This document shows positions 1-64,000 of a DNA stretch of 64,000 bases, one piece after another. Within the stretch, counting starts at the first letter, position 1, and every line of letters starts with the position of its first letter. Under the pieces are notes generated by a model, which saw nothing but the letters and a program-made list of their open reading frames with translations, did no database searches and had not been told where the DNA came from. Origin of the DNA: an uncultured Alphaproteobacteria bacterium (lineage in GTDB: Bacteria > Pseudomonadota > Alphaproteobacteria > Acetobacterales > Acetobacteraceae); contig CAWBST010000021.1 in assembly GCA_963791495.1 (NCBI GenBank), positions 136,515 to 200,514 of the forward strand. Reading direction: 5' to 3'. Both the position numbers and the translations under genes were made by a program.

Positions 1-894
1 GCGGTTGATCCCCTTGCACACCGTCTCCGGTGAGCCGACCAGGGTGGTGCCCATCTTCACGCCCTCGCGCAGCGGATCGTCAGCGCGCCCCGGCGGACGA
101 CCGAGCGTGTCCTCGAAGTAGGTCTGCGTTTCGATCCGCTCGCCCTTCTTCACCTCCGCCAGCGCCTGCTCGTCATCCTCCGCGATGTGCGCATTGACAA
201 CCACACGCCAGTTCTTGCGGTCCATGGTCTTGCCGTTCTTCGCGGCTGCTTCTTCGGCGATCTTCCATTGACTTGCGAGCGCTTCAGGACCGCCAGGCAG
301 ACCCGCGCCGATCGATAGCACACCGACACCGTGAGTCCCGGCCGCGATCATGCCGAACGGAGTGATCGTGCTGGCGACCGCGATCTCGAAATGCGGATCA
401 GTGTACGGCGCAAGATGCAGCCGGGCATCATTCAGCTCGAACCAGTCGGTCTTCATCGTCACCGGCTCTTCGCATTTCAACAGCCGCATGATGGCGTCCA
501 TCGCCTCCAGCATGCGCGGACGCTGCGTGCTGGGCTCGATCCCGAGCATGTAGGCATCCGACGTCAGCGCGCCCGGACCGCACCCCATCATCGCCCGCCC
601 GCGCGTCATGTGGTCGAGTTGCACGAAGCGCTGCGCCACGAGGAACGGATGGTGATACGGGAGGCTGGTCACACCTGTGCCGAGGCGGATGTGCTTGGTG
701 CGCTCCGCGGCAGCGGCAATGATCAGCTCGGGCAGTGCGATCAGTTCCCAGCCGGCGGAATGGTGCTCACCGATCCAGGCCTCGTCGTAGCCCAGCCAAT
801 CCAGCCACTCGAGGAGTTCGATGTCGCGATTGATCGCCAGCGTGGGATTTTCACCGACTCGGTGGAACGGTGCCAGAAAGATGCCGAACTTCAT
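1..894 (-). CDS. LLM-class (luciferase-like) flavin-dependent monooxygenase; C-terminal end lies outside the window
   Basis: Own reverse translation from the ATG at complement 892-894 gives MKFGIFLAPFHRVGENPTLAINRDIELLEWLDWLGYDEAWIGEHHSAGWE..., a typical LLM N-terminus. It stays open to position 1, so it is missing from the ORF track. Confidence 0.75.
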   Translation of the reverse strand, partial: MKFGIFLAPFHRVGENPTLAINRDIELLEWLDWLGYDEAWIGEHHSAGWELIALPELIIAAAAERTKHIRLGTGVTSLPYHHPFLVAQRFVQLDHMTRGRAMMGCGPGALTSDAYMLGIEPSTQRPRMLEAMDAIMRLLKCEEPVTMKTDWFELNDARLHLAPYTDPHFEIAVASTITPFGMIAAGTHGVGVLSIGAGLPGGPEALASQWKIAEEAAAKNGKTMDRKNWRVVVNAHIAEDDEQALAEVKKGERIETQTYFEDTLGRPPGRADDPLREGVKMGTTLVGSPETVCKGINR

Positions 895-1022
895 GCCGCG
901 ATGGGCCATGTGCCTACACTCCACGTCTCTCGTCGGCACATCGTGCAACGTTCGACGCTGGTAGCCAAGCCGCGCTGCGCGTGGCAGCCTGAACGGCAGC
1001 CAGTGTTCGGGAGGGACGAAGC

Positions 1023-1775
1023 ATGCGCCTGGAAGGAAAGGTGGCAATCATCAGCGGTGCAGCCTCGGGCATGGGAGCCGCGACGGCGCGGCGTTTCGCC
1101 AAGGAAGGCGCCAAGGTGGTGATCGGCGACACGCTGGAGGAAGACGGCAAGAAGGTTGCCGCAGATATCACACGCGCAAACGGCACCGCGGAGTTCATGC
1201 GCCTCGACGTCACCAGTGAAGACGACTGGAAGGCAGTGGTCGCTGCGACCGTGCGGGAGTATGGCAAGCTTGATATCCTGGTGAACAATGCGGGCATCAG
1301 CGGCAGCGCGGTGTCCGACATGCTTGACACCGACGCATGGGACAGACTGATGGCGGTGAATTCGCGCGGCGTGTTCCTGGGCACCAAACACGCCGTGTTG
1401 GCGATGAAGCAGGCCAGCGGCGGATCGATCGTCAACCTGTCGTCGATCTCGGGTGTGACCGGCCAGACGATGACCCATATGGGCTACAATGCATCGAAGG
1501 GCGCGGTGCGCACGCTGACGAAATCGACTGCGGTGCAGTTCGGGCGCGACGGCATCCGCGCCAATTCCGTGCATCCGGGGCTGATGCCGCCGATGCGCAC
1601 GTCAGGTGCGACGGCGGATCCAGCCGTTCGGGAAAGGATGCTGCAGGGAGTGCCGCTGCGCCGCGCCGGCGAGGTTGATGAGGTAGCCAATGCCGTGCTG
1701 TTCCTGGCCTCGGACGAGGCCTCGTACATCACCGGTGCGGAACTTTATGTCGATGGCGGCTACCTCGCCACGTGA
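1023..1775 (+). CDS. SDR-family short-chain dehydrogenase/reductase
   Basis: 250 aa. Glycine-rich cofactor motif GAASGMGAA, NNAG, and catalytic Y-x3-K (YNASK). Confidence 0.9.
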   Translation: MRLEGKVAIISGAASGMGAATARRFAKEGAKVVIGDTLEEDGKKVAADITRANGTAEFMRLDVTSEDDWKAVVAATVREYGKLDILVNNAGISGSAVSDMLDTDAWDRLMAVNSRGVFLGTKHAVLAMKQASGGSIVNLSSISGVTGQTMTHMGYNASKGAVRTLTKSTAVQFGRDGIRANSVHPGLMPPMRTSGATADPAVRERMLQGVPLRRAGEVDEVANAVLFLASDEASYITGAELYVDGGYLAT

Positions 1776-2590
1776 GTGGAGGGCAAGGGATGACGCTCAG
1801 CAGGCAACAGCTTCAGCAGTTCGAAAGGGAGGGCTACCTGTTCTTGCCGGACCTGTTCTCGGCCGAGGAGGTCGCGGTGCTTCGCGACGAGGCAGTGGCG
1901 ATCTTCCGCACCGATCGCAAGGAGATCTGGCGCGAGAAGTCAGGCTCGCCCCGCACGGCATTCGCCGCTCACACCTACAATGAGGGGTTTCGTTTGCTGG
2001 GCGCGCACCCGCGCATGATCCGTCCCGTCGAGCAGGTGTTCGGCGAGCAGCTTTACATGCATCAGTTCAAGATCAACGCGAAATCTGCGTTCGATGGCGA
2101 AGTGTGGCAGTGGCATCAGGATTACGGAACCTGGGCGCGCGACGACGGCATGCCGGAACCGCGGGCGATGAATATCGCGGTCTTCGTCGACGAGGTATTG
2201 CCGATCAACGGCCCGCTGATGCTGGTACCGCGCAGCCACACGGAGGGCGTGTTGAAGGCAGGCCATGACACCTCGACCACGTCCTATCCGCTGTGGACGC
2301 TGGACAACGCGACAGTGGAGCGGCTGGTAAGGCAGGGTGGCATCGTCACACCGACCGGCAAGCCGGGCGCGCTGCTGATGTTCCACGGTAATCTCGTCCA
2401 CGGCTCGGCGGGGAACATCACGCCCTACCCCCGCAAGATTGTGTATCTCACGCTGAATGCGGTATCGAACTACATCCGCACGCCGACACGCCCAGATTGG
2501 ATTGCGCACCGCGATTTCCGGCCGATCGAGCCGGTCGAGGATGATGCGCTGCTGCGATACGCGCGGAGTTATCGCGCCGCGGCGGAATAG
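1772..2590 (+). CDS. Ectoine-hydroxylase-like Fe(II)/2-oxoglutarate dioxygenase (PhyH superfamily)
   Basis: WQWHQDYGTWARDDGMPEP resembles the EctD signature (WHSDFETWH-EDGMP). HGSAGNITPYPR matches the distal His region. GTGA overlap with the SDR stop. Alternative ATG at 1790 behind GGAGGG. Confidence 0.75.
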   Translation: MSGGQGMTLSRQQLQQFEREGYLFLPDLFSAEEVAVLRDEAVAIFRTDRKEIWREKSGSPRTAFAAHTYNEGFRLLGAHPRMIRPVEQVFGEQLYMHQFKINAKSAFDGEVWQWHQDYGTWARDDGMPEPRAMNIAVFVDEVLPINGPLMLVPRSHTEGVLKAGHDTSTTSYPLWTLDNATVERLVRQGGIVTPTGKPGALLMFHGNLVHGSAGNITPYPRKIVYLTLNAVSNYIRTPTRPDWIAHRDFRPIEPVEDDALLRYARSYRAAAE

Positions 2591-2641
2591 GTTGGCGAGG
2601 CCCACGTCAAGCAATTTGCTCCGACGCTTGCGAATGCAATA

Positions 2642-3265
2642 TCAGAGGCGTTTGACGAAGTCTGCCAGCCCTATTTGTCTCGTCGTTACTAGCCGCGCAG
2701 CCTGTAGTACGGCACGCACCGAGGTGATTGCCTGAGGGAGATCGTGATTCACCACGACGTGATCAAATTCCGACCAATGGCTGATCTCGTCACGCGCTAA
2801 TTCCATCCGACGCGCGATCTCGGCCGCATCTTCACCAGACCGTTGATGCAGCCGGTCTTCCAGCGCAGCCAGCATCGGTGGAAGGATGAAGACGCCAACG
2901 ACATCACCAGGAAGGGCCGTGCGCAATTGGCGATGACCCTGCCAGTCGATGTCGAACACCAGGTCCTTACCGGTCCGAAGTGCCTGCTCCACTGGGGCAC
3001 TTGGCGTGCCATAGCAGTGCAGACCCAACACGCGCGCCCATTCCAGGAGCTCATCAGCTGCGATCATGCGGTCAAATGTGGACTGATTCCGAAAGTGATA
3101 ATCGACCCCGTCAACCTCACTGGGGCGTGGCGCGCGCGTGGTGACGCTAATCGAGCGCCGCAGGTTGGGATCACTTGCCAGCAGTGCATCGGCGATCGCA
3201 GTCTTGCCAGCACCCGATGGTGCGGACAGCACCAGGCAGACGCCGCGTCGCACGATCTTGCTCAT
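2642..3265 (-). CDS. gmk: Guanylate kinase
   Basis: P-loop SAPSGAGKT and TTRAPRPSEVDGVDYHF. Start placed at the internal ATG (MSKIVRRG...), which overlaps the yicC stop. The upstream part of the ORF is Ala/Gly junk. Confidence 0.9.
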   Translation of the reverse strand: MSKIVRRGVCLVLSAPSGAGKTAIADALLASDPNLRRSISVTTRAPRPSEVDGVDYHFRNQSTFDRMIAADELLEWARVLGLHCYGTPSAPVEQALRTGKDLVFDIDWQGHRQLRTALPGDVVGVFILPPMLAALEDRLHQRSGEDAAEIARRMELARDEISHWSEFDHVVVNHDLPQAITSVRAVLQAARLVTTRQIGLADFVKRL

Positions 3266-4140
3266 TCGATGTTCTGCACCTGCTCGCGCAACTGTTCGAT
3301 CGTCGCTTTCAGCTGCAGACCCGTCGCAGTCAGCGGCACCGACGCCGACTTGCTGCACAGGGTATTGGCCTCGCGGTTGAATTCCTGCACCAGAAAGTCG
3401 AATCGCCTGCCAACGTTCACGCCCTCAAGTAGCAGTGCGTGTGCCGCCTCGATGTGGCTCGCGAGCCGATCCAGCTCCTCTCGGACGTCGGAGCGTGCAG
3501 CGAGCAGCGCGACTTCCTGCGCTATGCGCTCCTCCGGCAGCGTGGGCGCCTCGCACAACAGCGCGGTCAAATTCTCCATAATCCGAGCTCGCTGCACCGC
3601 AGGCTGATCGGCTGCTTCCGCCACCGCCTGTCGATGCAGACCGGCGATCTCACCCAAAAGTCTGTTGAGCATCGAAGCCAGCCGCGCACCCTCGGCTTGG
3701 CGCGCCGCCACCAACTCCTTCAGTGCGCGTGAAAACCCTGCCGAAACAACACCAGGATCAATCATCTCGTCGGCTTGCACCGGGCGCAGTACACCCGGCA
3801 AGCCGAGCAGCACCTCGGCGCGCGGTGCCGGGCTGCCGGCAATGCGCTCGTGCAGTTCCAGTGCCAGCGTCAACGCCTGCTCCAGCGCAACCGGATCAGC
3901 TACGAGCCGCGGTTCGCTCTCCCGCTTGACCTTCAGATTCGCGGTGACAGATCCGCGCCTCAGCGCTTTGCTGGCAGCCTCGCGCAGCACGGGCTCAAGA
4001 GCGTCCGAACCCGGCGGCAAGCGGAAGCGCAGATCGAGCCCACGGGCGTTGACGCTGCGCAGTTCCCATGCCCAGGCGAGATCAGCCGTGCTCCCCTCCG
4101 CGTGGGCGAATCCGGTCATCGACGCGATTGCGTTGCTCAT
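3262..4140 (-). CDS. yicC: YicC-family stress-induced protein (UPF0701)
   Basis: 292 aa. SMTGFA N-terminus, ELRSVNARGLD, FDFLVQEFNREANT, and C-terminal LREQVQNIE. Confidence 0.85.
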   Translation of the reverse strand: MSNAIASMTGFAHAEGSTADLAWAWELRSVNARGLDLRFRLPPGSDALEPVLREAASKALRRGSVTANLKVKRESEPRLVADPVALEQALTLALELHERIAGSPAPRAEVLLGLPGVLRPVQADEMIDPGVVSAGFSRALKELVAARQAEGARLASMLNRLLGEIAGLHRQAVAEAADQPAVQRARIMENLTALLCEAPTLPEERIAQEVALLAARSDVREELDRLASHIEAAHALLLEGVNVGRRFDFLVQEFNREANTLCSKSASVPLTATGLQLKATIEQLREQVQNIE

Positions 4141-4242
4141 GCCGCTGGTAGTCTATCAGCTGTTCCGGACATCGAATATCCATCGCCGGTGGACGTTCGC
4201 ACGTCCCTGATCACCGGCGCGTCGGGCCGTCCGCTGCTGGCC

Positions 4243-4815
4243 TTAAGCCGGGGGCTGCTCCGGCTCGGTGCCGCCATCGAACACCGCGGTGAAGTCGGAG
4301 GCGACGTCTTCCTCTTCCTCCGCGCCCACTCGTTCGCCGCGTGCCTGCCGCTCCGCTTCCTCTTGGCTCCGTGCGACGTTGACGATAACCGGTACCGACA
4401 CCTCTGGGTGCAGCGCCACGCGCACACGAGCCAACCCGAGCGTCTTGATCGGATGCTCCAGCAGCACCTGCTGCCGGTTGATGGTCAACCCCGCCTCCGT
4501 GGTTGCCTCAGCGACATTGCGGGCAGACACCGAGCCGTACAGGCTCCCCGACTCACCCGCCTGGCGGATGATCACCACTGACAGCCCTATGACACGCTCC
4601 GCCACCCGCTCCGCCTCCTCGCGTCGCTTCAGGTTCTGCGCTTCGAGCTGGGCACGCTCCTGCTCGAAGCGGGCCAGATTGTTCTTGCTGGCGCGCAGCG
4701 CCTTCTTCTGTGGCAGCAGGTAGTTGCGGGCGAAGCCGGGCCGCACCTTCACCATATCACCCATCTGCCCGAGCTTCTCGACACGCTGGAGCAGGATCAG
4801 TTCAACCTCGGCCAT
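4243..4815 (-). CDS. rplI: 50S ribosomal protein L9
   Basis: [37 protein letters not shown]-terminus. Follows rpsR. Confidence 0.95.
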
Positions 4816-4826
4816 AATCCGCTCCG

Positions 4827-5102
4827 TCAGCTCACGATGTACGGCAAGAGGGCGAGGAAGCGCGCACGCTTGATCGCCACCGCAAGCTCGCGCTGCTTCC
4901 TGGCCGAGACCGCGGTGATTCGGCTGGGCACGATTTTGCCACGCTCCGACAAGAAGCGGGACAGCAGGCGCACGTCCTTATAGTCGATCTTCGGCGCGTT
5001 CGGACCCGAGAACGGACAAGACTTGCGACGGCGGTAGAACGGCCGGCGGGCGCCAACGGCGGTGCGACGCGCGGCCGGGCTGACTTCTGCGGTATCAGAC
5101 AT
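4827..5102 (-). CDS. rpsR: 30S ribosomal protein S18
   Basis: [12 protein letters not shown]...[25 protein letters not shown] motif. Confidence 0.95.
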
Positions 5103-5105
5103 GAC

Positions 5106-5570
5106 TCACTCCTCCGCTCCGGGGCGGAATTCCTCACGGAACTCCTCACGCGCGCGGAACTCCTCGCGATCGTCGAAGCCGCGGCGGCGGCCACTGTCGA
5201 ACCGTCCAGCAGGCCTCGGGCCACGAAAGCCACGCTCCCTGTCGTCCGACTTGCGCGACAGGATCGCCGAGGGGGCTTCCTCGATGTCGTCGACGCGGAG
5301 GGTCATGAAGCGGAGGATGTCTTCATTCAGGCCGAGCTGGCGCTCCATCTCGGTGACGAAGGCCGGCTTTGCGTCAAGGCCAAGCAGCATGTAGTGGCCC
5401 TTGCGGTTCTTCTTGATTCGATAGGCCAAGCTCCGCAGGCCCCAGTATTCGCGCTTCTTCACAGCGCCGCCATCGGTTTCGAGCTGGCTGGCGATGTCGT
5501 CGGCGATGCCGTCGACCTGCTGCTGTGTCACGTCGTTGCGTGCGATCAGCACGCATTCATAAAGCGGCAT
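5106..5570 (-). CDS. rpsF: 30S ribosomal protein S6
   Basis: MPLYECVLIARNDVTQQQV start at the internal ATG behind AGGGAG. Acidic/Arg-rich C-terminal tail. Confidence 0.93.
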   Translation of the reverse strand: MPLYECVLIARNDVTQQQVDGIADDIASQLETDGGAVKKREYWGLRSLAYRIKKNRKGHYMLLGLDAKPAFVTEMERQLGLNEDILRFMTLRVDDIEEAPSAILSRKSDDRERGFRGPRPAGRFDSGRRRGFDDREEFRAREEFREEFRPGAEE

Positions 5571-5682
5571 GATGGGCTCCCTATGGCTGGAGGTCCGCGG
5601 GGGTGCGGGCATAGCCGGGGACGATGCCGTCGCCGCCCGGCAGGGAAGCCGGGGTTAAGCACGAATGGGGGAAGAGAGGCAA

Positions 5683-5714
5683 GGGTGCGTGGTGCCTCTA
5701 CGCACCACGCACCC
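5683..5714 (-). terminator. Putative intrinsic terminator after the NHL gene
   Basis: Perfect 13-bp inverted repeat GGGTGCGTGGTGC / GCACCACGCACCC with a 6-nt loop, 11 nt past the NHL stop. Followed on the - strand by TTGCCTCTCTT. Confidence 0.55.
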
Positions 5715-5725
5715 GACTGCCAGCG

Positions 5726-6826
5726 CTACAGGTTCGCCTGGAAGTCCTGGTAATCCCGCACCTTCTTGTACACTTGCAGCCGGTTGCGCTGGCTGTCGGC
5801 CACGATGATCTCATCCGTCGCCGGATTGAAGTCGACCGCCGTCGGGAAGCAGAACCGGTACAGCGGCTCTGAGTTGCGCACCCGGCGATACGCCTTCATC
5901 ATGTCGGGGTTGGCATCGACACTCTGCTTGGCCCACTTCGAGAACACCTGGGCGTCGCCGTACAGGTTGGTCAGCGGCGTGCCGTCGGCCTCGAAGATGG
6001 AGACCCGGTGGTTTCCCCAATCGGTGACGTAGATGTCGCCATCGGGGTCCACCGCCACGTCGGTCGGGTGATTGAGCAGACCGGCCTTCGGATAGTGGGA
6101 CTCCGGCAGGCTGGAGACGAACGGTCCCAGGTAGGTGACCGCGAAGGCGTCATCAGGATGCGGAAGCTCCCCGTACTGGCCGATCGACATCAGGAAGTGG
6201 CCCTGCGGCGACAGCTTCTGCACGCGATGGTTCTTCCAGTCGGCGACGTAGATGTTGCCGCCCTTGTCGGTCGTGATGCCCCAGGGCTGGTTGAACTCGC
6301 CATTGCCCGATCCGGCCTTGCCACACTGGGCGACCAGCTTGCCCTCTGGCGAGAACACCTGCAGCCGGTTGTTGCCGCTATCGACGACGATGAGGTTGCC
6401 GTTCTTCTCGACCGCGAGCCCAGCCGGACGCAACAACTCGCCGTCGCCGCTGCCGGTTGAGCCGAACTTGTACTGGAACTTGCCGTTCGGATCGAACACC
6501 GAGATGGTGTTGGTCCACTCATCCGAACAGAACACCCGGCCGTCGTTGCCGACTGCGACGCCGAACGGCCATGTGGCCTTGCCGTCGCCTTGGCCATGCT
6601 GGAAGAACTCGGCCACCAGTTCCTCATCGCCGGCGCCGCCAAGCTTGATGCGGTTCACCCGCATTCCGAAATTGTTCTCGTTGCCGCGGTTGGCGGTGTA
6701 GAGATCACCCTCGTTGCCCAGGCACATCGTCTGGACGTAGTTGAACCCGGTGCCTGTCGCCGCACCACGTCCGATGGCATGGCTCCAGTCATAGGCCCTG
6801 CCTCGAACGACTGTCGTTAGCGCCAT
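5726..6826 (-). CDS. NHL-repeat beta-propeller protein, no signal peptide
   Basis: 366 aa with repeated blades such as GSGDGELLRPAGLAVEKNGNLIVVDSGNNRLQVF and GSGNGEFNQPWGITTDKGGNIYVADWKNHRVQKL. SD GGGAGGGG. Confidence 0.8.
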   Translation of the reverse strand: MALTTVVRGRAYDWSHAIGRGAATGTGFNYVQTMCLGNEGDLYTANRGNENNFGMRVNRIKLGGAGDEELVAEFFQHGQGDGKATWPFGVAVGNDGRVFCSDEWTNTISVFDPNGKFQYKFGSTGSGDGELLRPAGLAVEKNGNLIVVDSGNNRLQVFSPEGKLVAQCGKAGSGNGEFNQPWGITTDKGGNIYVADWKNHRVQKLSPQGHFLMSIGQYGELPHPDDAFAVTYLGPFVSSLPESHYPKAGLLNHPTDVAVDPDGDIYVTDWGNHRVSIFEADGTPLTNLYGDAQVFSKWAKQSVDANPDMMKAYRRVRNSEPLYRFCFPTAVDFNPATDEIIVADSQRNRLQVYKKVRDYQDFQANL

Positions 6827-6858
6827 AATCCCCTCCCTTCCTCAATAAGCCAAAGCCC

Positions 6859-6895
6859 GCCCTCGTTCCCCGGATCGCATTCAGGGAACGAGGGC
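6859..6895 (-). other. Intercistronic hairpin between the DUF1501 and NHL genes
   Basis: Perfect 12-bp inverted repeat GCCCTCGTTCCC / GGGAACGAGGGC with a 13-nt loop. Could be an attenuator or an mRNA-stability element. Confidence 0.4.
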
Positions 6896-6914
6896 AGTCG
6901 CGTCTCCGCCTTGC

Positions 6915-8051
6915 CTAGTGAAGGAAGGCCGGCTTCTCGTAGGTGCCGTTGACGATCGGCGCCGGGTTCATGCCCATCCACTTGTCGAGAATGGTCGAGT
7001 AGATGCTGCGGAAGTCCATGCTCGGGTTCAGATCGCCCTGCACGAGCTTGTTCGCATCAAGCGACGGGTATTCGCCGTAGTGCCCGCCCTTCACCTTGTC
7101 GCCCAGCACGAATGTGGCACCGGCGGCGCCGTGGTCGGTGCCGGAGCCGTTGTCGCGCACGCGGCGGCCGAACTCCGAGAACATCAGCACGATGACATTG
7201 TCAGCCGCGTTGTGCGCACGCAGGTCGGTCATGAAGGCGTCGAGGCCTTCGGTGACAGCGGTCCACAGACCGGCGTGCAGCGGGGTCTGACCCGCATGCG
7301 AGTCGAAGCTGCCATGGTCGCAGTAGAAGACCCGCGTGCCGAGGTTCGCGAGATGCACCTGGGCGATGCCGCGGAGCTTCTGCGCGATCGTGGTATTCGG
7401 ATACTTCACGTCCGACTTGTACATGCCCGGCGCCACTTTCAGGATGTCGGCGCCCTTAAGTCCGTCGAGGCCGGTGGTGCCAAGATACTCCATGACACCG
7501 CTGCCCTCGATCGGCTGATACATGTGGGAGAACGTCTCCAACACCTTCAGCCGTTGCGCCTGGTCGCGGATCGTCGGCAGGAAGCCGTACTGCTCGAGCG
7601 GCCCGGCCACGCAGGCGACCGGAACGTTGGGCACCGCGAGAGCGCGGAACAGGCACGGCCCGAAGCTCACGGCTGTGACGACGTTCTCCTTCTTCGGGTC
7701 GATCTCGCGTACCACGCGGCCCAGCCAGCCTTCGGTGCCGACCTTCTCGGCCTCGCAGGTATGCCAGATATCCATCGAGCGGAAGTGCGACCGCGGAGAA
7801 TCGAGGTAGCCGACGCCGTGCATGATGGCGAGCTTGTCGTCATCCCAGAACTTCTTCAGCGGCGCCATGTAGTTCGGGATGGCGTGGGCCTGGTCCAGGT
7901 GGACCATGTCGCTGTCGGCGATGCTGACCGCCTTGCGATTGTCCTTGTACAGGCCGTTGTTGTACGGGATCACGGTGTTCAGGTAGTCGTTGCCGCCGGT
8001 GAGCTGCAACACGACCACCACCGGATCCTTCGATTGCTGCGTTGCCGACAT
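6915..8051 (-). CDS. DUF1501 domain protein (sulfatase-like fold), no Tat/Sec leader
   Basis: LQLTGGNDYLNTVIPY and FSEFGRRVRDNGSGTDHG motifs. Sits directly downstream of a DUF1800 gene, as is usual for this pair. Confidence 0.8.
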   Translation of the reverse strand: MSATQQSKDPVVVVLQLTGGNDYLNTVIPYNNGLYKDNRKAVSIADSDMVHLDQAHAIPNYMAPLKKFWDDDKLAIMHGVGYLDSPRSHFRSMDIWHTCEAEKVGTEGWLGRVVREIDPKKENVVTAVSFGPCLFRALAVPNVPVACVAGPLEQYGFLPTIRDQAQRLKVLETFSHMYQPIEGSGVMEYLGTTGLDGLKGADILKVAPGMYKSDVKYPNTTIAQKLRGIAQVHLANLGTRVFYCDHGSFDSHAGQTPLHAGLWTAVTEGLDAFMTDLRAHNAADNVIVLMFSEFGRRVRDNGSGTDHGAAGATFVLGDKVKGGHYGEYPSLDANKLVQGDLNPSMDFRSIYSTILDKWMGMNPAPIVNGTYEKPAFLH

Positions 8052-8085
8052 AGATTAGTTCCTCCTATCCGTTCCGTGTCATGTT

Positions 8086-9492
8086 TCAGCCGAACTGGTA
8101 TTCGCGCGTCGCCGCGATGAGCTGCATCATCTCGGCTGCGCGTCGTGTGGCGTTCTGCGCGCTGGCGTCGTTATCCCAGCTGATCTCGCCCCACTGCTTC
8201 GCCGCGTCGGTGAGCTCCTTCTTGGTGTCGGCGCTGACCTCCAGCGGCCCCATCTGATCGAGGCAGTTGGCCACCAGCTGGTCGGGCGTCTTGGTGCCCT
8301 GTGCCTTCAGGCGGTTGATGATCGCCTGAACGCCGGGAAGGTCGGGATTGCCGATCTGGGCTGCGACGAAGTTGATGCGCGACATCAGCGAGCCGCTGTT
8401 GATCCACTCCTTGCCGGTGTGCCAGCCCTCGACCGACGGCGGGTTGAGCAGGTCCTGGCCCATATAGGATGGCTGCATCGACAGCTCGCCGTAGCCAGGC
8501 TTGGGCAGCTCATAGCCGCCGACCAGGCGCAGCGTGCCGACGACCACCTCGGCCGGCGACTTCAGGTGCTGATAGCGGGCGTTCTTGAAGAAGTCCGACT
8601 TGAACAGGGCGCGCAGCACCGGGGTCATTTCGCACTTCAATTCCTGGAACGCTTTCATCAGCGTGGCCATCGCCTGAGGATCGCGCGGCTCCTCGATCGA
8701 CCACGCAGGCACCTGCGGCTCATCGGCGACGAAGAAGTTGTACAGATGCCGGCAGATGAACTTGGCACATGCAGGCTGCTGCACGACGATGTCGATGATG
8801 TCCTCGCCGTTGAAGTTGCCCTTGTGGCCGAGGAATGTCTTCTCGCCGTCGTCATGGTCCTCTGGGCGATATTCGAACTTCCACGGGAACCGCCCGTAGG
8901 GCAGCCGCGGCAGCTTCGTCTCGAAGGTCCAGCCGGTGAACGCACGCGAGGCCTCGCGGACATCCACCTCGGTGTAGTTGCCGGCGCCGAGGCTGAACAG
9001 CTCCAAGAGCTCGCGGCCCCAGTTCTCGTTCACCGCCGTGCCGTGATTCTGGTTGTTGTCCAGCCAGAAGATCATCGTCGGGTTCTTCGCGATCTTCAGC
9101 AGCAGGTCGCGATAGTTGCCCATGCCGTTCCTGCGGAACAGTTCGATCTGCTCCAGCAACTGGTCGTAGTTGTCCACCTTCGAGTTGCCGGTGGCGAATA
9201 CGCTGTGCCAGAACAGCGCCATCTTCTCTTCCAGCGGACGTTTTGTGTTCACCAGATAGTACATGTAGTTGACGTTGCCCATCGGGGGCTGACCGCCGGG
9301 CAGCAACGCCGCCGGCTGATGCCGTAGCAGCGTGTAGGGATCTACGGGCGGCTGCGTCTTAGGGTTCAGCAATTCCTCGACGGTCGCGTCGTAGCCCTTG
9401 GCCACACGCGCCTCGAGTTCATCACGGCTGGCTCCGAAGCCCGCACGCCGCATCAAATGGGCCATCAACGCGATGTCGTCCTGGTGTGCCAT
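8086..9492 (-). CDS. DUF1800 domain protein
   Basis: N-terminus MAHQDDIALMAHLMRRAGFGASRDELE. Start set at ATG 9492 behind GGGAGGAG. Partner of DUF1501. Confidence 0.8.
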   Translation of the reverse strand: MAHQDDIALMAHLMRRAGFGASRDELEARVAKGYDATVEELLNPKTQPPVDPYTLLRHQPAALLPGGQPPMGNVNYMYYLVNTKRPLEEKMALFWHSVFATGNSKVDNYDQLLEQIELFRRNGMGNYRDLLLKIAKNPTMIFWLDNNQNHGTAVNENWGRELLELFSLGAGNYTEVDVREASRAFTGWTFETKLPRLPYGRFPWKFEYRPEDHDDGEKTFLGHKGNFNGEDIIDIVVQQPACAKFICRHLYNFFVADEPQVPAWSIEEPRDPQAMATLMKAFQELKCEMTPVLRALFKSDFFKNARYQHLKSPAEVVVGTLRLVGGYELPKPGYGELSMQPSYMGQDLLNPPSVEGWHTGKEWINSGSLMSRINFVAAQIGNPDLPGVQAIINRLKAQGTKTPDQLVANCLDQMGPLEVSADTKKELTDAAKQWGEISWDNDASAQNATRRAAEMMQLIAATREYQFG

Positions 9493-10110
9493 GTTCACTC
9501 CTCCCACGTCAGCGATAAACTACTGTCATACTTCTGCCACTCCAGCGCCGCGCCCGCCGCGCGTTCAAACAAAGGAGGCGGCATCCGTACCTAACGCAAC
9601 TGTGCAACCCGCCACGCCGCACCTGTTCAGTCGACAGACGCATTCGAGGCGCTCGGCGCACGGACACGACCAACCCTGCCTCGCTCTCGCACCATGCCTG
9701 ATCACTACCGTTGCCACATCAGGGCAGCACACGTGTCACGTTTCCTGGCTCTGCAAGCCGCGCCTCGTTGCCGGTATCCTAGACCGGGCCGTGCTGCGGC
9801 AGACCGTATAGAGAAATCGACCACTAGTCAAAACTGTGCGAGCCCCGCGGCGCGCCGGTGTCAGCCACCGACCACAGCCAGTCTCGGTATCAGGACCGAT
9901 CATTCGCCCGCCAATCTCCCCACGCAGCGTGTGCGCTGCCGCATCTCTTCGCCATGAGGTCCCTTGACCATGCGGCCTGTCGGCCCGTGCCGGGATAGTC
10001 GCTCGCCGCCTGTCCGCCGTACCCACGCGCAACCAGTCTTTCGGGCAATCTTGCGGGGATCGGTTCATTTGTCCAATCTAAAGATGCGATTTCATCAATA
10101 GAGAGGGTGA

Positions 10111-11080
10111 ATGAGGACCCCCATGACTCTCGCCGAGCTGCGCTACCTGGTCGCGGTCGCGGACCTGCGACACTTCGGCCGTGCGGCGGAGCGCTGTCGC
10201 ATCACCCAGCCGACTCTCAGCAGCCAGTTGCGGAAGCTTGAGGAAAATCTCGGCGTGCCGCTGGTCGAGCGCACCACGCGGTTCGTGACGCTCACGCCCG
10301 TCGGCGAGGGCGTGGTGGCGCATGCGCGCCGCATCCTCGAGGAGGCAGACCAGATCTCAGCGCTGGTCCGCCATCGGCATGGCACCCTGACCAGCGTGCT
10401 GCGTCTCGGCATCATCCCGACTCTCAGTCCTTACATCCTGCCTCTCATCTTCAAGCGGCTGCACGAGACCTTTCCAGATCTTCGTCTGGTATTGCGCGAG
10501 GACCTGACCGACAACCTGCTCGACGCGCTCGAAATCTTTCGGGCTCGATGTATTGTTGATCGCTCTACCCGAGCAGGGCGGCGCCTATCGTTCGATGCCC
10601 CTATTCCGCGAGCCGTTCTGCTTCGCCTGCCCCACCGAGCACGCGCTGGCCAACCGCCCCGTGGTGACCGAACGCGAGTTGGCGCATGAGCGCCTGCTTC
10701 TGCTCGATGAGGGTCATTGCCTGCGCGACCAGGCATTGGCGGTGTGCGGCAATCGGCCTGGGAACCACGCTGATGCGAGCGATGATTTCCGCGCTACCAG
10801 CCTGGAAACCATCTCCGAGATGGTTGCGGCGGGCCTGGGCTGTACGTTGCTGCCGGCAATGGCGGTGCCACACTTGACGGCACGACATCTGCGGCTGGAA
10901 GTGCGACCCCTCCAGGCGGCGAAGGCTTATAGGCGTATCGGTCTGCTCTGGCGCGCCAGTTTTCCGCGCGGCGAAGATCTCGAGGTGCTCGGCAAATTCA
11001 TCCAGGAGCAGTTGCCAGATACGGTTGAGCCGATCGGCGCGACCGCGCCCCGCTCCTCGTCACGTCGCAATGCCGGTTAA
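10111..11080 (+). pseudogene. oxyR: OxyR (LysR-family peroxide sensor) interrupted by a +1 frameshift near 10531-10537
   Basis: ORF 10111..10689 carries the HTH (RHFGRAAERCRITQPTLSSQLRKLE). ORF 10553..11080 carries LLLLDEGHCLRDQALAVC, which has both redox Cys at OxyR spacing. Removing one A from GAAATC gives LLDALESFGLDVLLIAL, collinear with E. coli LLAQLDSGKLDCVILAL. Confidence 0.8.
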
Positions 11081-11137
11081 GGCCGAAGCTTCGCGCTATT
11101 GCGGTCATTCTATGTCAACCGGCAGCGTGCATTCCGT

Positions 11138-12103
11138 TCACTTACGTGGCGCAGCCGCACGGCGCAGGCGGTCGTTGATCGCGCGACCAAGGCCTTTTTC
11201 CGGCACGGGCATCACCGCAATTCCAACGAGTCCGAGCGCGGCGGCCTCTTCGTCCAGCCTTCGCAGCCCGGCGAAGAGCCGTGCGGCGGCCTCGGTCAAA
11301 TCGCCGGCTTCGCTTAGCTGGAACACTGCACCGGAGCCCGCCACTGGGGGGCCAAAGGCAAGCAACGCTTCGTTACTCTGTACTTCCAATGCACACAATC
11401 GCACAGGCAGCGTCGGCGCATAGTGCGACGGCGACAGACCGGGCGATCGTGGTGCGTCCTGCACGCCATGTGCTCGGCGCACCGGTCCAATGATTGCCTC
11501 GATCTCTTCGACCGTCGCACCACCTGGCCGTAGCAGCACAGGCTCGGCGGCGCAAAGGTCGAGCACGGTGGATTCCAGACCTACTGGACATGGACCGCAA
11601 TCGAGCACCGCCTGAATACGACCGGATAGTTCGTCAAGCACATGCTGGACCGCTGTCGGGCTCACCTTGCCGGAACGATTCGCTGAAGGCGCGGCAATCG
11701 GTCGCCCCGTCTCACGCAGCAACTCCAGCGCGACATCGTGGGCCGGAACGCGCACAGCCAGCGTATCGAGCCCTGCGCTGGCCAGCAGGCTTACCGCGCA
11801 ATCACCCTGACGCGGCAGAACCAGCGTTAAAGGACCGGGATAGAGCGCCGCAGCGAGGCGGCGTGCGTCCTTACTCGCGATCACGTCGGCGAATACCGCA
11901 TAGTTGTCGGGATAATGACAAATCAGCGGGTTGAACCGTGGCCTCCCTTTTGCAGCGAATATACTGGCTACCGCACTATCATTGGTCGCATCGGCGCCAA
12001 GCCCATAGACGGTTTCGGTGCCGAACGCCACAAGACTACCCTTCCGCAGCAACGCGGCCGCGCGGGCAATTCCGACTGCATCGGCCTGCAATACCTCTGT
12101 CAT
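11138..12103 (-). CDS. L-threonylcarbamoyladenylate synthase (Sua5/YwlC/TsaC family, long form)
   Basis: From the internal ATG 12103: GSLVAFGTETVYGLGADA, AKGRPRFNPLICH, SANRSG, plus a C-terminal Sua5 domain. The upstream 156 codons are junk. Confidence 0.88.
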   Translation of the reverse strand: MTEVLQADAVGIARAAALLRKGSLVAFGTETVYGLGADATNDSAVASIFAAKGRPRFNPLICHYPDNYAVFADVIASKDARRLAAALYPGPLTLVLPRQGDCAVSLLASAGLDTLAVRVPAHDVALELLRETGRPIAAPSANRSGKVSPTAVQHVLDELSGRIQAVLDCGPCPVGLESTVLDLCAAEPVLLRPGGATVEEIEAIIGPVRRAHGVQDAPRSPGLSPSHYAPTLPVRLCALEVQSNEALLAFGPPVAGSGAVFQLSEAGDLTEAAARLFAGLRRLDEEAAALGLVGIAVMPVPEKGLGRAINDRLRRAAAPRK

Positions 12104-12200
12104 GCTCCAATGCAGATAGCGGCACCGACCGGCCGTGGCAAAGGCGGGACGCACTGCTACACTCGAGGGCGGCCGCCGAGGTCCAGGGGAGTTCCGCACC

Positions 12201-13707
12201 ATGCTCGAAATCGCGTTCGCGAAGCCGGCCTTGCCGAAGTCTGGCGCCCTCGTGCTGCTGATCGGCGAAGGCGAAGTCCCGTCAGGCGTGTGGCAGCAGG
12301 CCAATGAGGCAACCGGCGGTGCGATCGAGCGAGCCCTCAAGACGACCGAGTTCAAGGGGGCGACGGGGAAGACGTGCACGATCCTCGCACCGGGAGCGGG
12401 GTTGACGCGTGTAGTGGCTGTTGGTCTCGGAAAGCCTGCGGAACTAACTGCGCGCTTGCTGAACGAGGCGGGCGGCCATGCCGCGGCTGCACTGCCGCGC
12501 GAATCCGCCGCGTCTGTTGCAACCGGCATGCTGCAGCCCTCCCAGGCGGCAGAAGTAGGGCTTGGTGCCACACTGCGCGCTTATCGTTTCGACAAGTACC
12601 GCACAAAGGAAAAGTTAGAGGACAAGCCGAAGCTCACCAAACTGACGCTGCTCACCGCTGATCCACCGCTCGCCAGATCGGCATGGGAGCCATTGCACGG
12701 GGTGGCCAAGGGCGTGTTCCTGTCGCGCGACCTGGTGAGCGAGCCGCCCAACGTACTGAGTTCCGGCGGAAATGGCCGATCGCTGCGAGCGGTTGAGCGA
12801 GCTTGGTGTGAAGGTGGACGTGCTGGGACCCAGAGAACTGAGCCGGTTAGGCTTTGGCGCTTTGCTGGGTGTTGCACAAGGTAGCGCAAATGAGCCGCGC
12901 GTGGTGGTGATGCAATGGCATGGCGAATCAGGTAATGGACGTAAGGCAAAGAGCAAGCCCGCGGCCTTTATCGGCAAGGGTGTCACATTCGACACCGGCG
13001 GCATCAGCATAAAGCCGGCCGGCGGCATGGAAGAGATGAAGTGGGACATGGCGGGCGCCGGCACGGTGGTCGGGCTGATGGCCGCGCTGGCAGGGCGCAA
13101 GGCGAAGGTCAATGCGGTTGGCATTGTGGGTCTTGTGGAGAACATGCCATCGGGTACTGCACAGCGTCCAGGCGATGTGGTGAAGAGTTACTCGGGTCAG
13201 ACGATCGAGGTAATCAATACGGATGCCGAGGGACGATTGGTGCTGGCGGATGTGCTCTGGTACTGCCAGCAGAAATTCGATCCGCGCTTCATGATTGATC
13301 TGGCAACGCTGACCGGTGCGATGATCGTGGCGCTCGGTCACGAATACGCTGGGATGTTCAGCAATGACGATGCGCTGGCGCAAAAACTGTCGGCTGTAGG
13401 GCAGTCGATCAATGAGAAGGTATGGCGGTTTCCGCTCGACGACGCTTACGACCGACTCATCCGCTCTGACATCGCCGACATGAAGAACATCGGTGGCCGG
13501 CCGGCTGGATCAATCAGTGCCGCACAGTTCATCCAGCGCTTCGTCAACAAGACGCCTTGGGTGCATCTCGATATTGCCGGTGTCGCATGGAGTACCAAGG
13601 ACGCACCATGCGTGCCGAAGGGCGCCACGGCGTTCGGCGTTCGGTTGCTGGACCGGCTGGTGGCAGAGCACTACGAGACGTGCCCGAGGTCGGCCTTTAC
13701 CACCTGA
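12201..13707 (+). pseudogene. pepA: Leucyl aminopeptidase PepA with a +1 frameshift at about 12759-12766
   Basis: N-domain in ORF 12135..12884 (MLEIAFAK...SEPPNVLS). Catalytic domain in ORF 12772..13707 ([27 protein letters not shown]). Deleting one base of AGTTCCG restores [15 protein letters not shown]. Confidence 0.88.
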
Positions 13708-14100
13708 TCCGCACAGGGCCCAATAATGCTTTGCCCCAATTGCTCGGGCGCGCGCTCGCGACAGGGCAGCGCGCGGTGGCAATTCGCGATAGCGCGGGGC
13801 GCCATGCTGGACGGTACCGTATGGCAACTCATTGGGATTCCCGCATTGCCAAAGCGCCTCGTACGGCGCATGGCGAAGCAGAGCTGGAGGCCGATCTGGC
13901 TGACCACGGACGATGCAGCGCCAGACGGCGCGCTTCCTTTTCCTGATTGACAGTGCGCCAGGCACGCAATCTGTTCGACGGCAAGGGACGAGGCCGCGAT
14001 GGCAGCAGCGCGAGACCGCCAGGCCGCGGCCTGTGACGCAACGCGACGGGTCTCTCGCCCGCATTACCAAGACTTCATTTGCCACCAAACTTCCGCCGCG
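13680..14100 (+). pseudogene. holC: DNA polymerase III chi subunit (HolC) remnant with multiple frame changes
   Basis: Chi-like pieces are scattered over three frames: [18 protein letters not shown] (frame 0), AMLDGTVW and RPIWLTTDDAAPDGA (frame 1), RFLFLIDSA (frame 2), NLFDGK (frame 0), DEAAMAAARDR (frame 1). Canonical position after pepA. Confidence 0.45.
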
Positions 14101-14169
14101 TTGCCGCCGCCATCCCGACGCGCCGCGACACCATCGTCTGTGCACGGCAACAACCGGGAGGACCGAACC

Positions 14170-14436
14170 GTGCGCAAGACCCTGATCGCTCTTACGGCCG
14201 CAACAGGCCTGATCGGCCTGGGAACCGTCGGCGCATCGGCTGCACCGACGACCCCGGTGCACATGCCATCCCAGGCGTCCGCCATCCAGCAGGCCGACTG
14301 GTATTGCGGCCCGCGCTGCCAATACCACCGCCAGCAGCGCTGGGAAGAGCAGCGCTCCTGGCGACACGAGCACCGCTATCCGAGCTATGGCTATAATTAC
14401 AACAACGGCTACAGCTATTATCCTTACCGCCGCTGA
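14170..14436 (+). CDS. Small secreted Tyr/Arg/Gln-rich protein (hypothetical)
   Basis: GTG start. Signal peptide VRKTLIALTAATGLIGLGTVGASAAP. Mature part has CGPRC and the tail YPSYGYNYNNGYSYYPYRR. Confidence 0.5.
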   Translation: MRKTLIALTAATGLIGLGTVGASAAPTTPVHMPSQASAIQQADWYCGPRCQYHRQQRWEEQRSWRHEHRYPSYGYNYNNGYSYYPYRR

Positions 14437-14493
14437 TTTCAGCGAAGGCATGGCGCCTCCAACGGGGCGCTATGCCCTTTACCCGCCGCGCGT

Positions 14494-14970
14494 TTGTGCC
14501 GAAGGTTGCGCAGCAACCAGGAGAGCACTGCCGTGGCAACAATCCCCAAGACCCTGCAGCCGCATATCAACTCGGCGTTCCCCGAGCACGTCTGCCTGGT
14601 AGGCACCGCGCTGCCCAACGGCTACGCGCAGATCACCCCGCGCGGCAGCACGATGGTGTTGGACGACGAGCACATCGCGCTGTGGGAACGAGGCAAGGGC
14701 TCGACCAACGCGGCGCTGCACGACGGCACCAAGGTCACGGTATACTTCCGCAAGCCGCAGCTGCGCGCCGATGGCGTGCTGCCCAAGGGCGGCATCGCCC
14801 GCTTCTACGGCACTGCGCGCGTGGTGAAGTCAGGCCCCCAGTATGAGGAGGTATGGCGCAGGCTGGTGCAGCCGGAGAAGGACCGCGATCCCGACAAGAA
14901 GGGCTTCGCCGTCCTGATCAAGATCGAGCGGTCCGAGGACCTGGATGGCATGGCCCTCACCCTCGACTGA
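14494..14970 (+). CDS. Pyridoxamine 5'-phosphate oxidase-family (split-barrel) protein
   Basis: About 145-158 aa. The pattern ...[19 protein letters not shown]...[10 protein letters not shown]...FYGTARV matches PPOX-class small proteins. Possible GTG start at 14533. Confidence 0.65.
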
Positions 14971-15006
14971 AGTGAAATACCCCCTCCCCTGCGGAGTTGG
15001 GGTGCA

Positions 15007-15675
15007 TCACGCCGGAACCCCGTCGCCACCACGTAAAGCTCGCTGGACTCCTTCCGGCTCGCCGGCGGCTTGGCATGCCGCACGGCGGCAAACCGCCGCT
15101 TGAGCCGCTCCAGCATCGTCTTCTCGGCGCCGCCCTGGAACACCTTGGCGACGAACCCGCCGCCCTCCGCCAGTCACCTCGACTGCGAACTCCAGCGCCG
15201 CCTCGGCCAGCGCCATGATACGCAGATGATCGGTGGCGGCGTGCCCCGTCGTGTTCGGCGCCATGTCCGACAGCACAAGGTCAGCCTTGCCGCCGAGTTC
15301 AGCGACCAGTCTCTCCTGCACCTCCGGCTCGGTAAAATCCCCTTGCAGCATCACCGCCCCCGGCACCGGATCGACCACCAGCAGATCGACACCGACAACC
15401 CGCCCCGCCCCACGCTGCACCGCGATCTGCGTCCAGCCACCCGGCGCAGCACCAAGATCGACGACCAGGGCCCCGCGCCGAATCAGCCGGAACCGCTCGT
15501 CGAGTTCAGCCAGCTTGAATGCCGCACGCGACCGAAACCCCTGCTGCTTCGCCGCGGCCACGTAGGGATCGTTCAACTGCCGAGCGAGCCAGCGCTGCGA
15601 GCCCCCACTCCGCCCCTTCGCCGTCCGCACCGCCACCGTCAGCCCGCGTGGCGCCGGCTCCTTCCGGCGCTTCAC
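15007..15675 (-). pseudogene. rlmE: 23S rRNA U2552 2'-O-methyltransferase RlmE with its conserved C-terminal ~55 codons out of frame
   Basis: Frame A gives WLARQLNDPYVAAAKQQGFRSRAAFKL...DLGAAPGGW...VLSDMAPNTTGH. The conserved tail [54 protein letters not shown] is in frame B (ORF 14805..15143). The GTG start at 15675 forms a GTGA overlap with the ppx stop. Confidence 0.8.
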
Positions 15676-16709
15676 CCGCGCCCGTGCCTCCGGTCCGCGC
15701 GGATCATGCGCAGCAGCATGCCCTCGCGCAGCCCGCGATCCGCGACGATCACCCGCGGTGCCGGCCACAGCCGCACCAGGGCAGCGAACACCGCGCAGCC
15801 CGGCAGCACGAAATCCACCCGATCAGGCCCGACGCAGGGATGCGCCTCCAGGCCCGCCCGCCCCAGCGCCCGAAGATCGGCGAGTGCCGCGTCAGCCGCA
15901 TCGGCGGTCAGCACCGTGCCGTCCACCAGCGGCCGCCGATAGCGCGACAGCCCCAGCGAAACCCCAGCCAATGTCGTGACCGTGCCACTGGTGCCCAGCA
16001 GCTGCACGCCGCCCTCGCGGATCTCGCGGCCTATGCAGTGCACTGCCTCGAACGCCACCAGCCGCCCGAGCACGTCGTCGACCATCGTTTCGAACCCATC
16101 AGGGTCGAACCCCGCCTGGCCGAACCGCTCCGCCAGGGTCACGACACCAACCGGCAGCGAGGCGTAGCCGATCAGCTCCGGCCGCCCGTTCGGATCGATC
16201 CGCACCCAGGCAAGCTCGGTCGATCCGCCGCCGATGTCGAACAGCAGCGCACGCCGCCCCCAGCCCGCCAGCAATGGCGCGCAGCTCTCCAGCGCCAGCT
16301 CGGCCTCTTCGCGCGACGAGATCACGCTGATCTCCAGGCCGGTCTCGTGTTTCACCCTGACAAGGAATGCGCTCCCGTTGACGGCGCGCCGGCACGCCTC
16401 GGTGGCGATGGCGCGCAGCTTGCGCACCGGGCGGCGCTCCAGCCGCGCCGCGCACGCCTGCAGCGCCGACAACGTCCGTTCCATGGCTGCCGGGTCGAGC
16501 TGGCCGGTGCGATGCAACCCCTCCCCCAGCCGCACGATGCGGCTGAAGCTGTCGAGCACACGGAACCCGTCACCCGACGGTGCAGCAATCAGCATGCGGC
16601 AGTTGTTGGTCCCGAGGTCGAGCGCAGCAAATGCCGGGCCGGCAAACCGCCGCGGCTCGCCAGGGTGCGCGGCGGGGTCAACTTGAGGCTGGACATTCCG
16701 CGTCTGCAT
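15672..16709 (-). CDS. ppx: Ppx/GppA-family exopolyphosphatase
   Basis: AALDLGTNNCRMLIA and DIGGGSTEL ASKHA-fold motifs. Start at the internal ATG 16709. Confidence 0.88.
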   Translation of the reverse strand: MQTRNVQPQVDPAAHPGEPRRFAGPAFAALDLGTNNCRMLIAAPSGDGFRVLDSFSRIVRLGEGLHRTGQLDPAAMERTLSALQACAARLERRPVRKLRAIATEACRRAVNGSAFLVRVKHETGLEISVISSREEAELALESCAPLLAGWGRRALLFDIGGGSTELAWVRIDPNGRPELIGYASLPVGVVTLAERFGQAGFDPDGFETMVDDVLGRLVAFEAVHCIGREIREGGVQLLGTSGTVTTLAGVSLGLSRYRRPLVDGTVLTADAADAALADLRALGRAGLEAHPCVGPDRVDFVLPGCAVFAALVRLWPAPRVIVADRGLREGMLLRMIRADRRHGRG

Positions 16710-16806
16710 CGCTGCATTGTCGTCCGCGCCCGCCCGAGCGGGCAAGGGTCGTGACGCGGGTTGCCTTCATTTCATCTGGACACGACCTGTTTGGCTGCGA
16801 AGGAGA

Positions 16807-17736
16807 ATGTCCATGGACACACAGGCTGCCACTGCTCCGCACCTGTCCCCCAGGCAGATGCGCGACCTTCTCGACCGCTACCGTGTGACCTCAGGCAAGG
16901 ACTTCCGGCTCGCCGACTTCGACCCGAACGACACGGCGGGACACCTGCTGACCAAGCCGCAGGCCGAGGCCATCGTGGCGCAGGACGTGCACCGTCTCGC
17001 TGCGCTGCAGGAAAGGCTCTACGCGCAGGACGAATGGGCGGTGCTGTGCGTGCTGCAGGCCATGGACGCCGCGGGCAAGGACGGCACGATCAAACACGTC
17101 ATGACGGGCGTGAACCCGCAGGGCGTGCAGGTGACCAGCTTCAAGGCGCCGGGACCCGAGGAACTGGCGCACGACTTCCTGTGGCGAGCCAACCGGGCCC
17201 TGCCGCCGCGCGGCCATATCGGCATCTTCAACCGCAGTCACTACGAGGAGGTCCTCGTGGTTCGCGTCCATCCCGACCTGCTTGAACGGCAGCACCTGCC
17301 GAAAGAGCTGCTGGGCAAGCATCTGTGGGAGCATCGGCTCGCGGCGATTGCCGAGTTCGAGCAATACCTGACCCGGCAGGGCATCGTCGTGCTCAAGTTC
17401 TTCCTCAATGTCTCCAAACAGGAGCAGAAGCGGCGCTTCCTCGAGCGGCTGGACGAGACCGACAAGCATTGGAAGTTCAGCACCAGCGACCTGGCCGAGC
17501 GCGGCTTCTGGGACGACTATCAGCTTGCCTACCAGGAGGCGATTGCCGCGACCGCCGCTCCGCATGCGCCGTGGTTCGTGGTGCCGGCGGACAACAAGTG
17601 GTTCACTCGGCTGGTCGTGGTGGCGGCGATGATCGACGCAATCGGGGCGCTGGATCTGAACCTTCCGGCATCGACCCCGAAGCAGCAGGCCGCGCTCGCG
17701 GCGGCGCGACGCCAGCTTCAGAGCGAGCCGGATTAG
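16807..17736 (+). CDS. ppk2: Polyphosphate kinase 2 family protein
   Basis: Walker A DAAGKDGTIKHV and FNRSHYEEV. ATG behind AAGGAG. Divergent from ppx. Confidence 0.88.
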   Translation: MSMDTQAATAPHLSPRQMRDLLDRYRVTSGKDFRLADFDPNDTAGHLLTKPQAEAIVAQDVHRLAALQERLYAQDEWAVLCVLQAMDAAGKDGTIKHVMTGVNPQGVQVTSFKAPGPEELAHDFLWRANRALPPRGHIGIFNRSHYEEVLVVRVHPDLLERQHLPKELLGKHLWEHRLAAIAEFEQYLTRQGIVVLKFFLNVSKQEQKRRFLERLDETDKHWKFSTSDLAERGFWDDYQLAYQEAIAATAAPHAPWFVVPADNKWFTRLVVVAAMIDAIGALDLNLPASTPKQQAALAAARRQLQSEPD

Positions 17737-18233
17737 GACGCGGGTCGCCAGTCCGGCGGCGTGTCGTGATCCGGATGTTGATAGATCGCGATGTGCGTCA
17801 GATCTTCGGGAGGCGTCCCCTCGCTGGTGGTATGCGTCTGCAGGGCGGCAAGCGCCGTGGCATCGAAGTTGGCGAGCCGGCTCTCGATGCCGTCCACCTG
17901 CGACAGCCAGACAGCCCCCGGCGTGTCCAGGCTGCCTATCGTCATGCTGATCGACCCGGGCCGTTTGACATACGCGAAGAACAGCGGCGTGCCGCAGCGC
18001 GCACAGAAGCCACGTTCCGCCGCCGCTGAACTGCGGAACCTCGCGGGTTCGCCGCGCGTCCAGGCGAAGTTCTCCATCCGCACATTCGCCCATGCCTTGA
18101 ACGGTCCTCCGACCGACTTCTGGCACATGCGGCAGTGGCAGATGCCGGCGCGGTCCGGCTCGCCGTACAACGCATAGCGGATCGCGCCGCACTGGCAGCC
18201 GCCGGTCAGCACCGGCTTGCGCTGGTCGCTCAT
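17733..18233 (-). CDS. GFA-family (CENP-V/glutathione-dependent formaldehyde-activating) protein
   Basis: Zn-Cys pattern GGCQCGAIRY...CHCRMCQK...CARCGTPL. Confidence 0.85.
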   Translation of the reverse strand: MSDQRKPVLTGGCQCGAIRYALYGEPDRAGICHCRMCQKSVGGPFKAWANVRMENFAWTRGEPARFRSSAAAERGFCARCGTPLFFAYVKRPGSISMTIGSLDTPGAVWLSQVDGIESRLANFDATALAALQTHTTSEGTPPEDLTHIAIYQHPDHDTPPDWRPAS

Positions 18234-18271
18234 TGGTCCACCCTGATGCTGCAAAAGATCGAGGAGGCCGG

Positions 18272-19264
18272 ATGATGCGCGCCGTCTGGTACGACCGGCA
18301 AGGACCGGCGAGTGAAGTATTGGTGTGCGGCGAACTGCCGACGCCGGAACCAGGCAGCTATGAGGTTCGCGTGAAGCTCGAAGCCGCGGGGGTCAATCCG
18401 TCCGACGCCGGTCGCCGTCGTGGACCCGCACCTGCGATGGAGTATCCGCGCGTCGTCACCTGCAGCGATGGCGCCGGGGTGGTGGATCGCGTCGGCCTGA
18501 TGGTGCCAGACAGCTGGGTCGGGCGCCGCGTCTGGCTGTACAACGGCCAGCGGAACGGCCGCTGGATGGGCACCGCCGCGGAATGCATCGCGCTGAACGT
18601 CGATCTGGTGACGCCTCTGCCCGAGCACGTGTCATTCGCCGAGGGCGCGACCCTCGGCATCCCCGGCATGACCGCGCATTACTGCGTGTTCGTCGCTGGC
18701 CCGGTGCAGGGTCGCACGCTTCTCGTGACCGGCGCGGCAGGTGCGGTCGGGCACTATGCGGTGCAGCTCGCGAAATGGGCCGGTGCCACGGTGATCGCCA
18801 CGGTAAGTTCGGAGACCAAGGCCGCGCGTGCCCGTGCCGGCGGTGCGGATCATGTCATCAACTACCGAACCGAGGACGTGGCCGCGCGGGTGCGCGACAT
18901 CACCGGGGGCGAGGGCGTTGATCACGTGGTTGACGTCGATTTCGGCGGCAACCTCGCGGCGACGCCGCGCTGCGTGCGCGCCAATGGCAGCATCGCAACC
19001 TATGCCTCGAATGGCGACCGCACGCCGCGCCTGCCGGTCGGCGAATTGATGCAACGCAATGTTTCGCTTTATCCGATGTCATTGCCCGGTTCGCCGCATG
19101 CGGCCCGCAAGCGGGCACAGACAGACATTGGGAGTTGGATCGCGAGCGGCCAGCGCATGCTGTCGGTTGCCGCGCGGTTCCCACTGTACGAGGCAGCGTC
19201 CGCCCACGAGGCAGTGGAGCGCGGTGACAAGGTTGGCACGGTGGTGATCGACTGCGCGCGCTGA
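18272..19264 (+). CDS. NADPH:quinone oxidoreductase / zinc-type alcohol dehydrogenase superfamily (MDR)
   Basis: MMRAVWYDRQGP...VKLEAAGVNPSD and Rossmann motif TGAAGAVGHYAVQLAK. SD GAGGAGG. Confidence 0.85.
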   Translation: MMRAVWYDRQGPASEVLVCGELPTPEPGSYEVRVKLEAAGVNPSDAGRRRGPAPAMEYPRVVTCSDGAGVVDRVGLMVPDSWVGRRVWLYNGQRNGRWMGTAAECIALNVDLVTPLPEHVSFAEGATLGIPGMTAHYCVFVAGPVQGRTLLVTGAAGAVGHYAVQLAKWAGATVIATVSSETKAARARAGGADHVINYRTEDVAARVRDITGGEGVDHVVDVDFGGNLAATPRCVRANGSIATYASNGDRTPRLPVGELMQRNVSLYPMSLPGSPHAARKRAQTDIGSWIASGQRMLSVAARFPLYEAASAHEAVERGDKVGTVVIDCAR

Positions 19265-19420
19265 CCGTTGCACTTCACGATAAGGGGAGCGACATTACCG
19301 ATCGCAGTCCCCCCTTGATCGAGAGTCGGTCGTCACAAGCTTCCGGCGACCATCGGGAGCGATGGGCAGCCCCGCACTATCGCGGCCCGCTGCGCGACTA
19401 GAAGTTGAAGGGAGAAATGC

Positions 19421-19735
19421 ATGGCGAAGAGCATGTCCAGCACTCCGCGCGACGACGGAAACCTGCAGAGCGGCGATGTATCCGATCAGACGATATCGCA
19501 GGTCGGCAAGGCCGTCGTGGAGATTGTGAAGCTGCGCCAGTCCCTGGAAGAGAACATTGCGACAGCACAGACCGAGGAGGAGCGTCAGACGCTCACCAGT
19601 CAGGTCGAGACTGCCGCGGTCCGGGCGATCGGCGAGCAGGGGCTCACCGTGGCCGAATACAACGAGGTGATCTCTGCTGCGCAGGCCGATCCAGATCTGG
19701 AAGAGCGCGTCCTGGTTGCCTGCAGGAGCGTTTGA
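19421..19735 (+). CDS. DUF4168-like protein, no signal peptide
   Basis: 104 aa. Core ...KAVVEIVKLRQ...EEERQTL...AIGEQGLTVAEYNEVISAAQADPDLEERV, paralogous to the next gene. Confidence 0.55.
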   Translation: MAKSMSSTPRDDGNLQSGDVSDQTISQVGKAVVEIVKLRQSLEENIATAQTEEERQTLTSQVETAAVRAIGEQGLTVAEYNEVISAAQADPDLEERVLVACRSV

Positions 19736-19755
19736 TAACCGTGAAGGGGGTATAA

Positions 19756-20139
19756 ATGAAAGCGTCCCACGCGGTTGCCGCTACGGCAGCCTTGCTGATG
19801 ACATGTGCCCTCCCGGCAGCTGCACAACAGTCACCGGGAGCGACACAGTCGCCTGGAGCGACATCGCAGCAGGGCCAGATGTCCGATACGATGGTCCAGA
19901 AGGTCGGCGCGGCGCTGCGGCATGTGGCAATGATCCGCCAGCAGTATTCGCAACGCGCGCAATCGGCGAATTCGCCACAGCAGCAGCAGACGCTGTCCGA
20001 TCAGGCGACGAACGAGATGGTGAAGGCGATCGGCGATCAGGGTCTCTCGGTGCAGCAGTACGACCAGACGATCCAGCTGGCCCAGAACGATGAGACGCTG
20101 AAGAAGCGCCTGTTGTCGGCGGCTCAGTCGGGCAAGTGA
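19756..20139 (+). CDS. DUF4168-like secreted protein
   Basis: Signal peptide MKASHAVAATAALLMTCALPAAAQ, then ...AALRHVAMIRQQY...QQQTL...AIGDQGLSVQQYDQTIQLAQNDETLKKRL. Confidence 0.6.
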   Translation: MKASHAVAATAALLMTCALPAAAQQSPGATQSPGATSQQGQMSDTMVQKVGAALRHVAMIRQQYSQRAQSANSPQQQQTLSDQATNEMVKAIGDQGLSVQQYDQTIQLAQNDETLKKRLLSAAQSGK

Positions 20140-20927
20140 TCTGCGTCTTCCAGCCGCCCCATTTGTCGCCGACCGATCGCCAGCTCGGTGACGATACCGT
20201 GCAAAGTGCGTAATTCCTGCTCGGTGACTTCGCCGCGCTGGAACAGGTGACGGATGTTGCGCACCATGCCGGGTCGCTTCGGCAGGTTGCGCAGGAAACC
20301 ACAGGCGTCGAGTTGGTCGACCAGGTGGGTGAGGAAGTTTTCCAATTCCCGCTTGGTCGCCACTTGCGTTTCGTTGGTCATCAGCACGCGCGGCAGCGTT
20401 GCCTCCGCAGCGGTCCACCATTCGTATGCCAGCACCATGACCGCCTGCGCGAGGTTGAGCGACATGAACGCCGGATTGAGCGGATAGCGCACCAGCGAGT
20501 CCGCATGCGCCATGTCGTCGTTGTCGAGGCCGGCACGCTCCGGGCCGAACAGCACGCCGGCGCGGAGGCTGCGTGCGCCGATCTCGTGCAGTTCGGCGGC
20601 CGCACCGCGCGCTGTCAGCACCGGCTTGATGATATGGCGTGGCCGCGGGCAGGTGGCGAACACGCGATGCAGATCGGCAACCGCATCTGCAATTGAGGCA
20701 AACACCGTCGTCGCATCCAGAATACGATCGGCACCTGACGCGTTGCGCCACGCCTTCTCCTGCGGCCAGCCGTCGCGCGGCGCGACCAGGCGCAGATGGA
20801 ACAGCCCGCCATTCGCCATCGCCCGCGCACAGGCTCCGATGTTGTCGGCAAGCTGCGGCCGCACCAGGATAACGACAGGCGAGTTGGCGATCGGCACAAG
20901 CTCTGCGCCGCCGTCGCGTCCGGTCAT
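20124..20927 (-). CDS. SpoU/TrmH-family RNA 2'-O-methyltransferase (TrmJ-like)
   Basis: From the internal ATG 20927: VVILVRPQLADNIGACARAMANGG...VLFGPERAGLDNDD...SLNLAQAVMVLAYEW. Confidence 0.8.
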   Translation of the reverse strand: MTGRDGGAELVPIANSPVVILVRPQLADNIGACARAMANGGLFHLRLVAPRDGWPQEKAWRNASGADRILDATTVFASIADAVADLHRVFATCPRPRHIIKPVLTARGAAAELHEIGARSLRAGVLFGPERAGLDNDDMAHADSLVRYPLNPAFMSLNLAQAVMVLAYEWWTAAEATLPRVLMTNETQVATKRELENFLTHLVDQLDACGFLRNLPKRPGMVRNIRHLFQRGEVTEQELRTLHGIVTELAIGRRQMGRLEDADHLPD

Positions 20928-21283
20928 TTCGCGTGCTTCGCCTGCCAGGATTGCATGAAGGCGATCTCCTTCTGCTGCGCGGCGATGACGTCCTGCGCCA
21001 GTTTGCGCAATTGCGGATCCTTGCCGTACTGCAGTTCGACCTTCGCCATGTCGATGGCGCCCTGGTGATGCGGGATCATGCCGGCGACGAAGTCCTTGTC
21101 GGCATTGCCAGAGTAAGTCATCGCCATGCTTTGGCCCATCTTGGTCATCGCATCGCGGTAGCTCTTGGTGGACGCCGGCTCGTCGGACGACGGCGTTCCC
21201 ATCTGCATGCCTTGCATCGACTGTGCAAACGCCGGTGACGATGTCAGCAGCAGCGTGAGGCCAAGCAGACACGAACGCAGCAT
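20924..21283 (-). CDS. DUF305 family secreted protein
   Basis: Signal peptide MLRSCLLGLTLLLTSSPAFAQ and FVAGMIPHHQGAIDMAK motif. ATGA overlap with the trmJ-like start. Starts 10 nt after the cysS stop. Confidence 0.75.
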   Translation of the reverse strand: MLRSCLLGLTLLLTSSPAFAQSMQGMQMGTPSSDEPASTKSYRDAMTKMGQSMAMTYSGNADKDFVAGMIPHHQGAIDMAKVELQYGKDPQLRKLAQDVIAAQQKEIAFMQSWQAKHAK

Positions 21284-21293
21284 CGCAACCCCC

Positions 21294-22643
21294 TCAGTTT
21301 GCCCGCCGCCAGGTGGTGCCCTGCGGCCCGTCCTCGAATGCGATGCCCTTCGCCGCCCACTCGGCGCGAATGGCATCGGCGCGCGCGAAGTCGCGTGCCT
21401 TGCGCGCCGCCAGCCGCTCGGCGATCGCCGCCTCGATGGCAGCGGCGTCGTCCATGCCGCCGCGGAACCAATCCTGCGCGTCCTGCTGCAGCAGCCCCAT
21501 CACATGGCCCGCCGCACGCAACCCGCATGCCGCATCAAAGTCGCCCGCCAAGGCGCGATCCGCCAACGCATGCATCGCCGAGAGCGCGAGCGGCGTGTTC
21601 ATGTCCTCGCACAGTGCCTCCATGACCGTCGCAGGCACATCGACACCTGGAATATCCGGATAGCGTTCCAGCGCGCGATAGAACCGGTCCAGCTCGCGCT
21701 TCGCCTCCGCCAGCGCCGCGTCGGAGAAGTCCGGCGTCGAGCGATAATGCGTGCGGATCAGCGAGAGCCGCACAGCCTCGGCCGGCGCCTTCTCCAATAC
21801 TTCGCGGATGGTGAAGAAGTTGCCGGCACTTTTCGCCATCTTCTCGCCGTTCACGTTCAGCATGCCGCTGTGCACCCAGTAGCGTGCGAAGTGACTGCCG
21901 GGGAAGGCGCAGAGGCTCTGCGCCACCTCGTTCTCATGGTGCGGAAAGATCAGGTCGGTGCCGCCGCCATGGATGTCGAACGTCTCGCCGAGATAGCGCC
22001 ACGACATGGCGCTGCACTCGATGTGCCAGCCGGGCCGGCCGCGGCCCCACGGACTGTCCCATCCCGGCAGATCGGGCGTGGAAGGCTTCCACAGCACGAA
22101 ATCGCCGGGATCGCGCTTGTAGGGCGCCACGTCTATCCGCGCTCCGGCCAACAGCTCGTCCGGACTCCGTCCCGACAAGTGTCCATACGCCTTGAAGCTC
22201 GGAACCGAGAACAGCACATGACCGTCCGCCGCATAGGCATGGCCTGCGGCGATCAGCCGCTGGATGATGTCGATCATCTGCGCAATGTTTTCCGTGGCGC
22301 GCGGTTCCTCGTCCGGCGGCAGCACGCCGAGTGCCACCATGTCAGCATGGAAGTCCGCCGTGGTGCGTGCGGTGATCGCGCTGATGGGCTCGCCGCTCTC
22401 CTTGGCGCGTGCGTTGATCTTGTCGTCCACGTCGGTAATGTTGCGCACGTAGGTGACACGTGGAAACAGCACGCGCAGCAGTCGCGCGAGCACGTCGAAC
22501 ACCACCATGCTGCGCGCATTACCGATGTGCGCCAGGTCGTAGACCGTCGGTCCGCACAAGTACATCCGCACATGCTGCGGCTCGAGCGGCTCGAACCGCT
22601 CCTTGCGGCGGCTCAGGCTGTTGTGCAGAAAAAGCGCGTGCAT
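21294..22643 (-). CDS. cysS: Cysteine--tRNA ligase
   Basis: [18 protein letters not shown] (HIGH region) and KMAKSAGN (KMSKS). Start at the internal ATG 22643. Confidence 0.95.
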
Positions 22644-22919
22644 CGGATCCTTCTCCAGGACACAGATTTTCTCCGCCAAACGGACCGGCAAATCAACGGG
22701 ACGCGGCAGCGCTTGAGCCGGATGGCGGAGCGTCAGACGTGATTGCGGTGGTGACAGCGAGTTTCGCCGCCGGAGCCTTGATCAGGTCCGATCCCGACAT
22801 CGCCTGTGGCAAGAGAGGAAGGCTCTCTCCGGCCACGGTCCAACGAGGGTCATTTGCAATGCCATGAATCGTCTTTTATCAGAAACCGTTCATCGACGAC
22901 AAGCGTCGGGAGGAGTGAC

Positions 22920-23759
22920 ATGCGCAACGCGCCCTTCGAGGTGAGACCGATCGCCGGCGCCCTGGGTGCCGAACTGTCTGGGGTGAACCTTGCCGGCGAT
23001 CTCGCCCATGCCACCATCGGCGCAATCCGTCAGGCGCTGCTTGATCACCTGGTGATCTTCTTCCGCGATCAGGACCTGCCACCCGAGCGTCTTCAGGCGC
23101 TGGCGCGCCGGTTCGGTACGCCGATCGAATACCCGTTCGTCAAGGGCATCGAGGGTTTCCCGGAGATCATCAACGTCACCAAGCTCGAACACGAGACGAC
23201 CAACTTCGGTGGGGTGTGGCACTCCGACACGACCTATCTGCCGGAGCCGCCGATGGCGACGCTGCTGATCGCGCGCGAGGTGCCCGAGGCCGGTGGCGAC
23301 ACGTTGTTCGCCAACCAGTATCTCGCCTACGAGACGCTGTCAGAGAAACTGCGCGGACTGCTCGCCGGGCTGCGTGGCGTGTCCAGTTCGGCTAAGGCCG
23401 ACGCCAGCCGCACGCGCGAGGACCGCATCCGGTCCGACGGTAGCGCCGATGCGCGCAAGTTGCTGGAGGCCGAGCATCCGGTGGTGCGCACTCACCCCGA
23501 GACCGGACGCAGGGCGCTCTACGTCAACCGTGCGCACACCGTTGGCATCGCAGGCATGACCGCGGAGGAGAGCGCACCCCTGCTCGAGTTCCTGTTCCGC
23601 CATCAGATCCGCCCGGAATTCACCTGTCGCTTTCACTGGACACCAGGGTCGCTGGCGATCTGGGACAATCGCTGCGCACAGCACTACGCGGTGAACGACT
23701 ACCACGGCCAGCGCCGCGTCATGCAGCGCATCACGCTCGCCGGCGATCGGCCGGAATGA
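22920..23759 (+). CDS. TauD/TfdA-family Fe(II)/2-oxoglutarate dioxygenase
   Basis: GVWHSDTTYL (HxD), GGDTLFAN, and WDNRCAQHYAVNDY. ATG behind GGGAGGAG. Confidence 0.85.
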   Translation: MRNAPFEVRPIAGALGAELSGVNLAGDLAHATIGAIRQALLDHLVIFFRDQDLPPERLQALARRFGTPIEYPFVKGIEGFPEIINVTKLEHETTNFGGVWHSDTTYLPEPPMATLLIAREVPEAGGDTLFANQYLAYETLSEKLRGLLAGLRGVSSSAKADASRTREDRIRSDGSADARKLLEAEHPVVRTHPETGRRALYVNRAHTVGIAGMTAEESAPLLEFLFRHQIRPEFTCRFHWTPGSLAIWDNRCAQHYAVNDYHGQRRVMQRITLAGDRPE

Positions 23760-23984
23760 GACTGCCGGAAGACGGTCGTCCGGGAACCATGCGGTGGTCG
23801 ACCCAACGCTGCTTTTATCATTCCATTGATCCAGATCAATGCTACCCGGCCGCACGATGGTATCCGATGGAATTGACGAACGGATAACGCTGTGGTCGCG
23901 GAGAATGGTCCGGCTCGATCGGGGCTTGCGTCGCTGTGCGCGCAAAGCCGGGCGACCTCCCATCGCTTGCTACAGGAGGAGTAT

Positions 23985-26639
23985 GTGTCTGATACGTCCA
24001 CACCCGAGCGAGCCAAGACCGCCGAGCAGTCGCGGCTGGATGATAAGCAAGCCGGTTGGAAGCGGTGGGGACCATACCTCAGCGAGCGGCAGTGGGGCAC
24101 CGTCCGCGAAGACTACAGCGCGGACGGCAACGCATGGAACTACTTCGCCCATGATCACGCGCGGTCGCGAGCCTACCACTGGGGCGAGGACGGCATCGCC
24201 GGTTTCAGCGATGAGAAGCAACGGCAATGCTTCGCGATTGCCCTCTGGAATGAGAAAGACCCGATCCTCAAGGAACGCCTGTTTGGCCTCACCAACAGCG
24301 AGGGCAATCACGGGGAAGACGTGAAGGAGTACTACTTCTACCTCGATGCCACACCGACCCACTCCTATATGAAATACCTCTACAAGTATCCCCAGAATGC
24401 GTTTCCTTACGACGATCTGGTTGGAGTCAATCAACGACGGGGCCGCACCGATCCAGAGTACGAATTGATCGACACCGGCGCGTTCGAAGACAACCGCTAC
24501 TTCGACGTGTTCGTGGAGTACGCCAAAGCCGCGCCCGACGACATTCTGATCAGGATCAGCGTGTACAATCGCGGACCGGATGCCGCACCGCTGCATGTGC
24601 TGCCGACCTTTTGGTTCCGCAACACCTGGACATGGTGGCCAGATCAACCAAAGCCCTCTCTCCGAGCGGCCAATGGCGCCATTGCGGCATCGTCGGGACT
24701 TAATCTGCATTGCGAGGGTCGTCCAGCGCTCCGGTTCACCGAGAACGAGACCAACAACCAACGCCTCTTCGGCACTGCCAATGCATCCCCTTACGTCAAG
24801 GATGGCGTAAACGACTTCGTGGTGTTGGGGAGGCAGGAGGCGGTCAATCCGAGCCAAACGGGAACCAAGGCTGCCGCGCATTACCACGCCACCATCAATG
24901 CCGGCGACACCGCGGTGATACGCCTGCGGCTGAACAATGCCGCTGAGATTTCCTTCGATGGATTCGATGAACTCGTTGAACAGCGCCGCCGGGAGGCCAA
25001 CGCGTTCTATCAGGCGATCACGCCGTCCGGTGTCGGCGAGGATGCGGCCAATGTGATGCGGCAGGCTCTGGCTGGCATGCTGTGGAGCAAGCAGTATTTC
25101 TTGTTCGATGTCGATAAGTGGATCGACGAACATGGAGGGACGCCGCCGCGCAACCGCGAGTGGTTCCATATGATCGCCGATGACGTGATCTCGATGCCCG
25201 ACAAGTGGGAATATCCCTGGTTCGCGGCCTGGGATTTGGCCTTCCACACCATTGCACTGGCCAGCGTCGATCCTGATTTTGCCAAGCAGCAACTCGACCT
25301 GCTGATGGACCAGGTTTATCTGCACCCCACGGGACAGATACCTGCCTATGAATGGAACTTCAGCGATGTGAACCCGCCGGTCCAAGCCTGGGCTGCGATC
25401 TACACCTATCGCATGGAGCAGGCACTGCACGGCAAGACCGATCTCGATTTCCTCAAGGGCATCTTCGGCAAGCTTACATCGAATTTCGGCTGGTGGGTGA
25501 ACCGCAAGGATCGCTTCGGGCGCAGCTTGTTCGAGGGAGGTTTCCTTGGGCTGGACAATATCGGCGTGTTCGATCGCAGCGCGCCCTTGCCGACCGGCGG
25601 CCATCTCGAACAAGCCGATGGCACGGGCTGGGTGGCCCTGTTCTGTCAGAACATGGCCGAGATCGCCTTTGAGCTTGCGGCGCACGACCGAACCTACGAG
25701 CGGCTGGCCAGCAACTACATGATTGAGTTCCTGCTTATCGCGAGGGCCATGAATGGCATCGGCGCAGACGGACTGTGGGATGAGCAGGACGGCTTCTACT
25801 ATGACATGCTGCGTCAGCCCGATGGGAACGCGACCCGCCTCAAGGTGCGCTCCTTGGTGGGGCTGTTGCCGATGTGCGCCGTAACAATCGTGGAGAAGTG
25901 GCAGCGCGAGCGCGTCCCTAACCTGACGCAACAGATGCTCGACCGCTTGGACAGGATGCCGGAACTGCGCGCATCGATCCATGCGACCGGCCCTGGTCAT
26001 TTCGGCGTTGCCGAACGTGGCATCATCGGCTTGGTCAACGAGGGCCGGCTGCGACGCATCCTGACCCGTATGCTCGACGAGAACGAGTTCCTCAGTGCCT
26101 ATGGGATTCGCTCCTTGTCCCGCTATCACGCGGAGCATCCCTATGTGTTTTCAGTGGGTGGCCAGGAATATCGCGTCGATTATCTCCCGGCGGAATCCGA
26201 TTCCGGCATGTTTGGCGGCAACTCGAATTGGCGCGGTCCGATCTGGATGCCGATGAATGCGCTGATCATCCGGGCGTTGCTGCACTATTTCGCCTACTAT
26301 GGCGACAACTTCAGGATCGAATGTCCCACCGGCTCCGGCAACCTGATGAACCTGTTCGAGGTTGCCAGGGAGATCGCCAATCGGCTGACGCGCGTCTTTT
26401 TGTCCGATGGCGGACGGCGCCCGGTCTTCGGCGGCAGCGAGAAATTCCAGCACGATCCCCACTGGCGGGACAATCTCCTGTTCTACGAATATTTCCATGG
26501 TGACAACGGCGCAGGGATCGGCGCCAGCCATCAGACAGGTTGGACCGGCGGCATCGCCAGCCTCATCGAAATATTCGGGAAGCTCGATGGCCCGACGCTT
26601 TTGCGGGGTGGCGTAGAGGCGGCCTTTGCCCGCGAGTAG
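23985..26639 (+). CDS. Large GH63/MGH1-like glycoside hydrolase (glucosidase-type)
   Basis: About 884 aa from the GTG behind AGGAGGA. N-terminus WKRWGPYLSERQWGTVREDYSADGNAWNYF...FGLTNSEGNHGEDVKEYYFYLD, recalled from the conserved bacterial glucosidase family. Confidence 0.7.
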   Translation: MSDTSTPERAKTAEQSRLDDKQAGWKRWGPYLSERQWGTVREDYSADGNAWNYFAHDHARSRAYHWGEDGIAGFSDEKQRQCFAIALWNEKDPILKERLFGLTNSEGNHGEDVKEYYFYLDATPTHSYMKYLYKYPQNAFPYDDLVGVNQRRGRTDPEYELIDTGAFEDNRYFDVFVEYAKAAPDDILIRISVYNRGPDAAPLHVLPTFWFRNTWTWWPDQPKPSLRAANGAIAASSGLNLHCEGRPALRFTENETNNQRLFGTANASPYVKDGVNDFVVLGRQEAVNPSQTGTKAAAHYHATINAGDTAVIRLRLNNAAEISFDGFDELVEQRRREANAFYQAITPSGVGEDAANVMRQALAGMLWSKQYFLFDVDKWIDEHGGTPPRNREWFHMIADDVISMPDKWEYPWFAAWDLAFHTIALASVDPDFAKQQLDLLMDQVYLHPTGQIPAYEWNFSDVNPPVQAWAAIYTYRMEQALHGKTDLDFLKGIFGKLTSNFGWWVNRKDRFGRSLFEGGFLGLDNIGVFDRSAPLPTGGHLEQADGTGWVALFCQNMAEIAFELAAHDRTYERLASNYMIEFLLIARAMNGIGADGLWDEQDGFYYDMLRQPDGNATRLKVRSLVGLLPMCAVTIVEKWQRERVPNLTQQMLDRLDRMPELRASIHATGPGHFGVAERGIIGLVNEGRLRRILTRMLDENEFLSAYGIRSLSRYHAEHPYVFSVGGQEYRVDYLPAESDSGMFGGNSNWRGPIWMPMNALIIRALLHYFAYYGDNFRIECPTGSGNLMNLFEVAREIANRLTRVFLSDGGRRPVFGGSEKFQHDPHWRDNLLFYEYFHGDNGAGIGASHQTGWTGGIASLIEIFGKLDGPTLLRGGVEAAFARE

Positions 26640-26655
26640 TTCGATCGGTCAGGCT

Positions 26656-27414
26656 CTACCCGCTCGGTAGCAGGCCCTCCTTGCGGAAGCTCAGCCACCG
26701 CCCGTTGCCCACGATGATGTGGTCATGCAGCACGATCGACAGGGCGGCCGCGGCCGTCCTGATCTGCTCGGTCATCGCAATGTCGTCGCGTGATGGCGTC
26801 GGATCGCCGCTCGGGTGGTTGTGCACCAGGATCAGCGCCGTGGCGTGCAGTTCCAGAGCGCGCTTCGCCACCTCGCGCGGATAGACCGGCGTGTGGTTCA
26901 CCGTGCCACGCTGCTGCGCCTCGTCTGCCAGCAGCCGGTTGCGATTGTCGAGGAAGAGAACTCGGAACTGCTCCACCCGCTCGCGCGACAGTTCGGCGCC
27001 GAGGTATGCCAGCAGCCGGTCCCAGTTGTTGAGCACAGGCTGATCGATCACCTCGGCGCGCATGAGGCGCAGCGCCGCGGCCTGCACCGATTTCAGCGCC
27101 GCCACAGCGGCCTCGCCGATGCCCTCGACAGACAGCAGGTCGGGGATGGGTGCGGCGATCGCCCCGGCGAAGCTGCCGAACCGCGACAGCAGCGCCCGCG
27201 CCAGCGGCTTGGTGTCGCGCCGCGGCAGGGCGAACAGCACAATCTCCAGCATCTCGTGGTCGGCCAATGCCTCCGGTCCGGCCGTCAGGAAGCGCTCGCG
27301 CAACCGGAGGCGATGGCCATCGACACCGATCGCGCTCTCCACTGTCTCTGGAGGAGCAGCGTCGAACAGGTCCAGCGCTTCGGATAAGCGCGCAGTGCCG
27401 CGTCTGGTAGCCAC
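26656..27414 (-). CDS. radC: RadC-family JAB-domain protein
   Basis: LILVHNHPSGDPTPSRDDI JAMM motif and an N-terminal HhH-like region. Confidence 0.88.
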   Translation of the reverse strand: MATRRGTARLSEALDLFDAAPPETVESAIGVDGHRLRLRERFLTAGPEALADHEMLEIVLFALPRRDTKPLARALLSRFGSFAGAIAAPIPDLLSVEGIGEAAVAALKSVQAAALRLMRAEVIDQPVLNNWDRLLAYLGAELSRERVEQFRVLFLDNRNRLLADEAQQRGTVNHTPVYPREVAKRALELHATALILVHNHPSGDPTPSRDDIAMTEQIRTAAAALSIVLHDHIIVGNGRWLSFRKEGLLPSG

Positions 27415-27449
27415 GCCCGCCAGAATGGCGGACGCGGCTTGAACCGAGG

Positions 27450-27860
27450 TTAATGCCCGGGCGGTGGGTCGCAGGGCTCCGTGCCCATGTCGGCGGGGAC
27501 CGATACCTCCAGCAGTTCGAACGTGTCCGAGGTGCCGGTCTCGTTATGCGGCGTGTCGCCTGGGATCATGATCGAGTTGCCCGCCTTGATCCGCACCTTG
27601 CGGTCGGCGAATTCGAGGTCGACCCAGCCGCTCAGCATGTAGACAAGCTGCGCCTGGCACTTGTGGACGTGCCAGCCGGTCGGCTTCGACATCCCCTGCT
27701 CGGCCGAGGTGACCTGGGCGCGCATGAAGCCCTTGGTGCCCTCGGTCACACCGAGGTCGCGGTACTTGAAGAAGGCCCGGCGTCCGGCGACGTAGTTGGC
27801 ATGCTCCTTGTCCGCCACGGCGACCTTCATGGTCGGCATGGTCATCGTCTGGTCGTTCAT
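27450..27860 (-). CDS. Cupin-domain protein
   Basis: 136 aa. GWHVHKCQAQLVYMLSG...IMIPGDTPHNE cupin motifs. Confidence 0.7.
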   Translation of the reverse strand: MNDQTMTMPTMKVAVADKEHANYVAGRRAFFKYRDLGVTEGTKGFMRAQVTSAEQGMSKPTGWHVHKCQAQLVYMLSGWVDLEFADRKVRIKAGNSIMIPGDTPHNETGTSDTFELLEVSVPADMGTEPCDPPPGH

Positions 27861-27881
27861 GGCGTTCCTCCTGACAACATT

Positions 27882-28688
27882 TCATCCCGCCCCATAAGGC
27901 GGCTTGCTGAACCCTGCCGGCGACAGGGTAAAGATCTCGCAGCCCGTCTCGGTCACACCGATCATGTGCTCGAACTGCGCCGACAGGCTGCGGTCGCGGG
28001 TCACCGCGGTCCAGCCGTCATCCAGTATCTTCACTTCCGGCCGGCCGGCATTCACCATCGGCTCGATGGTGAAGAACATGCCGGGCCGCAGCACGGGACC
28101 TTCGCCGGGCTTGCCGAAATGCAGCACGTTGGGCGGCTCGTGAAAGCGCCGCCCGATGCCGTGTCCGCAGAAGTCGCGCACCACGCTGAACCGCTGGTTC
28201 TCCACATAGTTCTGGATCACGTGACCGATGTCGCCCAGCGTCACGTCGGGCTTCACTGCACGTACGCCGCGCATCATCGCTTCGTAGGTGACATCCATCA
28301 GGTTGCGCGCCCGCGTGGAGGCCGTACCCGCGACATACATGCGCGAGGAATCGCCGTGCCACCCATTCAGGATGACGGTGACATCGATGTTCAGGATGTC
28401 GCCGTTCTCCAGCTTCCGCTCACCCGGGATGCCGTGGCAGACGACGTGGTTGATCGAGGTGCAGATCGACTTCGGATAGCCCCGGTAGTTGAGCGGAGCC
28501 GGCACCGCCCCATGTGCTGTGATGTACTCGTGGCACAGTGAGTCGAGCATACCGGTGGCGACGCCCGGGCGCACATGCTCGGTGATCATGTCCAGCACCT
28601 CGGCCGCCAAGTGGCCGGCGGCGCGCATCCCGACGAAATCCTCCGGGGCATGGATCGTAATTCTTCTGGCGTCGGCCCCGCCGTCCAT
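27882..28688 (-). CDS. map: Type I methionine aminopeptidase
   Basis: VCHGIPG..LENGDILNIDVTVILNGWHGDSS and HGIGRRFHE metal-ligand motifs. Confidence 0.95.
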   Translation of the reverse strand: MDGGADARRITIHAPEDFVGMRAAGHLAAEVLDMITEHVRPGVATGMLDSLCHEYITAHGAVPAPLNYRGYPKSICTSINHVVCHGIPGERKLENGDILNIDVTVILNGWHGDSSRMYVAGTASTRARNLMDVTYEAMMRGVRAVKPDVTLGDIGHVIQNYVENQRFSVVRDFCGHGIGRRFHEPPNVLHFGKPGEGPVLRPGMFFTIEPMVNAGRPEVKILDDGWTAVTRDRSLSAQFEHMIGVTETGCEIFTLSPAGFSKPPYGAG

Positions 28689-28795
28689 CTTTGGCTTGCT
28701 CCAGGCTTCCCGCGGGGATGACCGCGGTCACAGTGAAACATGCGCAACCGAAGGGCTGGGCGCAAGACCGATCGGCGTGAGGCGGATGCTGCCCT

Positions 28796-29518
28796 TCAGG
28801 GGCCGGTTACGCCCCAGTGCTGGAACTGGGTGGCGATGTCGGGGTTGATCCGCTTGGCGGCCTCGATATCCCGCTCGCCATCGGCTTTGTCCGATTGCTT
28901 CAGATGGGCGAGGCCGCGGCCATAGAGCGACGAGGCGGACCTCGGTCGCTGCGCCAAGGCAGCAGCATAATCGGCGATGGCCTGCTCGGCGCGATCGAGC
29001 TTGAGGTAGACGAAGCCGCGGCTGTCGAGCGTGACCGCCGCGTCCGGTCGCAGCCTCAGCGACTCGTCACAGTCGGCCAAAGCCTCGGACAGTGCACCGC
29101 GGATAGCCCGCACCCAACAGCGATCATTGAAGGCAGGGGCGTAACTCGGATCGATCTCGATCGCCCGTTCCAGATCGGCAAGTGCATGGTCATACTGCTC
29201 GGCTCCCGTGTGGGCATGCGCACGATTGACCAGTGCGAGGACATTTTGCGGATCGAGCCGGATGGCCTGATCGAGATCAGGGATGGCGCGGTCATACTGG
29301 TGCTTGTTGGAGAGGTAATAACCCCGGTTGCTGTAGGCGAGTGCGAGCTTTTCCAGCGTTTCCTGTCCGGACTCAATCAGCGATGTGCAGCTGGCGATGG
29401 CCCGGTCCTGGTCGCTTGCGTCCCCGCACCATTCCCACTGTTGCTCACTGGTCTGCGCCGTCGCCGGAGAAGCGGCAGCGGACACCGCGATAAAGGTGGC
29501 CAGAACGATCCGCCGCAA
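28796..29518 (-). CDS. Secreted tetratricopeptide-repeat protein
   Basis: Signal peptide MRRIVLATFIAVSAAASPATA, then repeated A..Y.NRG......Y..AI.D...AI.L.P units. Confidence 0.8.
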   Translation of the reverse strand: MRRIVLATFIAVSAAASPATAQTSEQQWEWCGDASDQDRAIASCTSLIESGQETLEKLALAYSNRGYYLSNKHQYDRAIPDLDQAIRLDPQNVLALVNRAHAHTGAEQYDHALADLERAIEIDPSYAPAFNDRCWVRAIRGALSEALADCDESLRLRPDAAVTLDSRGFVYLKLDRAEQAIADYAAALAQRPRSASSLYGRGLAHLKQSDKADGERDIEAAKRINPDIATQFQHWGVTGP

Positions 29519-29712
29519 CTCTTCCTCCTGCTGGCAGCTTGGTGATCATAGGACCATCAGACCTGTGGCCCAGACGGCCCCGGTCAGGCTATACCGCGTC
29601 ACAACGGAACGTGATCCAATACCCAGAATCAATGGACGGCGGACGAATGATGCTGTGGGTTGAACCGTTATGCGCGCGTGGGCGGGAATTGAGCCCAGTC
29701 GTGACGGACTGG

Positions 29713-29733
29713 ATCCCCGCATTTCGCGGGGAT
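29713..29733. repeat. REP-like GC-rich hairpin
   Basis: ATCCCCGC-ATTTC-GCGGGGAT in the TPR/rpiA intergenic region. Resembles short palindromic units common in this bacterial group. Only one copy in the window. Confidence 0.3.
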
Positions 29734-29774
29734 GACGACACGGGCCGACGGCTGTCCCGCCCTGTGCGTGGCTG

Positions 29775-30464
29775 ATGGATCGCGACTCGCAGAAGCGCGA
29801 GGCCGCCGAGGCCGCCGCCGCCCTGGTGCAGGACGGCATGGTCGTCGGACTGGGCACGGGTTCGACCGCCCGTTTCGCCATCGAGGCACTGATCCGCCGT
29901 GTGCATGAGGGACTGCGGATACGCGCAATACCGACATCGGAACGGAGCGCGGCACAGGCGCGAGAGGGCGGCATTCCGCTCACCACCTTCACCGAACACC
30001 GGCAACTCGACCTAACCATCGACGGCGCGGATGAGATCGAAATCGGCTCGCTCAACCTGATCAAGGGAGCAGGCGGCGCTCTGCTGCGCGAGAAGATCGT
30101 TGCTGCAGCGAGCGAACGGCTCGTTATCGTGGCGGACGGCAGAAAGCTGGTGGAACGTCTCGGCGCGACGGTGCCGGTGCCTGTTGAGGTAGTGCCCTTC
30201 GGCTGGGAGACCACCGCGGACCGGCTGCGCCGGCTCGGCACCGATCCGCAGCCAAGACGTGATCAGGCCGGTCAGTTGTTCTGCACCGATGGCGGCAACC
30301 GCATCCTCGACTGCCGGTTCGGAGCGATCTCCGACCCAGCCGGGCTGAATCAGGCAATCGTTCAGATCGTGGGTGTCGTGGAAACCGGGCTATTCATCGG
30401 CATGGCGCGCCAAGCTTTGGTGGCGAGAGATAGAGGCGTCCACGAACTCAGGCGCGGAGACTGA
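29775..30464 (+). CDS. rpiA: Ribose-5-phosphate isomerase A
   Basis: VGLGTGSTA, IDGADEI, and NLIKGAGGALLREKIV motifs. Confidence 0.92.
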   Translation: MDRDSQKREAAEAAAALVQDGMVVGLGTGSTARFAIEALIRRVHEGLRIRAIPTSERSAAQAREGGIPLTTFTEHRQLDLTIDGADEIEIGSLNLIKGAGGALLREKIVAAASERLVIVADGRKLVERLGATVPVPVEVVPFGWETTADRLRRLGTDPQPRRDQAGQLFCTDGGNRILDCRFGAISDPAGLNQAIVQIVGVVETGLFIGMARQALVARDRGVHELRRGD

Positions 30465-30469
30465 CCGCG

Positions 30470-31669
30470 TCAGCGGCTGGCGACCTGGCGCGGGTCGGGC
30501 CGCAAGATCACACACGCGGATCGATGCCGCACCAGCGCGGCGCAGGCACCCTGTGCCTCGGCGGATGTCAGGCCGGTGACCTGGGCACGCCAGATGGTCC
30601 GGCCATGCTGGCTGGCAGTCTCGATGCGGGCCTCGCCATCGTCTACCACTCGGCGAGCATTCGACGCCGCCTCGCGCGCCGCCCTCTCGTTGCCGAAACT
30701 GCCGATCTGAATGGTCCAGGCAGCACGCGTGCGGGCAGCCGGCCTGACCGCGAGCGTCGCGGCGTGTGCGGTTCCCACAAGGCCAGGCAGCCTGCTCGCC
30801 AGAGTAGTCCGGCGCTCCGCCGGCACATCCATTTGATCAAACCCCTGATCGAGCAGCGCCGTCATGTGGGCGTCGCGCTCGGGATTGGAGGAAGCGCCAA
30901 GCACCACACCGATCAGGCGCACGCCGCTATGCACGGCGCTGGTGACAAGGTTGTGCCCAGACGCCTCGGTGTAGCCGGTCTTCATGCCATCGGCACCGGG
31001 ATAGGACGCCAGCATACGGTCGTGGTTGAAGATCACGCGGCGCTGGAAGGTGAAGCTGTGCGTGCTGAAATAAGGATAGAAGCCGGGGAAATCCGTCAGC
31101 AGGTGCCGTGCCAGCATCGCCATGTCGCGGGCGGTGGTCCACTCGTCGGGGTCGGGAAGACCCGAGGCATTGGTAAAGGTAGTCTGGCTCATGCCGAGCG
31201 CCCGGGCGCGCAGGGTCATCATCTGGGCGAACCGGTCCTCTGAACCGGCGAGCAATTCGCCAAGTGCGGCCGCCGCGTCGTTGGCCGACTTGGTGACGAG
31301 GCCAAGGATTGCTTCCTCCGCGGTCAGCCGCGTGCCGGGGACCAAGCCCAGCTTGGAGGGTTGCATCGAGGCCGCACTTTGCGAGATCGGGACCACCTGC
31401 CCGGTCGTGATGCGCCGGTCGCGCAGCGCCTCGAACACCAAGTACAAGGTCATAAGCTTGGCGAGGCTCGCCGGGTGTCGCGGCGCATCCGGGTTCGCCG
31501 CCTCGAGCACGTCGCCCGTGGCGGCATCGATCACGATCGAGCTGTAGCGGGCGGAGCCGATCTGCGCCCTGGCCTGGACGGGAAGCACCACCGCGAGGGC
31601 GACGACCGTGGCCGCCAGGGCGGACAGACGCGTCACAAACTTGCGTCCACGGGCCTCCGCTTCGGCCAT
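30470..31669 (-). CDS. D-alanyl-D-alanine carboxypeptidase (S11) with C-terminal SPOR domain
   Basis: SxxK (ASLAKL), SxN (SANDAA) and KTG (MKTGYT). C-terminal WTIQIGSFGNERAAREA...WRAQVTGL is SPOR-like. Confidence 0.88.
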   Translation of the reverse strand: MAEAEARGRKFVTRLSALAATVVALAVVLPVQARAQIGSARYSSIVIDAATGDVLEAANPDAPRHPASLAKLMTLYLVFEALRDRRITTGQVVPISQSAASMQPSKLGLVPGTRLTAEEAILGLVTKSANDAAAALGELLAGSEDRFAQMMTLRARALGMSQTTFTNASGLPDPDEWTTARDMAMLARHLLTDFPGFYPYFSTHSFTFQRRVIFNHDRMLASYPGADGMKTGYTEASGHNLVTSAVHSGVRLIGVVLGASSNPERDAHMTALLDQGFDQMDVPAERRTTLASRLPGLVGTAHAATLAVRPAARTRAAWTIQIGSFGNERAAREAASNARRVVDDGEARIETASQHGRTIWRAQVTGLTSAEAQGACAALVRHRSACVILRPDPRQVASR

Positions 31670-31830
31670 TCCTTGCGCACCTCCGGCGGTTCGCTGGAAC
31701 TCTAGGGGCCGGCGGCCGCGCCTGTCCAGCCAAAATCCGTACGAAAAGGGAAAAAACTGAAGGGGTTACAAGCCGCTCCTTGGACAAGCGCCACGGCCAT
31801 TTCGCGGGATTAAGACAACTCGGAGTATTC

Positions 31831-31845
31831 TTGTGCAGTGCACAA
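31831..31845. promoter_or_regulatory. Perfect 7-1-7 palindrome upstream of the phasin gene (candidate PhaR-type operator)
   Basis: TTGTGCA-G-TGCACAA, 127 nt upstream of the phasin ATG. Shares the TGCA-N-TGCA core with the second site. Confidence 0.4.
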
Positions 31846-31888
31846 AATTCGCTTGATCCCATCGAGGGGGCGGCCTATATCGGGGCTG

Positions 31889-31903
31889 TGCTGCATTGCA
31901 GCA
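31889..31903. promoter_or_regulatory. Second perfect 7-1-7 palindrome upstream of the phasin gene
   Basis: TGCTGCA-T-TGCAGCA, 69 nt upstream of the phasin ATG. Confidence 0.4.
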
Positions 31904-31971
31904 AAACCGTTCGGCAAACAGCGCGAAGGTGCGGCAACCGCGCGGGGCGGGCCGTTCACCAGGAGGTGTAG

Positions 31972-32487
31972 ATGACAACCAGACCAAGGGTGATCGACGT
32001 GCCAGCTATCGAGGACCAGACGGCGGCTGCAGGCAAGGGTTTCGAAGCGGCGGCGTCGGGGCTGAAGGACGATATGGCTCGGGCGACCGTTGGATTCGCA
32101 GACACACAGGAAAAGGTGAAAGAAGGCATGGAAAAGGCAATGAAGACGGCTGAGGAGCTGATGGCGTTCAGCCAGGGCAACCTCGAAGCGATGGTTAAGT
32201 CAGGCCAGATCTGGGCCGCTGGTGTCCAGGACATCGGCAAGCAGATCGCGGCCAACGCCCAGGCCTCGTTCGAGGAGACGATGTCCACGTTCAAGGCGCT
32301 CACGTCGGTGAAGTCAGTGAAGGACGCGTTCGACCTCCAGGCGACGCTTGCACGGACGACAGTGGAGAAGACGCTGTCGGAGTCGGGGAAGCTGACGGAC
32401 GCCTCGATGAAGCTGACCGAGCAGGCGCTGGCGCCGATCACCGCCCGGGTCAGCCTGGCGATGGAAAAGTTCGCCAAGACCGCCTGA
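31972..32487 (+). CDS. Phasin (PHA-granule-associated protein)
   Basis: 171 aa, Ala/Lys/Glu-rich helical. ELMAFSQGNLEAMVKSGQIWAAGVQDIGKQ...KSVKDAFDLQ. SD AGGAGG. Confidence 0.8.
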   Translation: MTTRPRVIDVPAIEDQTAAAGKGFEAAASGLKDDMARATVGFADTQEKVKEGMEKAMKTAEELMAFSQGNLEAMVKSGQIWAAGVQDIGKQIAANAQASFEETMSTFKALTSVKSVKDAFDLQATLARTTVEKTLSESGKLTDASMKLTEQALAPITARVSLAMEKFAKTA

Positions 32488-32586
32488 TAGGCCGGTCACG
32501 GGTTGCCAGCCGGCCCTTCCTCCGGATTTGATCCGTGGGGCTGGTGGCCGTGGATCCCTAATCCGGCTCTGATCAGAGAAAAGAAA

Positions 32587-32616
32587 GGCCTTGGCGTCAC
32601 CGCCAGGGCCTTTTTT
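32587..32616 (+). terminator. Rho-independent terminator of the phasin gene
   Basis: GGCCTTGGCG-TCAC-CGCCAGGGCC (10-bp stem with one G-U pair) followed by TTTTTT. Confidence 0.75.
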
Positions 32617-32790
32617 CGTGCTTTGACACCTGCACTTAATCTTTGCTGGTCAATGCTCTTTCAACCCAGCGCCGCATTCCGATATGGTTTGTGCTTCGGC
32701 AGGCAGGGGCCTGGGGACTCCACGACCTGCTGAACAGATGGCTCGCCCGAACTCGACGGGGCGGTCGCGATAGATGGGCGCGGAAGGACG

Positions 32791-33129
32791 ATGAGCGATA
32801 GCGACAGGCGTGGGGGCAATAGCAATAACGAAAACCCGAACACCGGGGTGGTCGTTCGCGCGCGCCCCAAGACGCGCAAGCCGGCGATGTACAAGGTGTT
32901 GATGCTGAACGACGACTACACGCCGATGGAGTTCGTCGTGCACGTTCTGGAACGATTCTTCCAGAAGTCGCGCGAGGAAGCCACCAGGATCATGCTTCAC
33001 GTGCACCGCCGCGGGGTCGGCGTCTGTGGCGTCTATACCTATGAGGTGGCGGAGACCAAGGTGACCCAGGTCATGGACCTGGCACGGCAGAACCAGCATC
33101 CTCTGCAATGCACGATCGAGAAGGAATGA
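32791..33129 (+). CDS. clpS: ATP-dependent Clp protease adaptor ClpS
   Basis: [24 protein letters not shown]...[27 protein letters not shown]. Confidence 0.95.
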
Positions 33130-33261
33130 TTGCGCAAACCGGGGGAGGACCCACCAGATGGCTGGTGGGCTAGGAAATTCGACTGAGTTGACTGCCGGTC
33201 GGCCCGGCGGAGATGATCAAGTCCAGCCGACAGGCTTCAGCGCGTAGGAGCGACGACGACA

Positions 33262-35607
33262 ATGCTTTCACGGAACCTCGAACAGACGCTGCACCGCGCT
33301 CTGTCACTCGCCAGCGAACGTCGTCACGAATACGCGACGCTGGAGCACCTGCTCTTGGGCTTGGCTGACGACACCGATGCCGCGACGGTGCTGCGTGCCT
33401 GCGGGGTGGACCTCGACAAGCTACGCAGCGATCTGTCCGAATTTCTCGACAAGGACCTTGCTGGCCTGGCGACAGATCGGGCGGGCGATCCGAAGCCGAC
33501 TGCCGGTTTCCAGCGCGTGGTGCAGCGCGCGGCAATCCACGTGCAGTCCTCCGGCCGCGACGAGGTCACCGGCGCCAACGTGCTGGTGGCGCTGTTCTCC
33601 GAGCGCGAAAGCCACGCGGTATATTTCCTGCAGTTGCAGGACATGACTCGCCTCGATGCAGTCAATTTCATCAGCCACGGTATCGCCAAGGCACCCGGCC
33701 GATCCGCCCAGCGTCCAGTGCAGGGCACCGGCAGCCAGCCGGAATCGCATCCCGAGCAGGAGCGCGAGGAAAAGCCAAACCGGCGCAGCCAGGATGCGCT
33801 GTCCAACTACTGTGTGAACCTGAACAAGAAGGCGATGGCGGGGAAGATCGACCCGCTGATCGGCCGCGAGAACGAGATCGAGCGCACGATCCAGATTCTC
33901 TGCCGGCGCACCAAGAACAATCCGCTCTATGTCGGCGATCCCGGCGTGGGCAAGACAGCGATCGCCGAGGGACTGGCGAAGCGCATCGTGGAAGGCGATG
34001 TGCCGGAGGTCCTCGCACGTTCGACAATCTATGCGCTGGACATGGGTGCTCTGCTCGCGGGAACCCGTTACCGCGGTGACTTCGAGGAGCGGCTCAAGGC
34101 CGTGGTGTCCGAACTGGAGAACCAGCAGGGCGCGATCCTGTTCATCGACGAGATCCACACTGTGATCGGTGCCGGCGCCACCTCCGGCGGCGCGATGGAC
34201 GCGTCGAACTTGCTGAAGCCGGCACTGGCGTCGGGCAACGTCCGCTGCATCGGATCGACCACCTACAAGGAATTCCGCAACTACTTCGAGAAGGACCGCG
34301 CACTGGTCCGCCGCTTCCAGAAGATCGACGTGAACGAGCCGAACGTCGAGGACAGCGTGAAGATCCTGCGCGGTCTGAAGACCAACTACGAGCGGCACCA
34401 CAAGGTGCGCTATACCGACGAGGCGATCCGCGCCGCGGTGGAGCTGTCGGCCAAATACATCAATGACCGCAAGCTGCCTGACAAGGCGATCGACGTGATC
34501 GACGAGGTAGGCGCAAGCCGGATGCTGCTGCCGGAGCACAAGCGGCGGAAGACGGTGACACTGCGCGATGTCGAGGAGATCGTCGCGAAGATCGCGCGCA
34601 TTCCTCCGAAGAGCGTGTCGGCCGATGACAAGGAGACGCTGCGCAATCTGGAGCGCGACCTGAAGGCGATGGTGTTCGGCCAGGACCAGGCGATTTCGGC
34701 GCTATCCGCGGCGATCAAGCTGGCGCGCGCGGGCCTGCGTGAGCCAGAGAAGCCGATCGGCAACTATCTGTTCTGTGGCCCGACTGGTGTCGGCAAGACC
34801 GAGGTGGCGCGGCAGCTAGCGGCGACCATGGGGATCGAGCTGATCCGCTTCGACATGTCGGAATATATGGAGCGACATTCCGTCAGCAGGTTGATCGGGG
34901 CGCCACCTGGCTATGTCGGGTTCGACCAGGGCGGCCTGCTGACTGACGCGATCGATCAGCATCCTCACGCGGTGCTGTTGCTGGACGAGATCGAAAAGGC
35001 GCATCCTGATCTGTTCAACATCCTCCTGCAGGTGATGGACCACGGGAAACTCACTGACCACAACGGCAAGACCGTCGACTTCCGCAATGTGGTATTGATC
35101 ATGACGACGAACGCGGGCGCATCGGATCTGGCGAAGGAGGCGATCGGCTTCGGCCGTGACTCGCGCGTAGGTGAGGACGAGGAGGCGATCAAGCGCCTGT
35201 TCACGCCGGAGTTCCGCAACCGCCTCGACGCGACGATTGCCTTCGCGGGACTGACGCCGGAGATCGTGGGGCGCGTGGTGGAAAAGTTCGTCATGCAGCT
35301 CGAGGCACAGCTGGCCGACCGCAACGTGACGATCGAGCTGTCGTCGGCGGCGAAGGAGTGGCTGGCGGAGCGCGGCTATGACAAGCTGTACGGCGCACGG
35401 CCGCTGGCGCGCGTGATCCAGGAGCACATCAAGAAGCCGCTGGCCGAGGAGCTTCTGTTCGGCAAGCTGGTGAAGGGCGGCTCTGTGAAGGTCACGATGA
35501 AGGACGGCAAGCTGGACTTCGAGATCATCGAAGCGCAGCTGCCGGCGCTGCCGAAGCCGGACGAAGACGGTGACGGCGGGGTCGATCGGGAAGAGATCGA
35601 GGCGTAG
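33262..35607 (+). CDS. clpA: ATP-dependent Clp protease ATP-binding subunit ClpA
   Basis: 781 aa. Two AAA+ modules ([15 protein letters not shown] and [15 protein letters not shown]). Follows clpS. Confidence 0.97.
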
Positions 35608-35674
35608 AGCACACTTGATTCGGCGGTTTTACCTGGACGTCTCCGCCCGGCCGTGACGGTTTAGGGCGGTCTCG

Positions 35675-37285
35675 ATGGTGAACAACCTCGACCTGCTGCT
35701 GCTGCGCCGCCGCGTCGAGCACATGATGTCGCCGTGGCATCGCAGCAACGGGCCAGGCATGACGATTGGCGTGGTGCTGGGACGGGAGCTTGTCGTGCAC
35801 GAGAGCGCCGGCATGGCGAGCATCGAGCTTAGCGTGCCGATCGGTCCGGAGACGACCTTTCGCATCGCATCGGTCAGCAAGCAGTTCACCTGCGCTGCGA
35901 TCCTGCTGCTTGCGGCCGAAGGCAAGCTGTCGATCGACGACGATGTGCGACGCTATATCCCGGCGCTGCCGGACCTCGGCGATCGCATCACGCTCGCGCA
36001 CCTGATGCACAACACCTCCGGCATCCGCGACATGCTGGAGATCATGCGTCTCGGCGGCGTCGATCTCGCTCAGCCCTGCAAGGCGCAGGACCTGATGGAT
36101 GGCGTGTGCCGGCAACGCGCGCTGAACTTCGCTCCAGGCTCCCGCTATCTCTACAGCAATTCCAACTTCATGTTGCTCGGCCGCATCGTGGAGCACGTCA
36201 GCGGACATTCGCTGCGCCAATTCCTCGATCGCCGCATCTTCACGCCGCTCGGCATGAATGCAACGTGCCATGTCGAGCGACCGGACGAGGTGGTGCACGG
36301 TCAGGCGACAGGCTACTTCCCCGCGTCTGGTGGCGGCTGGACGCGGGCGCAACATGGCTTCCCGCTGAGCGGCGAAGGCGGGCTGGTCTCCTGTGTCACG
36401 GACCTTGCGCTGTGGCACGCTAACTTTGCCTCACCGCGTGTCGGTGGCACAGGCCTGGCGAATGCGCTCACCACGATGACGCCGTTCAGCAATGATCAGC
36501 CGAACACGTACGCGCGCGGACTGCGCGTCAAGATGCACCGCGGCGTCCGCACGATCGGCCACGACGGACTTTGGCCCGGCTACAAGACGAGTTTCGTGCG
36601 CATTCCAGATCACGATGCCGCGGTGATCTGCATCAGCAACGATGCTACATCAGACCCGCACGATCTCGCGTTTCAGGTCGTCGATGCATTGGTCGAGGGG
36701 AAGCCAGGTGTGCATGCGATTCCGCCGATGCCGCCCGTGGAGCTGTTGCCCGGCCGGTATCTGAATCGCGACACCGGCGCGACTGCCGATGTGACCCTCG
36801 ACGAGGCTGGCCGCGTTACCGCATGCACGCATGGCGTGGCCTTCACCACGATCCCCACCGGCGACGGCCGTCTTGCCACCAGTCGCGGCTCGGCCGACTT
36901 CACCATGCAGCTCGTCGCTGAGGACGTGCTGGATGTGGAACGCGATGCGGGCATGCACGAGACATTGCGTCGTGTTTCCGGCAATGCCGAGCTGCCTGCC
37001 GACCTGCCGGGCCGCTATCACAACGCGGACATGGCGGCGACCTGGACAATCGGTACAGGCGAGACGGGCATGACACTCCACGTCGCCGGACCGCTCCTGA
37101 TCGCTGCTCGCTGGGAGATCGAGGCTATCGAAGGCGACTTCATCCGAATCGTCTCGCCGACGCCGCTGTTTCGAGCATGGCTCGATGGGCGCGTCCTGCG
37201 CGACGCTGGCGGCAGAATCAGCGGACTGCACATCGATGGTGGCCGCGTCAGGAACCTCTTCTTCGCCAAGGAGCCGGCGCGATGA
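35675..37285 (+). CDS. Beta-lactamase-fold serine hydrolase (S12; D-aminopeptidase-like, extended C-terminus)
   Basis: SxxK (SVSKQF) and YxN (YSNSNF). 536 aa, with about 180 extra C-terminal residues as in DAP-type enzymes. Confidence 0.8.
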   Translation: MVNNLDLLLLRRRVEHMMSPWHRSNGPGMTIGVVLGRELVVHESAGMASIELSVPIGPETTFRIASVSKQFTCAAILLLAAEGKLSIDDDVRRYIPALPDLGDRITLAHLMHNTSGIRDMLEIMRLGGVDLAQPCKAQDLMDGVCRQRALNFAPGSRYLYSNSNFMLLGRIVEHVSGHSLRQFLDRRIFTPLGMNATCHVERPDEVVHGQATGYFPASGGGWTRAQHGFPLSGEGGLVSCVTDLALWHANFASPRVGGTGLANALTTMTPFSNDQPNTYARGLRVKMHRGVRTIGHDGLWPGYKTSFVRIPDHDAAVICISNDATSDPHDLAFQVVDALVEGKPGVHAIPPMPPVELLPGRYLNRDTGATADVTLDEAGRVTACTHGVAFTTIPTGDGRLATSRGSADFTMQLVAEDVLDVERDAGMHETLRRVSGNAELPADLPGRYHNADMAATWTIGTGETGMTLHVAGPLLIAARWEIEAIEGDFIRIVSPTPLFRAWLDGRVLRDAGGRISGLHIDGGRVRNLFFAKEPAR

Positions 37286-37301
37286 TGCGATGCCTGCGCG
37301 C

Positions 37302-38468
37302 TCAATACGACTTCGGCAAATCGAGTACGCGCTCGGCGAGATAGCTCAAGATCAACTGCGGACTGACCGGTGCGATGCGCGGGATCAGCAATTCACGCAG
37401 GTAGCGCTCGACGTGGTACTCCTGCGCATAGCCCATGCCGCCATGCGTCATAACGGCCTGCTCGCAAGCCCGGAAGCCAGTCTCACCGGCGAGGTACTTC
37501 GCCGCATTGGCTTCGGCACCGCACGGCTGACCCTGATCGTAGAGCCAGGCGGCCTTCATCACCATGAGGTTGGCCGCCTCCAGCTCGGCCCAGCATTTTG
37601 CAAGCGGATGCTGGATTGCCTGATTCTGCCCGATCGGCCGGCCGAACACCACGCGCTCGCGCGCATAGCCTGAGGCACGCTCCAGCGCAGCGCGCCCGAT
37701 GCCGATCGCCTCGGCTGCGACCAGCACGCGTTCGGGATTGAGGCCGTGCAGCAGAGTGCGGAACCCCTCGCCTTCCTCACCGATGCGGTCTTCCTCCGGC
37801 ACCTCCATGTCCTCAAAGAACACCATGTTCGAGTCGACCGCGTGCCGCCCCATCTTGTGGATCAGCCGCACCTCGGCATGGGCGCGGTCGAGCGTGGTGT
37901 AGAACAGCGTCAGCCCATGGCTGTGACGCTTCACCTGATCGAGCGGCGTAGTGCGCGCCAGCACCAGGATCTTGGTCGCGACCTGCGCCGTCGAGGTCCA
38001 GATCTTGGCGCCATTGATCACGTACCGATCGCCGCGGCGCTCGGCACGTGTGGTGATCTGCGTGGTGTTGAGGCCGGCATTCGGCTCGGTGACGCCGAAG
38101 CAGGCCTTGTCTGTGCCGGCGATGATCGGCGGCAGCATGCGCCGCTTCTGCGCCTCGGTCCCGAACACCACGACCGGGTTGAGGCCGAAGATGTTGAGGT
38201 GGATCGCCGATGCGCCCGACATGCACGCGCCGGATTCGGCCACCGCCTGCATCAGGATCGCGGCCTCGGTGATGCCGAGACCGGCGCCACCATACTCCTC
38301 CGGCATGGCGATGCCGAGCCAGTTACCCTCCGCCATGGCGGCGAAGAAGGCGTCCGGGAAGGTCGCGGTCCGGTCGCGTTCCAGCCAGTAGGCGTCATCG
38401 AATCGGGCGCACAGCTTCAGCACCTCGTCGCGGATCTGCTGCTGCGGGTCGGTCAGGGCGAAGTCCAT
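37302..38468 (-). CDS. Acyl-CoA dehydrogenase
   Basis: 388 aa. [11 protein letters not shown], and C-terminal [23 protein letters not shown]. Confidence 0.9.
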
Positions 38469-38513
38469 CAGGCGGGCCTTTCAGACGCTGCCAGGGTGGG
38501 CCATATTTGTCCC

Positions 38514-39497
38514 ATGTACAGTCAGGCGCTCAACGCCGCCACCGACCCTGCCGACGCCAGCGAAGCGGGCGGGCGGTTTCAGGCGTGTATCGACGCCGAG
38601 GAGCGGATCGAGCCGAACGACTGGATGCCGGAGGCGTATCGCCGCACGCTGGTCCGCCAGATCAGCCAGCATGCGCATTCGGAGATCGTCGGCATGCTGC
38701 CGGAGGGTAACTGGATCACCCGTGCGCCGACGCTGCGTCGCAAGGCGGCACTGCTGGCGAAGGTGCAGGACGAGGGCGGGCATGGGCTTTATCTTTATGC
38801 CGCAGCGGAGACGCTGGGTGTGACGCGCGAGGAGTTGGTCGAGCAGTTGCTGACCGGCCGTGCGAAATACTCGTCGATTTTCAACTATCCGACTCTAAGC
38901 TGGGCGGACATCGGCGCCGTCGGCTGGCTGGTGGACGGCGCGGCGATCATGAACCAGATCCCGCTGTGCCGCTGTTCCTACGGACCCTATGCGCGAGCGA
39001 TGATCCGCATATGCAAGGAGGAATCGTTCCACCAGCGCCAGGGGTTCGAGATCATGACCACGCTGGCGCGCGGCTCGCCCGAGCAGCAGGCGATGGCGCA
39101 GGATGCATTGAACCGCTGGTGGTGGCCAAGCCTGATGATGTTCGGCCCACCTGACTCGCAGTCGCAGCATTCCGACGCGTCCATGCGCTGGAAGATCAAG
39201 CGCTTCACCAATGACTCGCTGCGCCAGAAGTTCGTCGATGCGACTGTGCCGCAAGGCCATTATCTGGGACTGACATTCCCTGATCCGGAACTGCGCTACA
39301 ACGACGTGACCGGGCACTGGGAGTTCGGCGCGATCGACTGGGACGAGTTCCGTCGCGTTCTCGCCGGCGATGGTCCATGCAATCGCGAACGCCTCGCGGC
39401 GCGGCGTCGTGCGCATGAGGATGGGGCGTGGGTACGCGAGGCGGCGCTCGCCTATGCCGCGAAGCAGAGGGCCGCGCAGCATCGCGAGGCCGCCTGA
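38514..39497 (+). CDS. paaA: 1,2-phenylacetyl-CoA epoxidase subunit A
   Basis: [44 protein letters not shown] is near-identical in pattern to E. coli PaaA. Start at the internal ATG 38514. The upstream part of the ORF is antisense to the acyl-CoA dehydrogenase gene. Confidence 0.93.
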
Positions 39498-39499
39498 GC

Positions 39500-39787
39500 A
39501 TGACCGAGCACACCACCCCGTTGTGGGAGGTCTTCATTCGCGCACGCACGGGCCTGGCGCACAGGCATGTCGGCTCGGTGCACGCGGCTGACGCAACGCT
39601 GGCACTGCAGGCGGCGCGCGACGTCTATACGCGTCGCGGTGAAGGGCTTTCCATCTGGGTCGTGCCGTCGGCAGCGATCACGGCCTCAGATCCGGCGGAC
39701 AAGGAGATGCTGTTCGAGCCGACGGCCTCGAAGATCTACCGTCACCCCACGTTCTATGAAGTGCCCGACGAAGTGGACAACATGTAA
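39500..39787 (+). CDS. paaB: 1,2-phenylacetyl-CoA epoxidase subunit B
   Basis: MTEHTTPLWEVFIRARTGLAHRHVGSVHA...IWVVPSAAI. Starts 2 nt after the paaA stop. Confidence 0.9.
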   Translation: MTEHTTPLWEVFIRARTGLAHRHVGSVHAADATLALQAARDVYTRRGEGLSIWVVPSAAITASDPADKEMLFEPTASKIYRHPTFYEVPDEVDNM

Positions 39788-39836
39788 TGCGGTGGTGCAG
39801 GCTCTTCTGCCTGACGCACCGCAGGGATGAAACGCG

Positions 39837-41096
39837 ATGAATGCTCCGGTCAGTGTCGATACGCGCGAGGAAGCCTGGTCGCTTCCGCTCGACAGGATCG
39901 ACGTCAGCCAGCCGCGGCTTTACCAAGACGACATCTGGCATCCGTATTTCGAACGCCTGCGCCGGGAAGATCCAGTGCACTGGTGCGAGGACGGGATGTA
40001 CGGCTCGTACTGGTCGGTGACCAAGTACAAAGACATCATGCAGGTGGATACTAACCAGAAGATCTATTCGTCCGATGCCATGATGGGCGGCATCGTGCTG
40101 CGCGATACGCCGATGGATTATCGCCGGCCGAGCTTCATCTCGATGGATCAGCCGAAGCACGACGAGCAGCGCAAGGTGGTGTCGCCTGTCGTCGCACCGA
40201 TGAACCTGCAGCGTCTCTCCGGTACGATCCGCGAGCGCACGCAGCGGGTGCTGGATGGACTGCCGCGCGGCGAGGCGTTCGACTGGGTGGATCGCGTGTC
40301 GATCGAACTCACGACGCAGATGCTTGCCACGCTGTTCGACTTTCCGTTCGAGGAGCGGCGGAAGCTCACCTACTGGTCGAACGTTGCGACCGTGAACACG
40401 CGCGCCGGCACCGAGATCGATTCTGACGAGAAACGCGACGCGGTTTTGCAGCAGGCGATGGAATACTTCGTCCAGCTCTGGCACGAACGGTCGAAACAGG
40501 AGCCGCGTCCTGACCTGATCTCCATGCTGGCGCATGGCGAGGCGACACGCGATTTGCCGTCGCGGCCGCGGGAATTCATGGGCAACATCCTGCTGCTGCT
40601 GATTGGCGGCAATGACACGACGCGGAACTCGATGTCCGGGGGGCTGTGGGCGCTACACAACAATCCTGACCAGTATCGCAAGCTGATGGACAACCCCGCA
40701 CTGGTGACGAGCCTGGTGCCAGAAATCATTCGCTACCATACGCCAGTGATTCACATGCGGCGTACGGCGCTGGAGGATGCCGACCTGGGCGGCAAGCGCA
40801 TCCGCAAGGGCGACAAGGTCGCGATGTGGTACATCTCGGGCAACCGCGACGATGAGGCGATCGAGAACGCCAACGACTTCATCATCGATAGAGCGCGGCC
40901 ACGGCAACATCTGTCGTTCGGCTTCGGCATCCATCGCTGCGTCGGCAACCGCCTGGCCGAGCTGCAACTGACGATACTGTGGGAGGAGATCCTGCAGCGC
41001 TTTCCGATGATCGAGGTGCTCGAACCGCCGCAGCGCGCTTACTCCAACATCCTGCGTAGCATCGCCTCGATGCCGGTTCGTATTCCTGTGCACTGA
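39837..41096 (+). CDS. Cytochrome P450, CYP153-like
   Basis: I-helix LLLLIGGNDTTRNS, EXXR (EIIRYHTP), and Cys ligand loop HLSFGFGIHRCVGNRLAE. N-terminus SYWSVTKYKDIMQVD. All resemble CYP153 hallmarks as I recall them. Confidence 0.88.
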   Translation: MNAPVSVDTREEAWSLPLDRIDVSQPRLYQDDIWHPYFERLRREDPVHWCEDGMYGSYWSVTKYKDIMQVDTNQKIYSSDAMMGGIVLRDTPMDYRRPSFISMDQPKHDEQRKVVSPVVAPMNLQRLSGTIRERTQRVLDGLPRGEAFDWVDRVSIELTTQMLATLFDFPFEERRKLTYWSNVATVNTRAGTEIDSDEKRDAVLQQAMEYFVQLWHERSKQEPRPDLISMLAHGEATRDLPSRPREFMGNILLLLIGGNDTTRNSMSGGLWALHNNPDQYRKLMDNPALVTSLVPEIIRYHTPVIHMRRTALEDADLGGKRIRKGDKVAMWYISGNRDDEAIENANDFIIDRARPRQHLSFGFGIHRCVGNRLAELQLTILWEEILQRFPMIEVLEPPQRAYSNILRSIASMPVRIPVH

Positions 41097-41100
41097 GGAC

Positions 41101-41859
41101 GTGGCGGCAACCACCTCAATCACTGTCGAAGAGACGCCGCTCGTCCTCCAACTTCTGTCCAGGGCGGATGATGCGCTGATCCTTGGGCATCGTCTGTCGG
41201 AATGGACCGGCCACGCGCCGATGCTCGAGGAGGAGCTGGCGCTGGCCAACATCGCGCTCGATCTCATCGGCCAAGCGCGGACCCTATACGGCTATGCGGG
41301 CACGCTCACCGGCCACACCGAGGACGAGCTTGCCTATCTGCGTGACGTCCCGGCATGGCGGAACTGCCTGATCGTGGAGCTTCCGAATGGCGACTTCGCC
41401 TTCAGCATCGCGCGCCTTCTGCTGGTCTCGGCGTTCGTCGATCCGTTCTGGCGCGCGTCAGCCGCGTCCACCGACAGCACGATTGCCGCCATCGCTGCGA
41501 AGGCGGAGAAGGAGACCTCTTATCACCTGCGGCACGCGGCTGAGTGGCTGATTCGCCTTGGCGACGGCACCGCGGAAAGTCATCGTCGCGCGCAGACCGC
41601 GCTCGATGATCTGTGGCCTTACACGGGCGAACTGTTCACCGACCTGGCGAGTGATGCCGGAATAGTCCCGGACCCGATATCGCTCCGTGATGCCTGGAAC
41701 GCTACCATCGACAGTGTCCTGGCACGCGCCACGCTTGCGCGTCCGCCGGATGGCTGGAGGCAGTCGGGCGGGCGGATCGGACGGCACACCGAACACCTCG
41801 GGTACTTGTTGGCGGAGATGCAATTCCTTCAGCATACCTATCCAGGCGCCACATGGTAG
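41101..41859 (+). CDS. paaC: 1,2-phenylacetyl-CoA epoxidase subunit C
   Basis: GTG start 4 nt after the P450 stop. LILGHRLSEWTGHAPMLEEELALANIALDLIGQAR. Confidence 0.85.
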   Translation: MAATTSITVEETPLVLQLLSRADDALILGHRLSEWTGHAPMLEEELALANIALDLIGQARTLYGYAGTLTGHTEDELAYLRDVPAWRNCLIVELPNGDFAFSIARLLLVSAFVDPFWRASAASTDSTIAAIAAKAEKETSYHLRHAAEWLIRLGDGTAESHRRAQTALDDLWPYTGELFTDLASDAGIVPDPISLRDAWNATIDSVLARATLARPPDGWRQSGGRIGRHTEHLGYLLAEMQFLQHTYPGATW

Positions 41860-42341
41860 ACGCCAACTCGCTGCGCGAACGTGCACTTGCCGCACTGGAA
41901 GAGGTCACCGATCCTGAGATCCCGGTACTGACGATCACCGATCTCGGGATCCTGCGCGACGTTTCGGTGCGCGATGGCGTGGTAGAGGTCACCATCACGC
42001 CCACCTACTCCGGCTGCCCTGCGATGAACATGATCACGCTAGAGATCGAAACGGCACTCGCTCGCGCCGGCATCAAGGCGCGTGTGCACACAACCTTATC
42101 GCCCGCCTGGACGACCGACTGGCTGACGGATGCAGCGCGCCGCAAGCTTGCAGCTTTCGGCATCGCCCCGCCGGAACACGCTGCAGCACGTCGCGCGCTG
42201 TTTGGTGAGGCAAGTCCTGCCTGTCCGCAGTGCGGCAGCGCCGACACCGAACAGATCAGCGAGTTCGGCTCGACCGCGTGCAAGTCCCTGCACCGCTGCC
42301 GCACATGTCGCGAACCGTTCGATGCCTTCAAGTGCCATTGA
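41853..42341 (+). CDS. paaD: Phenylacetate-CoA oxygenase subunit PaaD (PaaJ)
   Basis: VTDPEIPVLTITDLGILRDV, TPTYSGCPAM, and C-terminal CPQCGS...CRTC. Overlaps the paaC stop. Confidence 0.85.
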   Translation: MVDANSLRERALAALEEVTDPEIPVLTITDLGILRDVSVRDGVVEVTITPTYSGCPAMNMITLEIETALARAGIKARVHTTLSPAWTTDWLTDAARRKLAAFGIAPPEHAAARRALFGEASPACPQCGSADTEQISEFGSTACKSLHRCRTCREPFDAFKCH

Positions 42342-42358
42342 TCAACAGGGAGGAAGCC

Positions 42359-42751
42359 ATGGCGAGACAGGCGATCATCACCGACAAGGCGCCGAAGCCG
42401 GGCGGACATTTCGCGCAGGCGATAGCGGTGGAAGCGACCGGCAGGCTGGTGTTCATCTCCGGCATGGTCGCACAGCGGCCGGACGGCACGATCGCCGGCA
42501 TTGGCGACATCGAGGCGCAGACGCGCCAAGTCTGCGAGAACGTCAAGGCCGCGGTGGAGGCCGCGGGTGGCACGCTCGCGAATGTCTGCCGCGTCGATGT
42601 CTATGTGCGCAACATGGAGAATCTGGCGCCAATTCATAAGGTGCGGCGCGAGTACTTTCCGTCTCCGCCGCCGGCCTCGACGCTGGTCGAGGTGAGCAAG
42701 TTCACTCATCCGGATTACCTCATCGAGATGAGCGCGATCGCCGTCGTGTGA
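42359..42751 (+). CDS. RidA/YjgF-family reactive-intermediate deaminase
   Basis: 130 aa. APKPGGHFAQAI..GRLVFISGMVA...IEAQTRQVCENVKAAVEAAGG.L.NV.RVDVYV. SD GGGAGGA. Confidence 0.88.
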   Translation: MARQAIITDKAPKPGGHFAQAIAVEATGRLVFISGMVAQRPDGTIAGIGDIEAQTRQVCENVKAAVEAAGGTLANVCRVDVYVRNMENLAPIHKVRREYFPSPPPASTLVEVSKFTHPDYLIEMSAIAVV

Positions 42752-42787
42752 CGCTTCGGCGGCGGCCGAAGCGACGCGCGTGGATGC

Positions 42788-43795
42788 ATGGCGTTTGGCA
42801 ATGCATATCGGACCGACACCGATGGAGATACGCCAATGCCAGCATTGCTCGACCCGCGCGAGGGGCACTTCCGCATTCCCAGCAGCCATGCCGGGCTATC
42901 GCTGTTCCTCCGCTATCTGCCGCCGCCCAACGGAATGCCGACAAAAGGCGTTGTGCTTTACGTCCACGGCGCGACGTTTCCCTCCGCGCTGTCGATCGCT
43001 CACCGCTTCGATGGCCGTTCCTGGCGCGACGAACTCTGCGCGGCGGGCTTTCATGTCTGGGGATTCGACTTTCATGGCTACGGCCACTCGGATCCCTATC
43101 CCGGCATGTCTGAACCGCCAGAGGGGCGCGAACCACTCTGCCGCGCGGATGACGCCAGCCGGCAGCTGGAACAAGCCGCGCGTTTCATCTGCCAGCATCA
43201 CGCGACCGAGCGGATTTCCATTGTCGCGCATTCCTGGGGTACGATCGTTGCCTGCCACTTTGCCGCGCGCTGCTCGGAGCTGGTTGACCGGCTGGTGCTG
43301 TTCGGGGCCATCGCACGCCGAAATGGCACGGCCGCGCATGGCTATCCGGCATGGCGGCTCGTCTCGCTGCAGGATCAGTGGCAGCGTTTCACTGCGGAGG
43401 TTCCCCCAGACGAGCCGCCCGTGCTGTCGCGCCGGCATTTTGCCGAATGGGGCGAGCGCTATCTGGACAGCGACGCGGCGAGCTGGACGCGGACGCCACC
43501 CAGTGTGCAGACGCCGAGTGGACCTTGGTTCGACATTGGCCGCGCCTGGGCAGGCGATCTTGCCTACGATCCTGCGCTCGTCCGCGCGCCAGTGGCGATC
43601 ATTCGCGGCGAGTGGGACAGCATGTGCACCGATGCCGACGCCGCCTGGCTGTTCGGCGCCTTCACCTCATCGCCGATCCGGCGCGATGTGAAGATCAGCC
43701 GCGGCACGCATCTGATGCATCTGGAGACAAGCCGCTACGCGCTGTATCGCGAGACGCAGAATTTCCTCGCGGGCGGCGATGCGCCCCCTACATAG
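42788..43795 (+). CDS. Alpha/beta-fold hydrolase
   Basis: VVLYVHGATFPS, FDFHGYGHSD, and nucleophile elbow VAHSWG. Confidence 0.7.
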   Translation: MAFGNAYRTDTDGDTPMPALLDPREGHFRIPSSHAGLSLFLRYLPPPNGMPTKGVVLYVHGATFPSALSIAHRFDGRSWRDELCAAGFHVWGFDFHGYGHSDPYPGMSEPPEGREPLCRADDASRQLEQAARFICQHHATERISIVAHSWGTIVACHFAARCSELVDRLVLFGAIARRNGTAAHGYPAWRLVSLQDQWQRFTAEVPPDEPPVLSRRHFAEWGERYLDSDAASWTRTPPSVQTPSGPWFDIGRAWAGDLAYDPALVRAPVAIIRGEWDSMCTDADAAWLFGAFTSSPIRRDVKISRGTHLMHLETSRYALYRETQNFLAGGDAPPT

Positions 43796-43853
43796 CGCGG
43801 CGCCGCGGCGGCGGTTAGACTTGCGCCAATCTATCCGCCTAGGGAGACCGTCC

Positions 43854-44735
43854 ATGAGCGTCCTGCGAGGCAACAACGGACCGCGCTATAAGCACAGCGC
43901 CGATGAGCCGGTCGCTTACGACACGATCACCGTCGACAAGCTGACGCCGATCATCGGCGCGGAGATCGGCGGCGTCGATCTCTCGCAGCCGCTGGGCAAC
44001 CAGACCTTCGAGGAGATCCACCGCGCGCTGGCGGAGAACCTGGTGATCTTCTTCCGCGACCAGCACATCAGCGAGGACCAGCACCTCGATTTCGGCCGCA
44101 GCTTCGGAAAACTGCACCTCCATCCCGCGGCGCCACACGCAGCGGGCCATCCGGAGCTGATGGTTATCCATGCCGACAAGGATTCGCCGCGCGCCAACGG
44201 CGAAGGCTGGCACAGCGATGTGTCCTGCGACGTGGAGCCGCCGATGGGCAGCATCCTGTATATCCGCAAGTGCCCACCGCGCGGTGGCGACACGCTGTTC
44301 GCCTCGATGTATGCCGCCTACGAGGCGCTGTCGGACCGCATGAAGAGCTATCTGGAGGGCCTCACTGCGATCCATGATGGCGAGGACGCGTATCGCGGCA
44401 CCTACGCCAACTATGGTGTCGCGGACAAGCCGACCTATCCGCGCGCCGAACATCCGGTAATCCGCACGCATCCGGTGACCGGCAAGAAGGCACTTTACGT
44501 CAACCGCGGCTTCACCAAGCGCATCGTCGGTGTTCCGCGCGACGAGAGCAACGCGATCCTGCACTACCTGTGGGACATGGCGGAGGATCCGTTGTTCCAG
44601 TGCCGTTTCCGTTGGCGGGAGAACTCCATCGCGTTCTGGGACAACCGCTGTGCGCAGCATCGCGCCATGTGGGACTACTGGCCGCACACGCGCTCGGGCC
44701 ATCGCGTGACCGTGCAGGGCGACAGGCCGGTCTGA
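43854..44735 (+). CDS. TauD/TfdA-family Fe(II)/2-oxoglutarate dioxygenase (second copy)
   Basis: GEGWHSDVSCD (HxD), GGDTLFASM, and WDNRCAQHRAMWDY. ATG behind AGGGAG. Confidence 0.85.
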   Translation: MSVLRGNNGPRYKHSADEPVAYDTITVDKLTPIIGAEIGGVDLSQPLGNQTFEEIHRALAENLVIFFRDQHISEDQHLDFGRSFGKLHLHPAAPHAAGHPELMVIHADKDSPRANGEGWHSDVSCDVEPPMGSILYIRKCPPRGGDTLFASMYAAYEALSDRMKSYLEGLTAIHDGEDAYRGTYANYGVADKPTYPRAEHPVIRTHPVTGKKALYVNRGFTKRIVGVPRDESNAILHYLWDMAEDPLFQCRFRWRENSIAFWDNRCAQHRAMWDYWPHTRSGHRVTVQGDRPV

Positions 44736-45121
44736 TGGCGAATGCAGCGACCTCGCCACTGGGCGTCTATCTCGAACATCTGGAGAAGGGCGAACTGGCC
44801 TATCAGTTCAGCCCCGAGGCCAATGCCGCAGTGTTCTATCCTCGCGTGATCTGCCCGTTCACCGGCAGCGACAAGCTGCAATGGCGGGTAAGCAAGGGGA
44901 TTGGCACCGTGCACGCCACCACCGTCGTGTATCCGCAGAGGGGCGATCCCTACAACGTCGCGCTGATCGACATCGACGAGGGCTTCCGCATGATGAGCCG
45001 TGTCGAGGACATCGCGCCGTTGGACGTCCGCATCGGCATGAGGGTGAAGTTCCGCGTCCACGCCGCGGAGGGCGATGAGCCGCCCTATCCGGTATTCACG
45101 CCGGCGGATGCTTCGCCATGA
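44735..45121 (+). CDS. DUF35-type OB-fold protein (thiolase partner)
   Basis: 128 aa. Overlaps the stop of tauD and the start of the thiolase-like gene. OB-fold segment GTVHATTVVY...YNVALIDIDEGFRMMSRV. Confidence 0.75.
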   Translation: MANAATSPLGVYLEHLEKGELAYQFSPEANAAVFYPRVICPFTGSDKLQWRVSKGIGTVHATTVVYPQRGDPYNVALIDIDEGFRMMSRVEDIAPLDVRIGMRVKFRVHAAEGDEPPYPVFTPADASP

Positions 45122-46272
45122 ACGGCCTCACGCGCGGCAGCGCAGCGATCGTTGGCGCGGCCGAATCGGATATCGGTGCGGTCGCCGCCAACATGAGTCC
45201 GCTCGACCTGATGGCCCAGGGCATCCATCGCGCGCTCGCAGACTGTGGGCTGAAACTGAGCGACGTCGACGGCATCTTCTGCGCTGCCACGCAGGCGCGA
45301 ACGTCGGCGATGTCGCTCTGCGAGTATCTTCGCCTTCCCTCGGCGTATACCGACTCCACCATCGTCGGCGGCTCGTCTTTCGAGGTGCACGTCGCGCACG
45401 CCCAGGCGGCGCTTGCGGCGGGTCTGTGTTCTGTCGCGGTGATCGCGTATGGCAGCACACAGCGCACAGTTGGCAGACGGCAGGCTTCGGCGCGCGAGTA
45501 CAATCCATACGAAACACCATTCAGGCCGTTCCTGCCCTCCACGGCGTACGCGCTCACAGCCTCGCGTCACATGCACGAATACGGCACTACGCGCGAACAG
45601 CTGGCCGAAGTGGCGGTGGCCGCGCGCGAATGGGCGCTGTTGAACCCGGTCGCATGGGAGAAGAAGCCTCTCACCATCCAAGAGGTGCTGTCGGCACGAC
45701 CGATCAGCCATCCGTTCACCGTACGCGACTGCTGCCTGATCACCGATGGTGGCGGCGCCATCGTGATGATGTCAGCCGACCGCGCACGAAGTCTGGCGAA
45801 GCCTCCGGTCTATGTCCTCGGCTGCGGCCAGGCAATCACGCACGCGTCGATCTCCTCGATGCCGGACCTCACCGTCACCGGAGCACGCGAATCAGGCGCC
45901 GCCGCCTATCGCATGGCGCAGATGCGTGAGACCGACATCGACGTGCTGGCGCTGTATGACGCGTTCACGATCAATACGATCTTGTTCCTCGAGGATCTGG
46001 GGTTCTGCCCAAAAGGCGAGGGCGGACGATTCGTCAGCGGCGGCCGCATCGGACCGAAGGGCAGCCTGCCCGTCAACACCAATGGCGGCGGGTTGTCCTA
46101 TTGCCATCCCGGCATGTACGGACTGTTCCTGCTGATCGAGGCAGTGCGTCAGTTGCGTGGCGAGTGTGGTGAACGCCAGGTCGCACAGGCGCAGACCGCG
46201 CTCGTGCACGGCAATGGTGGCGTGTTGTCGGCGCAGGCAACGGTGATCCTGGGGACGCAGGCTACGGTGTAG
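45118..46272 (+). CDS. Thiolase-like protein (SCP-x / lipid-transfer type)
   Basis: 384 aa. AIVGAAESD N-terminus and C-terminal VNTNGGGLSYCHPGMYG. The DUF35 + thiolase pairing is typical. Confidence 0.8.
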   Translation: MNGLTRGSAAIVGAAESDIGAVAANMSPLDLMAQGIHRALADCGLKLSDVDGIFCAATQARTSAMSLCEYLRLPSAYTDSTIVGGSSFEVHVAHAQAALAAGLCSVAVIAYGSTQRTVGRRQASAREYNPYETPFRPFLPSTAYALTASRHMHEYGTTREQLAEVAVAAREWALLNPVAWEKKPLTIQEVLSARPISHPFTVRDCCLITDGGGAIVMMSADRARSLAKPPVYVLGCGQAITHASISSMPDLTVTGARESGAAAYRMAQMRETDIDVLALYDAFTINTILFLEDLGFCPKGEGGRFVSGGRIGPKGSLPVNTNGGGLSYCHPGMYGLFLLIEAVRQLRGECGERQVAQAQTALVHGNGGVLSAQATVILGTQATV

Positions 46273-46600
46273 CTCCGTCGGTCAGCGTGTAGGTCCGCAT
46301 CGCGCAGATATCGACGTTGCGGCGGATTTCGCTGGTTCCGTCGGTGAATACCAACTTGAAGTCGTAGCGGCAGTCGCCGGCCGGATCCTCCAGGTCGAGC
46401 TGCACGAAGTGATTGGGCTGCAGCCCGCGCCGGCTGAGCAGGTCCACATTCCACTCGTCAGTTCCCGCGTGAGAGGCGAAGAACGAGGCCACTGTGGTGC
46501 GCGAACTGTTCACCAGGTTCAGATCGCGCGTGAGGTGGCTGGCCTGTGCCACGGTCGCAAGGCTTGTCATCGCCAGCAGGGCGATCATGGTCCTGAACAT
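46262..46600 (-). CDS. Small secreted hypothetical protein
   Basis: Signal peptide MFRTMIALLAMTSLATVAQA. Two Cys (CRYDFKLVF...VDIC). Tail-to-tail 11-nt overlap with the thiolase-like gene. Confidence 0.5.
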   Translation of the reverse strand: MFRTMIALLAMTSLATVAQASHLTRDLNLVNSSRTTVASFFASHAGTDEWNVDLLSRRGLQPNHFVQLDLEDPAGDCRYDFKLVFTDGTSEIRRNVDICAMRTYTLTDGATP

Positions 46601-46723
46601 CGGCGCCGGCCTCCTCGCCAGGCTTCGCGACGGGGAGGCATATCCGAGTATGGACGGCCTGCTGAACTGGAAGGATGCCCTGTGCGCATCCCATCATTTT
46701 CCTGTTTTGTTCTTACTTCAAGG

Positions 46724-47590
46724 TTACAGTTCAGTGCTGTGCCGAATCAATTCTGCCGCTCGACGAACGCCGCCGAAGGTGAAGACATGCAGACCTGCAA
46801 TCGGTGCATCGGCGGTTTCGCCGGCCACCAAGTCGGCGATCAATGCTTCCGGGCCGGCCTCCGTCATGATGCGCGCGAATGCCGTGTGGCCGCGTGCCAG
46901 CGCACGCAGCGACGCACCGATGCCACAGCGGATGGCGAACTTGGCGAGCGTGGCCACAGTCGCGGGACCGGCAACGCCGACATGCACCGGGCAGTCCATG
47001 CCATGCGCGCGTTGGGCCGCGATCCAGCGCAGGATCGGCTGCGCCTCGAAGCCGAACTGCGTCACCAGCGATATCGCAAGCCCACCCTGTCTCGCCAGCG
47101 CCACCTTCGCCTGCAGCGCCGCATCCAGGGTGTGCGCGTCGATCGCCGGATGACCCTCGGGATAGCCGCCGAACGAGACCTGCGCGATGCCGTGCCGCTC
47201 CACGACACCGGTCGCCAGCAAATCGAGGCTGGCTCGGAACGGCCCCACGGGACTGTCGTCGCCACCGATCAGCAGGATGCGATCGACCGCCGCCTCGCCC
47301 GCCGCGCGCTGCAGGAAGTCGCTGGCCTGGGTGAAACTCGCCAGACGCCGGGCAGCGACATGCGGCACGGGGACAAAACCGGCGCGACGCAGCCGCGCAC
47401 AGGCAGCGACGATGTCATGGTGTGTCACGCTGGGCGGGTGGTTGACGAATACGGTCGTGCCAGGAGCGAGCAGCTTGCGCAGCGCATCGCCGGCGAGTTC
47501 GTCACGCGGCGACAGTTCGAGCGAACAGTCGGCGATCAGCGCCGCTGTGCGCTGATGCTGCGTGGCTGTGAGGGTGGTTGCGTCCATCAT
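46724..47590 (-). CDS. Divergent methylenetetrahydrofolate reductase-family protein
   Basis: From ATG 47590 (MMDATT...): CSLELSPRD occupies the place of the MetF FEFFPP motif. GGYPEGHP resembles MetF YPExHP. TGATG overlap with the upstream gene. Confidence 0.65.
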   Translation of the reverse strand: MMDATTLTATQHQRTAALIADCSLELSPRDELAGDALRKLLAPGTTVFVNHPPSVTHHDIVAACARLRRAGFVPVPHVAARRLASFTQASDFLQRAAGEAAVDRILLIGGDDSPVGPFRASLDLLATGVVERHGIAQVSFGGYPEGHPAIDAHTLDAALQAKVALARQGGLAISLVTQFGFEAQPILRWIAAQRAHGMDCPVHVGVAGPATVATLAKFAIRCGIGASLRALARGHTAFARIMTEAGPEALIADLVAGETADAPIAGLHVFTFGGVRRAAELIRHSTEL

Positions 47591-48954
47591 CAGGAGTCCC
47601 GCTTGCGCGAGATCACGTAGGACTCGTCCCAGAACCATAGGCCGCCGCGTTCTTGCAGCACGGCCTTGGTCGCTTCGAGATAGGCGCCACTGCTGATCGC
47701 TTCGGACAGTCGCTGGTCCTCGATCTGCGCGACATAGACCGCGGCATTCCACGCGGCGAACAGCGTCGAGGTGCCGATCGTCTCGCTGATCTCGCTTGGC
47801 AGCGTGTGCATGTCGTAGCGGAACAGCGAGCGCGCATCTGCGTAGGCGCCAAAGTTCAGGTCACGCCCGGCGCTGCCGAGTTCCGCCTTGGTCGCGCGCA
47901 GCAGGGCGTGGCGGTCGGTGGTGAACGGATTCTCGCCCGGCCAGATGCGCTGGATGATCTCGAGCCCCGGATCGTCGCCGTGCGAGTGGATGGCGATCAG
48001 CCTGCCGCCCGGCGCCAGCGCGCGCGCCAGCGGCGCCACAACCCGGCGCGCCTTGAACTCAAGTGACGCACGCGCGCGATAGGGCTGCGAGGCGATCACC
48101 AGGTCGTACTCGGCCTCGGTGAAGCCACGGCGCGGGCGGACCTGATCCAGCAGGAACCTGTGGTCCTCGCGGTAGATCACCAGAACGACCGGCTTCTCGT
48201 AAACCGGATTGCCGCTGGCGCCGCTCACGCGGGCGCGCCAGTTCTCGGAGAGAAACGGGCCCAGATCGGTGATCTGGGTCTCGAACTCGTGCGCGGTGTT
48301 GCCGGTGAGCGAAAGCTCGTGCCAGACGAGGCTGGTGGCGGCATTGACCGAGTTCGGCTTCAGCCACGGCGCCTCGGAATAGTACATGTTGGTCATCACC
48401 AGCACCGTCGCGGGATGCTCGAACAACCGGTCGGGCATCTTCTCCAGCACGAGGCGCACATCCTCGAGGCTGACCTCCTTGCCGACGATGTAGAACGGCA
48501 TGGTCGGGAAGCGGTTGTGCATCGCACGCATGGTCCGGGCGAGCACCGTGCCGTCGCCCATGCCCGCGTCGAACAGGCGCACTGCCGGCGGGCGCGGATG
48601 GATGTTGGCGAGCTCCATGCCGACGCGTTGGGCGATCACCCACTTCTCGCCGCAGGTGGTGACGAACAGCAGGTATTTCTGCCGGTTGTCGTAGAAGCGG
48701 AAGTTGTGCGTGGTGCGGGTGGTTGGCTGCGGCGGCGCCGATGGCGGGCGGACGGCGGCGCCGTTGAGGATGCGGTGCGGCTCACGGGCGATGAAGGCGC
48801 GCACCCGGTCCACCGTATCGGTGGTGACGCGTCCGCCGAGGCGCAGCCGGCTGACCAGCTTGCCGTCGTTCACCGCGAGGCGCCCGAAGGTGGACTCGGC
48901 CATGCGGGCGCTACGGCAGAACTCGGCTATGTCGTGCAGGAGCGTTTCGCTCAA
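47590..48954 (-). CDS. Hypothetical 454-aa protein: N-terminal HTH-like segment plus class I methyltransferase-like core
   Basis: TTG start 7 nt after GGGAGG. N-terminus IAEFCRSARMAESTFGRLAVNDGKLVSRLRLGG. RLFDAGMGDGTVL resembles SAM motif I. LAPGGRLIAIHS resembles a post-motif region. Confidence 0.5.
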   Translation of the reverse strand: MSETLLHDIAEFCRSARMAESTFGRLAVNDGKLVSRLRLGGRVTTDTVDRVRAFIAREPHRILNGAAVRPPSAPPQPTTRTTHNFRFYDNRQKYLLFVTTCGEKWVIAQRVGMELANIHPRPPAVRLFDAGMGDGTVLARTMRAMHNRFPTMPFYIVGKEVSLEDVRLVLEKMPDRLFEHPATVLVMTNMYYSEAPWLKPNSVNAATSLVWHELSLTGNTAHEFETQITDLGPFLSENWRARVSGASGNPVYEKPVVLVIYREDHRFLLDQVRPRRGFTEAEYDLVIASQPYRARASLEFKARRVVAPLARALAPGGRLIAIHSHGDDPGLEIIQRIWPGENPFTTDRHALLRATKAELGSAGRDLNFGAYADARSLFRYDMHTLPSEISETIGTSTLFAAWNAAVYVAQIEDQRLSEAISSGAYLEATKAVLQERGGLWFWDESYVISRKRDS

Positions 48955-48962
48955 AGGACAAC

Positions 48963-48986
48963 CTCCCGGACCGATCGTCCCGGGAG
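48963..48986 (-). promoter_or_regulatory. 5'-UTR hairpin that sequesters the Shine-Dalgarno of the 454-aa gene
   Basis: mRNA CUCCCGG-N10-CCGGGAG. The 3' arm contains GGGAG of the GGGAGG SD. Confidence 0.35.
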
Positions 48987-49055
48987 TGAGCGACTACGTG
49001 GGCAATGCGTCAACCACAATCGTGCCCACTTACAGCGTGGGCGGTAGAGTGGGAC

Positions 49056-49748
49056 CTAACCCCCATCCAGCAGGCCGTACTGCCGCCTGCGGGTGCCATC
49101 CGGCTCGCTGCTCACGCCGTCGGTCAAGCGGCGTCGTGCGTAGAAGTCGAAGGTGTGGGTGCTGTAGCGGAACGTGACCCGATCGACGAGTTCAGCATCA
49201 CGGGAAGCACCGAAGTGGCGTGTGATCCCCATCAGCATCGACGGATCAGCCACTAGGTCGGCATTCCAGCCGAGGACCAGCAGGCCACCCGGCTTGAGAA
49301 CGGCGGCACAGGCAGCGATTGCCGCTTCCTGAGCTTTCACATCGTCGATACCGAATCCGAAAACGCCACTCAACAGGACGGTATCGAACATCGCTGCGTG
49401 GAAATGGGTTGCCGCCTGCTCGATGGGGGCGATGACGTGACGTCCCGTGGCACCCCATCGTATCACCTCTGGATCAATGTCCAGGGTCCAGCAGGCAACG
49501 CCATGTCCCTCCAACATGATCGGGTCGTGCGCGGTGTACCGCCTGCAACCGACGAGAAGCGCGCTACCGCCACGCCGAGCGATTCGCGGCAAGATCACAC
49601 GCTGCAGAAAGACGCGGTCAGGCGACCACGGGACCTTCTGCTCCGCCAGCCAACCACCGAGCCTGTGCCGGACAGTCCCGGGTATGACGCGGCGGGCCAA
49701 CCGGCGTGTGGATGATACTCTACTCTCGGTACTTGGGTTACAACTCAC
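49056..49748 (-). CDS. Class I SAM-dependent methyltransferase
   Basis: ALLVGCRRYT (motif I-like), LDIDPE, and VLKPGGLLVLGWN. GTG start. Many A/T-ending codons at the 5' end. Confidence 0.65.
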   Translation of the reverse strand: MSCNPSTESRVSSTRRLARRVIPGTVRHRLGGWLAEQKVPWSPDRVFLQRVILPRIARRGGSALLVGCRRYTAHDPIMLEGHGVACWTLDIDPEVIRWGATGRHVIAPIEQAATHFHAAMFDTVLLSGVFGFGIDDVKAQEAAIAACAAVLKPGGLLVLGWNADLVADPSMLMGITRHFGASRDAELVDRVTFRYSTHTFDFYARRRLTDGVSSEPDGTRRRQYGLLDGG

Positions 49749-49865
49749 GTTTCACGTACCAACCATATGATCGATACGGTGGTGCCTACACGCCGGAAAT
49801 CACCACGACAACCCAGCACACTCGAATGTCATCGGCGCCCGAGGCAACCCCAGGCGCGGTACGTT

Positions 49866-50954
49866 TCACCCAGCGGAGAAGTCTATCAGCTGCCGCACGA
49901 GAGTACCCTGCTTCATCCGTGCAAAGCCTTCGTTGATCTCATTCAGCTTGATGTGGCCGGAGATCATGTGGTCAAGCTTCAGCTTGCCCTGCACGTAGAG
50001 TTCCAGCAGCCGCGGCATGTCGACACGGAACCGGTTGCCGCCCATCGATGTGCCCTGGATCTTGCGATCGCGCAGAAAGTCCGCGCCATGCAGCTCGATC
50101 TTTGTGCCAAGAGGGATCATGCCGATGATCGTCGCGGTGCCGCCTGGGCGCAGCATGGCAAACGACTGTTCCGCAGTGGTCTTGGTGCCGATCGCCTCGA
50201 ACGAATACGGCACGCCGCCACCGGTCATGTCCTTCACCATCTCCACCGGATCGGCGTTCGACGCATTGATCGTATCGGTGGCACCCATCTGCCGCGCGAC
50301 ATCCAGCTTCGACGCCACCGTGTCGATAGCGATGATGCGTGATGCGCCCGCCATCGCCGCGCCATTCACCGCGGACAACCCTATGCCGCCACAACCGATC
50401 ACCGCGACGGTGGAGCCTGGCTCCACCTTCGCCGCGTGAAACACGGCGCCGACTCCAGTCATGACGCCGCAGCCAACCAGCGCGCAGCGATCGAGCGGCA
50501 CGTCGTCGCGTACCTTCACAACCGCATGCTCGTGCACCAGCATGAATTCCGCAAAGGCAGACAGGTTCATAGCCTGGTTCAACACCTCACCCTTCCAGGT
50601 GAGACGACGCGCCGCGCCAGGAAGCAGCTTCACCTCGGTGTTCTCGCAGAGATTGGGATGACCGGTCATGCATTGCGGACATTCGCCGCAGAACACGGAG
50701 AGGCAGGTGATCACATGATCGCCCGGCTTGACGTAGGTCACGTCATCACCGACCGCCTCGATCACGCCGGCCGCCTCGTGACCCAGCACGCAAGGAGTGG
50801 GGAACGGATATAGCCCTTCGATGAAATGCAGATCAGAATGGCACAGGCCGGCATAGGCGGTGCGCACCAGGACTTCACGGCGCTTCAGTGACGCGTGCTC
50901 GACGTTCTCGATGGTGAGTGGCTGGTTCGGCTCGTGGAATACGGCTGCCCTCAT
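49866..50954 (-). CDS. Zinc-dependent alcohol dehydrogenase
   Basis: GLCHSDLH, GHEAAGVIEAVG, and CGECPQCMTG. ATG 50954 behind GGAGGA. Confidence 0.9.
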   Translation of the reverse strand: MRAAVFHEPNQPLTIENVEHASLKRREVLVRTAYAGLCHSDLHFIEGLYPFPTPCVLGHEAAGVIEAVGDDVTYVKPGDHVITCLSVFCGECPQCMTGHPNLCENTEVKLLPGAARRLTWKGEVLNQAMNLSAFAEFMLVHEHAVVKVRDDVPLDRCALVGCGVMTGVGAVFHAAKVEPGSTVAVIGCGGIGLSAVNGAAMAGASRIIAIDTVASKLDVARQMGATDTINASNADPVEMVKDMTGGGVPYSFEAIGTKTTAEQSFAMLRPGGTATIIGMIPLGTKIELHGADFLRDRKIQGTSMGGNRFRVDMPRLLELYVQGKLKLDHMISGHIKLNEINEGFARMKQGTLVRQLIDFSAG

Positions 50955-51106
50955 GGTTTCCTCCATCGCCTTATGAAGGGGACGCTAGTCCCGGGCACCG
51001 GGAAAGGAAAGGTCAGCGGACCACTGACATTGCTTCCGTAGTCAGTTGCAGCGCGCGTCACATCATTCACGTGTCATTCCTGGACGACGCGCCTCCAAAC
51101 GCGATT

Positions 51107-51502
51107 CTACAGCACCATCTGCGTCTGCGTTACCTTCGCCACCAGCCGCCCCTGCTCATTGATGATCCGCGTCTCCCATACCTGGGTGCGCCGACCGCGA
51201 TGCAGCGGCGTTGCCTCGGCGATCAGCCGCGTTCCCATCGGCGAGCCGGCGAAGAAGTTCGTCTTGCTTTCCACCGTCGTGGTCCCCTGCCCTTCGCGCA
51301 GGTTCACCACCGTACCCAGCGCACCGACCGTGTCGGCGAACGCCATGACAGCGCCACCGTGCATGATGTCGCCGGAGGTACAGAGATCCTCGCGCACCGT
51401 GAGTTCGGCAACCACGCGATCTGGTTCCGCGACCGTGACGGTGATACCCATCCAACGCGGCAGCGGCGGCAATTCCCGTTGCAGGCGAGCGACCAGTTCC
51501 AT
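51107..51502 (-). CDS. PaaI-family hotdog-fold thioesterase
   Basis: 131 aa from the internal ATG. GDIMHGGAVMAFADTVGALG...TVESKTNFF. Confidence 0.8.
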   Translation of the reverse strand: MELVARLQRELPPLPRWMGITVTVAEPDRVVAELTVREDLCTSGDIMHGGAVMAFADTVGALGTVVNLREGQGTTTVESKTNFFAGSPMGTRLIAEATPLHRGRRTQVWETRIINEQGRLVAKVTQTQMVL

Positions 51503-51574
51503 GTGCGTTCCCCTCTCTTGCGGCCGGCGCCGGCCTCGGCCAATACCGGCCGAACGCCGAAGGAACCGAATGCC

Positions 51575-52793
51575 ATGACCCGTCAGGCCGAGTCGATTAT
51601 CCATGAAGTCATGGAAAGCGAGGCATACGGCCGGGCTGTCGCCACCCTGACTGCCGAACACGACCGGACGGTGGAAGACATCGTCACGTTGACCCAGATT
51701 GCCGCACCGTCGTTCCAGGAGGAGACCCGCGCCCGCGCCTTTCTCGCGATGGCCAAGGCGCACGGTCTGAAGGACTTGGAGATCGACGGCGAGGGCAACG
51801 TCACGGGCCGGCGCCCTGGAGTGGGGAATGGCCCACTTATCTGCATCGCTGCCCACCTCGACACGGTGTTCCCCGCCGGCACCGACCTGACCGTGCGGCG
51901 CGAGGGCACGCGGCTCTACGCGCCCGGCGTCGGCGACGATACGCGTTCGCTGGCGGTGCTGCTGGCCTGGCTGCGCGCGATGGATGCAGCCGATGTGCGC
52001 ACCCGCGCCGATCTGCTGTTCGTCGCCGATGTCGGCGAGGAAGGGCCAGGCGACCTGCGCGGCATGCGGCACCTGTTCGGGAAAGGCCCGATACAAGGAC
52101 CGCATCAGCGCCTTCATCACGGTGGACAGCCCGGACATGAGCCACATCGCAACTGGCGGGGTCGGCTCCAAGCGCTATCGCGTGACCTTCAAGGGCCCCG
52201 GCGGCCACAGCTACGGTGCGTTCGGACTGGTGAACCCGATGTTCGCCATGGCGGACACGATCGCCCGGCTCGGCCGCATCACGGTGCCGGCCAGCCCGAA
52301 GACCACCTACAGCGCGTCCGTCACCGGCGGCGGCACGTCGATCAACTCGATCCCCAACAGCGTGTGGACGGACTTCGACCTGCGATCGGAATCGCCTGCC
52401 GAACTGGCCCGGCTGGAGGCAACCTTCCTCGATCTGGTGGCAAGGTCGGTCGCCGCGGAGAATGCGACGCGCTCGACCCGGAACGGCCCGGTATCGACGG
52501 AAATGGTGAAGATCGGCGACCGGCCAGCGGGCCGCACCGACGAGCGCAGCGAACTGGTCCGCATCGCGCACGCGGCGATCAGCGCGCACGGGTTTCAGCC
52601 CAAATTCGAAACCTCCTCGACCGACGCGAACATTCCGATGAGCCTCGGCATCCCCGCGATCAAGATAGGCTCCGGCGGCACGGGTGGACGTGCCCACTCG
52701 CTTGAGGAATGGATCGACGTGGCGCCGGAGCCGTCCATCCGCGGCATGGCCGCCGGCCTCGCAACCGTGCTGGCAGTCGCGGGGATCGTCTGA
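51575..52793 (+). pseudogene. M20-family peptidase with a +1 frameshift at about 52085-52089
   Basis: N-half in the frame of ORF 50918..52705 (IAAHLDTVFP, GVGDDTRS, VGEEGPGDLRGMRHLF). C-half in ORF 51984..52793 (RYKDRISAFITVDS...GGTSINSIPN...HSLEEWI). Removing one base of GGCCC joins them. Confidence 0.8.
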
Positions 52794-53004
52794 CCTGCGG
52801 CGCTGGCACTGGCTGCTCCGACAAATCGGCAGAGGGCTGCGCATTCTACTCGGCATCCTCCTTATAGTCGGCGGCCTGTTCGGTTTCCTGCCGATCGTGG
52901 GGTTCTGGATGTTGCCGCTCGGGGCGATCGTGTTGGCGAGGGAGGTGCCGGCAGTGGCGAGGCTGCTCGAACGTGTGCGGCGCCGCTGGCGGCGTGATCC
53001 GTGA
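52684..53004 (+). CDS. Small two-TM membrane protein (PGPGW-like), start uncertain
   Basis: LRILLGILLIVGGLFGFLPIVGFWMLPLGAIVLA. The only ATG (52684) lies 110 nt inside the M20 gene. GTGA overlap with the permease start. Confidence 0.35.
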   Translation: MDVPTRLRNGSTWRRSRPSAAWPPASQPCWQSRGSSDLRRWHWLLRQIGRGLRILLGILLIVGGLFGFLPIVGFWMLPLGAIVLAREVPAVARLLERVRRRWRRDP

Positions 53005-54182
53005 ACCTCCCCCAGCCGGCCCTCCGACGCGTCCTGACGTTCTGGCCGCTGTTATTCTACGGCCTCGGCGTCATCGTCGGCGCCGGTATATACGTTGCCA
53101 TAGGCACAGTGATCGCACGTGCAGGCGATGCGGCGCCGGTCGCCTTCCTGATCGCCGGCATCACCGCTGCCATGACCGGGTTGTGCTACGCCGAACTCGC
53201 CAGCCGCTTCCCTGAAGCCTCCGGCTCGGTCGCCTATGTGAGGCACGGCTTCGGCTCCCAAGCCTTGGCCGGCCTCACCGGCCTCCTTGTAACCACAACC
53301 GTTGCGATCTCCGCCGCGTCGATCGCACGGGGTTCGATCAGCTATCTCGCCATCCTGCTGCCCTGGCCCCCGGAGGTCCTGCTGCCGTTGCTGATCGTCG
53401 GGTGCGCCGCCATAGCAGCCTATGGCGTCGGCGAGAGCGTCGGGATTGCGGCAGCGATCGGCATCCTGGAAATCGGCGGACTGATCGTGGCAACCATCGC
53501 TGGGGTGATCGCGGCACCCGAACTGCATTTCCGCGCAATGCTGCCTGTCGACCTCGCTGGCTGGAGCGGGACCATGGCTGGCGCCTTCATCGCGTTCTTT
53601 GCGTTCATCGGCTTTGAGACTCTGGCCAACCTGGCAGAGGAGGCGAAGGACCCGCATCGTACGATACCGCGCGGGATTGTCGGCGCCATCGCAGCCAGCA
53701 TCGTGCTTTACGTTATGGTGGCGATCGCTGCCGTGCTCAGTGACAGCGGCGCGGACAGGCCCTTGCTCGACATCTTTGCCGGCGTGGGAGTCTGGCTGTT
53801 CGCGTGCGTCGGTTTCCTGGCCGTGGGCAACGGCACACTGGTCCAGGTCGTGATGCTTGCGCGGCTGTTCTATGGCATGGCCCGCAACGGACAACTGCCG
53901 GTGCTGTTCGCGCGCGTAAGCCCGCGCACCGGCACACCGCTATGGGCGACGGCGCTTGCCGGATGCATCGTGACAGGTGCGGCTGTCGTCGTCTCGTTCG
54001 AGCAGCTGTTGGTACTGACCAACGCACTGACGCTTGCCATCTTCGTATTGGTGGACCTTGCACTGTGGCGCGTGCAGCGCACGTATGCATCCGCCGCACC
54101 GGGATTTGCCGCACCGCGCTGGGTCCCGCCGGTTGCGGCGATCCTTGCCGCCGGCCTGATGCTGGCCGAACTGGCGAGTTAG
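53001..54182 (+). CDS. APC-superfamily amino-acid permease
   Basis: 393 aa, about 11 hydrophobic spans. GLGVIVGAGIYVAIG and AELASRFPEASGSVAY motifs. Confidence 0.8.
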   Translation: MNLPQPALRRVLTFWPLLFYGLGVIVGAGIYVAIGTVIARAGDAAPVAFLIAGITAAMTGLCYAELASRFPEASGSVAYVRHGFGSQALAGLTGLLVTTTVAISAASIARGSISYLAILLPWPPEVLLPLLIVGCAAIAAYGVGESVGIAAAIGILEIGGLIVATIAGVIAAPELHFRAMLPVDLAGWSGTMAGAFIAFFAFIGFETLANLAEEAKDPHRTIPRGIVGAIAASIVLYVMVAIAAVLSDSGADRPLLDIFAGVGVWLFACVGFLAVGNGTLVQVVMLARLFYGMARNGQLPVLFARVSPRTGTPLWATALAGCIVTGAAVVVSFEQLLVLTNALTLAIFVLVDLALWRVQRTYASAAPGFAAPRWVPPVAAILAAGLMLAELAS

Positions 54183-55405
54183 AATCGCGCCACTTCTTCC
54201 AATGCGCCGCGCAATGCATCGGACGCGCGGTACAGTGGCACATGTCCACGCAGCAGGATCTGTGTGCTGCGCCGATACGCTGCCTTTCGCACGTCCAGCC
54301 CGGATGGCGCCAGGCGTGCCTCTATGGTCGCTTCCAACACGCCGGCCGGGTTCTCTATCCCGACATCGACCTCGCCGAACGAGGCACCCACGGATGGCAG
54401 TCCGGCTGCGATCCCGTGTGCCACCGAGCCAGGGATCAGCGCCGCCGCGGCCAGGCAGCAGCCTCCGGACACCGCCATGGAACGATGCGCGGTCTGTGGC
54501 GTGAAGTAGCGGACCGCGATGTGGCCCGCGCCCTGCGCCGGTCCAACGATACATACTTTCGGGATCGTCTCGCTCTGTGCCAGTTCGCCGGCTGTCATCG
54601 CCCGCCCGCCCGCGCCCTTCAGCGCCATGCGCAGACCGGCCTCGACCCACACCGTGCGCAGCGCCGACATGAAGTCGCGATCGGCCTCCAGTTCCTCGAT
54701 CTTCTCGTGCGCGGTCTTGCCGAAATCAGCCGCGCGCGCGATCACCATCGGCACCGCCACGTCAACGCACGAGACCGGGTAGCCGGCCACATCGTCCATC
54801 GGCTGTCCGGTCGGCAGCAGACGTCCGGTCTTGGCGCCCACCGGATTGGCAAGGAACAGATCGACGCCGGGGAACGCGCCGTCCACACCAGGAATCTCGG
54901 CCGCAATGAAGCGTCCGTCAGTGCCGACCCGCATACGCGACCCAGCGGTGACGCCGGTGTTGGTGTTGAAGATGTCGATCTCGAACGCGTTGCCGGCACC
55001 GGCCGGCTCCACCTGCCCGGTATCCAGTGCCCAGAGCGGCAGAGCGGCGGTCATGTTGCCGCAGTTCACGCTCCAATCGATTGCCGCCTTGTTGGCAGCG
55101 AGCTGCGCAAATGTGCTGACGATGCGACGCTGGTTTCCATCCTCCTCAAGCCGGGCAAAGAACACCTTGTTGCCGGTCGGGACGATCCGTCCCAGTCCGG
55201 TGATCTGCTTGTTGCCCGCCCGCGTGCCTTCCAGCGGCAAGCCCATCAGATGGCGCAGCAGTTCTTCGCGCATGGACTGCGCGCGGGGCGCCCAATGTTC
55301 CGAGATCACCAGCCCGGTCGATGTGCCGCCGCGCACATGGTGCACCGGGAACTCGATGCACCCGTCGCGCAACAGAGGTGGCGGATCGAGGGAAGCTGTC
55401 TGCAT
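54179..55405 (-). CDS. PrpF-family isomerase (2-methylaconitate isomerase / 4-oxalomesaconate tautomerase-like)
   Basis: 408 aa. VHHVRGGTSTGLVI, NCGNMTAA, and MAVSGGCCLAAAA motifs. Confidence 0.8.
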   Translation of the reverse strand: MQTASLDPPPLLRDGCIEFPVHHVRGGTSTGLVISEHWAPRAQSMREELLRHLMGLPLEGTRAGNKQITGLGRIVPTGNKVFFARLEEDGNQRRIVSTFAQLAANKAAIDWSVNCGNMTAALPLWALDTGQVEPAGAGNAFEIDIFNTNTGVTAGSRMRVGTDGRFIAAEIPGVDGAFPGVDLFLANPVGAKTGRLLPTGQPMDDVAGYPVSCVDVAVPMVIARAADFGKTAHEKIEELEADRDFMSALRTVWVEAGLRMALKGAGGRAMTAGELAQSETIPKVCIVGPAQGAGHIAVRYFTPQTAHRSMAVSGGCCLAAAALIPGSVAHGIAAGLPSVGASFGEVDVGIENPAGVLEATIEARLAPSGLDVRKAAYRRSTQILLRGHVPLYRASDALRGALEEVARF

Positions 55406-55498
55406 GGGTCGACCCCGATTGTTCCGAAGGGTCAGCTACCGCGCCGCCGCGGCGAAGTCCATTCCGGTGCGTTGTCACGAACGGCCATCGGTGGTCCG

Positions 55499-57289
55499 AT
55501 GCTGGCCATGTCCCGCCCCGATCCGATCACCGAAGAGCTGTTCCGCAACGCCATCGCCGCACTCGGCGACGAGATGGTGCTGACCATCTACCGCACCGCC
55601 TATTCAGGGGTGCTGAAGAACATCATGGACTACAGTGCTGCGCTGTGCGACGCGCAAGGTCGGTTGGCGGCGCAGGGCCTCGCCCTGCCCGGCCATCTCT
55701 GCTCCATACCGGTCGCACTGCAGGCAGTGCTGCGTCACTTCGGCGAAGACATCGCCGAGGGCGACATCCTGATCAACAACGACCCTTACGACGGCGGCAT
55801 GCATCTGCCGGACATCTTCATCTTCAAGCCGCTATTCGCCCAAGGGCAGCAAGACGGCAGGCCGATCGCCTATGCCGCGACGATCTGCCACCACACCGAT
55901 GTCGGCGGACGCGTGCCAGGCTCCAACGCGTCGGACAGCACCGAGATCTATGCCGAAGGCTTGCGCATCCCGCCGCTGAAACTCTACGAGCGCGGCCAAC
56001 CGAACACGACGCTGTTCCGCATGATCGACCGCAACGTGCGAGTGCCTGGACGCGTGCTAGGAGACATCCGTAGCCAGCTCGCCGCCTGCGAGATCGCCGC
56101 GCGCGGCATGGCCGATCTGGTGGAGCGCTACGGCGCCGATGGTGTCACCTCGCTGATGAATGCCACGATGGATTATTCCGAGCGATTGACACGGCATTGT
56201 CTGTCCGAACTGCCCGACGGCGAGGCGACGTTCACCGACTGGATCGACGACGATCAGATCGATATCGGCAAGCCGATCCCGCTGGTCTGCACGGTGCGCA
56301 AGCGTGGCGATGCGATGGAGGTCGACTGGACCGGCAGCGCCCCGCAGGTGAAGGGCGCGATCAACAACACCTGGAGCTACACCGCAGCGATGAGCTTCAC
56401 CGCGGTGAAGTCGGTGCTGTCCATCAACATGCCGAACAACGACGGCGTGTTCCGCCCCATCAAGGTGATCGCACCGCTTGGCACGATCACGCACGGCAAG
56501 CTGCCGGCCGCCTGTGCGGCTCGGGGACTGACTGGCTTTCGCGGCGTCGACTGCTGTTTCGGCGCTTTGGCGCAACTGTATCCGGATCGCGTTTACGCTG
56601 CGTCCGACGGCGGCAACACGGGCGTCACGATCGGCGGCTACGATACGACGCTGCGGCCATTCATCTACGTCGATTTTCTGTCCGGCTGCTGGGGCGCGCG
56701 GCCGTGGGCCGATGGGTTGGACGGCAACACGTCGATGTTCGCCAACATGGCCAGTTTTTCTGTGGAAGTGATCGAGGCGGAAAATCCGCTCGAAGTGCTG
56801 GACTACGAATTTGTCCCCGACACCGGCGGCGCGGGAAAGTTCCGCGGCGGCATGTCGCAGCGCAAGACATGGCGGATGCTGGCTGACGAGGGAATTCTGC
56901 AGGTGCGCGCCGATCGGCAGACACATCGGCCCTACGGACTGCAAGGCGGCGGGCCCGGCGCGGCGGGCCGCAACGTGCTCGACCCAGGATTACCGTCCGA
57001 AGAGAAGTTGCATGCGAAACTGACCATGACGCTGCGCAAGGGCAAGGTGTTTCGTCACGAACTGCCTGGCGCCGGCGGCTGGGGTGAAGCGCTGGAGCGG
57101 GACCTGGCGCTGGTGGCCAAGGATTTGCGCGATGGGCTGGTGACGATCGAGGGTGCGGCACGCGACTACGGCGTGGTGGCGCGCGGCGACCCGCCTGATA
57201 TCGATGCGACGGCTACCGAGGCATTGCGGGCGGAACTCAGGCGCAGGCGTGGCAGACTGCCGAACGTGGCTTGGGAGGCAGCGGGATAG
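55499..57289 (+). CDS. Hydantoinase B/oxoprolinase (HyuB) family protein
   Basis: DPITEELFRNAIAALGDEMVLTIYRTAYSGVLKNIMDYSAALCD and NDPYDGGMHLPD. The 5' 1.7 kb of ORF 53804..57289 is an artefact. Confidence 0.85.
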   Translation: MLAMSRPDPITEELFRNAIAALGDEMVLTIYRTAYSGVLKNIMDYSAALCDAQGRLAAQGLALPGHLCSIPVALQAVLRHFGEDIAEGDILINNDPYDGGMHLPDIFIFKPLFAQGQQDGRPIAYAATICHHTDVGGRVPGSNASDSTEIYAEGLRIPPLKLYERGQPNTTLFRMIDRNVRVPGRVLGDIRSQLAACEIAARGMADLVERYGADGVTSLMNATMDYSERLTRHCLSELPDGEATFTDWIDDDQIDIGKPIPLVCTVRKRGDAMEVDWTGSAPQVKGAINNTWSYTAAMSFTAVKSVLSINMPNNDGVFRPIKVIAPLGTITHGKLPAACAARGLTGFRGVDCCFGALAQLYPDRVYAASDGGNTGVTIGGYDTTLRPFIYVDFLSGCWGARPWADGLDGNTSMFANMASFSVEVIEAENPLEVLDYEFVPDTGGAGKFRGGMSQRKTWRMLADEGILQVRADRQTHRPYGLQGGGPGAAGRNVLDPGLPSEEKLHAKLTMTLRKGKVFRHELPGAGGWGEALERDLALVAKDLRDGLVTIEGAARDYGVVARGDPPDIDATATEALRAELRRRRGRLPNVAWEAAG

Positions 57290-57293
57290 GCAG

Positions 57294-57704
57294 TCATGCC
57301 GACAGCACCCGCGCGATCTCCCCGATCAGCAGTTGGTTGTCGACCGGCTTCTGCAAGACCGGTCCCAGCGCCTCACGGTCGACGCCGGGAATGTCGTATC
57401 CGGTGATGTAGACCACCTTAAGGTCGCGCCGGCGCAGCCGCGCCATCCGCGATAATGCAATGCCGTTGACGCCGTCCGGCATCACGATGTCCACCAGCAT
57501 GAGATCCAACGGCTGTTCTGCTTCAAGAATTCCCAGCGCTGTCTGGAAATCGGTCGCCAACGTGGCGTCGTAGCCCTCCCGGTCCAGCACTTGACACAGC
57601 GCTTCACCGAAGGTCCGGTCATCCTCGACCACGAGGATTCGGCGTTTGCCAGCGTCGGCCCCTGGGAATGTAGACGCGCTCATGGAATACGCAGAACCCA
57701 TCAC
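57294..57704 (-). CDS. Single-domain response regulator (REC only)
   Basis: RILVVEDDRTFGEAL...DLMLVDIVMPDGVNG...KVVYITGY. Confidence 0.85.
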   Translation of the reverse strand: MMGSAYSMSASTFPGADAGKRRILVVEDDRTFGEALCQVLDREGYDATLATDFQTALGILEAEQPLDLMLVDIVMPDGVNGIALSRMARLRRRDLKVVYITGYDIPGVDREALGPVLQKPVDNQLLIGEIARVLSA

Positions 57705-57831
57705 GTTTCCGAGCGCCTATCCTTATGGTCGCAAGCGAGACGGCGCAAGAGCGGCGCTCCATTTACTTTCAGCGCGCTCCGCCGCACGGTCCGCCGCACT
57801 ATTGCCACAGCTTTCCACACCAGGATGATGA

Positions 57832-58704
57832 ATGAGCGGCCATCGGAGTATCATTCCGTCACTGATCACCCGGCACCACCAACGGTTGTTGACCGCGTGG
57901 CTTGCCAACCTGAGACGTGATGTGCGGATCAGCGATCCCCGTCGGGCGGCCGAAACCGACGAGCTGGCGCGGCGGTTCCTGGACGAATTCAGCCGCGGTG
58001 AGGCGGTCGCACAATTCGATGATATCCAGGCCGCGGAGTGGCGGCCGATGCGCGAACTGCTGGAGGATCTCTCGCGCGACCGCGCGGTGCAGGGCCACAG
58101 CGCGGGCGAGACGGCGATCTTCGTCCTCTCGCTGAAGGAACCGCTGTTCGCGCTCCTGCGTGAGGATCTCGGTGCCGACGCTGACCGGCTCGCCAACGAG
58201 ACCTTGATTGCCGATCGTCTGATCGACCGGCTGAGCCTCTATACCGTCGAGTGCTACGCGCGGGCCCGTGAAGAGGTGATTTCCCGCCAGCAGCAGGAAC
58301 TGCTGGAGCTTTCGACCCCGGTGGTGCAATTGTGGGAGGGAATTCTTGCCCTGCCATTGATCGGCACGCTCGACAGTGCGCGCACGCAGATCGTCATGGA
58401 AAGCCTGCTGCAGCGCATCGTCACCTCGGGGGCGGAAATCGCCATCATCGACATCACCGGTGTGCCGACGGTCGATACGCTGGTCGCGCAGCACCTGATC
58501 AAGACCATCTCGGCCGCGCGACTGATGGGCGCCGACTGCATCCTGAGTGGGATCCGTCCGCAGATCGCCCAGACCATCGTGCATCTGGGCCTGGAGCTGA
58601 ACGTGGTGTCCAAGGCGACCATGGCGGACGCGCTCGCGCTGGCGCTGCGCCGCTCCGGCAAGGTGATCACGGACCGGAAGCGGCCTGTCGCACCGGAAGC
58701 ATAG
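57832..58704 (+). CDS. rsbR: RsbR-like stressosome sensor (N-terminal RsbRD_N-type domain + STAS)
   Basis: 290 aa. C-terminal LSTPVVQLWEGILALPLIGTLDSARTQ...IIDITGVPTVDT STAS pattern. Helical N-terminal 160 aa. Confidence 0.8.
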   Translation: MSGHRSIIPSLITRHHQRLLTAWLANLRRDVRISDPRRAAETDELARRFLDEFSRGEAVAQFDDIQAAEWRPMRELLEDLSRDRAVQGHSAGETAIFVLSLKEPLFALLREDLGADADRLANETLIADRLIDRLSLYTVECYARAREEVISRQQQELLELSTPVVQLWEGILALPLIGTLDSARTQIVMESLLQRIVTSGAEIAIIDITGVPTVDTLVAQHLIKTISAARLMGADCILSGIRPQIAQTIVHLGLELNVVSKATMADALALALRRSGKVITDRKRPVAPEA

Positions 58705-58708
58705 CTGC

Positions 58709-59098
58709 ATGGCCGACATCCCCATCCTCCGGATCGGCGATTGCCTGCTGGTGTCGATCCAGGTCGATATGCACGATCGGCTGGCGTTGGCGCTGCAGGA
58801 CGATTTGACCGAGCGCATTGTGGCCGACCACGCTCGCGGCGTGATGATCGACATCTCGGCCCTCGAGATCGTCGATTCATTCATCGGCCGCATGCTGAAC
58901 AACATCGCGGCTATGTCGCGCGTGCTCGACGCGGTCACTGTCGTTGTCGGCATGCGGCCGGCAGTGGCGATCACGCTGGTGGAGCTTGGCCTCGGCCTCA
59001 CCGGCGTGCGCACCGCGCTGAACGTGGACAAGGGGCTCGCCCTGATACGACGCATCATCGACAGCCCCGAGCGCGACGATGCAGACCGAGTTCGATGA
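58709..59098 (+). CDS. rsbS: RsbS-like STAS-domain protein
   Basis: IPILRIGDCLLVSIQVD...VMIDISALEIVDSFIGRML, with the conserved Ser in VDS. Confidence 0.8.
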   Translation: MADIPILRIGDCLLVSIQVDMHDRLALALQDDLTERIVADHARGVMIDISALEIVDSFIGRMLNNIAAMSRVLDAVTVVVGMRPAVAITLVELGLGLTGVRTALNVDKGLALIRRIIDSPERDDADRVR

Positions 59099-59483
59099 AA
59101 CCATGCCGCTGCGCACGTCCGACGACGTGGTGAGAGTGCGACAGGCGGTGCGGGCGCGCGCGGTCGCCGCGGGTTTCAGCTTGGTGGATCAGACGAAGAT
59201 CGTCACGGCGGCGAGCGAGATCGGCCGCAATACGCTCGATTACGGTGGGGGCGGCACGCTGCGCATCGAAGTGCTGCGCAACGGACGGCGCTGCGGCGTG
59301 CGCCTGACCTTTGAGGACCAGGGGCCGGGAATTGCCGACCTTACACAGGCAATGAAGGACGGCTATACGACCGGCTCCGGCCTTGGCCTCGGCCTTGGTG
59401 GCGCAAAGCGGCTGTGCAACGAGTTCGACGTTCGGTCAGCACCCGGACAGGGCACCGTCGTGACGATCGCGAGATGGACATAG
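59079..59483 (+). CDS. rsbT: RsbT-like GHKL serine kinase
   Basis: EIGRNTLDYGGGG (N box), DQGPGI, and GSGLGLGLGG. Alternative ATG at 59103. Confidence 0.8.
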   Translation: MQTEFDETMPLRTSDDVVRVRQAVRARAVAAGFSLVDQTKIVTAASEIGRNTLDYGGGGTLRIEVLRNGRRCGVRLTFEDQGPGIADLTQAMKDGYTTGSGLGLGLGGAKRLCNEFDVRSAPGQGTVVTIARWT

Positions 59484-59484
59484 C

Positions 59485-60465
59485 ATGTTCGCCACGGTAG
59501 CCGACGCGAGTCAGGTCGCGGACACCCGCAGGACAGTGAGCGAACTTGCCCGGCGCATCGGCCTGGGACAGTCGAAGATCGACCGGGCGGCAATCGTCGT
59601 CACCGAACTGGCGACCAACCTCTTGAAGCACGGCGGCGGCGGCCATATCCACGCACGACAGTGTGACGATGCAGATGGCCGCGGGCTGGAACTGCTCGCA
59701 CTGGATCGCGGCGGCGGCATGACCGACCCGAGCCGCTGTATGCAGGATGGCTACTCGACTGCCGGCAGTCCCGGCAACGGCCTTGGTGCGATCGCGCGCC
59801 TCGCGGACGCTGTACAGATCTACACACGTGCCGGACAGGGCTGCGTCGTGATGGCCCGATTTGTCGAAGGCCCGGTGCGGGATGTGCGACCGGTGCTGGG
59901 TGTTGCGATCGCTCCCTATCCGGGCGAACGCGTCTCTGGCGACAATTGGTCGTGGAGAGCCAGCTCGCACGGTCCAACGATCATGCTGGTCGACGGCTCA
60001 GGCCATGGTGTCGAGGCGGCACGTGCCGCCGAGATCGCTGTCCGGACATTTTCGGAGAACGCTGATGCAGCCTGCGAAGTTGTCGTCGAGCGGATCCATC
60101 GTGCCCTTGCGCCGACCCGCGGCGGCGCAGTGGCGGTCGCGCGGATCGACGCGGCGGCCGGCGTCGTCCGCTTCGTCGGACTGGGCAATGTCAGTGCCGT
60201 GCTCGTGAGTGCCGGCAAGACGCGCCACATGGTCTCGCACAACGGAACGGCCGGACACGTCGCGCCACGCATCCGCGAGTTCACCTACGATTTTACCGGC
60301 GAGCCGATGGTGATCCTGCATTCGGACGGGCTGACCAGCCGCTGGAACTTGGCGGCCTACCCGGGGTTGGCCGGTCAACACCCGTCCTTGATTGCCGGCG
60401 TTCTGCTGCGTGACCACCGGCGCGAACGAGATGACGCCGCAGTGGTCATCATGCGGGGAACGTAA
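59485..60465 (+). CDS. Fusion of a GHKL (RsbW/RsbT-like) domain and a PP2C/SpoIIE phosphatase (RsbX-like)
   Basis: N-half: ELATNLLKHGGGG, DRGGGM, GNGLGA. C-half: ERVSGDNW, LVDGSGHGVEAA, HSDGL, DDAAVV. Confidence 0.8.
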   Translation: MFATVADASQVADTRRTVSELARRIGLGQSKIDRAAIVVTELATNLLKHGGGGHIHARQCDDADGRGLELLALDRGGGMTDPSRCMQDGYSTAGSPGNGLGAIARLADAVQIYTRAGQGCVVMARFVEGPVRDVRPVLGVAIAPYPGERVSGDNWSWRASSHGPTIMLVDGSGHGVEAARAAEIAVRTFSENADAACEVVVERIHRALAPTRGGAVAVARIDAAAGVVRFVGLGNVSAVLVSAGKTRHMVSHNGTAGHVAPRIREFTYDFTGEPMVILHSDGLTSRWNLAAYPGLAGQHPSLIAGVLLRDHRRERDDAAVVIMRGT

Positions 60466-60476
60466 TAGAGTAGGCC

Positions 60477-62612
60477 ATGGATATCTGCCTGCTGCGGATC
60501 GTGATTGCTGCCGAGACCGACATCGTGCTGGTCCGCAGCCGGACGCGGCGTCTCGCCGAACTGATCGGGTTCGATGCGCAGGATCAGACGCGCATCACGA
60601 CAGCGGTTTCGGAGATCGCCCGCAATGCCTACGAGTATGCGGGCGGCGGCAACATCGGGTTTCACCTGATCGGCGAGACGGCGACGCCAAGTTTCGTCAT
60701 CGTGGTACGCGACCGCGGGTCCGGCATTGCCAATCTGGCCGCCGTGCTGTCTGGCTCGCACAAGTCAGCGACGGGCATGGGCATCGGGCTGCTGGGCGCG
60801 CGACGCCTGATGGATACGTTCGACATCACGTCGAAACCCGGCGAGGGCACGACGGTGCGGCTCGGCAAGACGTTGCCCCGGACAGCGCCCGCGGTTACCC
60901 AGGCGTCGCTCAAGCGCATCATGGACAGTCTGTCGGCGGATGGTCCTGCGGATGCGATTGCGGAAATCAAGCGGCAAAATCAGCAGATTCTGCTGCAGAT
61001 GGATGAGCTGCGATCGCGCCAGGAGGATCTTCAGCGGCTCAATCAGGAGCTGCAGGACACCAACCGCGGTGTTGTCGCGCTTTACGCCGAGCTGGACGAG
61101 CGCGCAGATCACCTACGGCGCGCCGATGAGCTGAAATCGAAGTTCCTCTCGCATATGAGCCACGAATTCCGCACGCCGCTCAACTCGATCCTGGCGTTGT
61201 CGCGGCTGCTGATGTCGCGCAGCGACGGCCCGCTGACGGCGGAGCAGGAGACGCAGGTCCGCTTCATCCAAAGGGCGGCCATGAACCTGACCGAGCTGGT
61301 CGACGATCTTCTGGACCTCGCAAAGGTGGAGGCCGGCAAGACGGTGGTGGTCGCATCCCCCTTCACGGCCGCGTCGCTGTTCGGTGCGTTGCGAGGGATG
61401 TTGCGACCCTTGCTGGTTGGCGACGCGGTGAGCCTGGTGTTCGAGGACCCGCACGATCTGCCGCCGCTCGACACCGACGAGGCCAAGGTGTCGCAGATAT
61501 TGCGCAATTTCATCTCGAACGCGATCAAGTTCACCGAACGCGGGGAAGTGCGGGTCTGGGCCACGGCCGATCCCGTTGCCGATACGGTCAGTCTGCACGT
61601 GCGCGATACCGGCATCGGGATCGCCGCCAACGACATCGACATCATCTTCCAGGAGTTCGGGCAAGTCTCACATCGGCTGCAAGGTCGTGTGAAGGGCACC
61701 GGCCTTGGCTTGCCATTGGCGAAGAAGCTGGCCGAGCTGCTCGGCGGCTCGATCGCCGTTGAAAGCACGCCTGGCGACGGCTCGACATTCTCCGTGACCC
61801 TGCCTCGGGTCTATCAGTCCGGCGAGTCGGCGGATGCCGAGCAGGAGCAGGTGCTGGAGCCGGGACGCATACCAGTGCTGCTGGTGGAAGACGATCCGGC
61901 GGATGCGCTCGCGATCGAACGTCTGCTTGCCGGCTCGATCTATCAGCCGTTGCTCGCCCGCTCGGTCCGAGATGCCAGGAGTCTCATGCAGGCGGTACGG
62001 CCCGATGCGATTTTGCTCGACATCGTGCTGATGGGCGATGAGAGCTGGCGGCTGCTGCTGGAGATGCGCGGCCAGGAGGCAAACGCCGACATCCCGCTGA
62101 TCGTCACATCATCTACCGGCGAAGTTCGCAAGGCCGCACATCTGGGCGCCGATGAGTACCTCGCCAAGCCAGTCGATGGCGAAAGATTGATCGACATTCT
62201 GGACAGGGTGACGGGGCGCCATTCGCTCACGCAAGTGTTGCTGGTGGATGACGAAGAGGTGACTCATTACTTGGTCCGCCAGCTCTTGCCGCGTGCGCAA
62301 TATCGGCTTTGGATCGCGAACAACGGCAAGGACGCACTGGATCGCCTGGTTGAACAAAGCCCTGACGTGGTCCTGCTTGATCTCAGGATGCCGGGGATGA
62401 GTGGTTTTGAATTTCTCGATCGCGTGAAGCAGAATGCTGCGCTCGCCGAGCTGCCGGTCATTGTATTGACTTCGACAACACCGCAGCCGGAGGAGCGCGC
62501 TTTGCTGGGCGGCGCTTCGCTGATCATTTCGAAAACCGACCTTGCATCTGGGTCACTGACCGATGCCATCGGCAGGGTCCTTCGGCTCGGCGAGAGGGTC
62601 GGCGCCGCATGA
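60477..62612 (+). CDS. Hybrid sensor histidine kinase: GHKL-like N-domain, coiled coil, HisKA, HATPase, REC, REC
   Basis: EIARNAYEYAGGG/DRGSGI/GMGIGLLG, then SHMSHEFRTPLNS (H box), DTGIGI, GTGLGLPLAK. REC domains VLLVEDDP...LLDIVL and VLLVDDEE...LLDLRMPGMSG. Confidence 0.88.
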   Translation: MDICLLRIVIAAETDIVLVRSRTRRLAELIGFDAQDQTRITTAVSEIARNAYEYAGGGNIGFHLIGETATPSFVIVVRDRGSGIANLAAVLSGSHKSATGMGIGLLGARRLMDTFDITSKPGEGTTVRLGKTLPRTAPAVTQASLKRIMDSLSADGPADAIAEIKRQNQQILLQMDELRSRQEDLQRLNQELQDTNRGVVALYAELDERADHLRRADELKSKFLSHMSHEFRTPLNSILALSRLLMSRSDGPLTAEQETQVRFIQRAAMNLTELVDDLLDLAKVEAGKTVVVASPFTAASLFGALRGMLRPLLVGDAVSLVFEDPHDLPPLDTDEAKVSQILRNFISNAIKFTERGEVRVWATADPVADTVSLHVRDTGIGIAANDIDIIFQEFGQVSHRLQGRVKGTGLGLPLAKKLAELLGGSIAVESTPGDGSTFSVTLPRVYQSGESADAEQEQVLEPGRIPVLLVEDDPADALAIERLLAGSIYQPLLARSVRDARSLMQAVRPDAILLDIVLMGDESWRLLLEMRGQEANADIPLIVTSSTGEVRKAAHLGADEYLAKPVDGERLIDILDRVTGRHSLTQVLLVDDEEVTHYLVRQLLPRAQYRLWIANNGKDALDRLVEQSPDVVLLDLRMPGMSGFEFLDRVKQNAALAELPVIVLTSTTPQPEERALLGGASLIISKTDLASGSLTDAIGRVLRLGERVGAA

Positions 62613-64000
62613 GCCATTGCGCGGCCAACATCCTTGTCGTCGATGATGATGATGGCGGCCGCTATCTGAAGGCACATGTCCTGCGGAAGCACGGCTACCA
62701 CGTCAGCGAGGCTGCGACAGGCATCGACGCGATTGAGCAATGTTGCGCCTCTGCGCCCGACCTGGTTCTGCTCGACGTCATGTTGCCCGATATTCACGGG
62801 ATCGAGGTCAGTCGGCGGATCAAGGCCGCGAACCCTGGCATCGCTGTGCTGCAGACGTCGGCCGCGGTCACCAGCCCGCAGGATCGTGCGGTGGCGCTGG
62901 ACGGCGGGGCGGACGGCTTTCTGGTCGAGCCGATCGAACCTAGCGAACTGCTCGCGACCGCGCAGGCCCTGCTGCGGATGCGGGGAGCGGAGCAGGATCT
63001 GCGCCAGCTCAACGAGAGCCTGGAACTGCAGGTTGCCGAACGCACCCGCGCTCTGACCGAGGCCAATCGACGGCTGCAAGTCGAGATCGAGGAGCGTCGC
63101 AAGACCGAAGAGGTACTCTGGCATACGCAAAAGCTGGAGGTGATCGGCCAGCTCACCGGCGGCATCGCCCACGACTTCAACAATCTGCTCGCAGTCATCG
63201 TGGGCAGCATGGAGATGATCCGCTCTGCCTTCGAAGCGGGCGGCGATTTGCCGCGCGCGAAGATCATGCGCCTGCTGAAGGCGTCCGAGAGCGCGACGGG
63301 CCGCGCGACGAAATTGACGCAACAGCTCCTCGCTTTCGCCCGCCGCAGCACGTTCACGCTCGATATCGTCACGCTCGACGAAGTACTCGTGGCATGCGAA
63401 CCATTTCTGCGGCGTGCTCTGGGCGACGAAAGCACGCTGGACCTGCAGTTCGAACCCGACCTGTGGTCTTGCCGGATCGATGCCGCTCAGTTCGAGGCGG
63501 CGATCCTGAACCTTGTCGTCAACGCGCGCGACGCCATGCCGGGTGGCGGCCGATTGGAGATCACCACTGGCAACGTCGTGGTCGATGCAGCAGAGGCGCG
63601 ACGTTCGCCGGACCTGACCGCCGGCGATTATGTGCTCGTGGGCATCACGGATACCGGCACCGGCATGGACGCCAATGTCGCGGCGCACATATTCGAGCCG
63701 TTCTTCACGACCAAGGAGGTTGGCAAGGGCACGGGGCTCGGACTCAGCCAAGTCTATGGCTTCATAAAGCAGTCGGGCGGGCACGTGGTGATCGACAGCG
63801 AACTCGGTGTCGGCACGACGTTTCGCCTGTATCTGCCCCGGTGCGAAGATCCACGGCAGGCCAGCGATGTCCTGGACACGACAACGGACGTGACGCCGAC
63901 CGGACATGAGACGGTGCTCGTTGTCGAGGACAACGCCGAGGTGCTGGAGCTTGCGGTCGCCACGATCAGCGATCTGGGCTATCGGGTGTTGACCGCAGCG
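62609..64000 (+). CDS. Hybrid histidine kinase REC-HisKA-HATPase-REC, 3' end outside the window
   Basis: Own translation from ATG 62609 (ATGA overlap with the previous gene) stays open for 464 codons to the window end. ILVVDDDD...LLDVMLPD, GGIAHDFNNLL, NARDAMPGGG, GTGLGLSQVYG, then VLVVEDNAEV. Not in the ORF track because there is no stop. Confidence 0.85.
   Translation, partial: MSHCAANILVVDDDDGGRYLKAHVLRKHGYHVSEAATGIDAIEQCCASAPDLVLLDVMLPDIHGIEVSRRIKAANPGIAVLQTSAAVTSPQDRAVALDGGADGFLVEPIEPSELLATAQALLRMRGAEQDLRQLNESLELQVAERTRALTEANRRLQVEIEERRKTEEVLWHTQKLEVIGQLTGGIAHDFNNLLAVIVGSMEMIRSAFEAGGDLPRAKIMRLLKASESATGRATKLTQQLLAFARRSTFTLDIVTLDEVLVACEPFLRRALGDESTLDLQFEPDLWSCRIDAAQFEAAILNLVVNARDAMPGGGRLEITTGNVVVDAAEARRSPDLTAGDYVLVGITDTGTGMDANVAAHIFEPFFTTKEVGKGTGLGLSQVYGFIKQSGGHVVIDSELGVGTTFRLYLPRCEDPRQASDVLDTTTDVTPTGHETVLVVEDNAEVLELAVATISDLGYRVLTAA

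Follow-up and report, generated by a model that had tools for sequence, protein, structure and literature searches.

Gene content and layout of the locus

We confirmed ten genes, all on the + strand, at positions 38514-46272 of the window, the 64-kb stretch of DNA that was analyzed as a whole (C21:136515-200514). They run in the order paaA, paaB, a CYP153-type cytochrome P450, paaC, paaD, a Rid-family gene, an alpha/beta hydrolase, a TauD-like dioxygenase, a DUF35 gene, and an SCP-x thiolase. An acyl-CoA dehydrogenase (ACAD) gene is transcribed divergently from paaA across a 45-bp spacer.

37302..38468, - strand: acyl-CoA dehydrogenase (Pfam Acyl-CoA_dh_N/M/1)
38514..39497, + strand: paaA, catalytic di-iron subunit of phenylacetyl-CoA 1,2-epoxidase (TIGR02156, 539 bits, cut-off 280)
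39500..39787, + strand: paaB, bridging subunit (TIGR02157, 127.8 bits, cut-off 85.45)
39837..41096, + strand: CYP153-family cytochrome P450 (PDB 3RWL, CYP153A7, 572 bits)
41101..41859, + strand: paaC, structural partner of PaaA (TIGR02158, 274.3 bits, cut-off 133.35)
41853..42341, + strand: paaD (TIGR02159, 192 bits, cut-off 108.15; Pfam FeS_assembly_P and Zn_ribbon_PaaD)
42359..42751, + strand: Rid/YjgF-family protein (PF01042)
42788..43795, + strand: alpha/beta-fold hydrolase, accessory gene (Pfam Abhydrolase_1, Hydrolase_4, Abhydrolase_6)
43854..44735, + strand: TauD/TfdA-family Fe(II)/2-oxoglutarate dioxygenase (PF02668, 246 bits)
44735..45121, + strand: DUF35/ChsH2-type OB-fold protein, thiolase partner (PF01796)
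45118..46272, + strand: SCP-x-type thiolase (NF004811 [PRK06158], 615 bits, cut-off 421; PF22691)

Profile matches and junction coordinates agree with an earlier description of this DNA made from sequence alone, which had listed a ten-gene set with three overlapping junctions and a P450 inside the oxygenase genes. The overlaps are paaC/paaD (7 nt), TauD/DUF35 (1 nt, TGATG), and DUF35/thiolase (4 nt, ATGA), such that the DUF35 start overlaps the TauD stop and its own stop overlaps the thiolase start. The remaining gaps within the set are 2-58 nt: the paaB ATG lies 2 nt past the paaA stop, and the P450 is spaced 49 nt from paaB and 4 nt from paaC, which starts with GTG and is preceded by an RBS-like GAGGA motif. 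From this tight spacing, the three overlaps, and the 4-nt P450-paaC gap with its RBS-like motif, we infer that the ten genes are co-transcribed in this genome, which would be compatible with a shared function.

PaaA, PaaB, PaaC, and PaaD each scored above the curated equivalog cut-off in profile searches. PaaA matched E. coli PaaA (PDB 3PVR) at 497 bits, and the alignment shows that it keeps the metal-site segments HSE, DE(G/A)GH (here DEGGH), VDGAA, and EESFH, which contain the di-iron ligands. A whole-genome search found paaA and paaC once each over cut-off, and the four paa genes here are the genome's only copies. This sole PaaABCD set would form a normal phenylacetyl-CoA 1,2-epoxidase.

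The P450 is closest to CYP153A7 (P450pyr). Twelve further P450 chains match at 360-549 bits, three of which carry an alkane hydroxylase or CYP153 annotation, and the next family, CYP125, reaches 254 bits. The haem-thiolate motif FGFGIHRCVG is kept (Cys motif region FGFGIHRCVGNRLAE in the 3RWL alignment), as is the I-helix acid-alcohol motif GGNDTTRNSM (core GGNDTTRN). CYP153 enzymes are terminal hydroxylases, and this P450 would be an ordinary class-I member of the family.

The TauD-like protein matched E. coli TauD (PDB 1GQW) at 238 bits and the equivalog NF007104 at 284.8 bits, under the cut-off of 313. Like TauD and the sulfonate and sulfate-ester dioxygenases, it keeps in the 1GQW alignment the HxD...H Fe(II) ligands (WHSDV versus WHTDV, with the distal His) and both arginines of the RxxxR pair; we take the former to bind iron and the C-terminal arginines to bind 2-oxoglutarate/sulfonate. 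It differs from TauD in having Ala at the position of Tyr73 (HPVYPH versus HPAAPH) and one extra residue near Asn95, and Tyr73 and Asn95 bind the taurine amine in TauD. The gene probably encodes a sulfonate-type dioxygenase; given the sub-cut-off score, the Tyr73-to-Ala change, and the insertion, taurine as its substrate is not established.

The gene following paaD, labeled RidA in the sequence-only reading, does belong to the Rid family (PF01042). Its identity as archetypal RidA was rejected, because it scores 85.7 bits against TIGR00004 (Rid family, "detoxifying hydrolase"), under the cut-off of 106.25, and because the conserved Arg is replaced: the PAR of four solved RidA-like proteins (2DYY, 1X25, 1XRG, and 2CSL) aligns to PAS here. 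This Arg corresponds to Arg105 of Salmonella RidA, a conserved substrate-binding residue. The alpha/beta hydrolase had no match among solved structures, nor in the loci L022, L026, and L059. For the ACAD, all NCBIfam models fell below their cut-offs.

The DUF35 and thiolase genes resemble known DUF35/SCP-x pairs, namely BbsAB benzoylsuccinyl-CoA thiolase (PDB 7PXP) and archaeal thiolase/DUF35 complexes, in that an OB-fold DUF35 gene is translationally coupled to a following Thiolase_C_1 thiolase. IpfDE of ibuprofen degradation is another such pair. The thiolase here differs from BbsB (141 bits) in that its closest structure is the uncharacterized thiolase 4U4E (391 bits), and the pair differs from BbsAB in that its homologues (83-84% identity) sit among housekeeping genes in other taxa. 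Because of this housekeeping context, a general role would fit the pair better than an aromatic-specific one. The two genes are likewise adjacent in the unrelated loci L156 and L157.

Candidate redox partners and remaining paa genes elsewhere in the genome

The operon continues from paaD into the Rid gene where paaE had been expected, as the sequence-only reading pointed out. That reading had also stated that the 64 kb encode no PaaE, ferredoxin, or ferredoxin reductase, and our six-frame searches concur: the whole-genome search with Fer2, NAD_binding_1, Pyr_redox_2, Fer4, and Fer4_15 gave no match inside the window, nor did the PaaE model TIGR02160. Its conclusion that the oxygenases are without donors is not supported at genome scale, since the genome-wide search it had proposed for paaE-like and FdR/Fdx genes found both, on contigs C2 and C17, respectively. 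It had allowed for refutation by a redox partner just outside the window on the same transcript; the candidate partner paaE lies on another contig.

The single bona fide paaE is at C2:152234-153280 (TIGR02160, 432.4 bits, cut-off 420.8), with FAD_binding_6, NAD_binding_1, and Fer2 domains. It is an orphan among mfd, recG, and DsbA-like genes. Its product shows 63-70% identity to the PaaE proteins that sister genera encode within contiguous paaABCDE operons; the next-best paralogue in the same genome reaches only 27% identity. Of the 35 genus genomes, 30 encode PaaE, all 14 high-quality ones among them, and wherever paaA is present too, the two genes are not neighbors. The surroundings of paaE were inspected in seven further genomes of the genus, and in six of these it lies next to DsbA-like, SBP5, or mfd genes. 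Electrons would reach PaaABCD in trans from this PaaE, along the path NAD(P)H to FAD to [2Fe-2S] to the di-iron site.

The second candidate donor is a pair at C17:156402-157976 that consists of an FdR (Pyr_redox_2 and Reductase_C) and a 108-aa [2Fe-2S] Fdx. It has no adjacent P450 left. Both proteins show 57-86% identity to their counterparts at the head of CYP153 arrays in five other loci (L036, L041, L050, L060, and L065), and six genus genomes have an FdR of this type roughly 0.4 kb away from a CYP153 paralogue, a distance that leaves space for an Fdx. Of 35 genomes, 29 retain a CYP153-type FdR-Fdx pair. We infer that the C17 pair would serve the embedded CYP153 in trans. This assignment is not universal, since G010, a 95% complete genome with the embedded P450, showed no C17-type FdR at E <= 1e-90.

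Other pathway genes are also dispersed. paaG, paaI, and paaK lie together on C10 beside a fused indolepyruvate:ferredoxin oxidoreductase (paaK, 745 bits; paaI, 141 bits; paaG, 331 bits, below its cut-off of 345), and a paaJ/pcaF thiolase is on C28 (704 bits). No PaaZ or alternative oxepin-CoA hydrolase was found at cut-off anywhere in the genome, and the paa pathway as recognized is incomplete. An unassigned gene of the cluster could fill the oxepin-CoA hydrolysis step.

Conservation and modularity across the genus and family

The arrangement is not an assembly artifact: at least 17 independent MAG assemblies from the genus, produced in different studies, share this gene order. All reading frames of the cluster are intact in this genome. 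Across all eleven genes dN/dS is 0.01-0.23 at dS 0.4-1.1, indicating purifying selection (paaA, 0.045-0.060; P450, 0.05-0.12; thiolase, 0.03-0.05). For paaA-D the range is 0.02-0.23 and the PaaA metal-site segments are kept, so the possibility raised by the sequence-only reading that these genes are relics was not realized. The Rid gene is the most conserved of the set (96-98% identity, dN/dS 0.01-0.03), and the alpha/beta hydrolase is among the least conserved (69-85% identity). Some apparent frameshifts do occur in this MAG, for example in an Fdx at C22:192614-192938, and in G004, G014, and G016 the P450 is broken into two frames.

Within the genus, the cluster breaks into separately moving modules. 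Nearly all genomes retain the paaAB-P450 linkage, and paaCD is apart from it in 8 of 32. In three of the four cases inspected, the separated paaCD is still with Rid-TauD-DUF35-thiolase. Rid stays with paaCD in all inspected genomes, even where the rest is gone (e.g., G020). One genome, G002, has paaAB without the P450 and carries neither CYP153 nor a C17-type FdR.

Besides this genus, four others (G059, G074, G122, and G126) retain the divergent pairing of ACAD and paaA. These four have no embedded P450, and the pairing is thus older than the P450 insertion. When one genome per genus was surveyed across the family, paaA-paaE were contiguous in 25 and clearly unlinked in 6, and in three genomes paaAB was followed by unrelated genes. 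Fragmentation of the paa cluster is therefore common in the family.

In the P450 phylogeny, the paa-embedded sequences form one clade (SH-like support 100), which groups with copy 3 of the CYP153 arrays inside a supported larger clade. A member of the embedded clade also occurs in L032 with no paa genes within 10 kb. The downstream genes have relatives in other settings as well. TauD-like homologues outside the genus (81-83% identity) adjoin sulfatase/TctC, aminotransferase, luciferase-like monooxygenase, and sox genes, and one outside locus has the order Rid-DUF35-thiolase, where the Rid protein shares 72% identity with the one here.

Interpretation and comparison with known systems

We consider it probable (roughly 70%) that known modules have come together here as a patchwork, in an uncultured genus of soil Acetobacteraceae, and that the locus does not represent a new pathway free of reductases. 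Both the paa pathway and the CYP153 system would have been dispersed around the chromosome in this lineage, and a single copying event in the genus ancestor would have brought the P450 from an FdR-Fdx-CYP153 array into the paaB/paaC junction. The downstream genes would derive from an older Rid/DUF35/thiolase unit into which the TauD-like dioxygenase and the alpha/beta hydrolase were inserted, and they need not act on phenylacetate intermediates. The undescribed route that the sequence-only reading drew from three oxygenase chemistries in one transcription unit is unsupported, as the modules separate within the genus and their homologues occur in unrelated contexts.

An alternative is an integrated route, in which CYP153 would hydroxylate an alkylbenzene, phenylalkane, or phenylalkanoate at its terminal carbon, shortening of the side chain to phenylacetyl-CoA would fall to the ACAD and the DUF35-thiolase, and PaaABCD(E) would then open the ring. 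An upper pathway would then be physically merged with the phenylacetyl-CoA catabolon. Terminal hydroxylation by CYP153 and the degradation of even-chain phenylalkanoates to phenylacetyl-CoA are consistent with this, and so are the operon-like spacing down to the 4-nt P450/paaC junction, the paaAB-P450 linkage across at least 17 species with the P450 under purifying selection, and the ACAD and thiolase that flank the set. However, the two halves are unlinked in a quarter of the genomes (8/32), paaAB occurs without any CYP153 in G002, and a P450 of the same clade stands away from paa genes in L032. The ACAD-paaA pairing is older than the P450, homologues of DUF35-thiolase and of TauD turn up in unrelated contexts, and the TauD-like and Rid genes are left without a part in the route. 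The cluster also has no CoA ligase, hydratase, or hydroxyacyl-CoA dehydrogenase. We regard such a route as unlikely. It is a little more doubtful still that CYP153 and PaaABCD(E) act in one route (for example, from terminal hydroxylation of alkylbenzenes or phenylalkanoates to phenylacetyl-CoA) with a gene trailing paaCD, most plausibly the Arg-less Rid or the alpha/beta hydrolase, supplying oxepin-CoA ring opening.

The orphan PaaE, with its FNR-like and [2Fe-2S] domains, might instead serve both PaaABC and the embedded CYP153. This would explain why PaaE is retained at a neutral site and why a P450 lies inside paa genes, and it would accommodate both the single conserved paaE site across the genus and G010, with its embedded P450 and no detected C17-type FdR. 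Reductase domains of the FNR/[2Fe-2S] type can drive P450s, as in CYP116B-type fusions. Yet a dedicated FdR-Fdx homologous to the CYP153-operon pairs is present in most genomes (29/35), and PaaE is unlinked also in other genera that have no embedded P450, which makes a shared reductase very improbable. Least credible is a chimeric MAG contig or a set of non-functional paa and P450 relics: apparent frameshifts in the MAG and the P450s in two frames would suit it, but the order is the same in assemblies from different studies, the frames here are intact under low dN/dS, and the catalytic motifs of PaaA and the P450 are kept.

Under the patchwork reading, the novelty is a single genus-wide CYP153 insertion between paaB and paaC; our literature search found no report of a P450 within paaABC. 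The locus resembles PaaABC(D)E of E. coli K-12 and Pseudomonas (PDB 3PVR and related) in its equivalog-level PaaA-D, its PaaA metal-site segments, and its genomic PaaE. It differs in that the subunit genes lie at three or more places, with the P450 splitting paaB from paaC and paaE orphaned on another contig. A contiguous paaABCDE operon is thus absent, and this lost contiguity concerns how the genes are arranged and not the enzyme itself.

Pathway genes spread over several loci, sometimes with the oxygenase reductase outside the cluster, are known from the fragmented paa clusters of other bacteria; in Burkholderia cenocepacia, paa genes lie at several loci. What sets this genus apart is that the oxygenase subunits themselves are separated (paaAB, paaCD, and paaE), with a foreign oxygenase gene between. 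A 2026 survey found paaA, paaB, and paaC strongly conserved in position, and PaaD and PaaE domains occurring outside the paa locus (PMC13186573). Martin and McInerney (2009) describe paa clusters as recurrently re-assembled (PMC2653477).

Finally, the FdR-Fdx-CYP153 operons of Alpha- and Betaproteobacteria are the counterpart for the inserted gene; in relatives, an FdR-Fdx pair heads one to four CYP153 genes. Unlike the copies in such operons, the one described here is separated from its redox partners and lies inside the genes of the paa oxygenase.

Layout and integrity of the oxygenase cluster

We read the ten-gene cluster, with a probability of about 0.7, as a patchwork of known modules, in which a phenylacetyl-CoA epoxidase of the normal type would draw on an orphan PaaE in trans, and a class-I CYP153 of the normal type on a dispersed FdR-Fdx pair, likewise in trans. 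The genome is 6.7 Mb in size (64% G+C, 30 contigs, 97% complete), and its nearest relatives are uncultured soil Acetobacteraceae MAGs.

The cluster and the divergent gene upstream (window positions)
37302-38468, minus strand: acyl-CoA dehydrogenase, divergent, 45 bp upstream of paaA
38514-46272, plus strand: ten genes, in the following order
paaA: TIGR02156, 539 bits (cut-off 280)
paaB: 128 bits (cut-off 85)
cytochrome P450, between paaB and paaC
paaC: 274 bits (cut-off 133)
paaD: 192 bits (cut-off 108)
Rid-family protein, 3' of paaD
alpha/beta hydrolase, between the Rid and TauD-like genes
TauD/TfdA-family dioxygenase: 285 bits on the taurine dioxygenase model, below its cut-off of 313
DUF35 OB-fold protein, 5' of the thiolase
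SCP-x-type thiolase: PRK06158, 615 bits (cut-off 421)

Computed with the most plausible start codons, three junctions overlap (paaC/paaD, TauD/DUF35, and DUF35/thiolase) and the remaining gaps measure 2-58 nt, with 4 nt between the P450 stop and the GTG start of paaC. This tight spacing suggests that the ten genes are co-transcribed; a promoter and terminator scan of 37000-47500 returned no more sites than shuffled sequence. The divergent pairing of paaA with the acyl-CoA dehydrogenase gene (loci L125, L127, L130, and L135) is kept within the genus and also in four further genera of the Acetobacteraceae, one of which has a canonical paaABCDE, and this conservation hints that the dehydrogenase may have a role in the family's paa pathway. 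Farther upstream lie a beta-lactamase-family gene, clpA, clpS, and a phasin gene. Two minus-strand genes often border the cluster on its thiolase side: one for a 454-aa protein (47590-48954) that is 87-92% identical genus-wide and has no Pfam or NCBIfam match, and, downstream of and overlapping it, a 342-aa ORF (46724-47752) with a weak MTHFR-like Pfam match.

PaaA aligns with E. coli PaaA (PDB 3PVR) at 497 bits and keeps the segments bearing the metal ligands of the published structure. The P450 had been called CYP153-like from sequence alone, and our searches agree: it is a CYP153, matching CYP153A7 (PDB 3RWL) at 572 bits and retaining both the thiolate motif (FGFGIHRCVG) and the I-helix motif (GGNDTTRN). 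Against five orthologous loci, dN/dS was 0.01-0.23 at dS 0.4-1.1 for all eleven genes, acyl-CoA dehydrogenase included. Based on these ratios and the kept motifs, no cluster gene is a relic, and all are predicted to be functional. In three other genus genomes, the paa-embedded P450 matches as two overlapping pieces (G004:C13:360816-362073, G014:C9:151034-152291, and G016:C2:276285-277536), frameshifts that reflect either long-read indel errors or decay.

Redox partners and paa genes elsewhere in the genome

The sequence-only reading held that the window lacks a redox partner. We confirmed the gene layout that it described and, for the domains searched, this absence as well: a whole-genome six-frame search with Fer2, NAD_binding_1, Pyr_redox_2, Fer4, Fer4_15, and a PaaE model gave zero matches inside the window. 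PaaA and PaaC are each encoded exactly once in the genome, within the window; PaaE likewise has a single match over the cut-off, on another contig.

Genes outside the window (contig positions)
C2:152234-153280: paaE, 432 bits (cut-off 420.8), with FAD_binding_6, NAD_binding_1, and Fer2
C10:4526-7077: paaK, paaI, and paaG, 745, 141, and 331 bits (paaG below its cut-off of 345)
C17:156402-157976: putidaredoxin-reductase-type FdR (Pyr_redox_2 and Reductase_C) and 108-aa [2Fe-2S] ferredoxin (Fdx)
C28, adjoining enolase: pcaF/paaJ, 704 bits

The C2 PaaE is an orphan, with a DsbA-like gene on one side, an APH(6)-family kinase gene on the other, and mfd and recG nearby. It is 63-70% identical to the PaaE of contiguous paaABCDE operons in sister genera, and its closest paralogue within the genome is only 27% identical. 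On C10, paaK-paaI-paaG is divergent from a fused 1190-aa gene of the indolepyruvate:ferredoxin oxidoreductase family (C10:4526-11103, L118); the locus looks like an entry route from phenylpyruvate to phenylacetyl-CoA, placed next to the genes for paa activation. We considered the DUF35-thiolase pair as a stand-in for PaaJ and rejected it as unnecessary, given the canonical pcaF/paaJ.

The genes paaABCDE, paaG, paaI, paaK, and paaJ were all found, and a ring-opening enzyme over cut-off was not: genome-wide, the best match to fused PaaZ (TIGR02278) scored 120 bits, and the best match to the alternative oxepin-CoA hydrolase (NF046063) scored 202 bits against a cut-off of 300. For this step, the top-scoring crotonases and aldehyde dehydrogenase were rejected as generic or assigned elsewhere, e.g., to succinate-semialdehyde dehydrogenase.

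Compared with the C17 FdR and Fdx, the pairs preceding CYP153 genes in related MAGs (loci L036, L041, L050, L060, and L065) show 57-86% identity. Six genus genomes carry this FdR some 0.4 kb away from a CYP153 paralogue, a distance that would accommodate a ferredoxin gene between them. Neither a CYP153 nor a C17-type FdR was found in G002, a genus genome 94% complete in five contigs, and this joint absence is consistent with the two being functionally linked. The exception is G010, in which the embedded P450 is kept and no FdR orthologue was found.

Three further CYP153 paralogues are located on C13 and C22, and no reductase was found adjoining them. Directly upstream of the two tandem paralogues on C22 is an Adx-type [2Fe-2S] ferredoxin gene (C22:192614-192938; L120 ~10615-10939, minus strand), 82% identical to the C17 ferredoxin. 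Its frame shifts after ~83 codons and continues into the P450, giving a 537-aa ORF; because of this shift, we rejected an Fdx-CYP153 fusion in favor of a separate gene, which would be either a pseudogene or otherwise damaged, or the product of an assembly indel. A fifth P450 (C9:91321-92686) is 29% identical and non-CYP153, with a Fer4_15-type ferredoxin gene immediately downstream. The C17 pair is itself flanked by a 2OG-Fe(II) oxygenase gene downstream and, just upstream, by a partial TauD-family ORF of 219 aa (C17:158287-158946; L150 8288-8947, minus strand) whose Pfam match is confined to the C-terminal two thirds of the model.

Origins of the embedded P450 and the downstream genes

A tree of 96 CYP153 sequences groups the paa-embedded P450s as one clade (SH-like support 100), which also includes the P450 of L032, a locus without paa genes within 10 kb. 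Within a larger clade (support 99), this one is joined by copy 3 of the arrays found in related Acetobacteraceae MAGs, where FdR-Fdx is followed by four tandem CYP153 genes (FdR-Fdx-CYP153x4; L036 5792-12500, L041 1935-8900, and L060 5767-12500). This grouping indicates that an array copy moved once, without its redox partners, into the paaB/paaC junction in the genus ancestor. P450 homologues below about 80% identity in other genera had paa genes adjacent in none of the loci examined. A literature search on CYP153 and phenylacetyl-CoA brought up no account of a P450 within paaABC. The stable CYP153 insertion at the paaB/paaC junction of this abundant, uncultured soil genus is a minor, testable peculiarity.

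The downstream genes also have homologues in other settings. TauD-like homologues at 81-83% identity, on Reyranella and other soil contigs, adjoin sulfatase/TctC/IclR genes or an aminotransferase gene, in one of the latter loci together with a luciferase-like monooxygenase and sox genes; neither DUF35-thiolase nor paa genes were beside them in the loci examined. Aligned with E. coli TauD, the TauD-like protein keeps the iron and Arg motifs, with Ala at Tyr73, so that taurine is not established as its substrate. DUF35-thiolase pairs at 83-84% identity occur in L156, among housekeeping genes, and in L157, where the order is Rid-DUF35-thiolase and the Rid protein is 72% identical to that of the cluster. 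The cluster Rid protein does not reach the RidA cut-off, and where four solved RidA-like proteins carry a conserved Arg it has Ser; it is not an archetypal RidA. The alpha/beta hydrolase gave zero matches to solved structures and only generic Pfam matches. On the simplest reading, an older Rid/DUF35/thiolase unit would have gained the TauD-like gene and the hydrolase and ended up behind paaCD.

Gene arrangement across the genus and family

At least 17 assemblies, drawn from several studies, share the order paaAB-P450-paaCD-Rid-(hydrolase)-TauD-DUF35-thiolase, with the hydrolase match missing in three; in two genomes (G017 and G169), the stretch 3' of the P450 is inverted. Among the 35 genus genomes compared, 30 have PaaE, the 14 high-quality ones without exception, and paaE adjoins paaA in none that have both. 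The flanks of PaaE were inspected in seven further genus genomes, and in six they carry DsbA-like, SBP5, or mfd genes.

The sequence-only reading proposed that the cluster encodes a single new catabolic route. The predicted co-transcription speaks for this, as do the persistence of the paaAB-P450 and paaCD-Rid linkages and the ring-opening step, for which neither PaaZ nor the alternative hydrolase reaches its cut-off; a functional linkage would connect alkyl-aromatic hydroxylation with the phenylacetyl-CoA pathway and could reveal a ring-opening enzyme other than PaaZ. However, the modules occur independently elsewhere and come apart within the genus: paaCD is apart from paaAB-P450 in eight genomes, retaining Rid-TauD-DUF35-thiolase in three of four inspected (the other, G020, has paaCD-Rid only), and G002 has ACAD-paaAB with the P450 absent. 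We consider a single route improbable and favor the patchwork of known modules.

Comparing one genome per genus across the family, we found paaA and paaE within ~3.5 kb in 25 genera and clearly unlinked in 6 others, with 5 too fragmented to judge. In some loci, paaAB is followed by unrelated genes (G059, G122, and G126) or paaABCD lacks paaE (G065, G145, and G151). Together, these unlinked genera and split loci make fragmentation of the oxygenase cluster common in the family, and the reductase-less look of the cluster is a recurrent, ordinary pattern. As this case shows, selection can maintain a multi-component oxygenase whose subunits are encoded at three or more loci, with the reductase gene far off, which makes the lack of a reductase in the operon weak evidence for new chemistry. 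In the literature, paaA, paaB, and paaC are described as positionally conserved, PaaD and PaaE domains have been noted outside paa loci (PMC13186573), and paa clusters are described as having been re-assembled recurrently (PMC2653477).

Follow-up and report, generated by a model that had tools for sequence, protein, structure and literature searches.

A CYP153A cytochrome P450 gene between paaB and paaC in a clade of soil Acetobacteraceae

Gene organisation and junctions of the locus

The window, that is, the whole 64,000-nt stretch of contig CAWBST010000021.1 that was analysed, contains a run of ten genes on one strand, separated by gaps of -7 to +58 nt, in which a cytochrome P450 gene lies between paaB and paaC (Table 1). 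The start codon of paaA, which is the same in the JGI gene call, is 45 nt apart from that of a divergent acyl-CoA dehydrogenase gene. The product of the latter is 93-95% identical across the relatives in the clade, and an orthologue (83%) also flanks paaABCD in the outgroup locus L091.

Table 1. Genes and features around the P450 gene (positions in the 64,000-nt window).
Feature	Position	Strand	Basis or remark
Acyl-CoA dehydrogenase gene	37302..38468	(-)	Pfam Acyl-CoA_dh_N/M/1; divergent from paaA
paaA, catalytic di-iron subunit of phenylacetyl-CoA 1,2-epoxidase	38514..39497	(+)	TIGR02156
paaB, bridging subunit	39500..39787	(+)	TIGR02157 at 129 bits, PF06243
GC-rich stem-loop occupying most of the paaB-P450 spacer	39788..39823	(+)	RNA fold
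CYP153A-subfamily cytochrome P450, 419 aa	39837..41096	(+)	572 bits, 62% identity to CYP153A7 (3RWL)
paaC, structural subunit, GTG start	41101..41859	(+)	TIGR02158 at 274 bits; JGI calls the same start
paaD	41853..42341	(+)	TIGR02159 at 192 bits; FeS_assembly_P and PaaD zinc ribbon; 7-nt overlap with paaC
RidA/YjgF-family protein	42338..42751	(+)	PF01042; 4-nt overlap with paaD
Alpha/beta-fold hydrolase	42788..43795	(+)	Pfam Abhydrolase_1 / Hydrolase_4
TauD/TfdA-family Fe(II)/2-oxoglutarate dioxygenase	43854..44735	(+)	PF02668
DUF35 / ChsH2-type OB-fold protein	44735..45121	(+)	PF01796
SCP-x-type thiolase	45118..46272	(+)	NF004811 at 615 bits; PDB 4U4E at 391 bits; 4-nt overlap with the OB-fold gene

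The stop codon of paaB (TAA, 39785-39787) is followed after 49 nt by the P450 start codon (ATG, 39837), which is preceded at a distance of 9 nt by the ribosome-binding site AGGGA (39823-39827). The block cAGGGAtgaaacgcg upstream of the P450 gene is conserved in most of the clade, with variants in L004, L010 and L015. At the other end, 4 nt (GGAC) lie between the P450 stop codon (TGA, 41094-41096) and the GTG start codon of paaC at 41101; both distances agree with those given in an earlier note on this DNA, all coordinates of which were correct. As the P450 stop codon overlaps the GAGGA ribosome-binding site of paaC, translation of paaC is probably coupled to termination of P450 translation. 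Four relatives belonging to the subclade of the window (L001-L004) share the junction TGAGGxCGTGGC, and a 3-nt variant occurs in L009.

No terminator or promoter was predicted at either P450 junction in the window, which, together with the same-strand run, is consistent with the view of the earlier note that the P450 gene lies inside the operon rather than beside it. The P450 gene is probably co-transcribed with paaA and paaB in the window, from a promoter upstream of paaA. The stem-loop after paaB (-23.7 kcal/mol, z = -3.1 against shuffles) has no U-tract and was not scored as a terminator; relatives carry hairpins of different sequence in the same spacer, and the structure may adjust the level of message downstream of it relative to that upstream. 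Some relatives have a paaB-P450 spacer of 242-517 nt (L012, L007), and one subclade has 29-53 nt between the P450 gene and paaC; transcription units may therefore differ between lineages.

Among the genes downstream of paaD, the RidA gene is the most conserved of the run (93-98% identity in relatives, dN/dS 0.03), while the hydrolase gene is missing from some relatives (L004, L008, L041). The hydrolase generated neither an NCBIfam nor a PDB match. The structures nearest to the TauD-like protein were TauD (238 bits) and RdpA (205 bits), and the protein fell under the taurine dioxygenase cut-off. DUF35 / ChsH2-type OB-fold proteins are the usual partners of SCP-x-type thiolases, and the thiolase encoded here is, by its matches, of the generic SCP-x type. 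Clues to a substrate sought in the hydrolase, TauD-like and thiolase genes were thus not decisive, being a lack of matches, a score below cut-off and a generic type, respectively.

Identity of the P450 and of the epoxidase core

The P450 showed 62% identity over 409 aligned residues (E = 6e-171) to CYP153A7 (P450pyr of Sphingopyxis/Sphingomonas sp. HXN-200, PDB 3RWL), and its ORF is full-length with intact motifs. By the convention of P450 nomenclature, identity to a named member of at least 40% places a protein in the family and at least 55% in the subfamily. The protein, described as CYP153-like in the earlier note, is thus a true CYP153A as judged from its sequence. All PDB chains that carry a CYP153 label (CYP153A7, CYP153D17, 'P450 alkane hydroxylase') are among the best 13 matches, the others being deposited merely as 'Cytochrome P450'. 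The haem-thiolate loop FxxGxxxCxG (FGFGIHRCVGN, residues 361-371) and the EXXR motif (EIIR, residues 296-299) are intact and identical or near-identical to those of CYP153A7. The I-helix NILLLLIGGNDTTRN (residues 249-264) aligns with NVLLLIVGGNDTTRN of CYP153A7; tested against the CYP153 signature (L)LL(I)(V)GGNDTTRN, it contains GGNDTTRN at residues 257-264, so that GGNDTTRN, EXXR and FGFGIHRCVGN are common to both proteins. Relative to CYP153A7, the B'/BC-loop is shortened by 5 residues, and SRS5 reads TPVIHMRR instead of TPLAHMRR. L255 is the only residue specifically fixed in the clade of paa-linked P450s, and the RYH variant that follows EXXR in the window P450 is not shared by the whole clade.

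CYP153 genes usually, though not universally, belong to a class-I three-component system with the ferredoxin (Fdx) and ferredoxin reductase (FdR) genes in the same operon. The CYP153A on plasmid 2 of Polaromonas sp. JS666, which is ~61% identical to the window P450 over the full length and shares these I-helix, EXXR and haem-loop blocks, is encoded in the order P450-FdR-Fdx, whereas the window P450 gene is placed inside the paa operon with neither gene adjacent. Searches by tblastn with the Polaromonas FdR and Fdx gave no match in either the window or the paa-linked loci, and Pfam scans of the ~75 ORFs in the window found no redox partner for the P450 or the epoxidase. As the P450 would be a class-I enzyme with no local partners, its ferredoxin and ferredoxin reductase would have to come from elsewhere. 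CYP153A enzymes need both proteins and introduce hydroxyl groups at the terminal and benzylic methyls of alkanes, p-cymene and toluene derivatives (PMC12932734).

The four paa products scored above the NCBIfam equivalog cut-offs (PaaA 539 against 280 bits, PaaB 129 against 85, PaaC 274 against 133, PaaD 192 against 108). Identities to the E. coli proteins were 70% for PaaA (by tblastn), 58% for PaaB, 48% for PaaC and 50% for PaaD, and the di-iron EXXH-motif blocks HAHSE, QDExGH, VDGAA and KEESFH of PaaA are identical to those of E. coli PaaA (3PVR). PaaA, B, C and D are orthologous to, and in the same relative order as, those encoded by the canonical paaABCDE operons of E. coli K-12 and Azospirillum lipoferum 4B, and the paaC-paaD overlap is retained. 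Unlike in these operons, paaB and paaC in the window are parted by the 1,260-nt P450 gene, paaE does not follow paaD, paaF-K, X and Y are lacking from the 64 kb (paaZ was outside the query set), and paaD is followed by the RidA, hydrolase, TauD, DUF35 and thiolase genes. The Azospirillum and E. coli PaaE queries gave no match in the window or in 80 related loci; E. coli PaaE, F, G, H, J, K, X and Y gave no tblastn match at E <= 1e-3 in the 64 kb, nor did Azospirillum PaaN, and only a weak PaaI-like hot-dog domain was found (51107-52171). Thus, of the earlier description as a di-iron epoxidase operon, the epoxidase subunits stand, but the genes around the P450 are, on these searches, an orphan epoxidase core, paaABCD, fused to the RidA / hydrolase / TauD / DUF35-thiolase module, rather than an operon for paa catabolism. 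In vitro, epoxidation depends on PaaA, B, C and E (PMC9493321), and the PaaABC core would need a reductase from elsewhere. Fragmented paa clusters are common in Alphaproteobacteria, and paaA-paaB-paaC shows 'strong positional conservation' (PMC13186573). The contiguity of paaABC in ordinary operons, which the earlier note had given as the usual layout, was seen in E. coli K-12 and Azospirillum lipoferum as well as in L088 and the outgroup loci L089 and L091.

Distribution and origin of the gene order

An identical P450 protein in the same gene order was found in six independently assembled JGI metagenomes, and the gene order is also present in GTDB species representatives. Comparison of gene order in relatives, proposed in the earlier note, located the full arrangement in 12 species genomes and paaB-P450 adjacency in 18 of the 19 species-level Acetobacteraceae genomes of the paa-linked clade; all paa-linked P450s formed one clade in the NJ tree. 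Many metagenomes and MAGs from soil, pasture and peat contain sequences of this clade. Rearrangement breakpoints lie on both flanks of the P450 gene. The P450 gene occurs without paaAB in L014, and paaAB-P450 occurs without paaCD downstream in five genomes, and tight coupling is therefore not obligatory. The downstream partner of the P450 gene is variously paaC, an acyl-CoA synthetase (ACS) gene, an IS110 transposase gene or the aspartokinase region. For L010, where the order is paaA-paaB-P450-ACS, an origin by intragenic recombination was rejected, as a sliding-window identity scan revealed no switch of nearest relative.

The P450 gene has a GC content of 0.61 against 0.64 in its neighbours, a difference that arises at codon positions 1 and 2, and its GC3 (0.81) and GC2 (0.40) are like those of neighbouring genes. 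As GC3 equals that of the neighbours, composition gave no evidence of recent horizontal transfer, and the insertion is therefore old. Values of dN/dS were 0.10 for the P450 gene and 0.05-0.12 for the paa genes, at dS ~0.9. Since the P450s are monophyletic and under purifying selection at this dS, the comparisons show a single old insertion of the P450 gene into the paaB-paaC spacer in the ancestor of one soil Acetobacteraceae clade. They likewise show that the recipient was a stand-alone paaABCD operon already lacking paaE and all lower-pathway genes, and that the P450 gene has been kept intact since insertion under purifying selection.

The orphan paaABCD loci of Acetobacteraceae / Rhodospirillales MAGs (L089/L090 and L091) resemble the window in lacking paaE, with 83-89% identical PaaA, and L091 also in having a divergent acyl-CoA dehydrogenase gene beside paaABCD. 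Unlike the window, they have contiguous paaABCD, with a paaB-paaC spacer of 111 nt (in the closest outgroup) or overlapping genes, and no RidA-to-thiolase module downstream. The L089 MAG carries a 78%-identical P450 gene on another contig (L019). P450s sister to the paa-linked clade are 74-78% identical and have, unlike the window P450, no paa genes nearby, being accompanied by a synthetase or by redox partners of their own. In Rhodopila globiformis DSM 161 (L020) and in L022, L028 and L029, they lie in P450-acyl-CoA synthetase operons with hydrolase, acyl-CoA dehydrogenase, enoyl-CoA hydratase and DUF35-thiolase genes; in L018, L023 and L042, they form FdR-Fdx-(CYP153)x4 arrays, in which tblastn with the Polaromonas queries detected FdR and Fdx upstream of the P450s. 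These sister contexts are those of generic beta-oxidation, not of aromatic metabolism. We found no paper describing a P450, CYP153 or other, within paa operons. The paaB-P450-paaC gene order is conserved and undescribed.

Possible roles of the P450

The best explanation, to which we give a probability of roughly 0.4 on the gene order and homologies above, is that the P450 is a peripheral hydroxylase, co-transcribed with the paa genes, coupled in translation to paaC and served by redox partners encoded elsewhere, that feeds side-chain-bearing substrates toward CoA-dependent degradation. It would act as a terminal or benzylic hydroxylase, not as an epoxidase subunit, on the methyl end of a hydrophobic substrate with a side chain, such as an alkylbenzene, phenylalkane or phenylalkanoate. 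The hydroxylated product could then be converted to an acid, activated with CoA and passed through beta-oxidation (acyl-CoA dehydrogenase, DUF35-thiolase) to the phenylacetyl-CoA epoxidase, in which case co-expression of both oxygenases would be advantageous. This reading is favoured by the ties of the P450 lineage to CoA-dependent catabolism elsewhere (the P450-ACS operons and L010), by the class-I Fdx/FdR system in the related arrays, and by the survival of paaB-P450 adjacency in 18/19 genomes despite breakpoints on both flanks. Genes for alcohol and aldehyde dehydrogenases, acyl-CoA synthetase and PaaK are missing from the operon, and the window also has no paaG or redox partner gene; therefore, the proposed route is not completable with local genes. 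As L255 is the sole residue specifically fixed among the paa-linked P450s, the sequences give no indication that the enzyme adapted to an aromatic substrate, and a functional shift of the P450 after insertion was rejected on the same ground.

It is possible, and nearly as likely as a role as peripheral hydroxylase, that the P450 is a hitch-hiker with no functional tie to phenylacetate metabolism. In that case, one of the dispersed copies of a multi-copy CYP153 family would have landed in a permissive, non-overlapping paaB-paaC spacer and would persist by gaining expression there, doing the same job as its sister copies (alkane, fatty acid or terpenoid omega-hydroxylation). The sister lineages, found in P450 arrays or with acyl-CoA synthetase and never with paa genes, point this way, as do the single clade-specific substitution, the absence of pathway-completing genes nearby, the P450 gene without paaAB in L014 and the variable downstream partner; the 111-nt spacer of the closest outgroup could accept such an insertion. 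However, adjacency to paaB has been kept in 18/19 species at dS ~0.9 amid frequent local rearrangement, and the subclade of the window evolved tight coupling to paaC, with 3-4 nt between the genes. Membership of a bacterial operon also usually reflects common function or common regulation.

A mechanistic coupling of the two oxygenases beyond co-expression is improbable. The P450 would then hydroxylate the CoA-bound aromatic substrate of the epoxidase (phenylacetyl-CoA or a substituted aryl-alkanoyl-CoA) or an epoxide-derived product, or one trans-encoded ferredoxin/reductase pair would drive both the P450 and the PaaE-less PaaABC; the latter, if true, would explain why paaABCD is kept without paaE across this Acetobacteraceae group. 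The position of the P450 gene between genes whose subunits assemble into one complex, its putative translational coupling to paaC and the consistent adjacency of its lineage to CoA-ester enzymes suit such a system, and a common electron donor would be economical for two oxygenases with no local reductase. Against this, characterised CYP153A enzymes take free hydrophobic substrates via a narrow channel, and we know of no CoA-ester substrate in the CYP153A family. The PaaE-type and putidaredoxin-type electron chains are also different systems, and the P450 shows no remodelling relative to its sisters; with a single residue specifically fixed in that clade, nothing points to a substrate change after insertion. 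The proposal of the earlier note, hydroxylation by the P450 of a phenylacetyl or aryl-alkanoyl substrate either ahead of ring epoxidation or following it, has no direct support.

Equally doubtful is that the di-iron protein is a paralogous oxygenase for another acyl-CoA, rather than phenylacetyl-CoA epoxidase, with the P450 belonging to that pathway together with the RidA, TauD, hydrolase and thiolase proteins. The lack of paaE, K, G and other paa genes from the 64 kb would fit, as would the clade-specific RidA / hydrolase / TauD / DUF35-thiolase module, which is part of no described paa cluster; yet all four Paa proteins score far above the equivalog cut-offs, PaaA is 70% identical to its E. 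coli counterpart with identical metal-motif blocks, and Alphaproteobacteria commonly have fragmented paa clusters (PMC13186573). An origin of the arrangement as a chimeric assembly or pseudogenised insertion is refuted by the identical arrangement in six independent metagenome assemblies, the full arrangement in 12 species genomes, and an ORF that is full-length relative to CYP153A7, with intact motifs and a dN/dS of 0.10.

If the P450 is a mere hitch-hiker, the finding is a gene-order curiosity. The block paaA-paaB-paaC is among the most positionally conserved in aromatic catabolism, and a P450 gene held inside it is an unrecorded exception. The locus offers a natural experiment in operon remodelling, with the donor contexts, the state before insertion and several of the rearrangements that came later still to be seen. 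In this Acetobacteraceae group, paaABCD clusters that lack paaE are common, which raises the testable question of what supplies electrons to their di-iron centre. If the P450 feeds the phenylacetyl-CoA route, the arrangement would be a compact genetic link between alkyl-aromatic side-chain hydroxylation and CoA-dependent ring epoxidation in uncultured Acetobacteraceae.

Identity and placement of the P450 gene

The ORF between paaB and paaC is certainly a real gene: its GC pattern by codon position is that of the neighbouring genes, with equal GC3. Its product showed 62% identity over 409 residues to CYP153A7 (PDB 3RWL, E = 6e-171). As this value meets the identity thresholds of P450 nomenclature, by which family and subfamily were assigned, the P450 belongs to family CYP153, subfamily A, as the CYP153-like label in the earlier note had proposed. 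Every CYP153-labelled chain (CYP153A7, CYP153D17, 'P450 alkane hydroxylase') was among the best 13 PDB matches, and the other chains of these 13 are labelled simply 'Cytochrome P450'. Intact motifs are the haem loop (FGFGIHRCVGN), EXXR and the CYP153 I-helix block (GGNDTTRN). Compared with CYP153A7, the BC-loop is five residues shorter and SRS5 reads TPVIHMRR rather than TPLAHMRR; the latter is common to the P450 of Rhodopila globiformis, a sister not associated with paa. Judged by sequence features, the P450 and PaaABCD are ordinary members of the CYP153A and PaaABCD families.

Genes of the same-strand run containing the P450 gene
Gene	Position	Strand	Features
paaA	38514-39497	+	PaaA NCBIfam equivalog, 539 bits (cut-off 280); Pfam agrees
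paaB	39500-39787	+	stop TAA; PaaB equivalog, 129 bits (cut-off 85); Pfam agrees
P450 (419 codons)	39837-41096	+	AGGGA upstream; stop TGA
paaC	41101-41859	+	GTG start; PaaC equivalog, 274 bits (cut-off 133); Pfam agrees
paaD	41853-42341	+	7-nt overlap with paaC; PaaD equivalog, 192 bits (cut-off 108); Pfam agrees
RidA family	42338-42751	+	first after paaD, which it overlaps
Alpha/beta hydrolase		+	second after paaD
TauD/TfdA-family dioxygenase		+	third after paaD
DUF35 OB-fold protein		+	fourth after paaD
SCP-x-type thiolase		+	fifth after paaD

Every coordinate previously reported was confirmed by both the raw sequence and the map of ORFs, including the 49-nt spacer between paaB and the P450 gene. 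Only four bases (GGAC) lie between the P450 TGA and the paaC GTG, and therefore the P450 stop falls within the GAGGA ribosome-binding site of paaC. Neither P450 junction contained a terminator-like or sigma-70-like site. The P450 gene is predicted to be transcribed together with paaAB, and translation of paaC to be coupled to it. An assembly artefact was ruled out by six independently assembled JGI metagenome contigs, which carry the identical P450 in the same order.

Most of the paaB-P450 spacer is filled by a stable GC-rich hairpin directly after the paaB stop (39788-39823; -23.7 kcal/mol, z = -3.1, without a U-tract). Hairpins of unrelated sequence are also present in the spacers of relatives, and the element may act on mRNA stability or attenuation, setting the ratio of paaAB to downstream expression. 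An acyl-CoA dehydrogenase gene diverges from paaA, with start codons 45 nt apart (38469-38513); this distance ranges from 45 to about 570 nt in relatives (locus L026 compared with L001 and L002). The promoter of paaA must overlap coding sequence of the adjacent gene.

Conservation, origin and later rearrangement

One genome per GTDB species was scanned, which yielded 80 loci with relatives of the P450, onto which the window proteins were mapped. The gene immediately 5′ of the P450 gene is paaB in 18 species representatives. These are without exception MAGs of uncultured Acetobacteraceae or 'Alphaproteobacteria' from soil, pasture and peat, and their P450s are 84-94% identical to that of the window; paaC-paaD-ridA through thiolase follows immediately in 12 of the 18. 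The paa-linked P450s formed a single clade in a neighbour-joining tree. The P450 of locus L014, where paaAB is missing, falls inside this clade beside L006, and the absence of paaAB is therefore a secondary loss. Pairwise dS in the clade is about 0.85-1.0, with dN/dS values of 0.10 (P450), 0.05-0.06 (paaA/B) and 0.12 (paaC). These genes and ridA are functional and under selection, and the insertion is old. Within the run, constraint is strongest on ridA (93-98% identity, dN/dS 0.03), a surprising pattern for an accessory gene of a remodelled operon. Most clade members keep the cAGGGAtgaaacgcg block 5′ of the P450 ATG; L004, L010 and L015 carry variants of it. Spacers between paaB and the P450 gene are 39 to 517 nt long, and the gap from the P450 gene to paaC measures 3-4 nt in the window subclade and 29-53 nt in the other. 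Thus, a CYP153A gene was inserted once and kept by selection in a same-strand run with tight junctions.

The ancestral state was read from the contexts of PaaB homologues at 86-88% identity. L088 carries a canonical paaABCDE with a PaaE-type reductase. L089/L090 (9012-11607) carry AraC-paaA-paaB-(111 nt)-paaC-paaD, and L091 (9019-11507) carries a divergent acyl-CoA dehydrogenase gene (83% identical), DUF347 and paaABCD; neither context contains paaE, a P450 between paaB and paaC, or another paa gene within 10 kb. The hosts of these stand-alone clusters are related Acetobacteraceae/Rhodospirillales. L089 and L019 belong to one MAG (DATKPQ), and a 78%-identical P450 lies on the separate contig L019. 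Therefore, stand-alone paaABCD without paaE is older than the P450 insertion, and both the P450 and the RidA-to-thiolase module were gained in the window's clade only.

The donor lineage is visible in two kinds of loci. Basal relatives L018 (3795-10527), L042 (3770-10530) and L023 (1938-8882) are from related Acetobacteraceae MAGs and carry ferredoxin reductase and ferredoxin genes, then a tandem set of four CYP153 paralogues with 63-78% identity to the window P450, an unusually large CYP153 array. In closer sisters (R. globiformis L020; L022, L025, L028, L029), a fatty-acyl-CoA-synthetase-like gene lies within about 20 nt 3′ of the P450 gene, with hydrolase, acyl-CoA dehydrogenase, enoyl-CoA hydratase or DUF35-thiolase genes nearby.

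After insertion, both P450 flanks became recurrent rearrangement breakpoints. In L005 (9257-17257), the segment from paaC to the ORF starting at 47590 is inverted, with a breakpoint just after the paaC GTG. The P450 gene is joined to an aspartokinase/PtsP region in L006 and L014, and IS elements occur 3′ of it in L015 (IS110-type transposase) and 5′ of paaA in L010. The breakpoint loci listed downstream of 9260 are L006, L014, L010, L012 and L015. L010 (6509-10803), a member of the paa-linked clade, reads paaA-paaB-P450-acyl-CoA synthetase, the last 68% identical to the synthetase following the R. globiformis P450; this is either a relic of joint P450-synthetase insertion or the result of later recombination. 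No crossover within the gene was revealed by a sliding-window scan.

Surrounding genes and missing redox partners

The genes around the P450 are not a normal paa catabolic operon. The usual contiguity of paaABC(DE), as stated in the earlier note, was confirmed in E. coli K-12, Azospirillum lipoferum 4B and the related MAG L088, and a 2026 survey describes strong positional conservation of paaA/B/C (PMC13186573). In the window, paaABC is interrupted, PaaE is absent and the rest of the pathway is not linked: six-frame searches of all 64 kb with E. coli PaaE, F, G, H, J, K, X and Y and Azospirillum PaaE, N, G and H gave nothing, the sole match to other paa proteins being a weak PaaI-like hot-dog domain (51107-52171). 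Nor is a ferredoxin or ferredoxin reductase gene adjacent to the P450 gene or elsewhere in the window, in agreement with Pfam scans of about 75 ORFs. For neither oxygenase is an electron donor encoded nearby. CYP153 enzymes need both ferredoxin and ferredoxin reductase (PMC12932734), and PaaA, B, C and E are all required in vitro (PMC9493321); the P450 would receive electrons from partners encoded elsewhere, and the PaaABC core would likewise be served by a distant reductase.

Five more same-strand genes follow paaD with gaps of -4 to +58 nt. Beyond them, about 3 kb of ORFs (46262-49047) have good coding statistics but lack matches in Pfam and NCBIfam; among them, 47590-48954 (minus strand) encodes a 454-aa product that shows 87-93% conservation among relatives and travels with the L005 inverted block. 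Fe(II)/2-oxoglutarate oxygenases are plentiful in the window, with a second TauD-family dioxygenase (22806-23759; 41-43% identity with the one in the operon) and, beside an SDR, a PhyH dioxygenase resembling ectoine hydroxylase (1772-2590). An RsbR/RsbS/RsbT/RsbU-like stressosome module (57294-62612; RsbRD_N-STAS, STAS, HATPase, SpoIIE phosphatase), which precedes a hybrid histidine kinase carrying two receiver domains, is unrelated to the P450 finding.

Possible role of the P450

The P450 is most likely a peripheral terminal or benzylic hydroxylase, a tentative reading to which we give a probability of about 0.4. Its products would pass through oxidation, CoA activation and beta-oxidation and converge later on phenylacetyl-CoA. 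This role fits because CoA-ester enzymes are constant companions of the P450 lineage and because acyl-CoA dehydrogenase and DUF35-thiolase genes flank the operon. About 4-6 kb 3′ of the operon (49866-52171, minus strand) lie genes for a class-III-like Zn alcohol dehydrogenase and for a protein of 354 aa that ends in a PaaI-like hot-dog thioesterase (28% identity to PaaI); both could be part of the same route.

It is also possible, and nearly as likely, that the P450 gene is a hitch-hiker functionally unrelated to the paa genes: these never accompany sister P450s, a single residue (L255) alone is fixed specifically in the paa-linked clade, the 3′ partner varies, and L014 shows that the P450 can stand alone. 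The hybrid pathway of the earlier note, in which the P450 would act directly on a CoA-bound substrate, is improbable, as is a version with a shared reductase. The flanking genes are also unlikely to encode an epoxidase paralogue for something other than phenylacetate, since PaaA shares 70% identity with E. coli PaaA and its metal motifs are identical.

The literature searched contained no description of a P450 inside a paa operon or of CYP153 in Acetobacteraceae. The layout is a conserved, undescribed operon architecture, the significance of which would be raised only by mechanistic coupling of the P450 and the epoxidase, if true.

Follow-up and report, generated by a model that had tools for sequence, protein, structure and literature searches.

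If a stressosome-type module is encoded with no sigma factor beside it, where does its signal go? The question is raised by a cassette at the end of the window (the whole 64,000-nucleotide stretch of DNA analyzed here), which a preliminary description had presented as an RsbR-RsbS-RsbT module wired to a "multi-REC phosphorelay." This is a real and intact seven-gene signaling cassette of the RsbRSTX-plus-two-component class; our reading, to which we give a probability of about 0.6, is that signal would flow in it via two kinases, HK1 and HK2, to a single-domain receiver (REC). A stressosome-type sensor, made up of RsbR, RsbS, and RsbT with an RsbX-type phosphatase for resetting, appears to feed two histidine kinases and five receiver domains, not a sigma factor. 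Systems of this general design have been catalogued before; what this widespread version adds is an RsbT-like domain on the phosphatase and another on the first kinase, which could help show how stressosomes communicate with two-component systems.

Layout and distribution of the cassette

Pfam and NCBIfam profile searches upheld all seven open reading frames (ORFs) and every domain call of the preliminary description, with all Pfam matches in the cassette above gathering cut-offs (Table 1). The six plus-strand genes are tightly packed, as had been reported, with gaps of +4, −20, +1, +11, and −4 nt from the ORF coordinates; 20 nt are shared by rsbS and rsbT, and the ATGA overlap between the 711-aa kinase and the last ORF was seen directly in the sequence at 62609 to 62612. 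The divergent gene does encode a single REC (REC0), and the count of five REC domains (REC0, two in HK1, and two in HK2) was reached by completing the second HK2 REC from full-length orthologues. Three paralogous GHKL domains (in RsbT, at the N terminus of the phosphatase GX [GX-N], and at the N terminus of HK1 [HK1-N]) each have N, G1, and G2 boxes, and no further STAS or GHKL paralogue was found elsewhere in the window.

Table 1. Features of the cassette (window positions)
Feature	Position	Strand	Details
REC0, single-domain response regulator	57294-57704	-	136 aa; Pfam Response_reg 53.6 bits
Divergent intergenic region	57705-57831		Conserved non-coding blocks
RsbR-like co-antagonist/sensor	57832-58704	+	290 aa
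RsbR RsbRD_N	57856-58161	+	Pfam 74 bits
RsbR STAS	58327-58611	+	Pfam 52 bits
RsbS-like STAS scaffold/antagonist	58709-59098	+	129 aa; Pfam STAS 31 bits
RsbT-like GHKL serine switch kinase	59079-59483	+	134 aa; Pfam HATPase_c 46, HATPase_c_2 34 bits
GX, RsbT/RsbW-like GHKL fused to RsbX-type PP2C	59485-60465	+	326 aa
GX GHKL domain (GX-N)	59500-59853	+	Pfam HATPase_c_2 55 bits
GX PP2C domain	59896-60456	+	Pfam SpoIIE 38 bits
HK1 hybrid histidine kinase	60477-62612	+	711 aa; Pfam
HK1 RsbT-like GHKL domain (HK1-N)	60477-60872	+	Pfam HATPase_c_2 56 bits, aa 14-130
HK1 continuous helix	60954-61214	+	aa 160-246; AF2 model
HK1 linker motif	61032-61121	+	Homologue alignment
HK1 HisKA	61134-61337	+	H229; Pfam 61 bits
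HK1 HATPase_c	61476-61808	+	Pfam 132 bits
HK1 REC-A	61872-62216	+	D515; Pfam Response_reg
HK1 REC-B	62235-62576	+	D635; Pfam Response_reg
HK2	62609-64000, past window end	+	463 codons inside; ~550 aa in relatives
HK2 atypical N-terminal REC	62630-62959	+	D56, E107 for conserved Lys; Pfam Response_reg 85 bits
HK2 CckA-type HisKA	63146-63346	+	H188, after coiled coil; Pfam 28 bits
HK2 HATPase_c	63479-63841	+	Pfam 68 bits
HK2 C-terminal REC, start	63905-	+	~30 residues inside window

The best relatives are Acetobacteraceae MAGs, which fits the alphaproteobacterial origin proposed earlier. Across Alphaproteobacteria, Acetobacteraceae among them, the full cassette occurs with its gene order kept in ~40 species. 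In four further phyla or classes (Massilia, Xanthomonas, Gemmatimonadota, and Planctomycetota) the core is found but lacks the divergent REC; REC0 is present in the alphaproteobacterial form only. Because identical gene order recurs in dozens of species, the arrangement is not due to chance. Cassettes of Xanthomonas and Planctomycetaceae retain RsbR, RsbS, RsbT, GX, and HK1, and in a Solirubrobacterales relative a REC-PP2C gene of RsbY-like architecture follows HK1. The term "accessory locus" does not apply in the sense of a sporadic island in its lineage: its position between hyuB and hyuA is conserved in ~15 Acetobacteraceae species. A literature search found no paper combining "stressosome" with "Acetobacteraceae."

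Stressosome core, kinases, and missing parts

Pfam and PDB sequence matches support the assignment of the first two plus-strand genes as an RsbR-like sensor with STAS and an RsbS-like STAS protein. RsbR matched Vibrio vulnificus RsbR (7O0I; 9e-34) and Listeria RsbR (7e-33), while RsbS matched Listeria RsbS (6QCM; 7e-30), a second RsbS entry (6JHK; 5e-29), and Moorella MtS (2VY9; 3e-25). The matched proteins were deposited from stressosome studies, most of them from cryo-EM complexes, and the matches cover the full length, RsbR linker helix included. S182 and T216 of RsbR align with Listeria T175 and T209, the phospho-Ser S57 of RsbS (nt 58877 to 58879) is intact, and its DSF motif is conserved. 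Both proteins carry the sequence features of stressosome core proteins, and none of the three phospho-acceptor residues is lost. No other protein of the cassette is as conserved as RsbS (median identity of 90% across the alphaproteobacterial loci, 77% versus Massilia).

The RsbT-like kinase was likewise borne out by Pfam (HATPase_c and HATPase_c_2). Its ATP-binding motifs (N-box E47/N51, G1 D80xGxG, G2 GLGLGLGG) are invariant in every clade examined, and by sequence RsbT is an intact GHKL serine kinase. In the fourth gene, the GHKL-PP2C fusion proposed earlier is confirmed by Pfam but can be refined, as the PP2C is RsbX-type by sequence, fold, and its "GN" motif. GX matched MtX (3ZT9; 3e-12) and RsbX (3W40; 1e-5) by sequence, and these were also the best Foldseek matches (TM 0.80 and 0.74, respectively) of its AF2 model (pLDDT 84.7, pTM 0.87). 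The PP2C (D153, D170, G234-N235, D281, D316/D317) has intact metal-binding residues, the catalytic and ATP-motif residues of GX are invariant in the homologue alignment and in all clades, and the ATP motifs of RsbT and GX-N are invariant across phyla. Since the PP2C is RsbX-type, the core corresponds to the known rsbRSTX module, except that its RsbX bears a fused GHKL domain.

Both RECs described for the 711-aa kinase, HK1, were found, but an N-terminal HATPase_c_2 domain had been overlooked. This domain is 38% identical to the cassette RsbT (E = 3e-29), and the two are about equally similar to canonical actinobacterial RsbTs. In the AF2 model a single 87-residue helix (pLDDT 80 to 94) joins it to the H-box, and the linker motif that this helix carries, TNRGVVALYAELD, is near-invariant in an alignment of 49 homologues. 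The motif is kept in Massilia, whose HK1-N has decayed ATP motifs and nearly invariant N-terminal helices, and in Xanthomonas and Planctomycetaceae, whose HK1 has no N-terminal GHKL domain. Because the motif outlasts both decay and loss of the N-domain, what all HK1 proteins have in common is the linker and not that domain. Its fusion to an RsbT paralogue provides Rosetta-stone-type evidence for RsbT-type proteins acting there.

HK2 runs off the window, and full-length orthologues from two relatives (L003, 553 aa; L005, 549 aa) have the REC-HisKA-HATPase_c-REC order expected from the preliminary description. Its best NCBIfam matches, PRK13557 (350 bits) and Brucella CckA (346 bits), are both below cut-off. 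Glu replaces the conserved Lys of the N-terminal REC in 38/38 alphaproteobacterial homologues, and this domain may for that reason not act as an ordinary phospho-switch. Judged by its domains, HK2 is a REC-gated, CckA-like hybrid kinase. REC0 has an acidic pocket (E27/D28), phospho-Asp D72, T101, and K119, all conserved in 45 alphaproteobacterial homologues; its nearest NCBIfam matches, the C-terminal REC of PRK13557 and CpdR, are far below cut-off. The closest paralogue of REC0 is the C-terminal REC of HK2 (36% identity, E = 2e-16), and REC-B of HK1 resembles the N-terminal REC of HK2 (E = 4e-15). The divergent intergenic region, presumed to be the promoter/operator region, contains the conserved blocks TCCTTATGG, CGCAAG, CATTTACTTT, and GCACGGTCCGCCGC (alignment of 13 homologous regions) and a sole, weak match to a sigma-70-like consensus; no Rfam family matches it.

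In agreement with the reported lack of an RsbW/SigB-type pair, Pfam and NCBIfam searches found no sigma factor, anti-sigma/anti-anti-sigma pair, or RsbU_N in the cassette or in the upstream genes tested. None was found beside the cassette in the loci of ~10 relatives whose neighbors were annotated or Pfam-scanned; the remaining loci of the ~80 scanned were checked for cassette gene order only. Within or beside the cassette there is also no HPt domain and no output domain of a DNA-binding or enzymatic kind. The description "multi-REC phosphorelay" is correct as to multiple RECs, but "phosphorelay" is looser than the evidence allows, as the lack of an HPt makes the arrangement look like a two-tier kinase cascade instead of a canonical phosphorelay. 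Downstream DNA of relatives shows the cassette ending with a ~550-aa REC-kinase-REC protein with no output domain after it, and the gene after HK2 is unrelated across three loci (L003, L004, and L005), which marks the cassette boundary. The earlier statement that the sequence reveals neither the sensed input nor the final output still stands.

Proposed signal flow and competing readings

Gene order, domain fusion, and paralogy suggest that the most likely flow is from the stressosome to RsbT, HK1, HK2, and a single-domain REC, with an unlinked final target. A signal at the RsbR N-domain would cause RsbT to phosphorylate RsbS and RsbR and then leave the complex. Free RsbT would switch on HK1 via the conserved pre-DHp helix, perhaps in concert with the RsbT-like domain of HK1, which would parallel the rigidifying of the RsbU linker by RsbT; RsbU is activated by RsbT through a coiled-coil linker, and histidine kinases occur in rsbT operons (PMC12143880). 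HK1 would autophosphorylate at H229, and the phosphate would go both to the two RECs of HK1 itself and to a paralogue of these, the N-terminal REC of HK2. Activated HK2 (H188) would then phosphorylate its own C-terminal REC and the paralogous REC0, which may act on its target through protein-protein contact. GX would reset the system by dephosphorylating RsbS-P and RsbR-P, its GHKL domain probably docking it on the STAS lattice. Counting against this flow are the absence from the cassette (Pfam) of RsbU_N, the sole experimentally supported RsbT receptor; the lack of an HPt to carry phosphate onward from the hybrid-kinase RECs; and the missing Lys of the HK2 N-terminal REC. In V. vulnificus, an RsbT-D1 interaction went undetected (Heinz 2022, PMC9237108), which also counts against RsbT-to-kinase wiring.

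It is possible, though rather doubtful, that HK1 and GX instead dock directly on the RsbR/RsbS lattice via their RsbT-like domains, competing with free RsbT. Stress-induced STAS phosphorylation would then release or reorient HK1 and alter its kinase activity, with RsbT serving as lattice kinase only and not as messenger. The close paralogy of HK1-N to RsbT and its equal nearness to actinobacterial RsbTs are consistent with such sequestration, as is the high conservation of RsbS, which fits many docking partners; loss of ATP motifs with retention of N-terminal helices in Massilia is expected of a binding, not a catalytic, module. However, docking through GHKL cannot be the universal coupling when HK1 of Xanthomonas and Planctomycetaceae lacks that domain, and a dimeric 711-aa kinase would probably meet steric limits on the stressosome surface.

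We consider it improbable that RsbR and RsbS antagonize the three GHKL domains as soluble STAS proteins and form no pseudo-icosahedral complex. Sequence alone cannot reveal complex formation, and the RsbRD_N sensor differs from the globin-type domains of cryo-EM-solved stressosome RsbR proteins, but the full-length matches to stressosome-study RsbR (1e-33) and RsbS (7e-30), RsbR linker helix included, and the presence of RsbR, RsbS, RsbT, and RsbX, the minimal stressosome gene set (PMC9237108), argue for a stressosome. Very improbable is a hidden sigma output, in which the RsbW-like GHKL of GX, or RsbT, would be the anti-sigma for a sigma factor encoded elsewhere and the kinases and RECs a parallel or input branch (compare Bacillus cereus RsbK-RsbY feeding a PP2C). 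GX-N and RsbT have sub-threshold NCBIfam matches to the anti-sigma families RsbA, SpoIIAB, and RsbW, public annotations label relatives "anti-sigma regulatory factor," and the Solirubrobacterales REC-PP2C is RsbY-like. Yet every anti-sigma match is far below family cut-offs, the PP2C is RsbX-type and not RsbU/RsbY-type, and neither the window ORFs tested nor the neighbors in the ~10 annotated or Pfam-scanned loci included a sigma gene or an RsbV-like single STAS gene; the window also holds no further STAS or GHKL paralogue.

Comparison with known systems

That RsbRST modules with two-component partners are catalogued and studied in few organisms, as stated in the preliminary description, agrees with Heinz 2022 (PMC9237108), who listed RSTX modules with HisKA/REC phosphorelay outputs and noted that, of the stressosomes of Gram-negatives, only those of Vibrio have been studied. 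As in V. vulnificus and V. brasiliensis (Jia 2016, PMC4976288; Heinz 2022, PMC9237108), the cassette has the order rsbR-rsbS-rsbT-rsbX without SigB, RsbV, or RsbW and with two-component proteins (Vibrio D1-D2) directly downstream, and its RsbR has V. vulnificus RsbR as best PDB match. In contrast, Vibrio RsbR is a haem globin-coupled sensor and not an RsbRD_N protein, Vibrio RsbX is a single-domain PP2C without fused GHKL, D1 has PAS input where the cassette kinase has an RsbT-like domain, and D2 has a c-di-GMP-type output where the cassette chain ends in REC-only proteins. Bacillus subtilis and Listeria monocytogenes share the RsbR/RsbS STAS core with conserved phospho-sites, the RsbT switch kinase, and the RsbX feedback phosphatase; unlike them, the cassette lacks RsbU (no RsbU_N), an RsbV/RsbW pair, and a sigma factor (SigB there), has one RsbR (no window paralogue), and carries rsbX directly after rsbT.

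Moorella thermoacetica MtR-MtS-MtT-MtX-MtG is, according to papers citing Quin 2012 (PMC12143880, PMC4976288), also an RSTX module with non-sigma output, and MtX is the closest solved relative of the GX PP2C half by sequence and fold. In those accounts the MtG output is a GGDEF cyclase that bears RsbU_N as the receptor domain for MtT, whereas the cassette has histidine kinases lacking RsbU_N as its outputs; nor is MtX fused to a GHKL domain. As in known stressosome modules followed by a histidine kinase, the catalytic core of HK1 is reached via a coiled-coil linker; unlike kinases of that type with an RsbU_N receptor, HK1 lacks RsbU_N (Pfam), has an RsbT paralogue as N-domain (absent in Xanthomonas and Planctomycetaceae), and has a distinct near-invariant linker motif. 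GX joins an RsbW-type serine-kinase domain and a PP2C, as do Rv1364c of Mycobacterium tuberculosis (3KE6, among the Foldseek matches of the GX model) and OsaC of Streptomyces coelicolor, but those proteins have the reverse domain order, extra PAS, GAF, and STAS domains, and an RsbU-type PP2C, and they regulate SigF/SigB-type sigma factors. Finally, two proteins of the alphaproteobacterial CckA-ChpT-CpdR/CtrA phosphorelay have counterparts here: HK2 is similar to CckA in its HisKA, CA, and C-terminal REC, and REC0 is similar to CpdR. The NCBIfam scores are far below equivalog cut-offs (346 versus 1000 bits and 63 versus 180 bits, respectively), and the cassette lacks PAS and transmembrane inputs as well as a ChpT-like HPt; HK2 and REC0 are paralogues, not orthologues, of CckA and CpdR.

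Gene content and the stressosome core

The ORF list, together with translation of the last open frame, reproduced exactly the gene map of the preliminary description, and every domain that it had assigned was supported by Pfam matches above the gathering threshold for the cassette protein concerned. The 711-aa product of gene 5 (HK1) is a kinase with two receivers, as described, but an HATPase_c_2 domain at residues 14 to 130 had been overlooked. Junctions between genes 1 to 6 measure +4, -20, +1, +11, and -4 nt, with the ATGA overlap at 62609 seen in the sequence, and GC content varies little over the locus (0.62 to 0.66). Only ~30 residues of the second HK2 receiver lie within the window; HK2 orthologues (549 to 553 aa) have the architecture REC-HisKA-HATPase_c-REC. 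Neither Pfam nor NCBIfam placed an HPt, RsbU_N, sigma, or DNA-binding domain in any cassette protein. We consider it highly probable that the parts of the cassette are what they are assigned to be, and we regard the preliminary observation as real and its interpretation as sound.

Coordinates of the cassette, its surroundings, and selected features of relatives' loci (window coordinates unless a locus handle is given)
Feature	Position	Strand	Content or basis
Rest of window	4243-5612, 10111-10689, 29775-30464, 41101-41859, 49866-55405		Ribosomal proteins S6 and L9, LysR regulator, ribose-5-phosphate isomerase, PaaA, zinc alcohol dehydrogenase, M20 peptidase, amino-acid permease, PrpF
hyuB	~55560-57289		Hydantoinase B, upstream flank
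REC0, 136 aa	57294-57704	-	ORF list; Pfam Response_reg
EcfG-type motif (rejected)	57684-57707		GGAAT-N15-CGTT
REC0-rsbR intergenic region	57705-57831		Four conserved blocks
Gene 1, RsbR-like	57832-58704	+	Pfam RsbRD_N + STAS
Gene 2, RsbS-like	58709-59098	+	Pfam STAS
Gene 3, RsbT-like	59079-59483	+	Pfam HATPase_c and HATPase_c_2
Gene 4, GX	59485-60465	+	Pfam HATPase_c_2 + SpoIIE
Gene 5, HK1, 711 aa	60477-62612	+	Pfam HATPase_c_2, HisKA, HATPase_c, 2 x Response_reg
Gene 6, HK2	62609 onward	+	Pfam Response_reg, HisKA, HATPase_c
HK2 N-terminal receiver (N-REC)	62630-62959
Hydantoinase genes, L003	6028-7806 and 14931-16913		Flanks of the cassette; hyu-flanked loci also L006, L008, L010-L015, L018, L020
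Split or shortened HK1 or HK2 gene	L003 12769-13120; L004 13153-14078		Gene calls
Massilia HK1-N	L054 11360-12742		Also L044-L059, L069, L071
REC-PP2C gene	L060 13086-14501		Solirubrobacterales MAG
pXVH29 cassette core	L085 6557-11976		Xanthomonas vasicola plasmid

RsbR-type proteins combine a variable N-terminal sensor with a C-terminal STAS domain that carries phosphorylatable Thr/Ser residues (T171 and T205 in B. subtilis; T175 and T209 in Listeria), and RsbS-type proteins are single STAS proteins whose phospho-Ser is conserved (S59 in B. subtilis; S56 in Listeria). In a search of PDB sequences, residues 129 to 281 of the RsbR-like protein matched RsbR of V. vulnificus (7O0I; E = 9e-34) and Listeria (E = 7e-33), and its S182 and T216 aligned to Listeria T175 and T209. 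For the RsbS-like protein, the matches were RsbS of Listeria (E = 7e-30), another RsbS deposited as 6JHK (E = 5e-29), and MtS of Moorella (E = 3e-25). The RsbS-like protein carries its phospho-acceptor, S57, within a DSF motif and is the best-conserved component of the cassette (median identity, 90% across alphaproteobacterial loci and 77% versus Massilia). The RsbT-like protein is a GHKL serine kinase encoded directly after rsbS, its gene starting 20 nt inside rsbS, and its N, G1, and G2 ATP-binding boxes are present and invariant in all relatives and clades examined. Neither RsbT nor the RsbT-like N-domain of HK1 (HK1-N) matched a PDB sequence at E <= 0.01, so that, as regards solved structures, their assignment to RsbT rather than RsbW type is putative.

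For the PP2C half of GX, the only PDB sequence matches were MtX (3ZT9; E = 3e-12) and B. subtilis RsbX (3W40; E = 1e-5), and the same two entries were the top Foldseek matches (TM 0.80 and 0.74, respectively) of an AlphaFold2 model of GX (pLDDT 84.7, pTM 0.87). The "GN" motif that is the defining mark of the RsbX-like PP2C group (PMC4524716) lies at G234-N235 and is invariant, as are all catalytic Asp residues, in 24 homologues. On sequence, predicted fold, and motif, this PP2C is RsbX-type ("GN" group II), which makes the core the known rsbRSTX module of four genes. RsbR-, RsbS-, RsbT-, and RsbX-type proteins are all recognizable, and the set is apparently complete and functional; the stressosome class, which is marked by pseudo-icosahedral RsbR/RsbS particles of ~1.5 to 1.8 MDa that sequester RsbT, here means likeness to the proteins of solved particles at the sequence level. 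Unlike the usual RsbX, GX bears an extra N-terminal GHKL domain (GX-N). The three GHKL domains are paralogues (RsbT versus HK1-N, 38% identity, E = 3e-29; RsbT versus GX-N, 35%, E = 4e-18; HK1-N versus GX-N, 25%, E = 1e-12), and the ATP-binding motifs of GX-N, like those of RsbT, are invariant in the clades examined. No further STAS, GHKL, histidine kinase, or REC paralogues were found elsewhere in the 64 kb.

Histidine kinases, linker helix, and receivers

HK1 has the features of a hybrid histidine kinase (H229, HATPase_c at 132 bits, D515, and D635). An AlphaFold2 model of its residues 1 to 460 (pLDDT 83) places the GHKL domain at 1 to 132 and predicts a single unbroken helix, 160 to 246, that leads into the H-box (H229); DHp helix 2 and the CA domain come next. 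The RsbT-like domain would thereby occupy the position usual for the sensor domain of a kinase. The pre-DHp segment reads ELxDTNRG(V/I)VALYAE(L/I)D...LRRADE(L/M)KSRFLSxMSHEFRTPL, and fourteen of its positions are invariant across 49 homologues. When 86 sequences were searched with a strict regular expression for the linker, 53 contained it, once per locus; variants in Massilia and Planctomycetaceae depart from it by one or two residues. Across the alphaproteobacterial clade and in several more, HK1-N has intact ATP-binding motifs. The Massilia domain has another residue for the N-box Asn, has lost both the G1 and the G2 box, and is missed by Pfam; it is a pseudo-kinase whose first two helices are near-invariant. 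HK1 orthologues of Xanthomonas and Planctomycetaceae have no N-terminal GHKL domain. The 13-residue linker motif persists where the fused domain is decayed or absent. Because the pre-DHp segment is kept by every HK1 and the N-domain is not, the linker helix is the conserved coupling element, to which an RsbT paralogue is fused in part of the HK1 family.

A protein search with the linker alone, meant to count architectures with the motif, recovered only short gene fragments with HisKA, and an exact-protein look-up of the 711-aa HK1 gave no record. Two relatives, L003 (on an 87-kb contig) and L004 (in an 8.3-Mb genome), have gene calls in which HK1 or HK2 is broken up or truncated: 591 + 65 aa in L003, and in L004 a fragment of 241 aa where L005 has 549 aa. 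Assembly frameshifts or recent pseudogenization in one of two near-identical genomes probably account for this.

HK2 also has hybrid histidine kinase features (H188, HATPase_c at 68 bits, and D56), and a phospho-Asp is present in 5/5 receivers of the cassette. The HK2 N-REC has an acidic pocket, phospho-Asp D56, and T83 and lacks the near-universal Lys at the CheY K109 position; the residue there, E107, is a Glu in all 38 alphaproteobacterial homologues, and other clades have Ala, Gln, His, or Glu and, in a single case, Lys. Judging by these residues, this domain is a family-wide atypical receiver. Two receiver pairs are paralogous across proteins, HK1 REC-B with HK2 N-REC (E = 4e-15) and the HK2 C-terminal receiver with REC0 (E = 2e-16). 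Against NCBIfam equivalog models, HK2 scored 346 bits for CckA (cut-off, 1000) and REC0 scored 63 bits for CpdR (cut-off, 180), so that the likeness of HK2 to CckA and of REC0 to CpdR is that of paralogues only. No Pfam match to the Hpt family was obtained at E <= 0.01 in the seven cassette proteins, and in the annotated neighborhoods of relatives no extra gene lies between cassette members. The "phosphorelay" of the preliminary description thus stands as regards two histidine kinases and five receivers but lacks, within the cassette, the HPt of a canonical His-Asp-His-Asp relay; an HPt may be encoded elsewhere.

Distribution and genomic setting

Full-length relatives of GX number at least 120 at 61 to 99% identity, some of them named "ATP-binding SpoIIE family protein phosphatase" (Acetobacteraceae) by NCBI, and their neighborhoods served to infer the sequence past 64000. 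The same seven genes occur on two 99%-identical metagenome contigs, on the contig of L003, and in the genome of L004/L005. The last cassette gene in relatives encodes a ~550-aa REC-HK-REC protein, followed by hydantoinase A in L003 and by an ABC-transporter gene set in L004/L005, both unrelated. As far as relatives show, then, no output regulator follows HK2. The absence of a sigma factor, claimed for the window, extended further: no RsbU_N, sigma factor, or single-STAS RsbV was found in the cassette, in ~10 annotated or Pfam-scanned relatives, or in the window ORFs tested. Further downstream in nonalphaproteobacterial relatives, ORFs mostly have no Pfam family or encode unrelated enzymes, with no conserved effector.

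We scanned species-representative genomes, which yielded 79 loci, and compared cassette forms by tblastn with the seven window proteins and by Pfam on selected loci. The exact gene order, including the divergent REC0, recurs in ~40 Acetobacteraceae, Stellaceae, and uncultured alphaproteobacterial species, and the core is found elsewhere. An RsbR-RsbS-RsbT-GX-HK1-HK2-like cassette without REC0 is present in Massilia, Duganella, Rubrivivax, Gemmatimonadota, Steroidobacteraceae, and Planctomycetaceae; where checked, these forms have a shorter HK1 (no receivers in Massilia) and an HK2 with an added PAS domain. Members of the family are frequent in soil Acetobacteraceae and Massilia, and one is carried by plant-associated Xanthomonas, on plasmid pXVH29 of X. 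vasicola (NZ_CP034650; 29 kb). This core, again without REC0, consists of RsbRD_N-STAS, STAS, RsbT, GHKL-PP2C, a GHKL-less kinase, and REC-PAS-HK-REC, and its presence suggests that the module has spread horizontally from class to class. In a Solirubrobacterales relative, HK1 is followed by a REC-PP2C protein with the architecture of Bacillus cereus RsbY, a hint that some family members route back into a Ser/Thr partner-switch. Actinobacterial loci carry plain rsbRSTX with no GHKL fusion.

In ~15 Acetobacteraceae species, the cassette is flanked by hydantoinase B (upstream) and hydantoinase A (downstream; beyond 64000 in our case). Hydantoinase A and B subunit genes are usually adjacent; here they are split, in B...A order, by the 7-kb cassette. 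Between species, the flanking genes are ~90% identical, versus only 60 to 80% for the cassette genes. Elsewhere, the window has the look of ordinary chromosome, with genes for ribosomal proteins and other housekeeping functions that speak for a chromosomal location. A plasmid origin was rejected given these genes, the flat GC content, and the lack of a near-identical plasmid; the sole notable plasmid match was pXVH29, with 73.5% nucleotide identity to the window over rsbR/rsbS.

The REC0-rsbR intergenic region contains four blocks conserved in ~12 species (TCCTTATGG, CGCAAG, CATTTACTTT, and GCACGGTCCGCCGC), which match neither an Rfam family nor a clear sigma-70 or EcfG consensus and may represent an operator or a promoter of unusual type. 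The rsbR leader gave no Rfam match at E <= 1, and a riboswitch or another known RNA there was discarded. An EcfG-type promoter, which if real would link the cassette with the general stress response of Alphaproteobacteria, was attributed to chance because the motif is missing even in the 99%-identical contig L001; 37 homologous intergenic regions yielded one unrelated match only.

Signal flow and known systems

The sequence shows two intact histidine kinases and five phosphorylatable receivers with no linked sigma factor or effector domain. We favor an overall flow from the stressosome through RsbT, HK1, and HK2 to REC0 (probability, about 0.6). RsbR would perceive the signal, and RsbT would phosphorylate RsbS and RsbR and then be released to act on HK1 at the conserved linker, by analogy with RsbT ordering the linker of RsbU. 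HK1 would pass phosphate to its own receivers and the paralogous HK2 N-REC, HK2 would phosphorylate its own C-terminal receiver and the paralogous REC0, and phosphorylated REC0 would act on an unlinked partner, with GX resetting the STAS phospho-sites. Histidine kinases do occur in rsbT operons (Baral 2025, PMC12143880). Action of RsbT on the HK1 linker draws support, of the Rosetta-stone type, from the RsbT paralogue that the kinase carries as a fused domain, and a specific RsbT-linker contact is possible, if at somewhat less than even odds. More speculative, and rather doubtful, is the generalization that RsbT-type kinases bind the pre-DHp helix (ELxDTNRGVVALYAELD) of a dedicated kinase family and activate it without RsbU_N, the GHKL-RsbX resetting the lattice by the same docking. 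If true, stressosomes would have a second output mechanism, defined by this family (Acetobacteraceae, Massilia, Xanthomonas, Gemmatimonadota, and Planctomycetota), and the HK1 fusion would expose a general and previously undescribed route from stressosome to two-component system.

The main alternative, which we consider unlikely, is that HK1 and GX dock directly onto the STAS lattice via their RsbT-like domains. Massilia HK1-N, with decayed catalytic motifs and its N-terminal helices kept, would suit such a docking role, but this cannot be universal given the GHKL-less HK1 of Xanthomonas and Planctomycetaceae. A soluble partner-switch that forms no particle is very improbable, the RsbR and RsbS proteins being similar to those of solved particles. 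A hidden sigma-factor output seems to us most improbable; compared with SigB-type partner-switching (RsbU-RsbV-RsbW-SigB), the locus has no RsbU_N, RsbV/RsbW pair, or group-3 sigma factor. The preliminary caution that input and final output cannot be read from the sequence holds, for the physiological output too.

A class of "RsbRST(X) modules with two-component output" was reportedly defined by Pané-Farré in 2005 by comparative genomics. It was revisited by Heinz 2022 (PMC9237108), where phosphorelay-type downstream modules are listed (e.g., in Ruegeria), most downstream proteins lack RsbU_N, the RsbT-to-kinase link is not known, and RsbT-kinase contact could not be detected. Functional work on stressosomes with non-sigma output covers V. 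brasiliensis and V. vulnificus (both Gram-negative) and Moorella thermoacetica; for Xanthomonas campestris, the sole record is proteomic and concerns the expression and phosphorylation of RsbR. The literature searched yielded nothing on the cassette in Alphaproteobacteria and no description of GHKL-RsbX or RsbT-like-kinase fusions. Rv1364c (3KE6, among the Foldseek matches of GX) and OsaC (PMC12143880) are GHKL+PP2C fusions too but differ from GX in domain order, in their RsbU-type PP2C, and in their sigma-factor output.

Stressosome signaling in bacteria without SigB is an acknowledged open question, on which the RsbT paralogue fused to a downstream kinase, the persistent linker motif, and an RsbX with its own GHKL domain offer handles, and the fusions in the cassette family suggest specific constructs and point mutants. 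Since the family is widespread (Acetobacteraceae, Massilia, and Xanthomonas), the mechanism of any one member, once established, should be widely applicable. By itself, the locus adds a further member to a catalogued class; the cassette is a widespread, uncharacterized variant within the known RsbRSTX plus two-component class.
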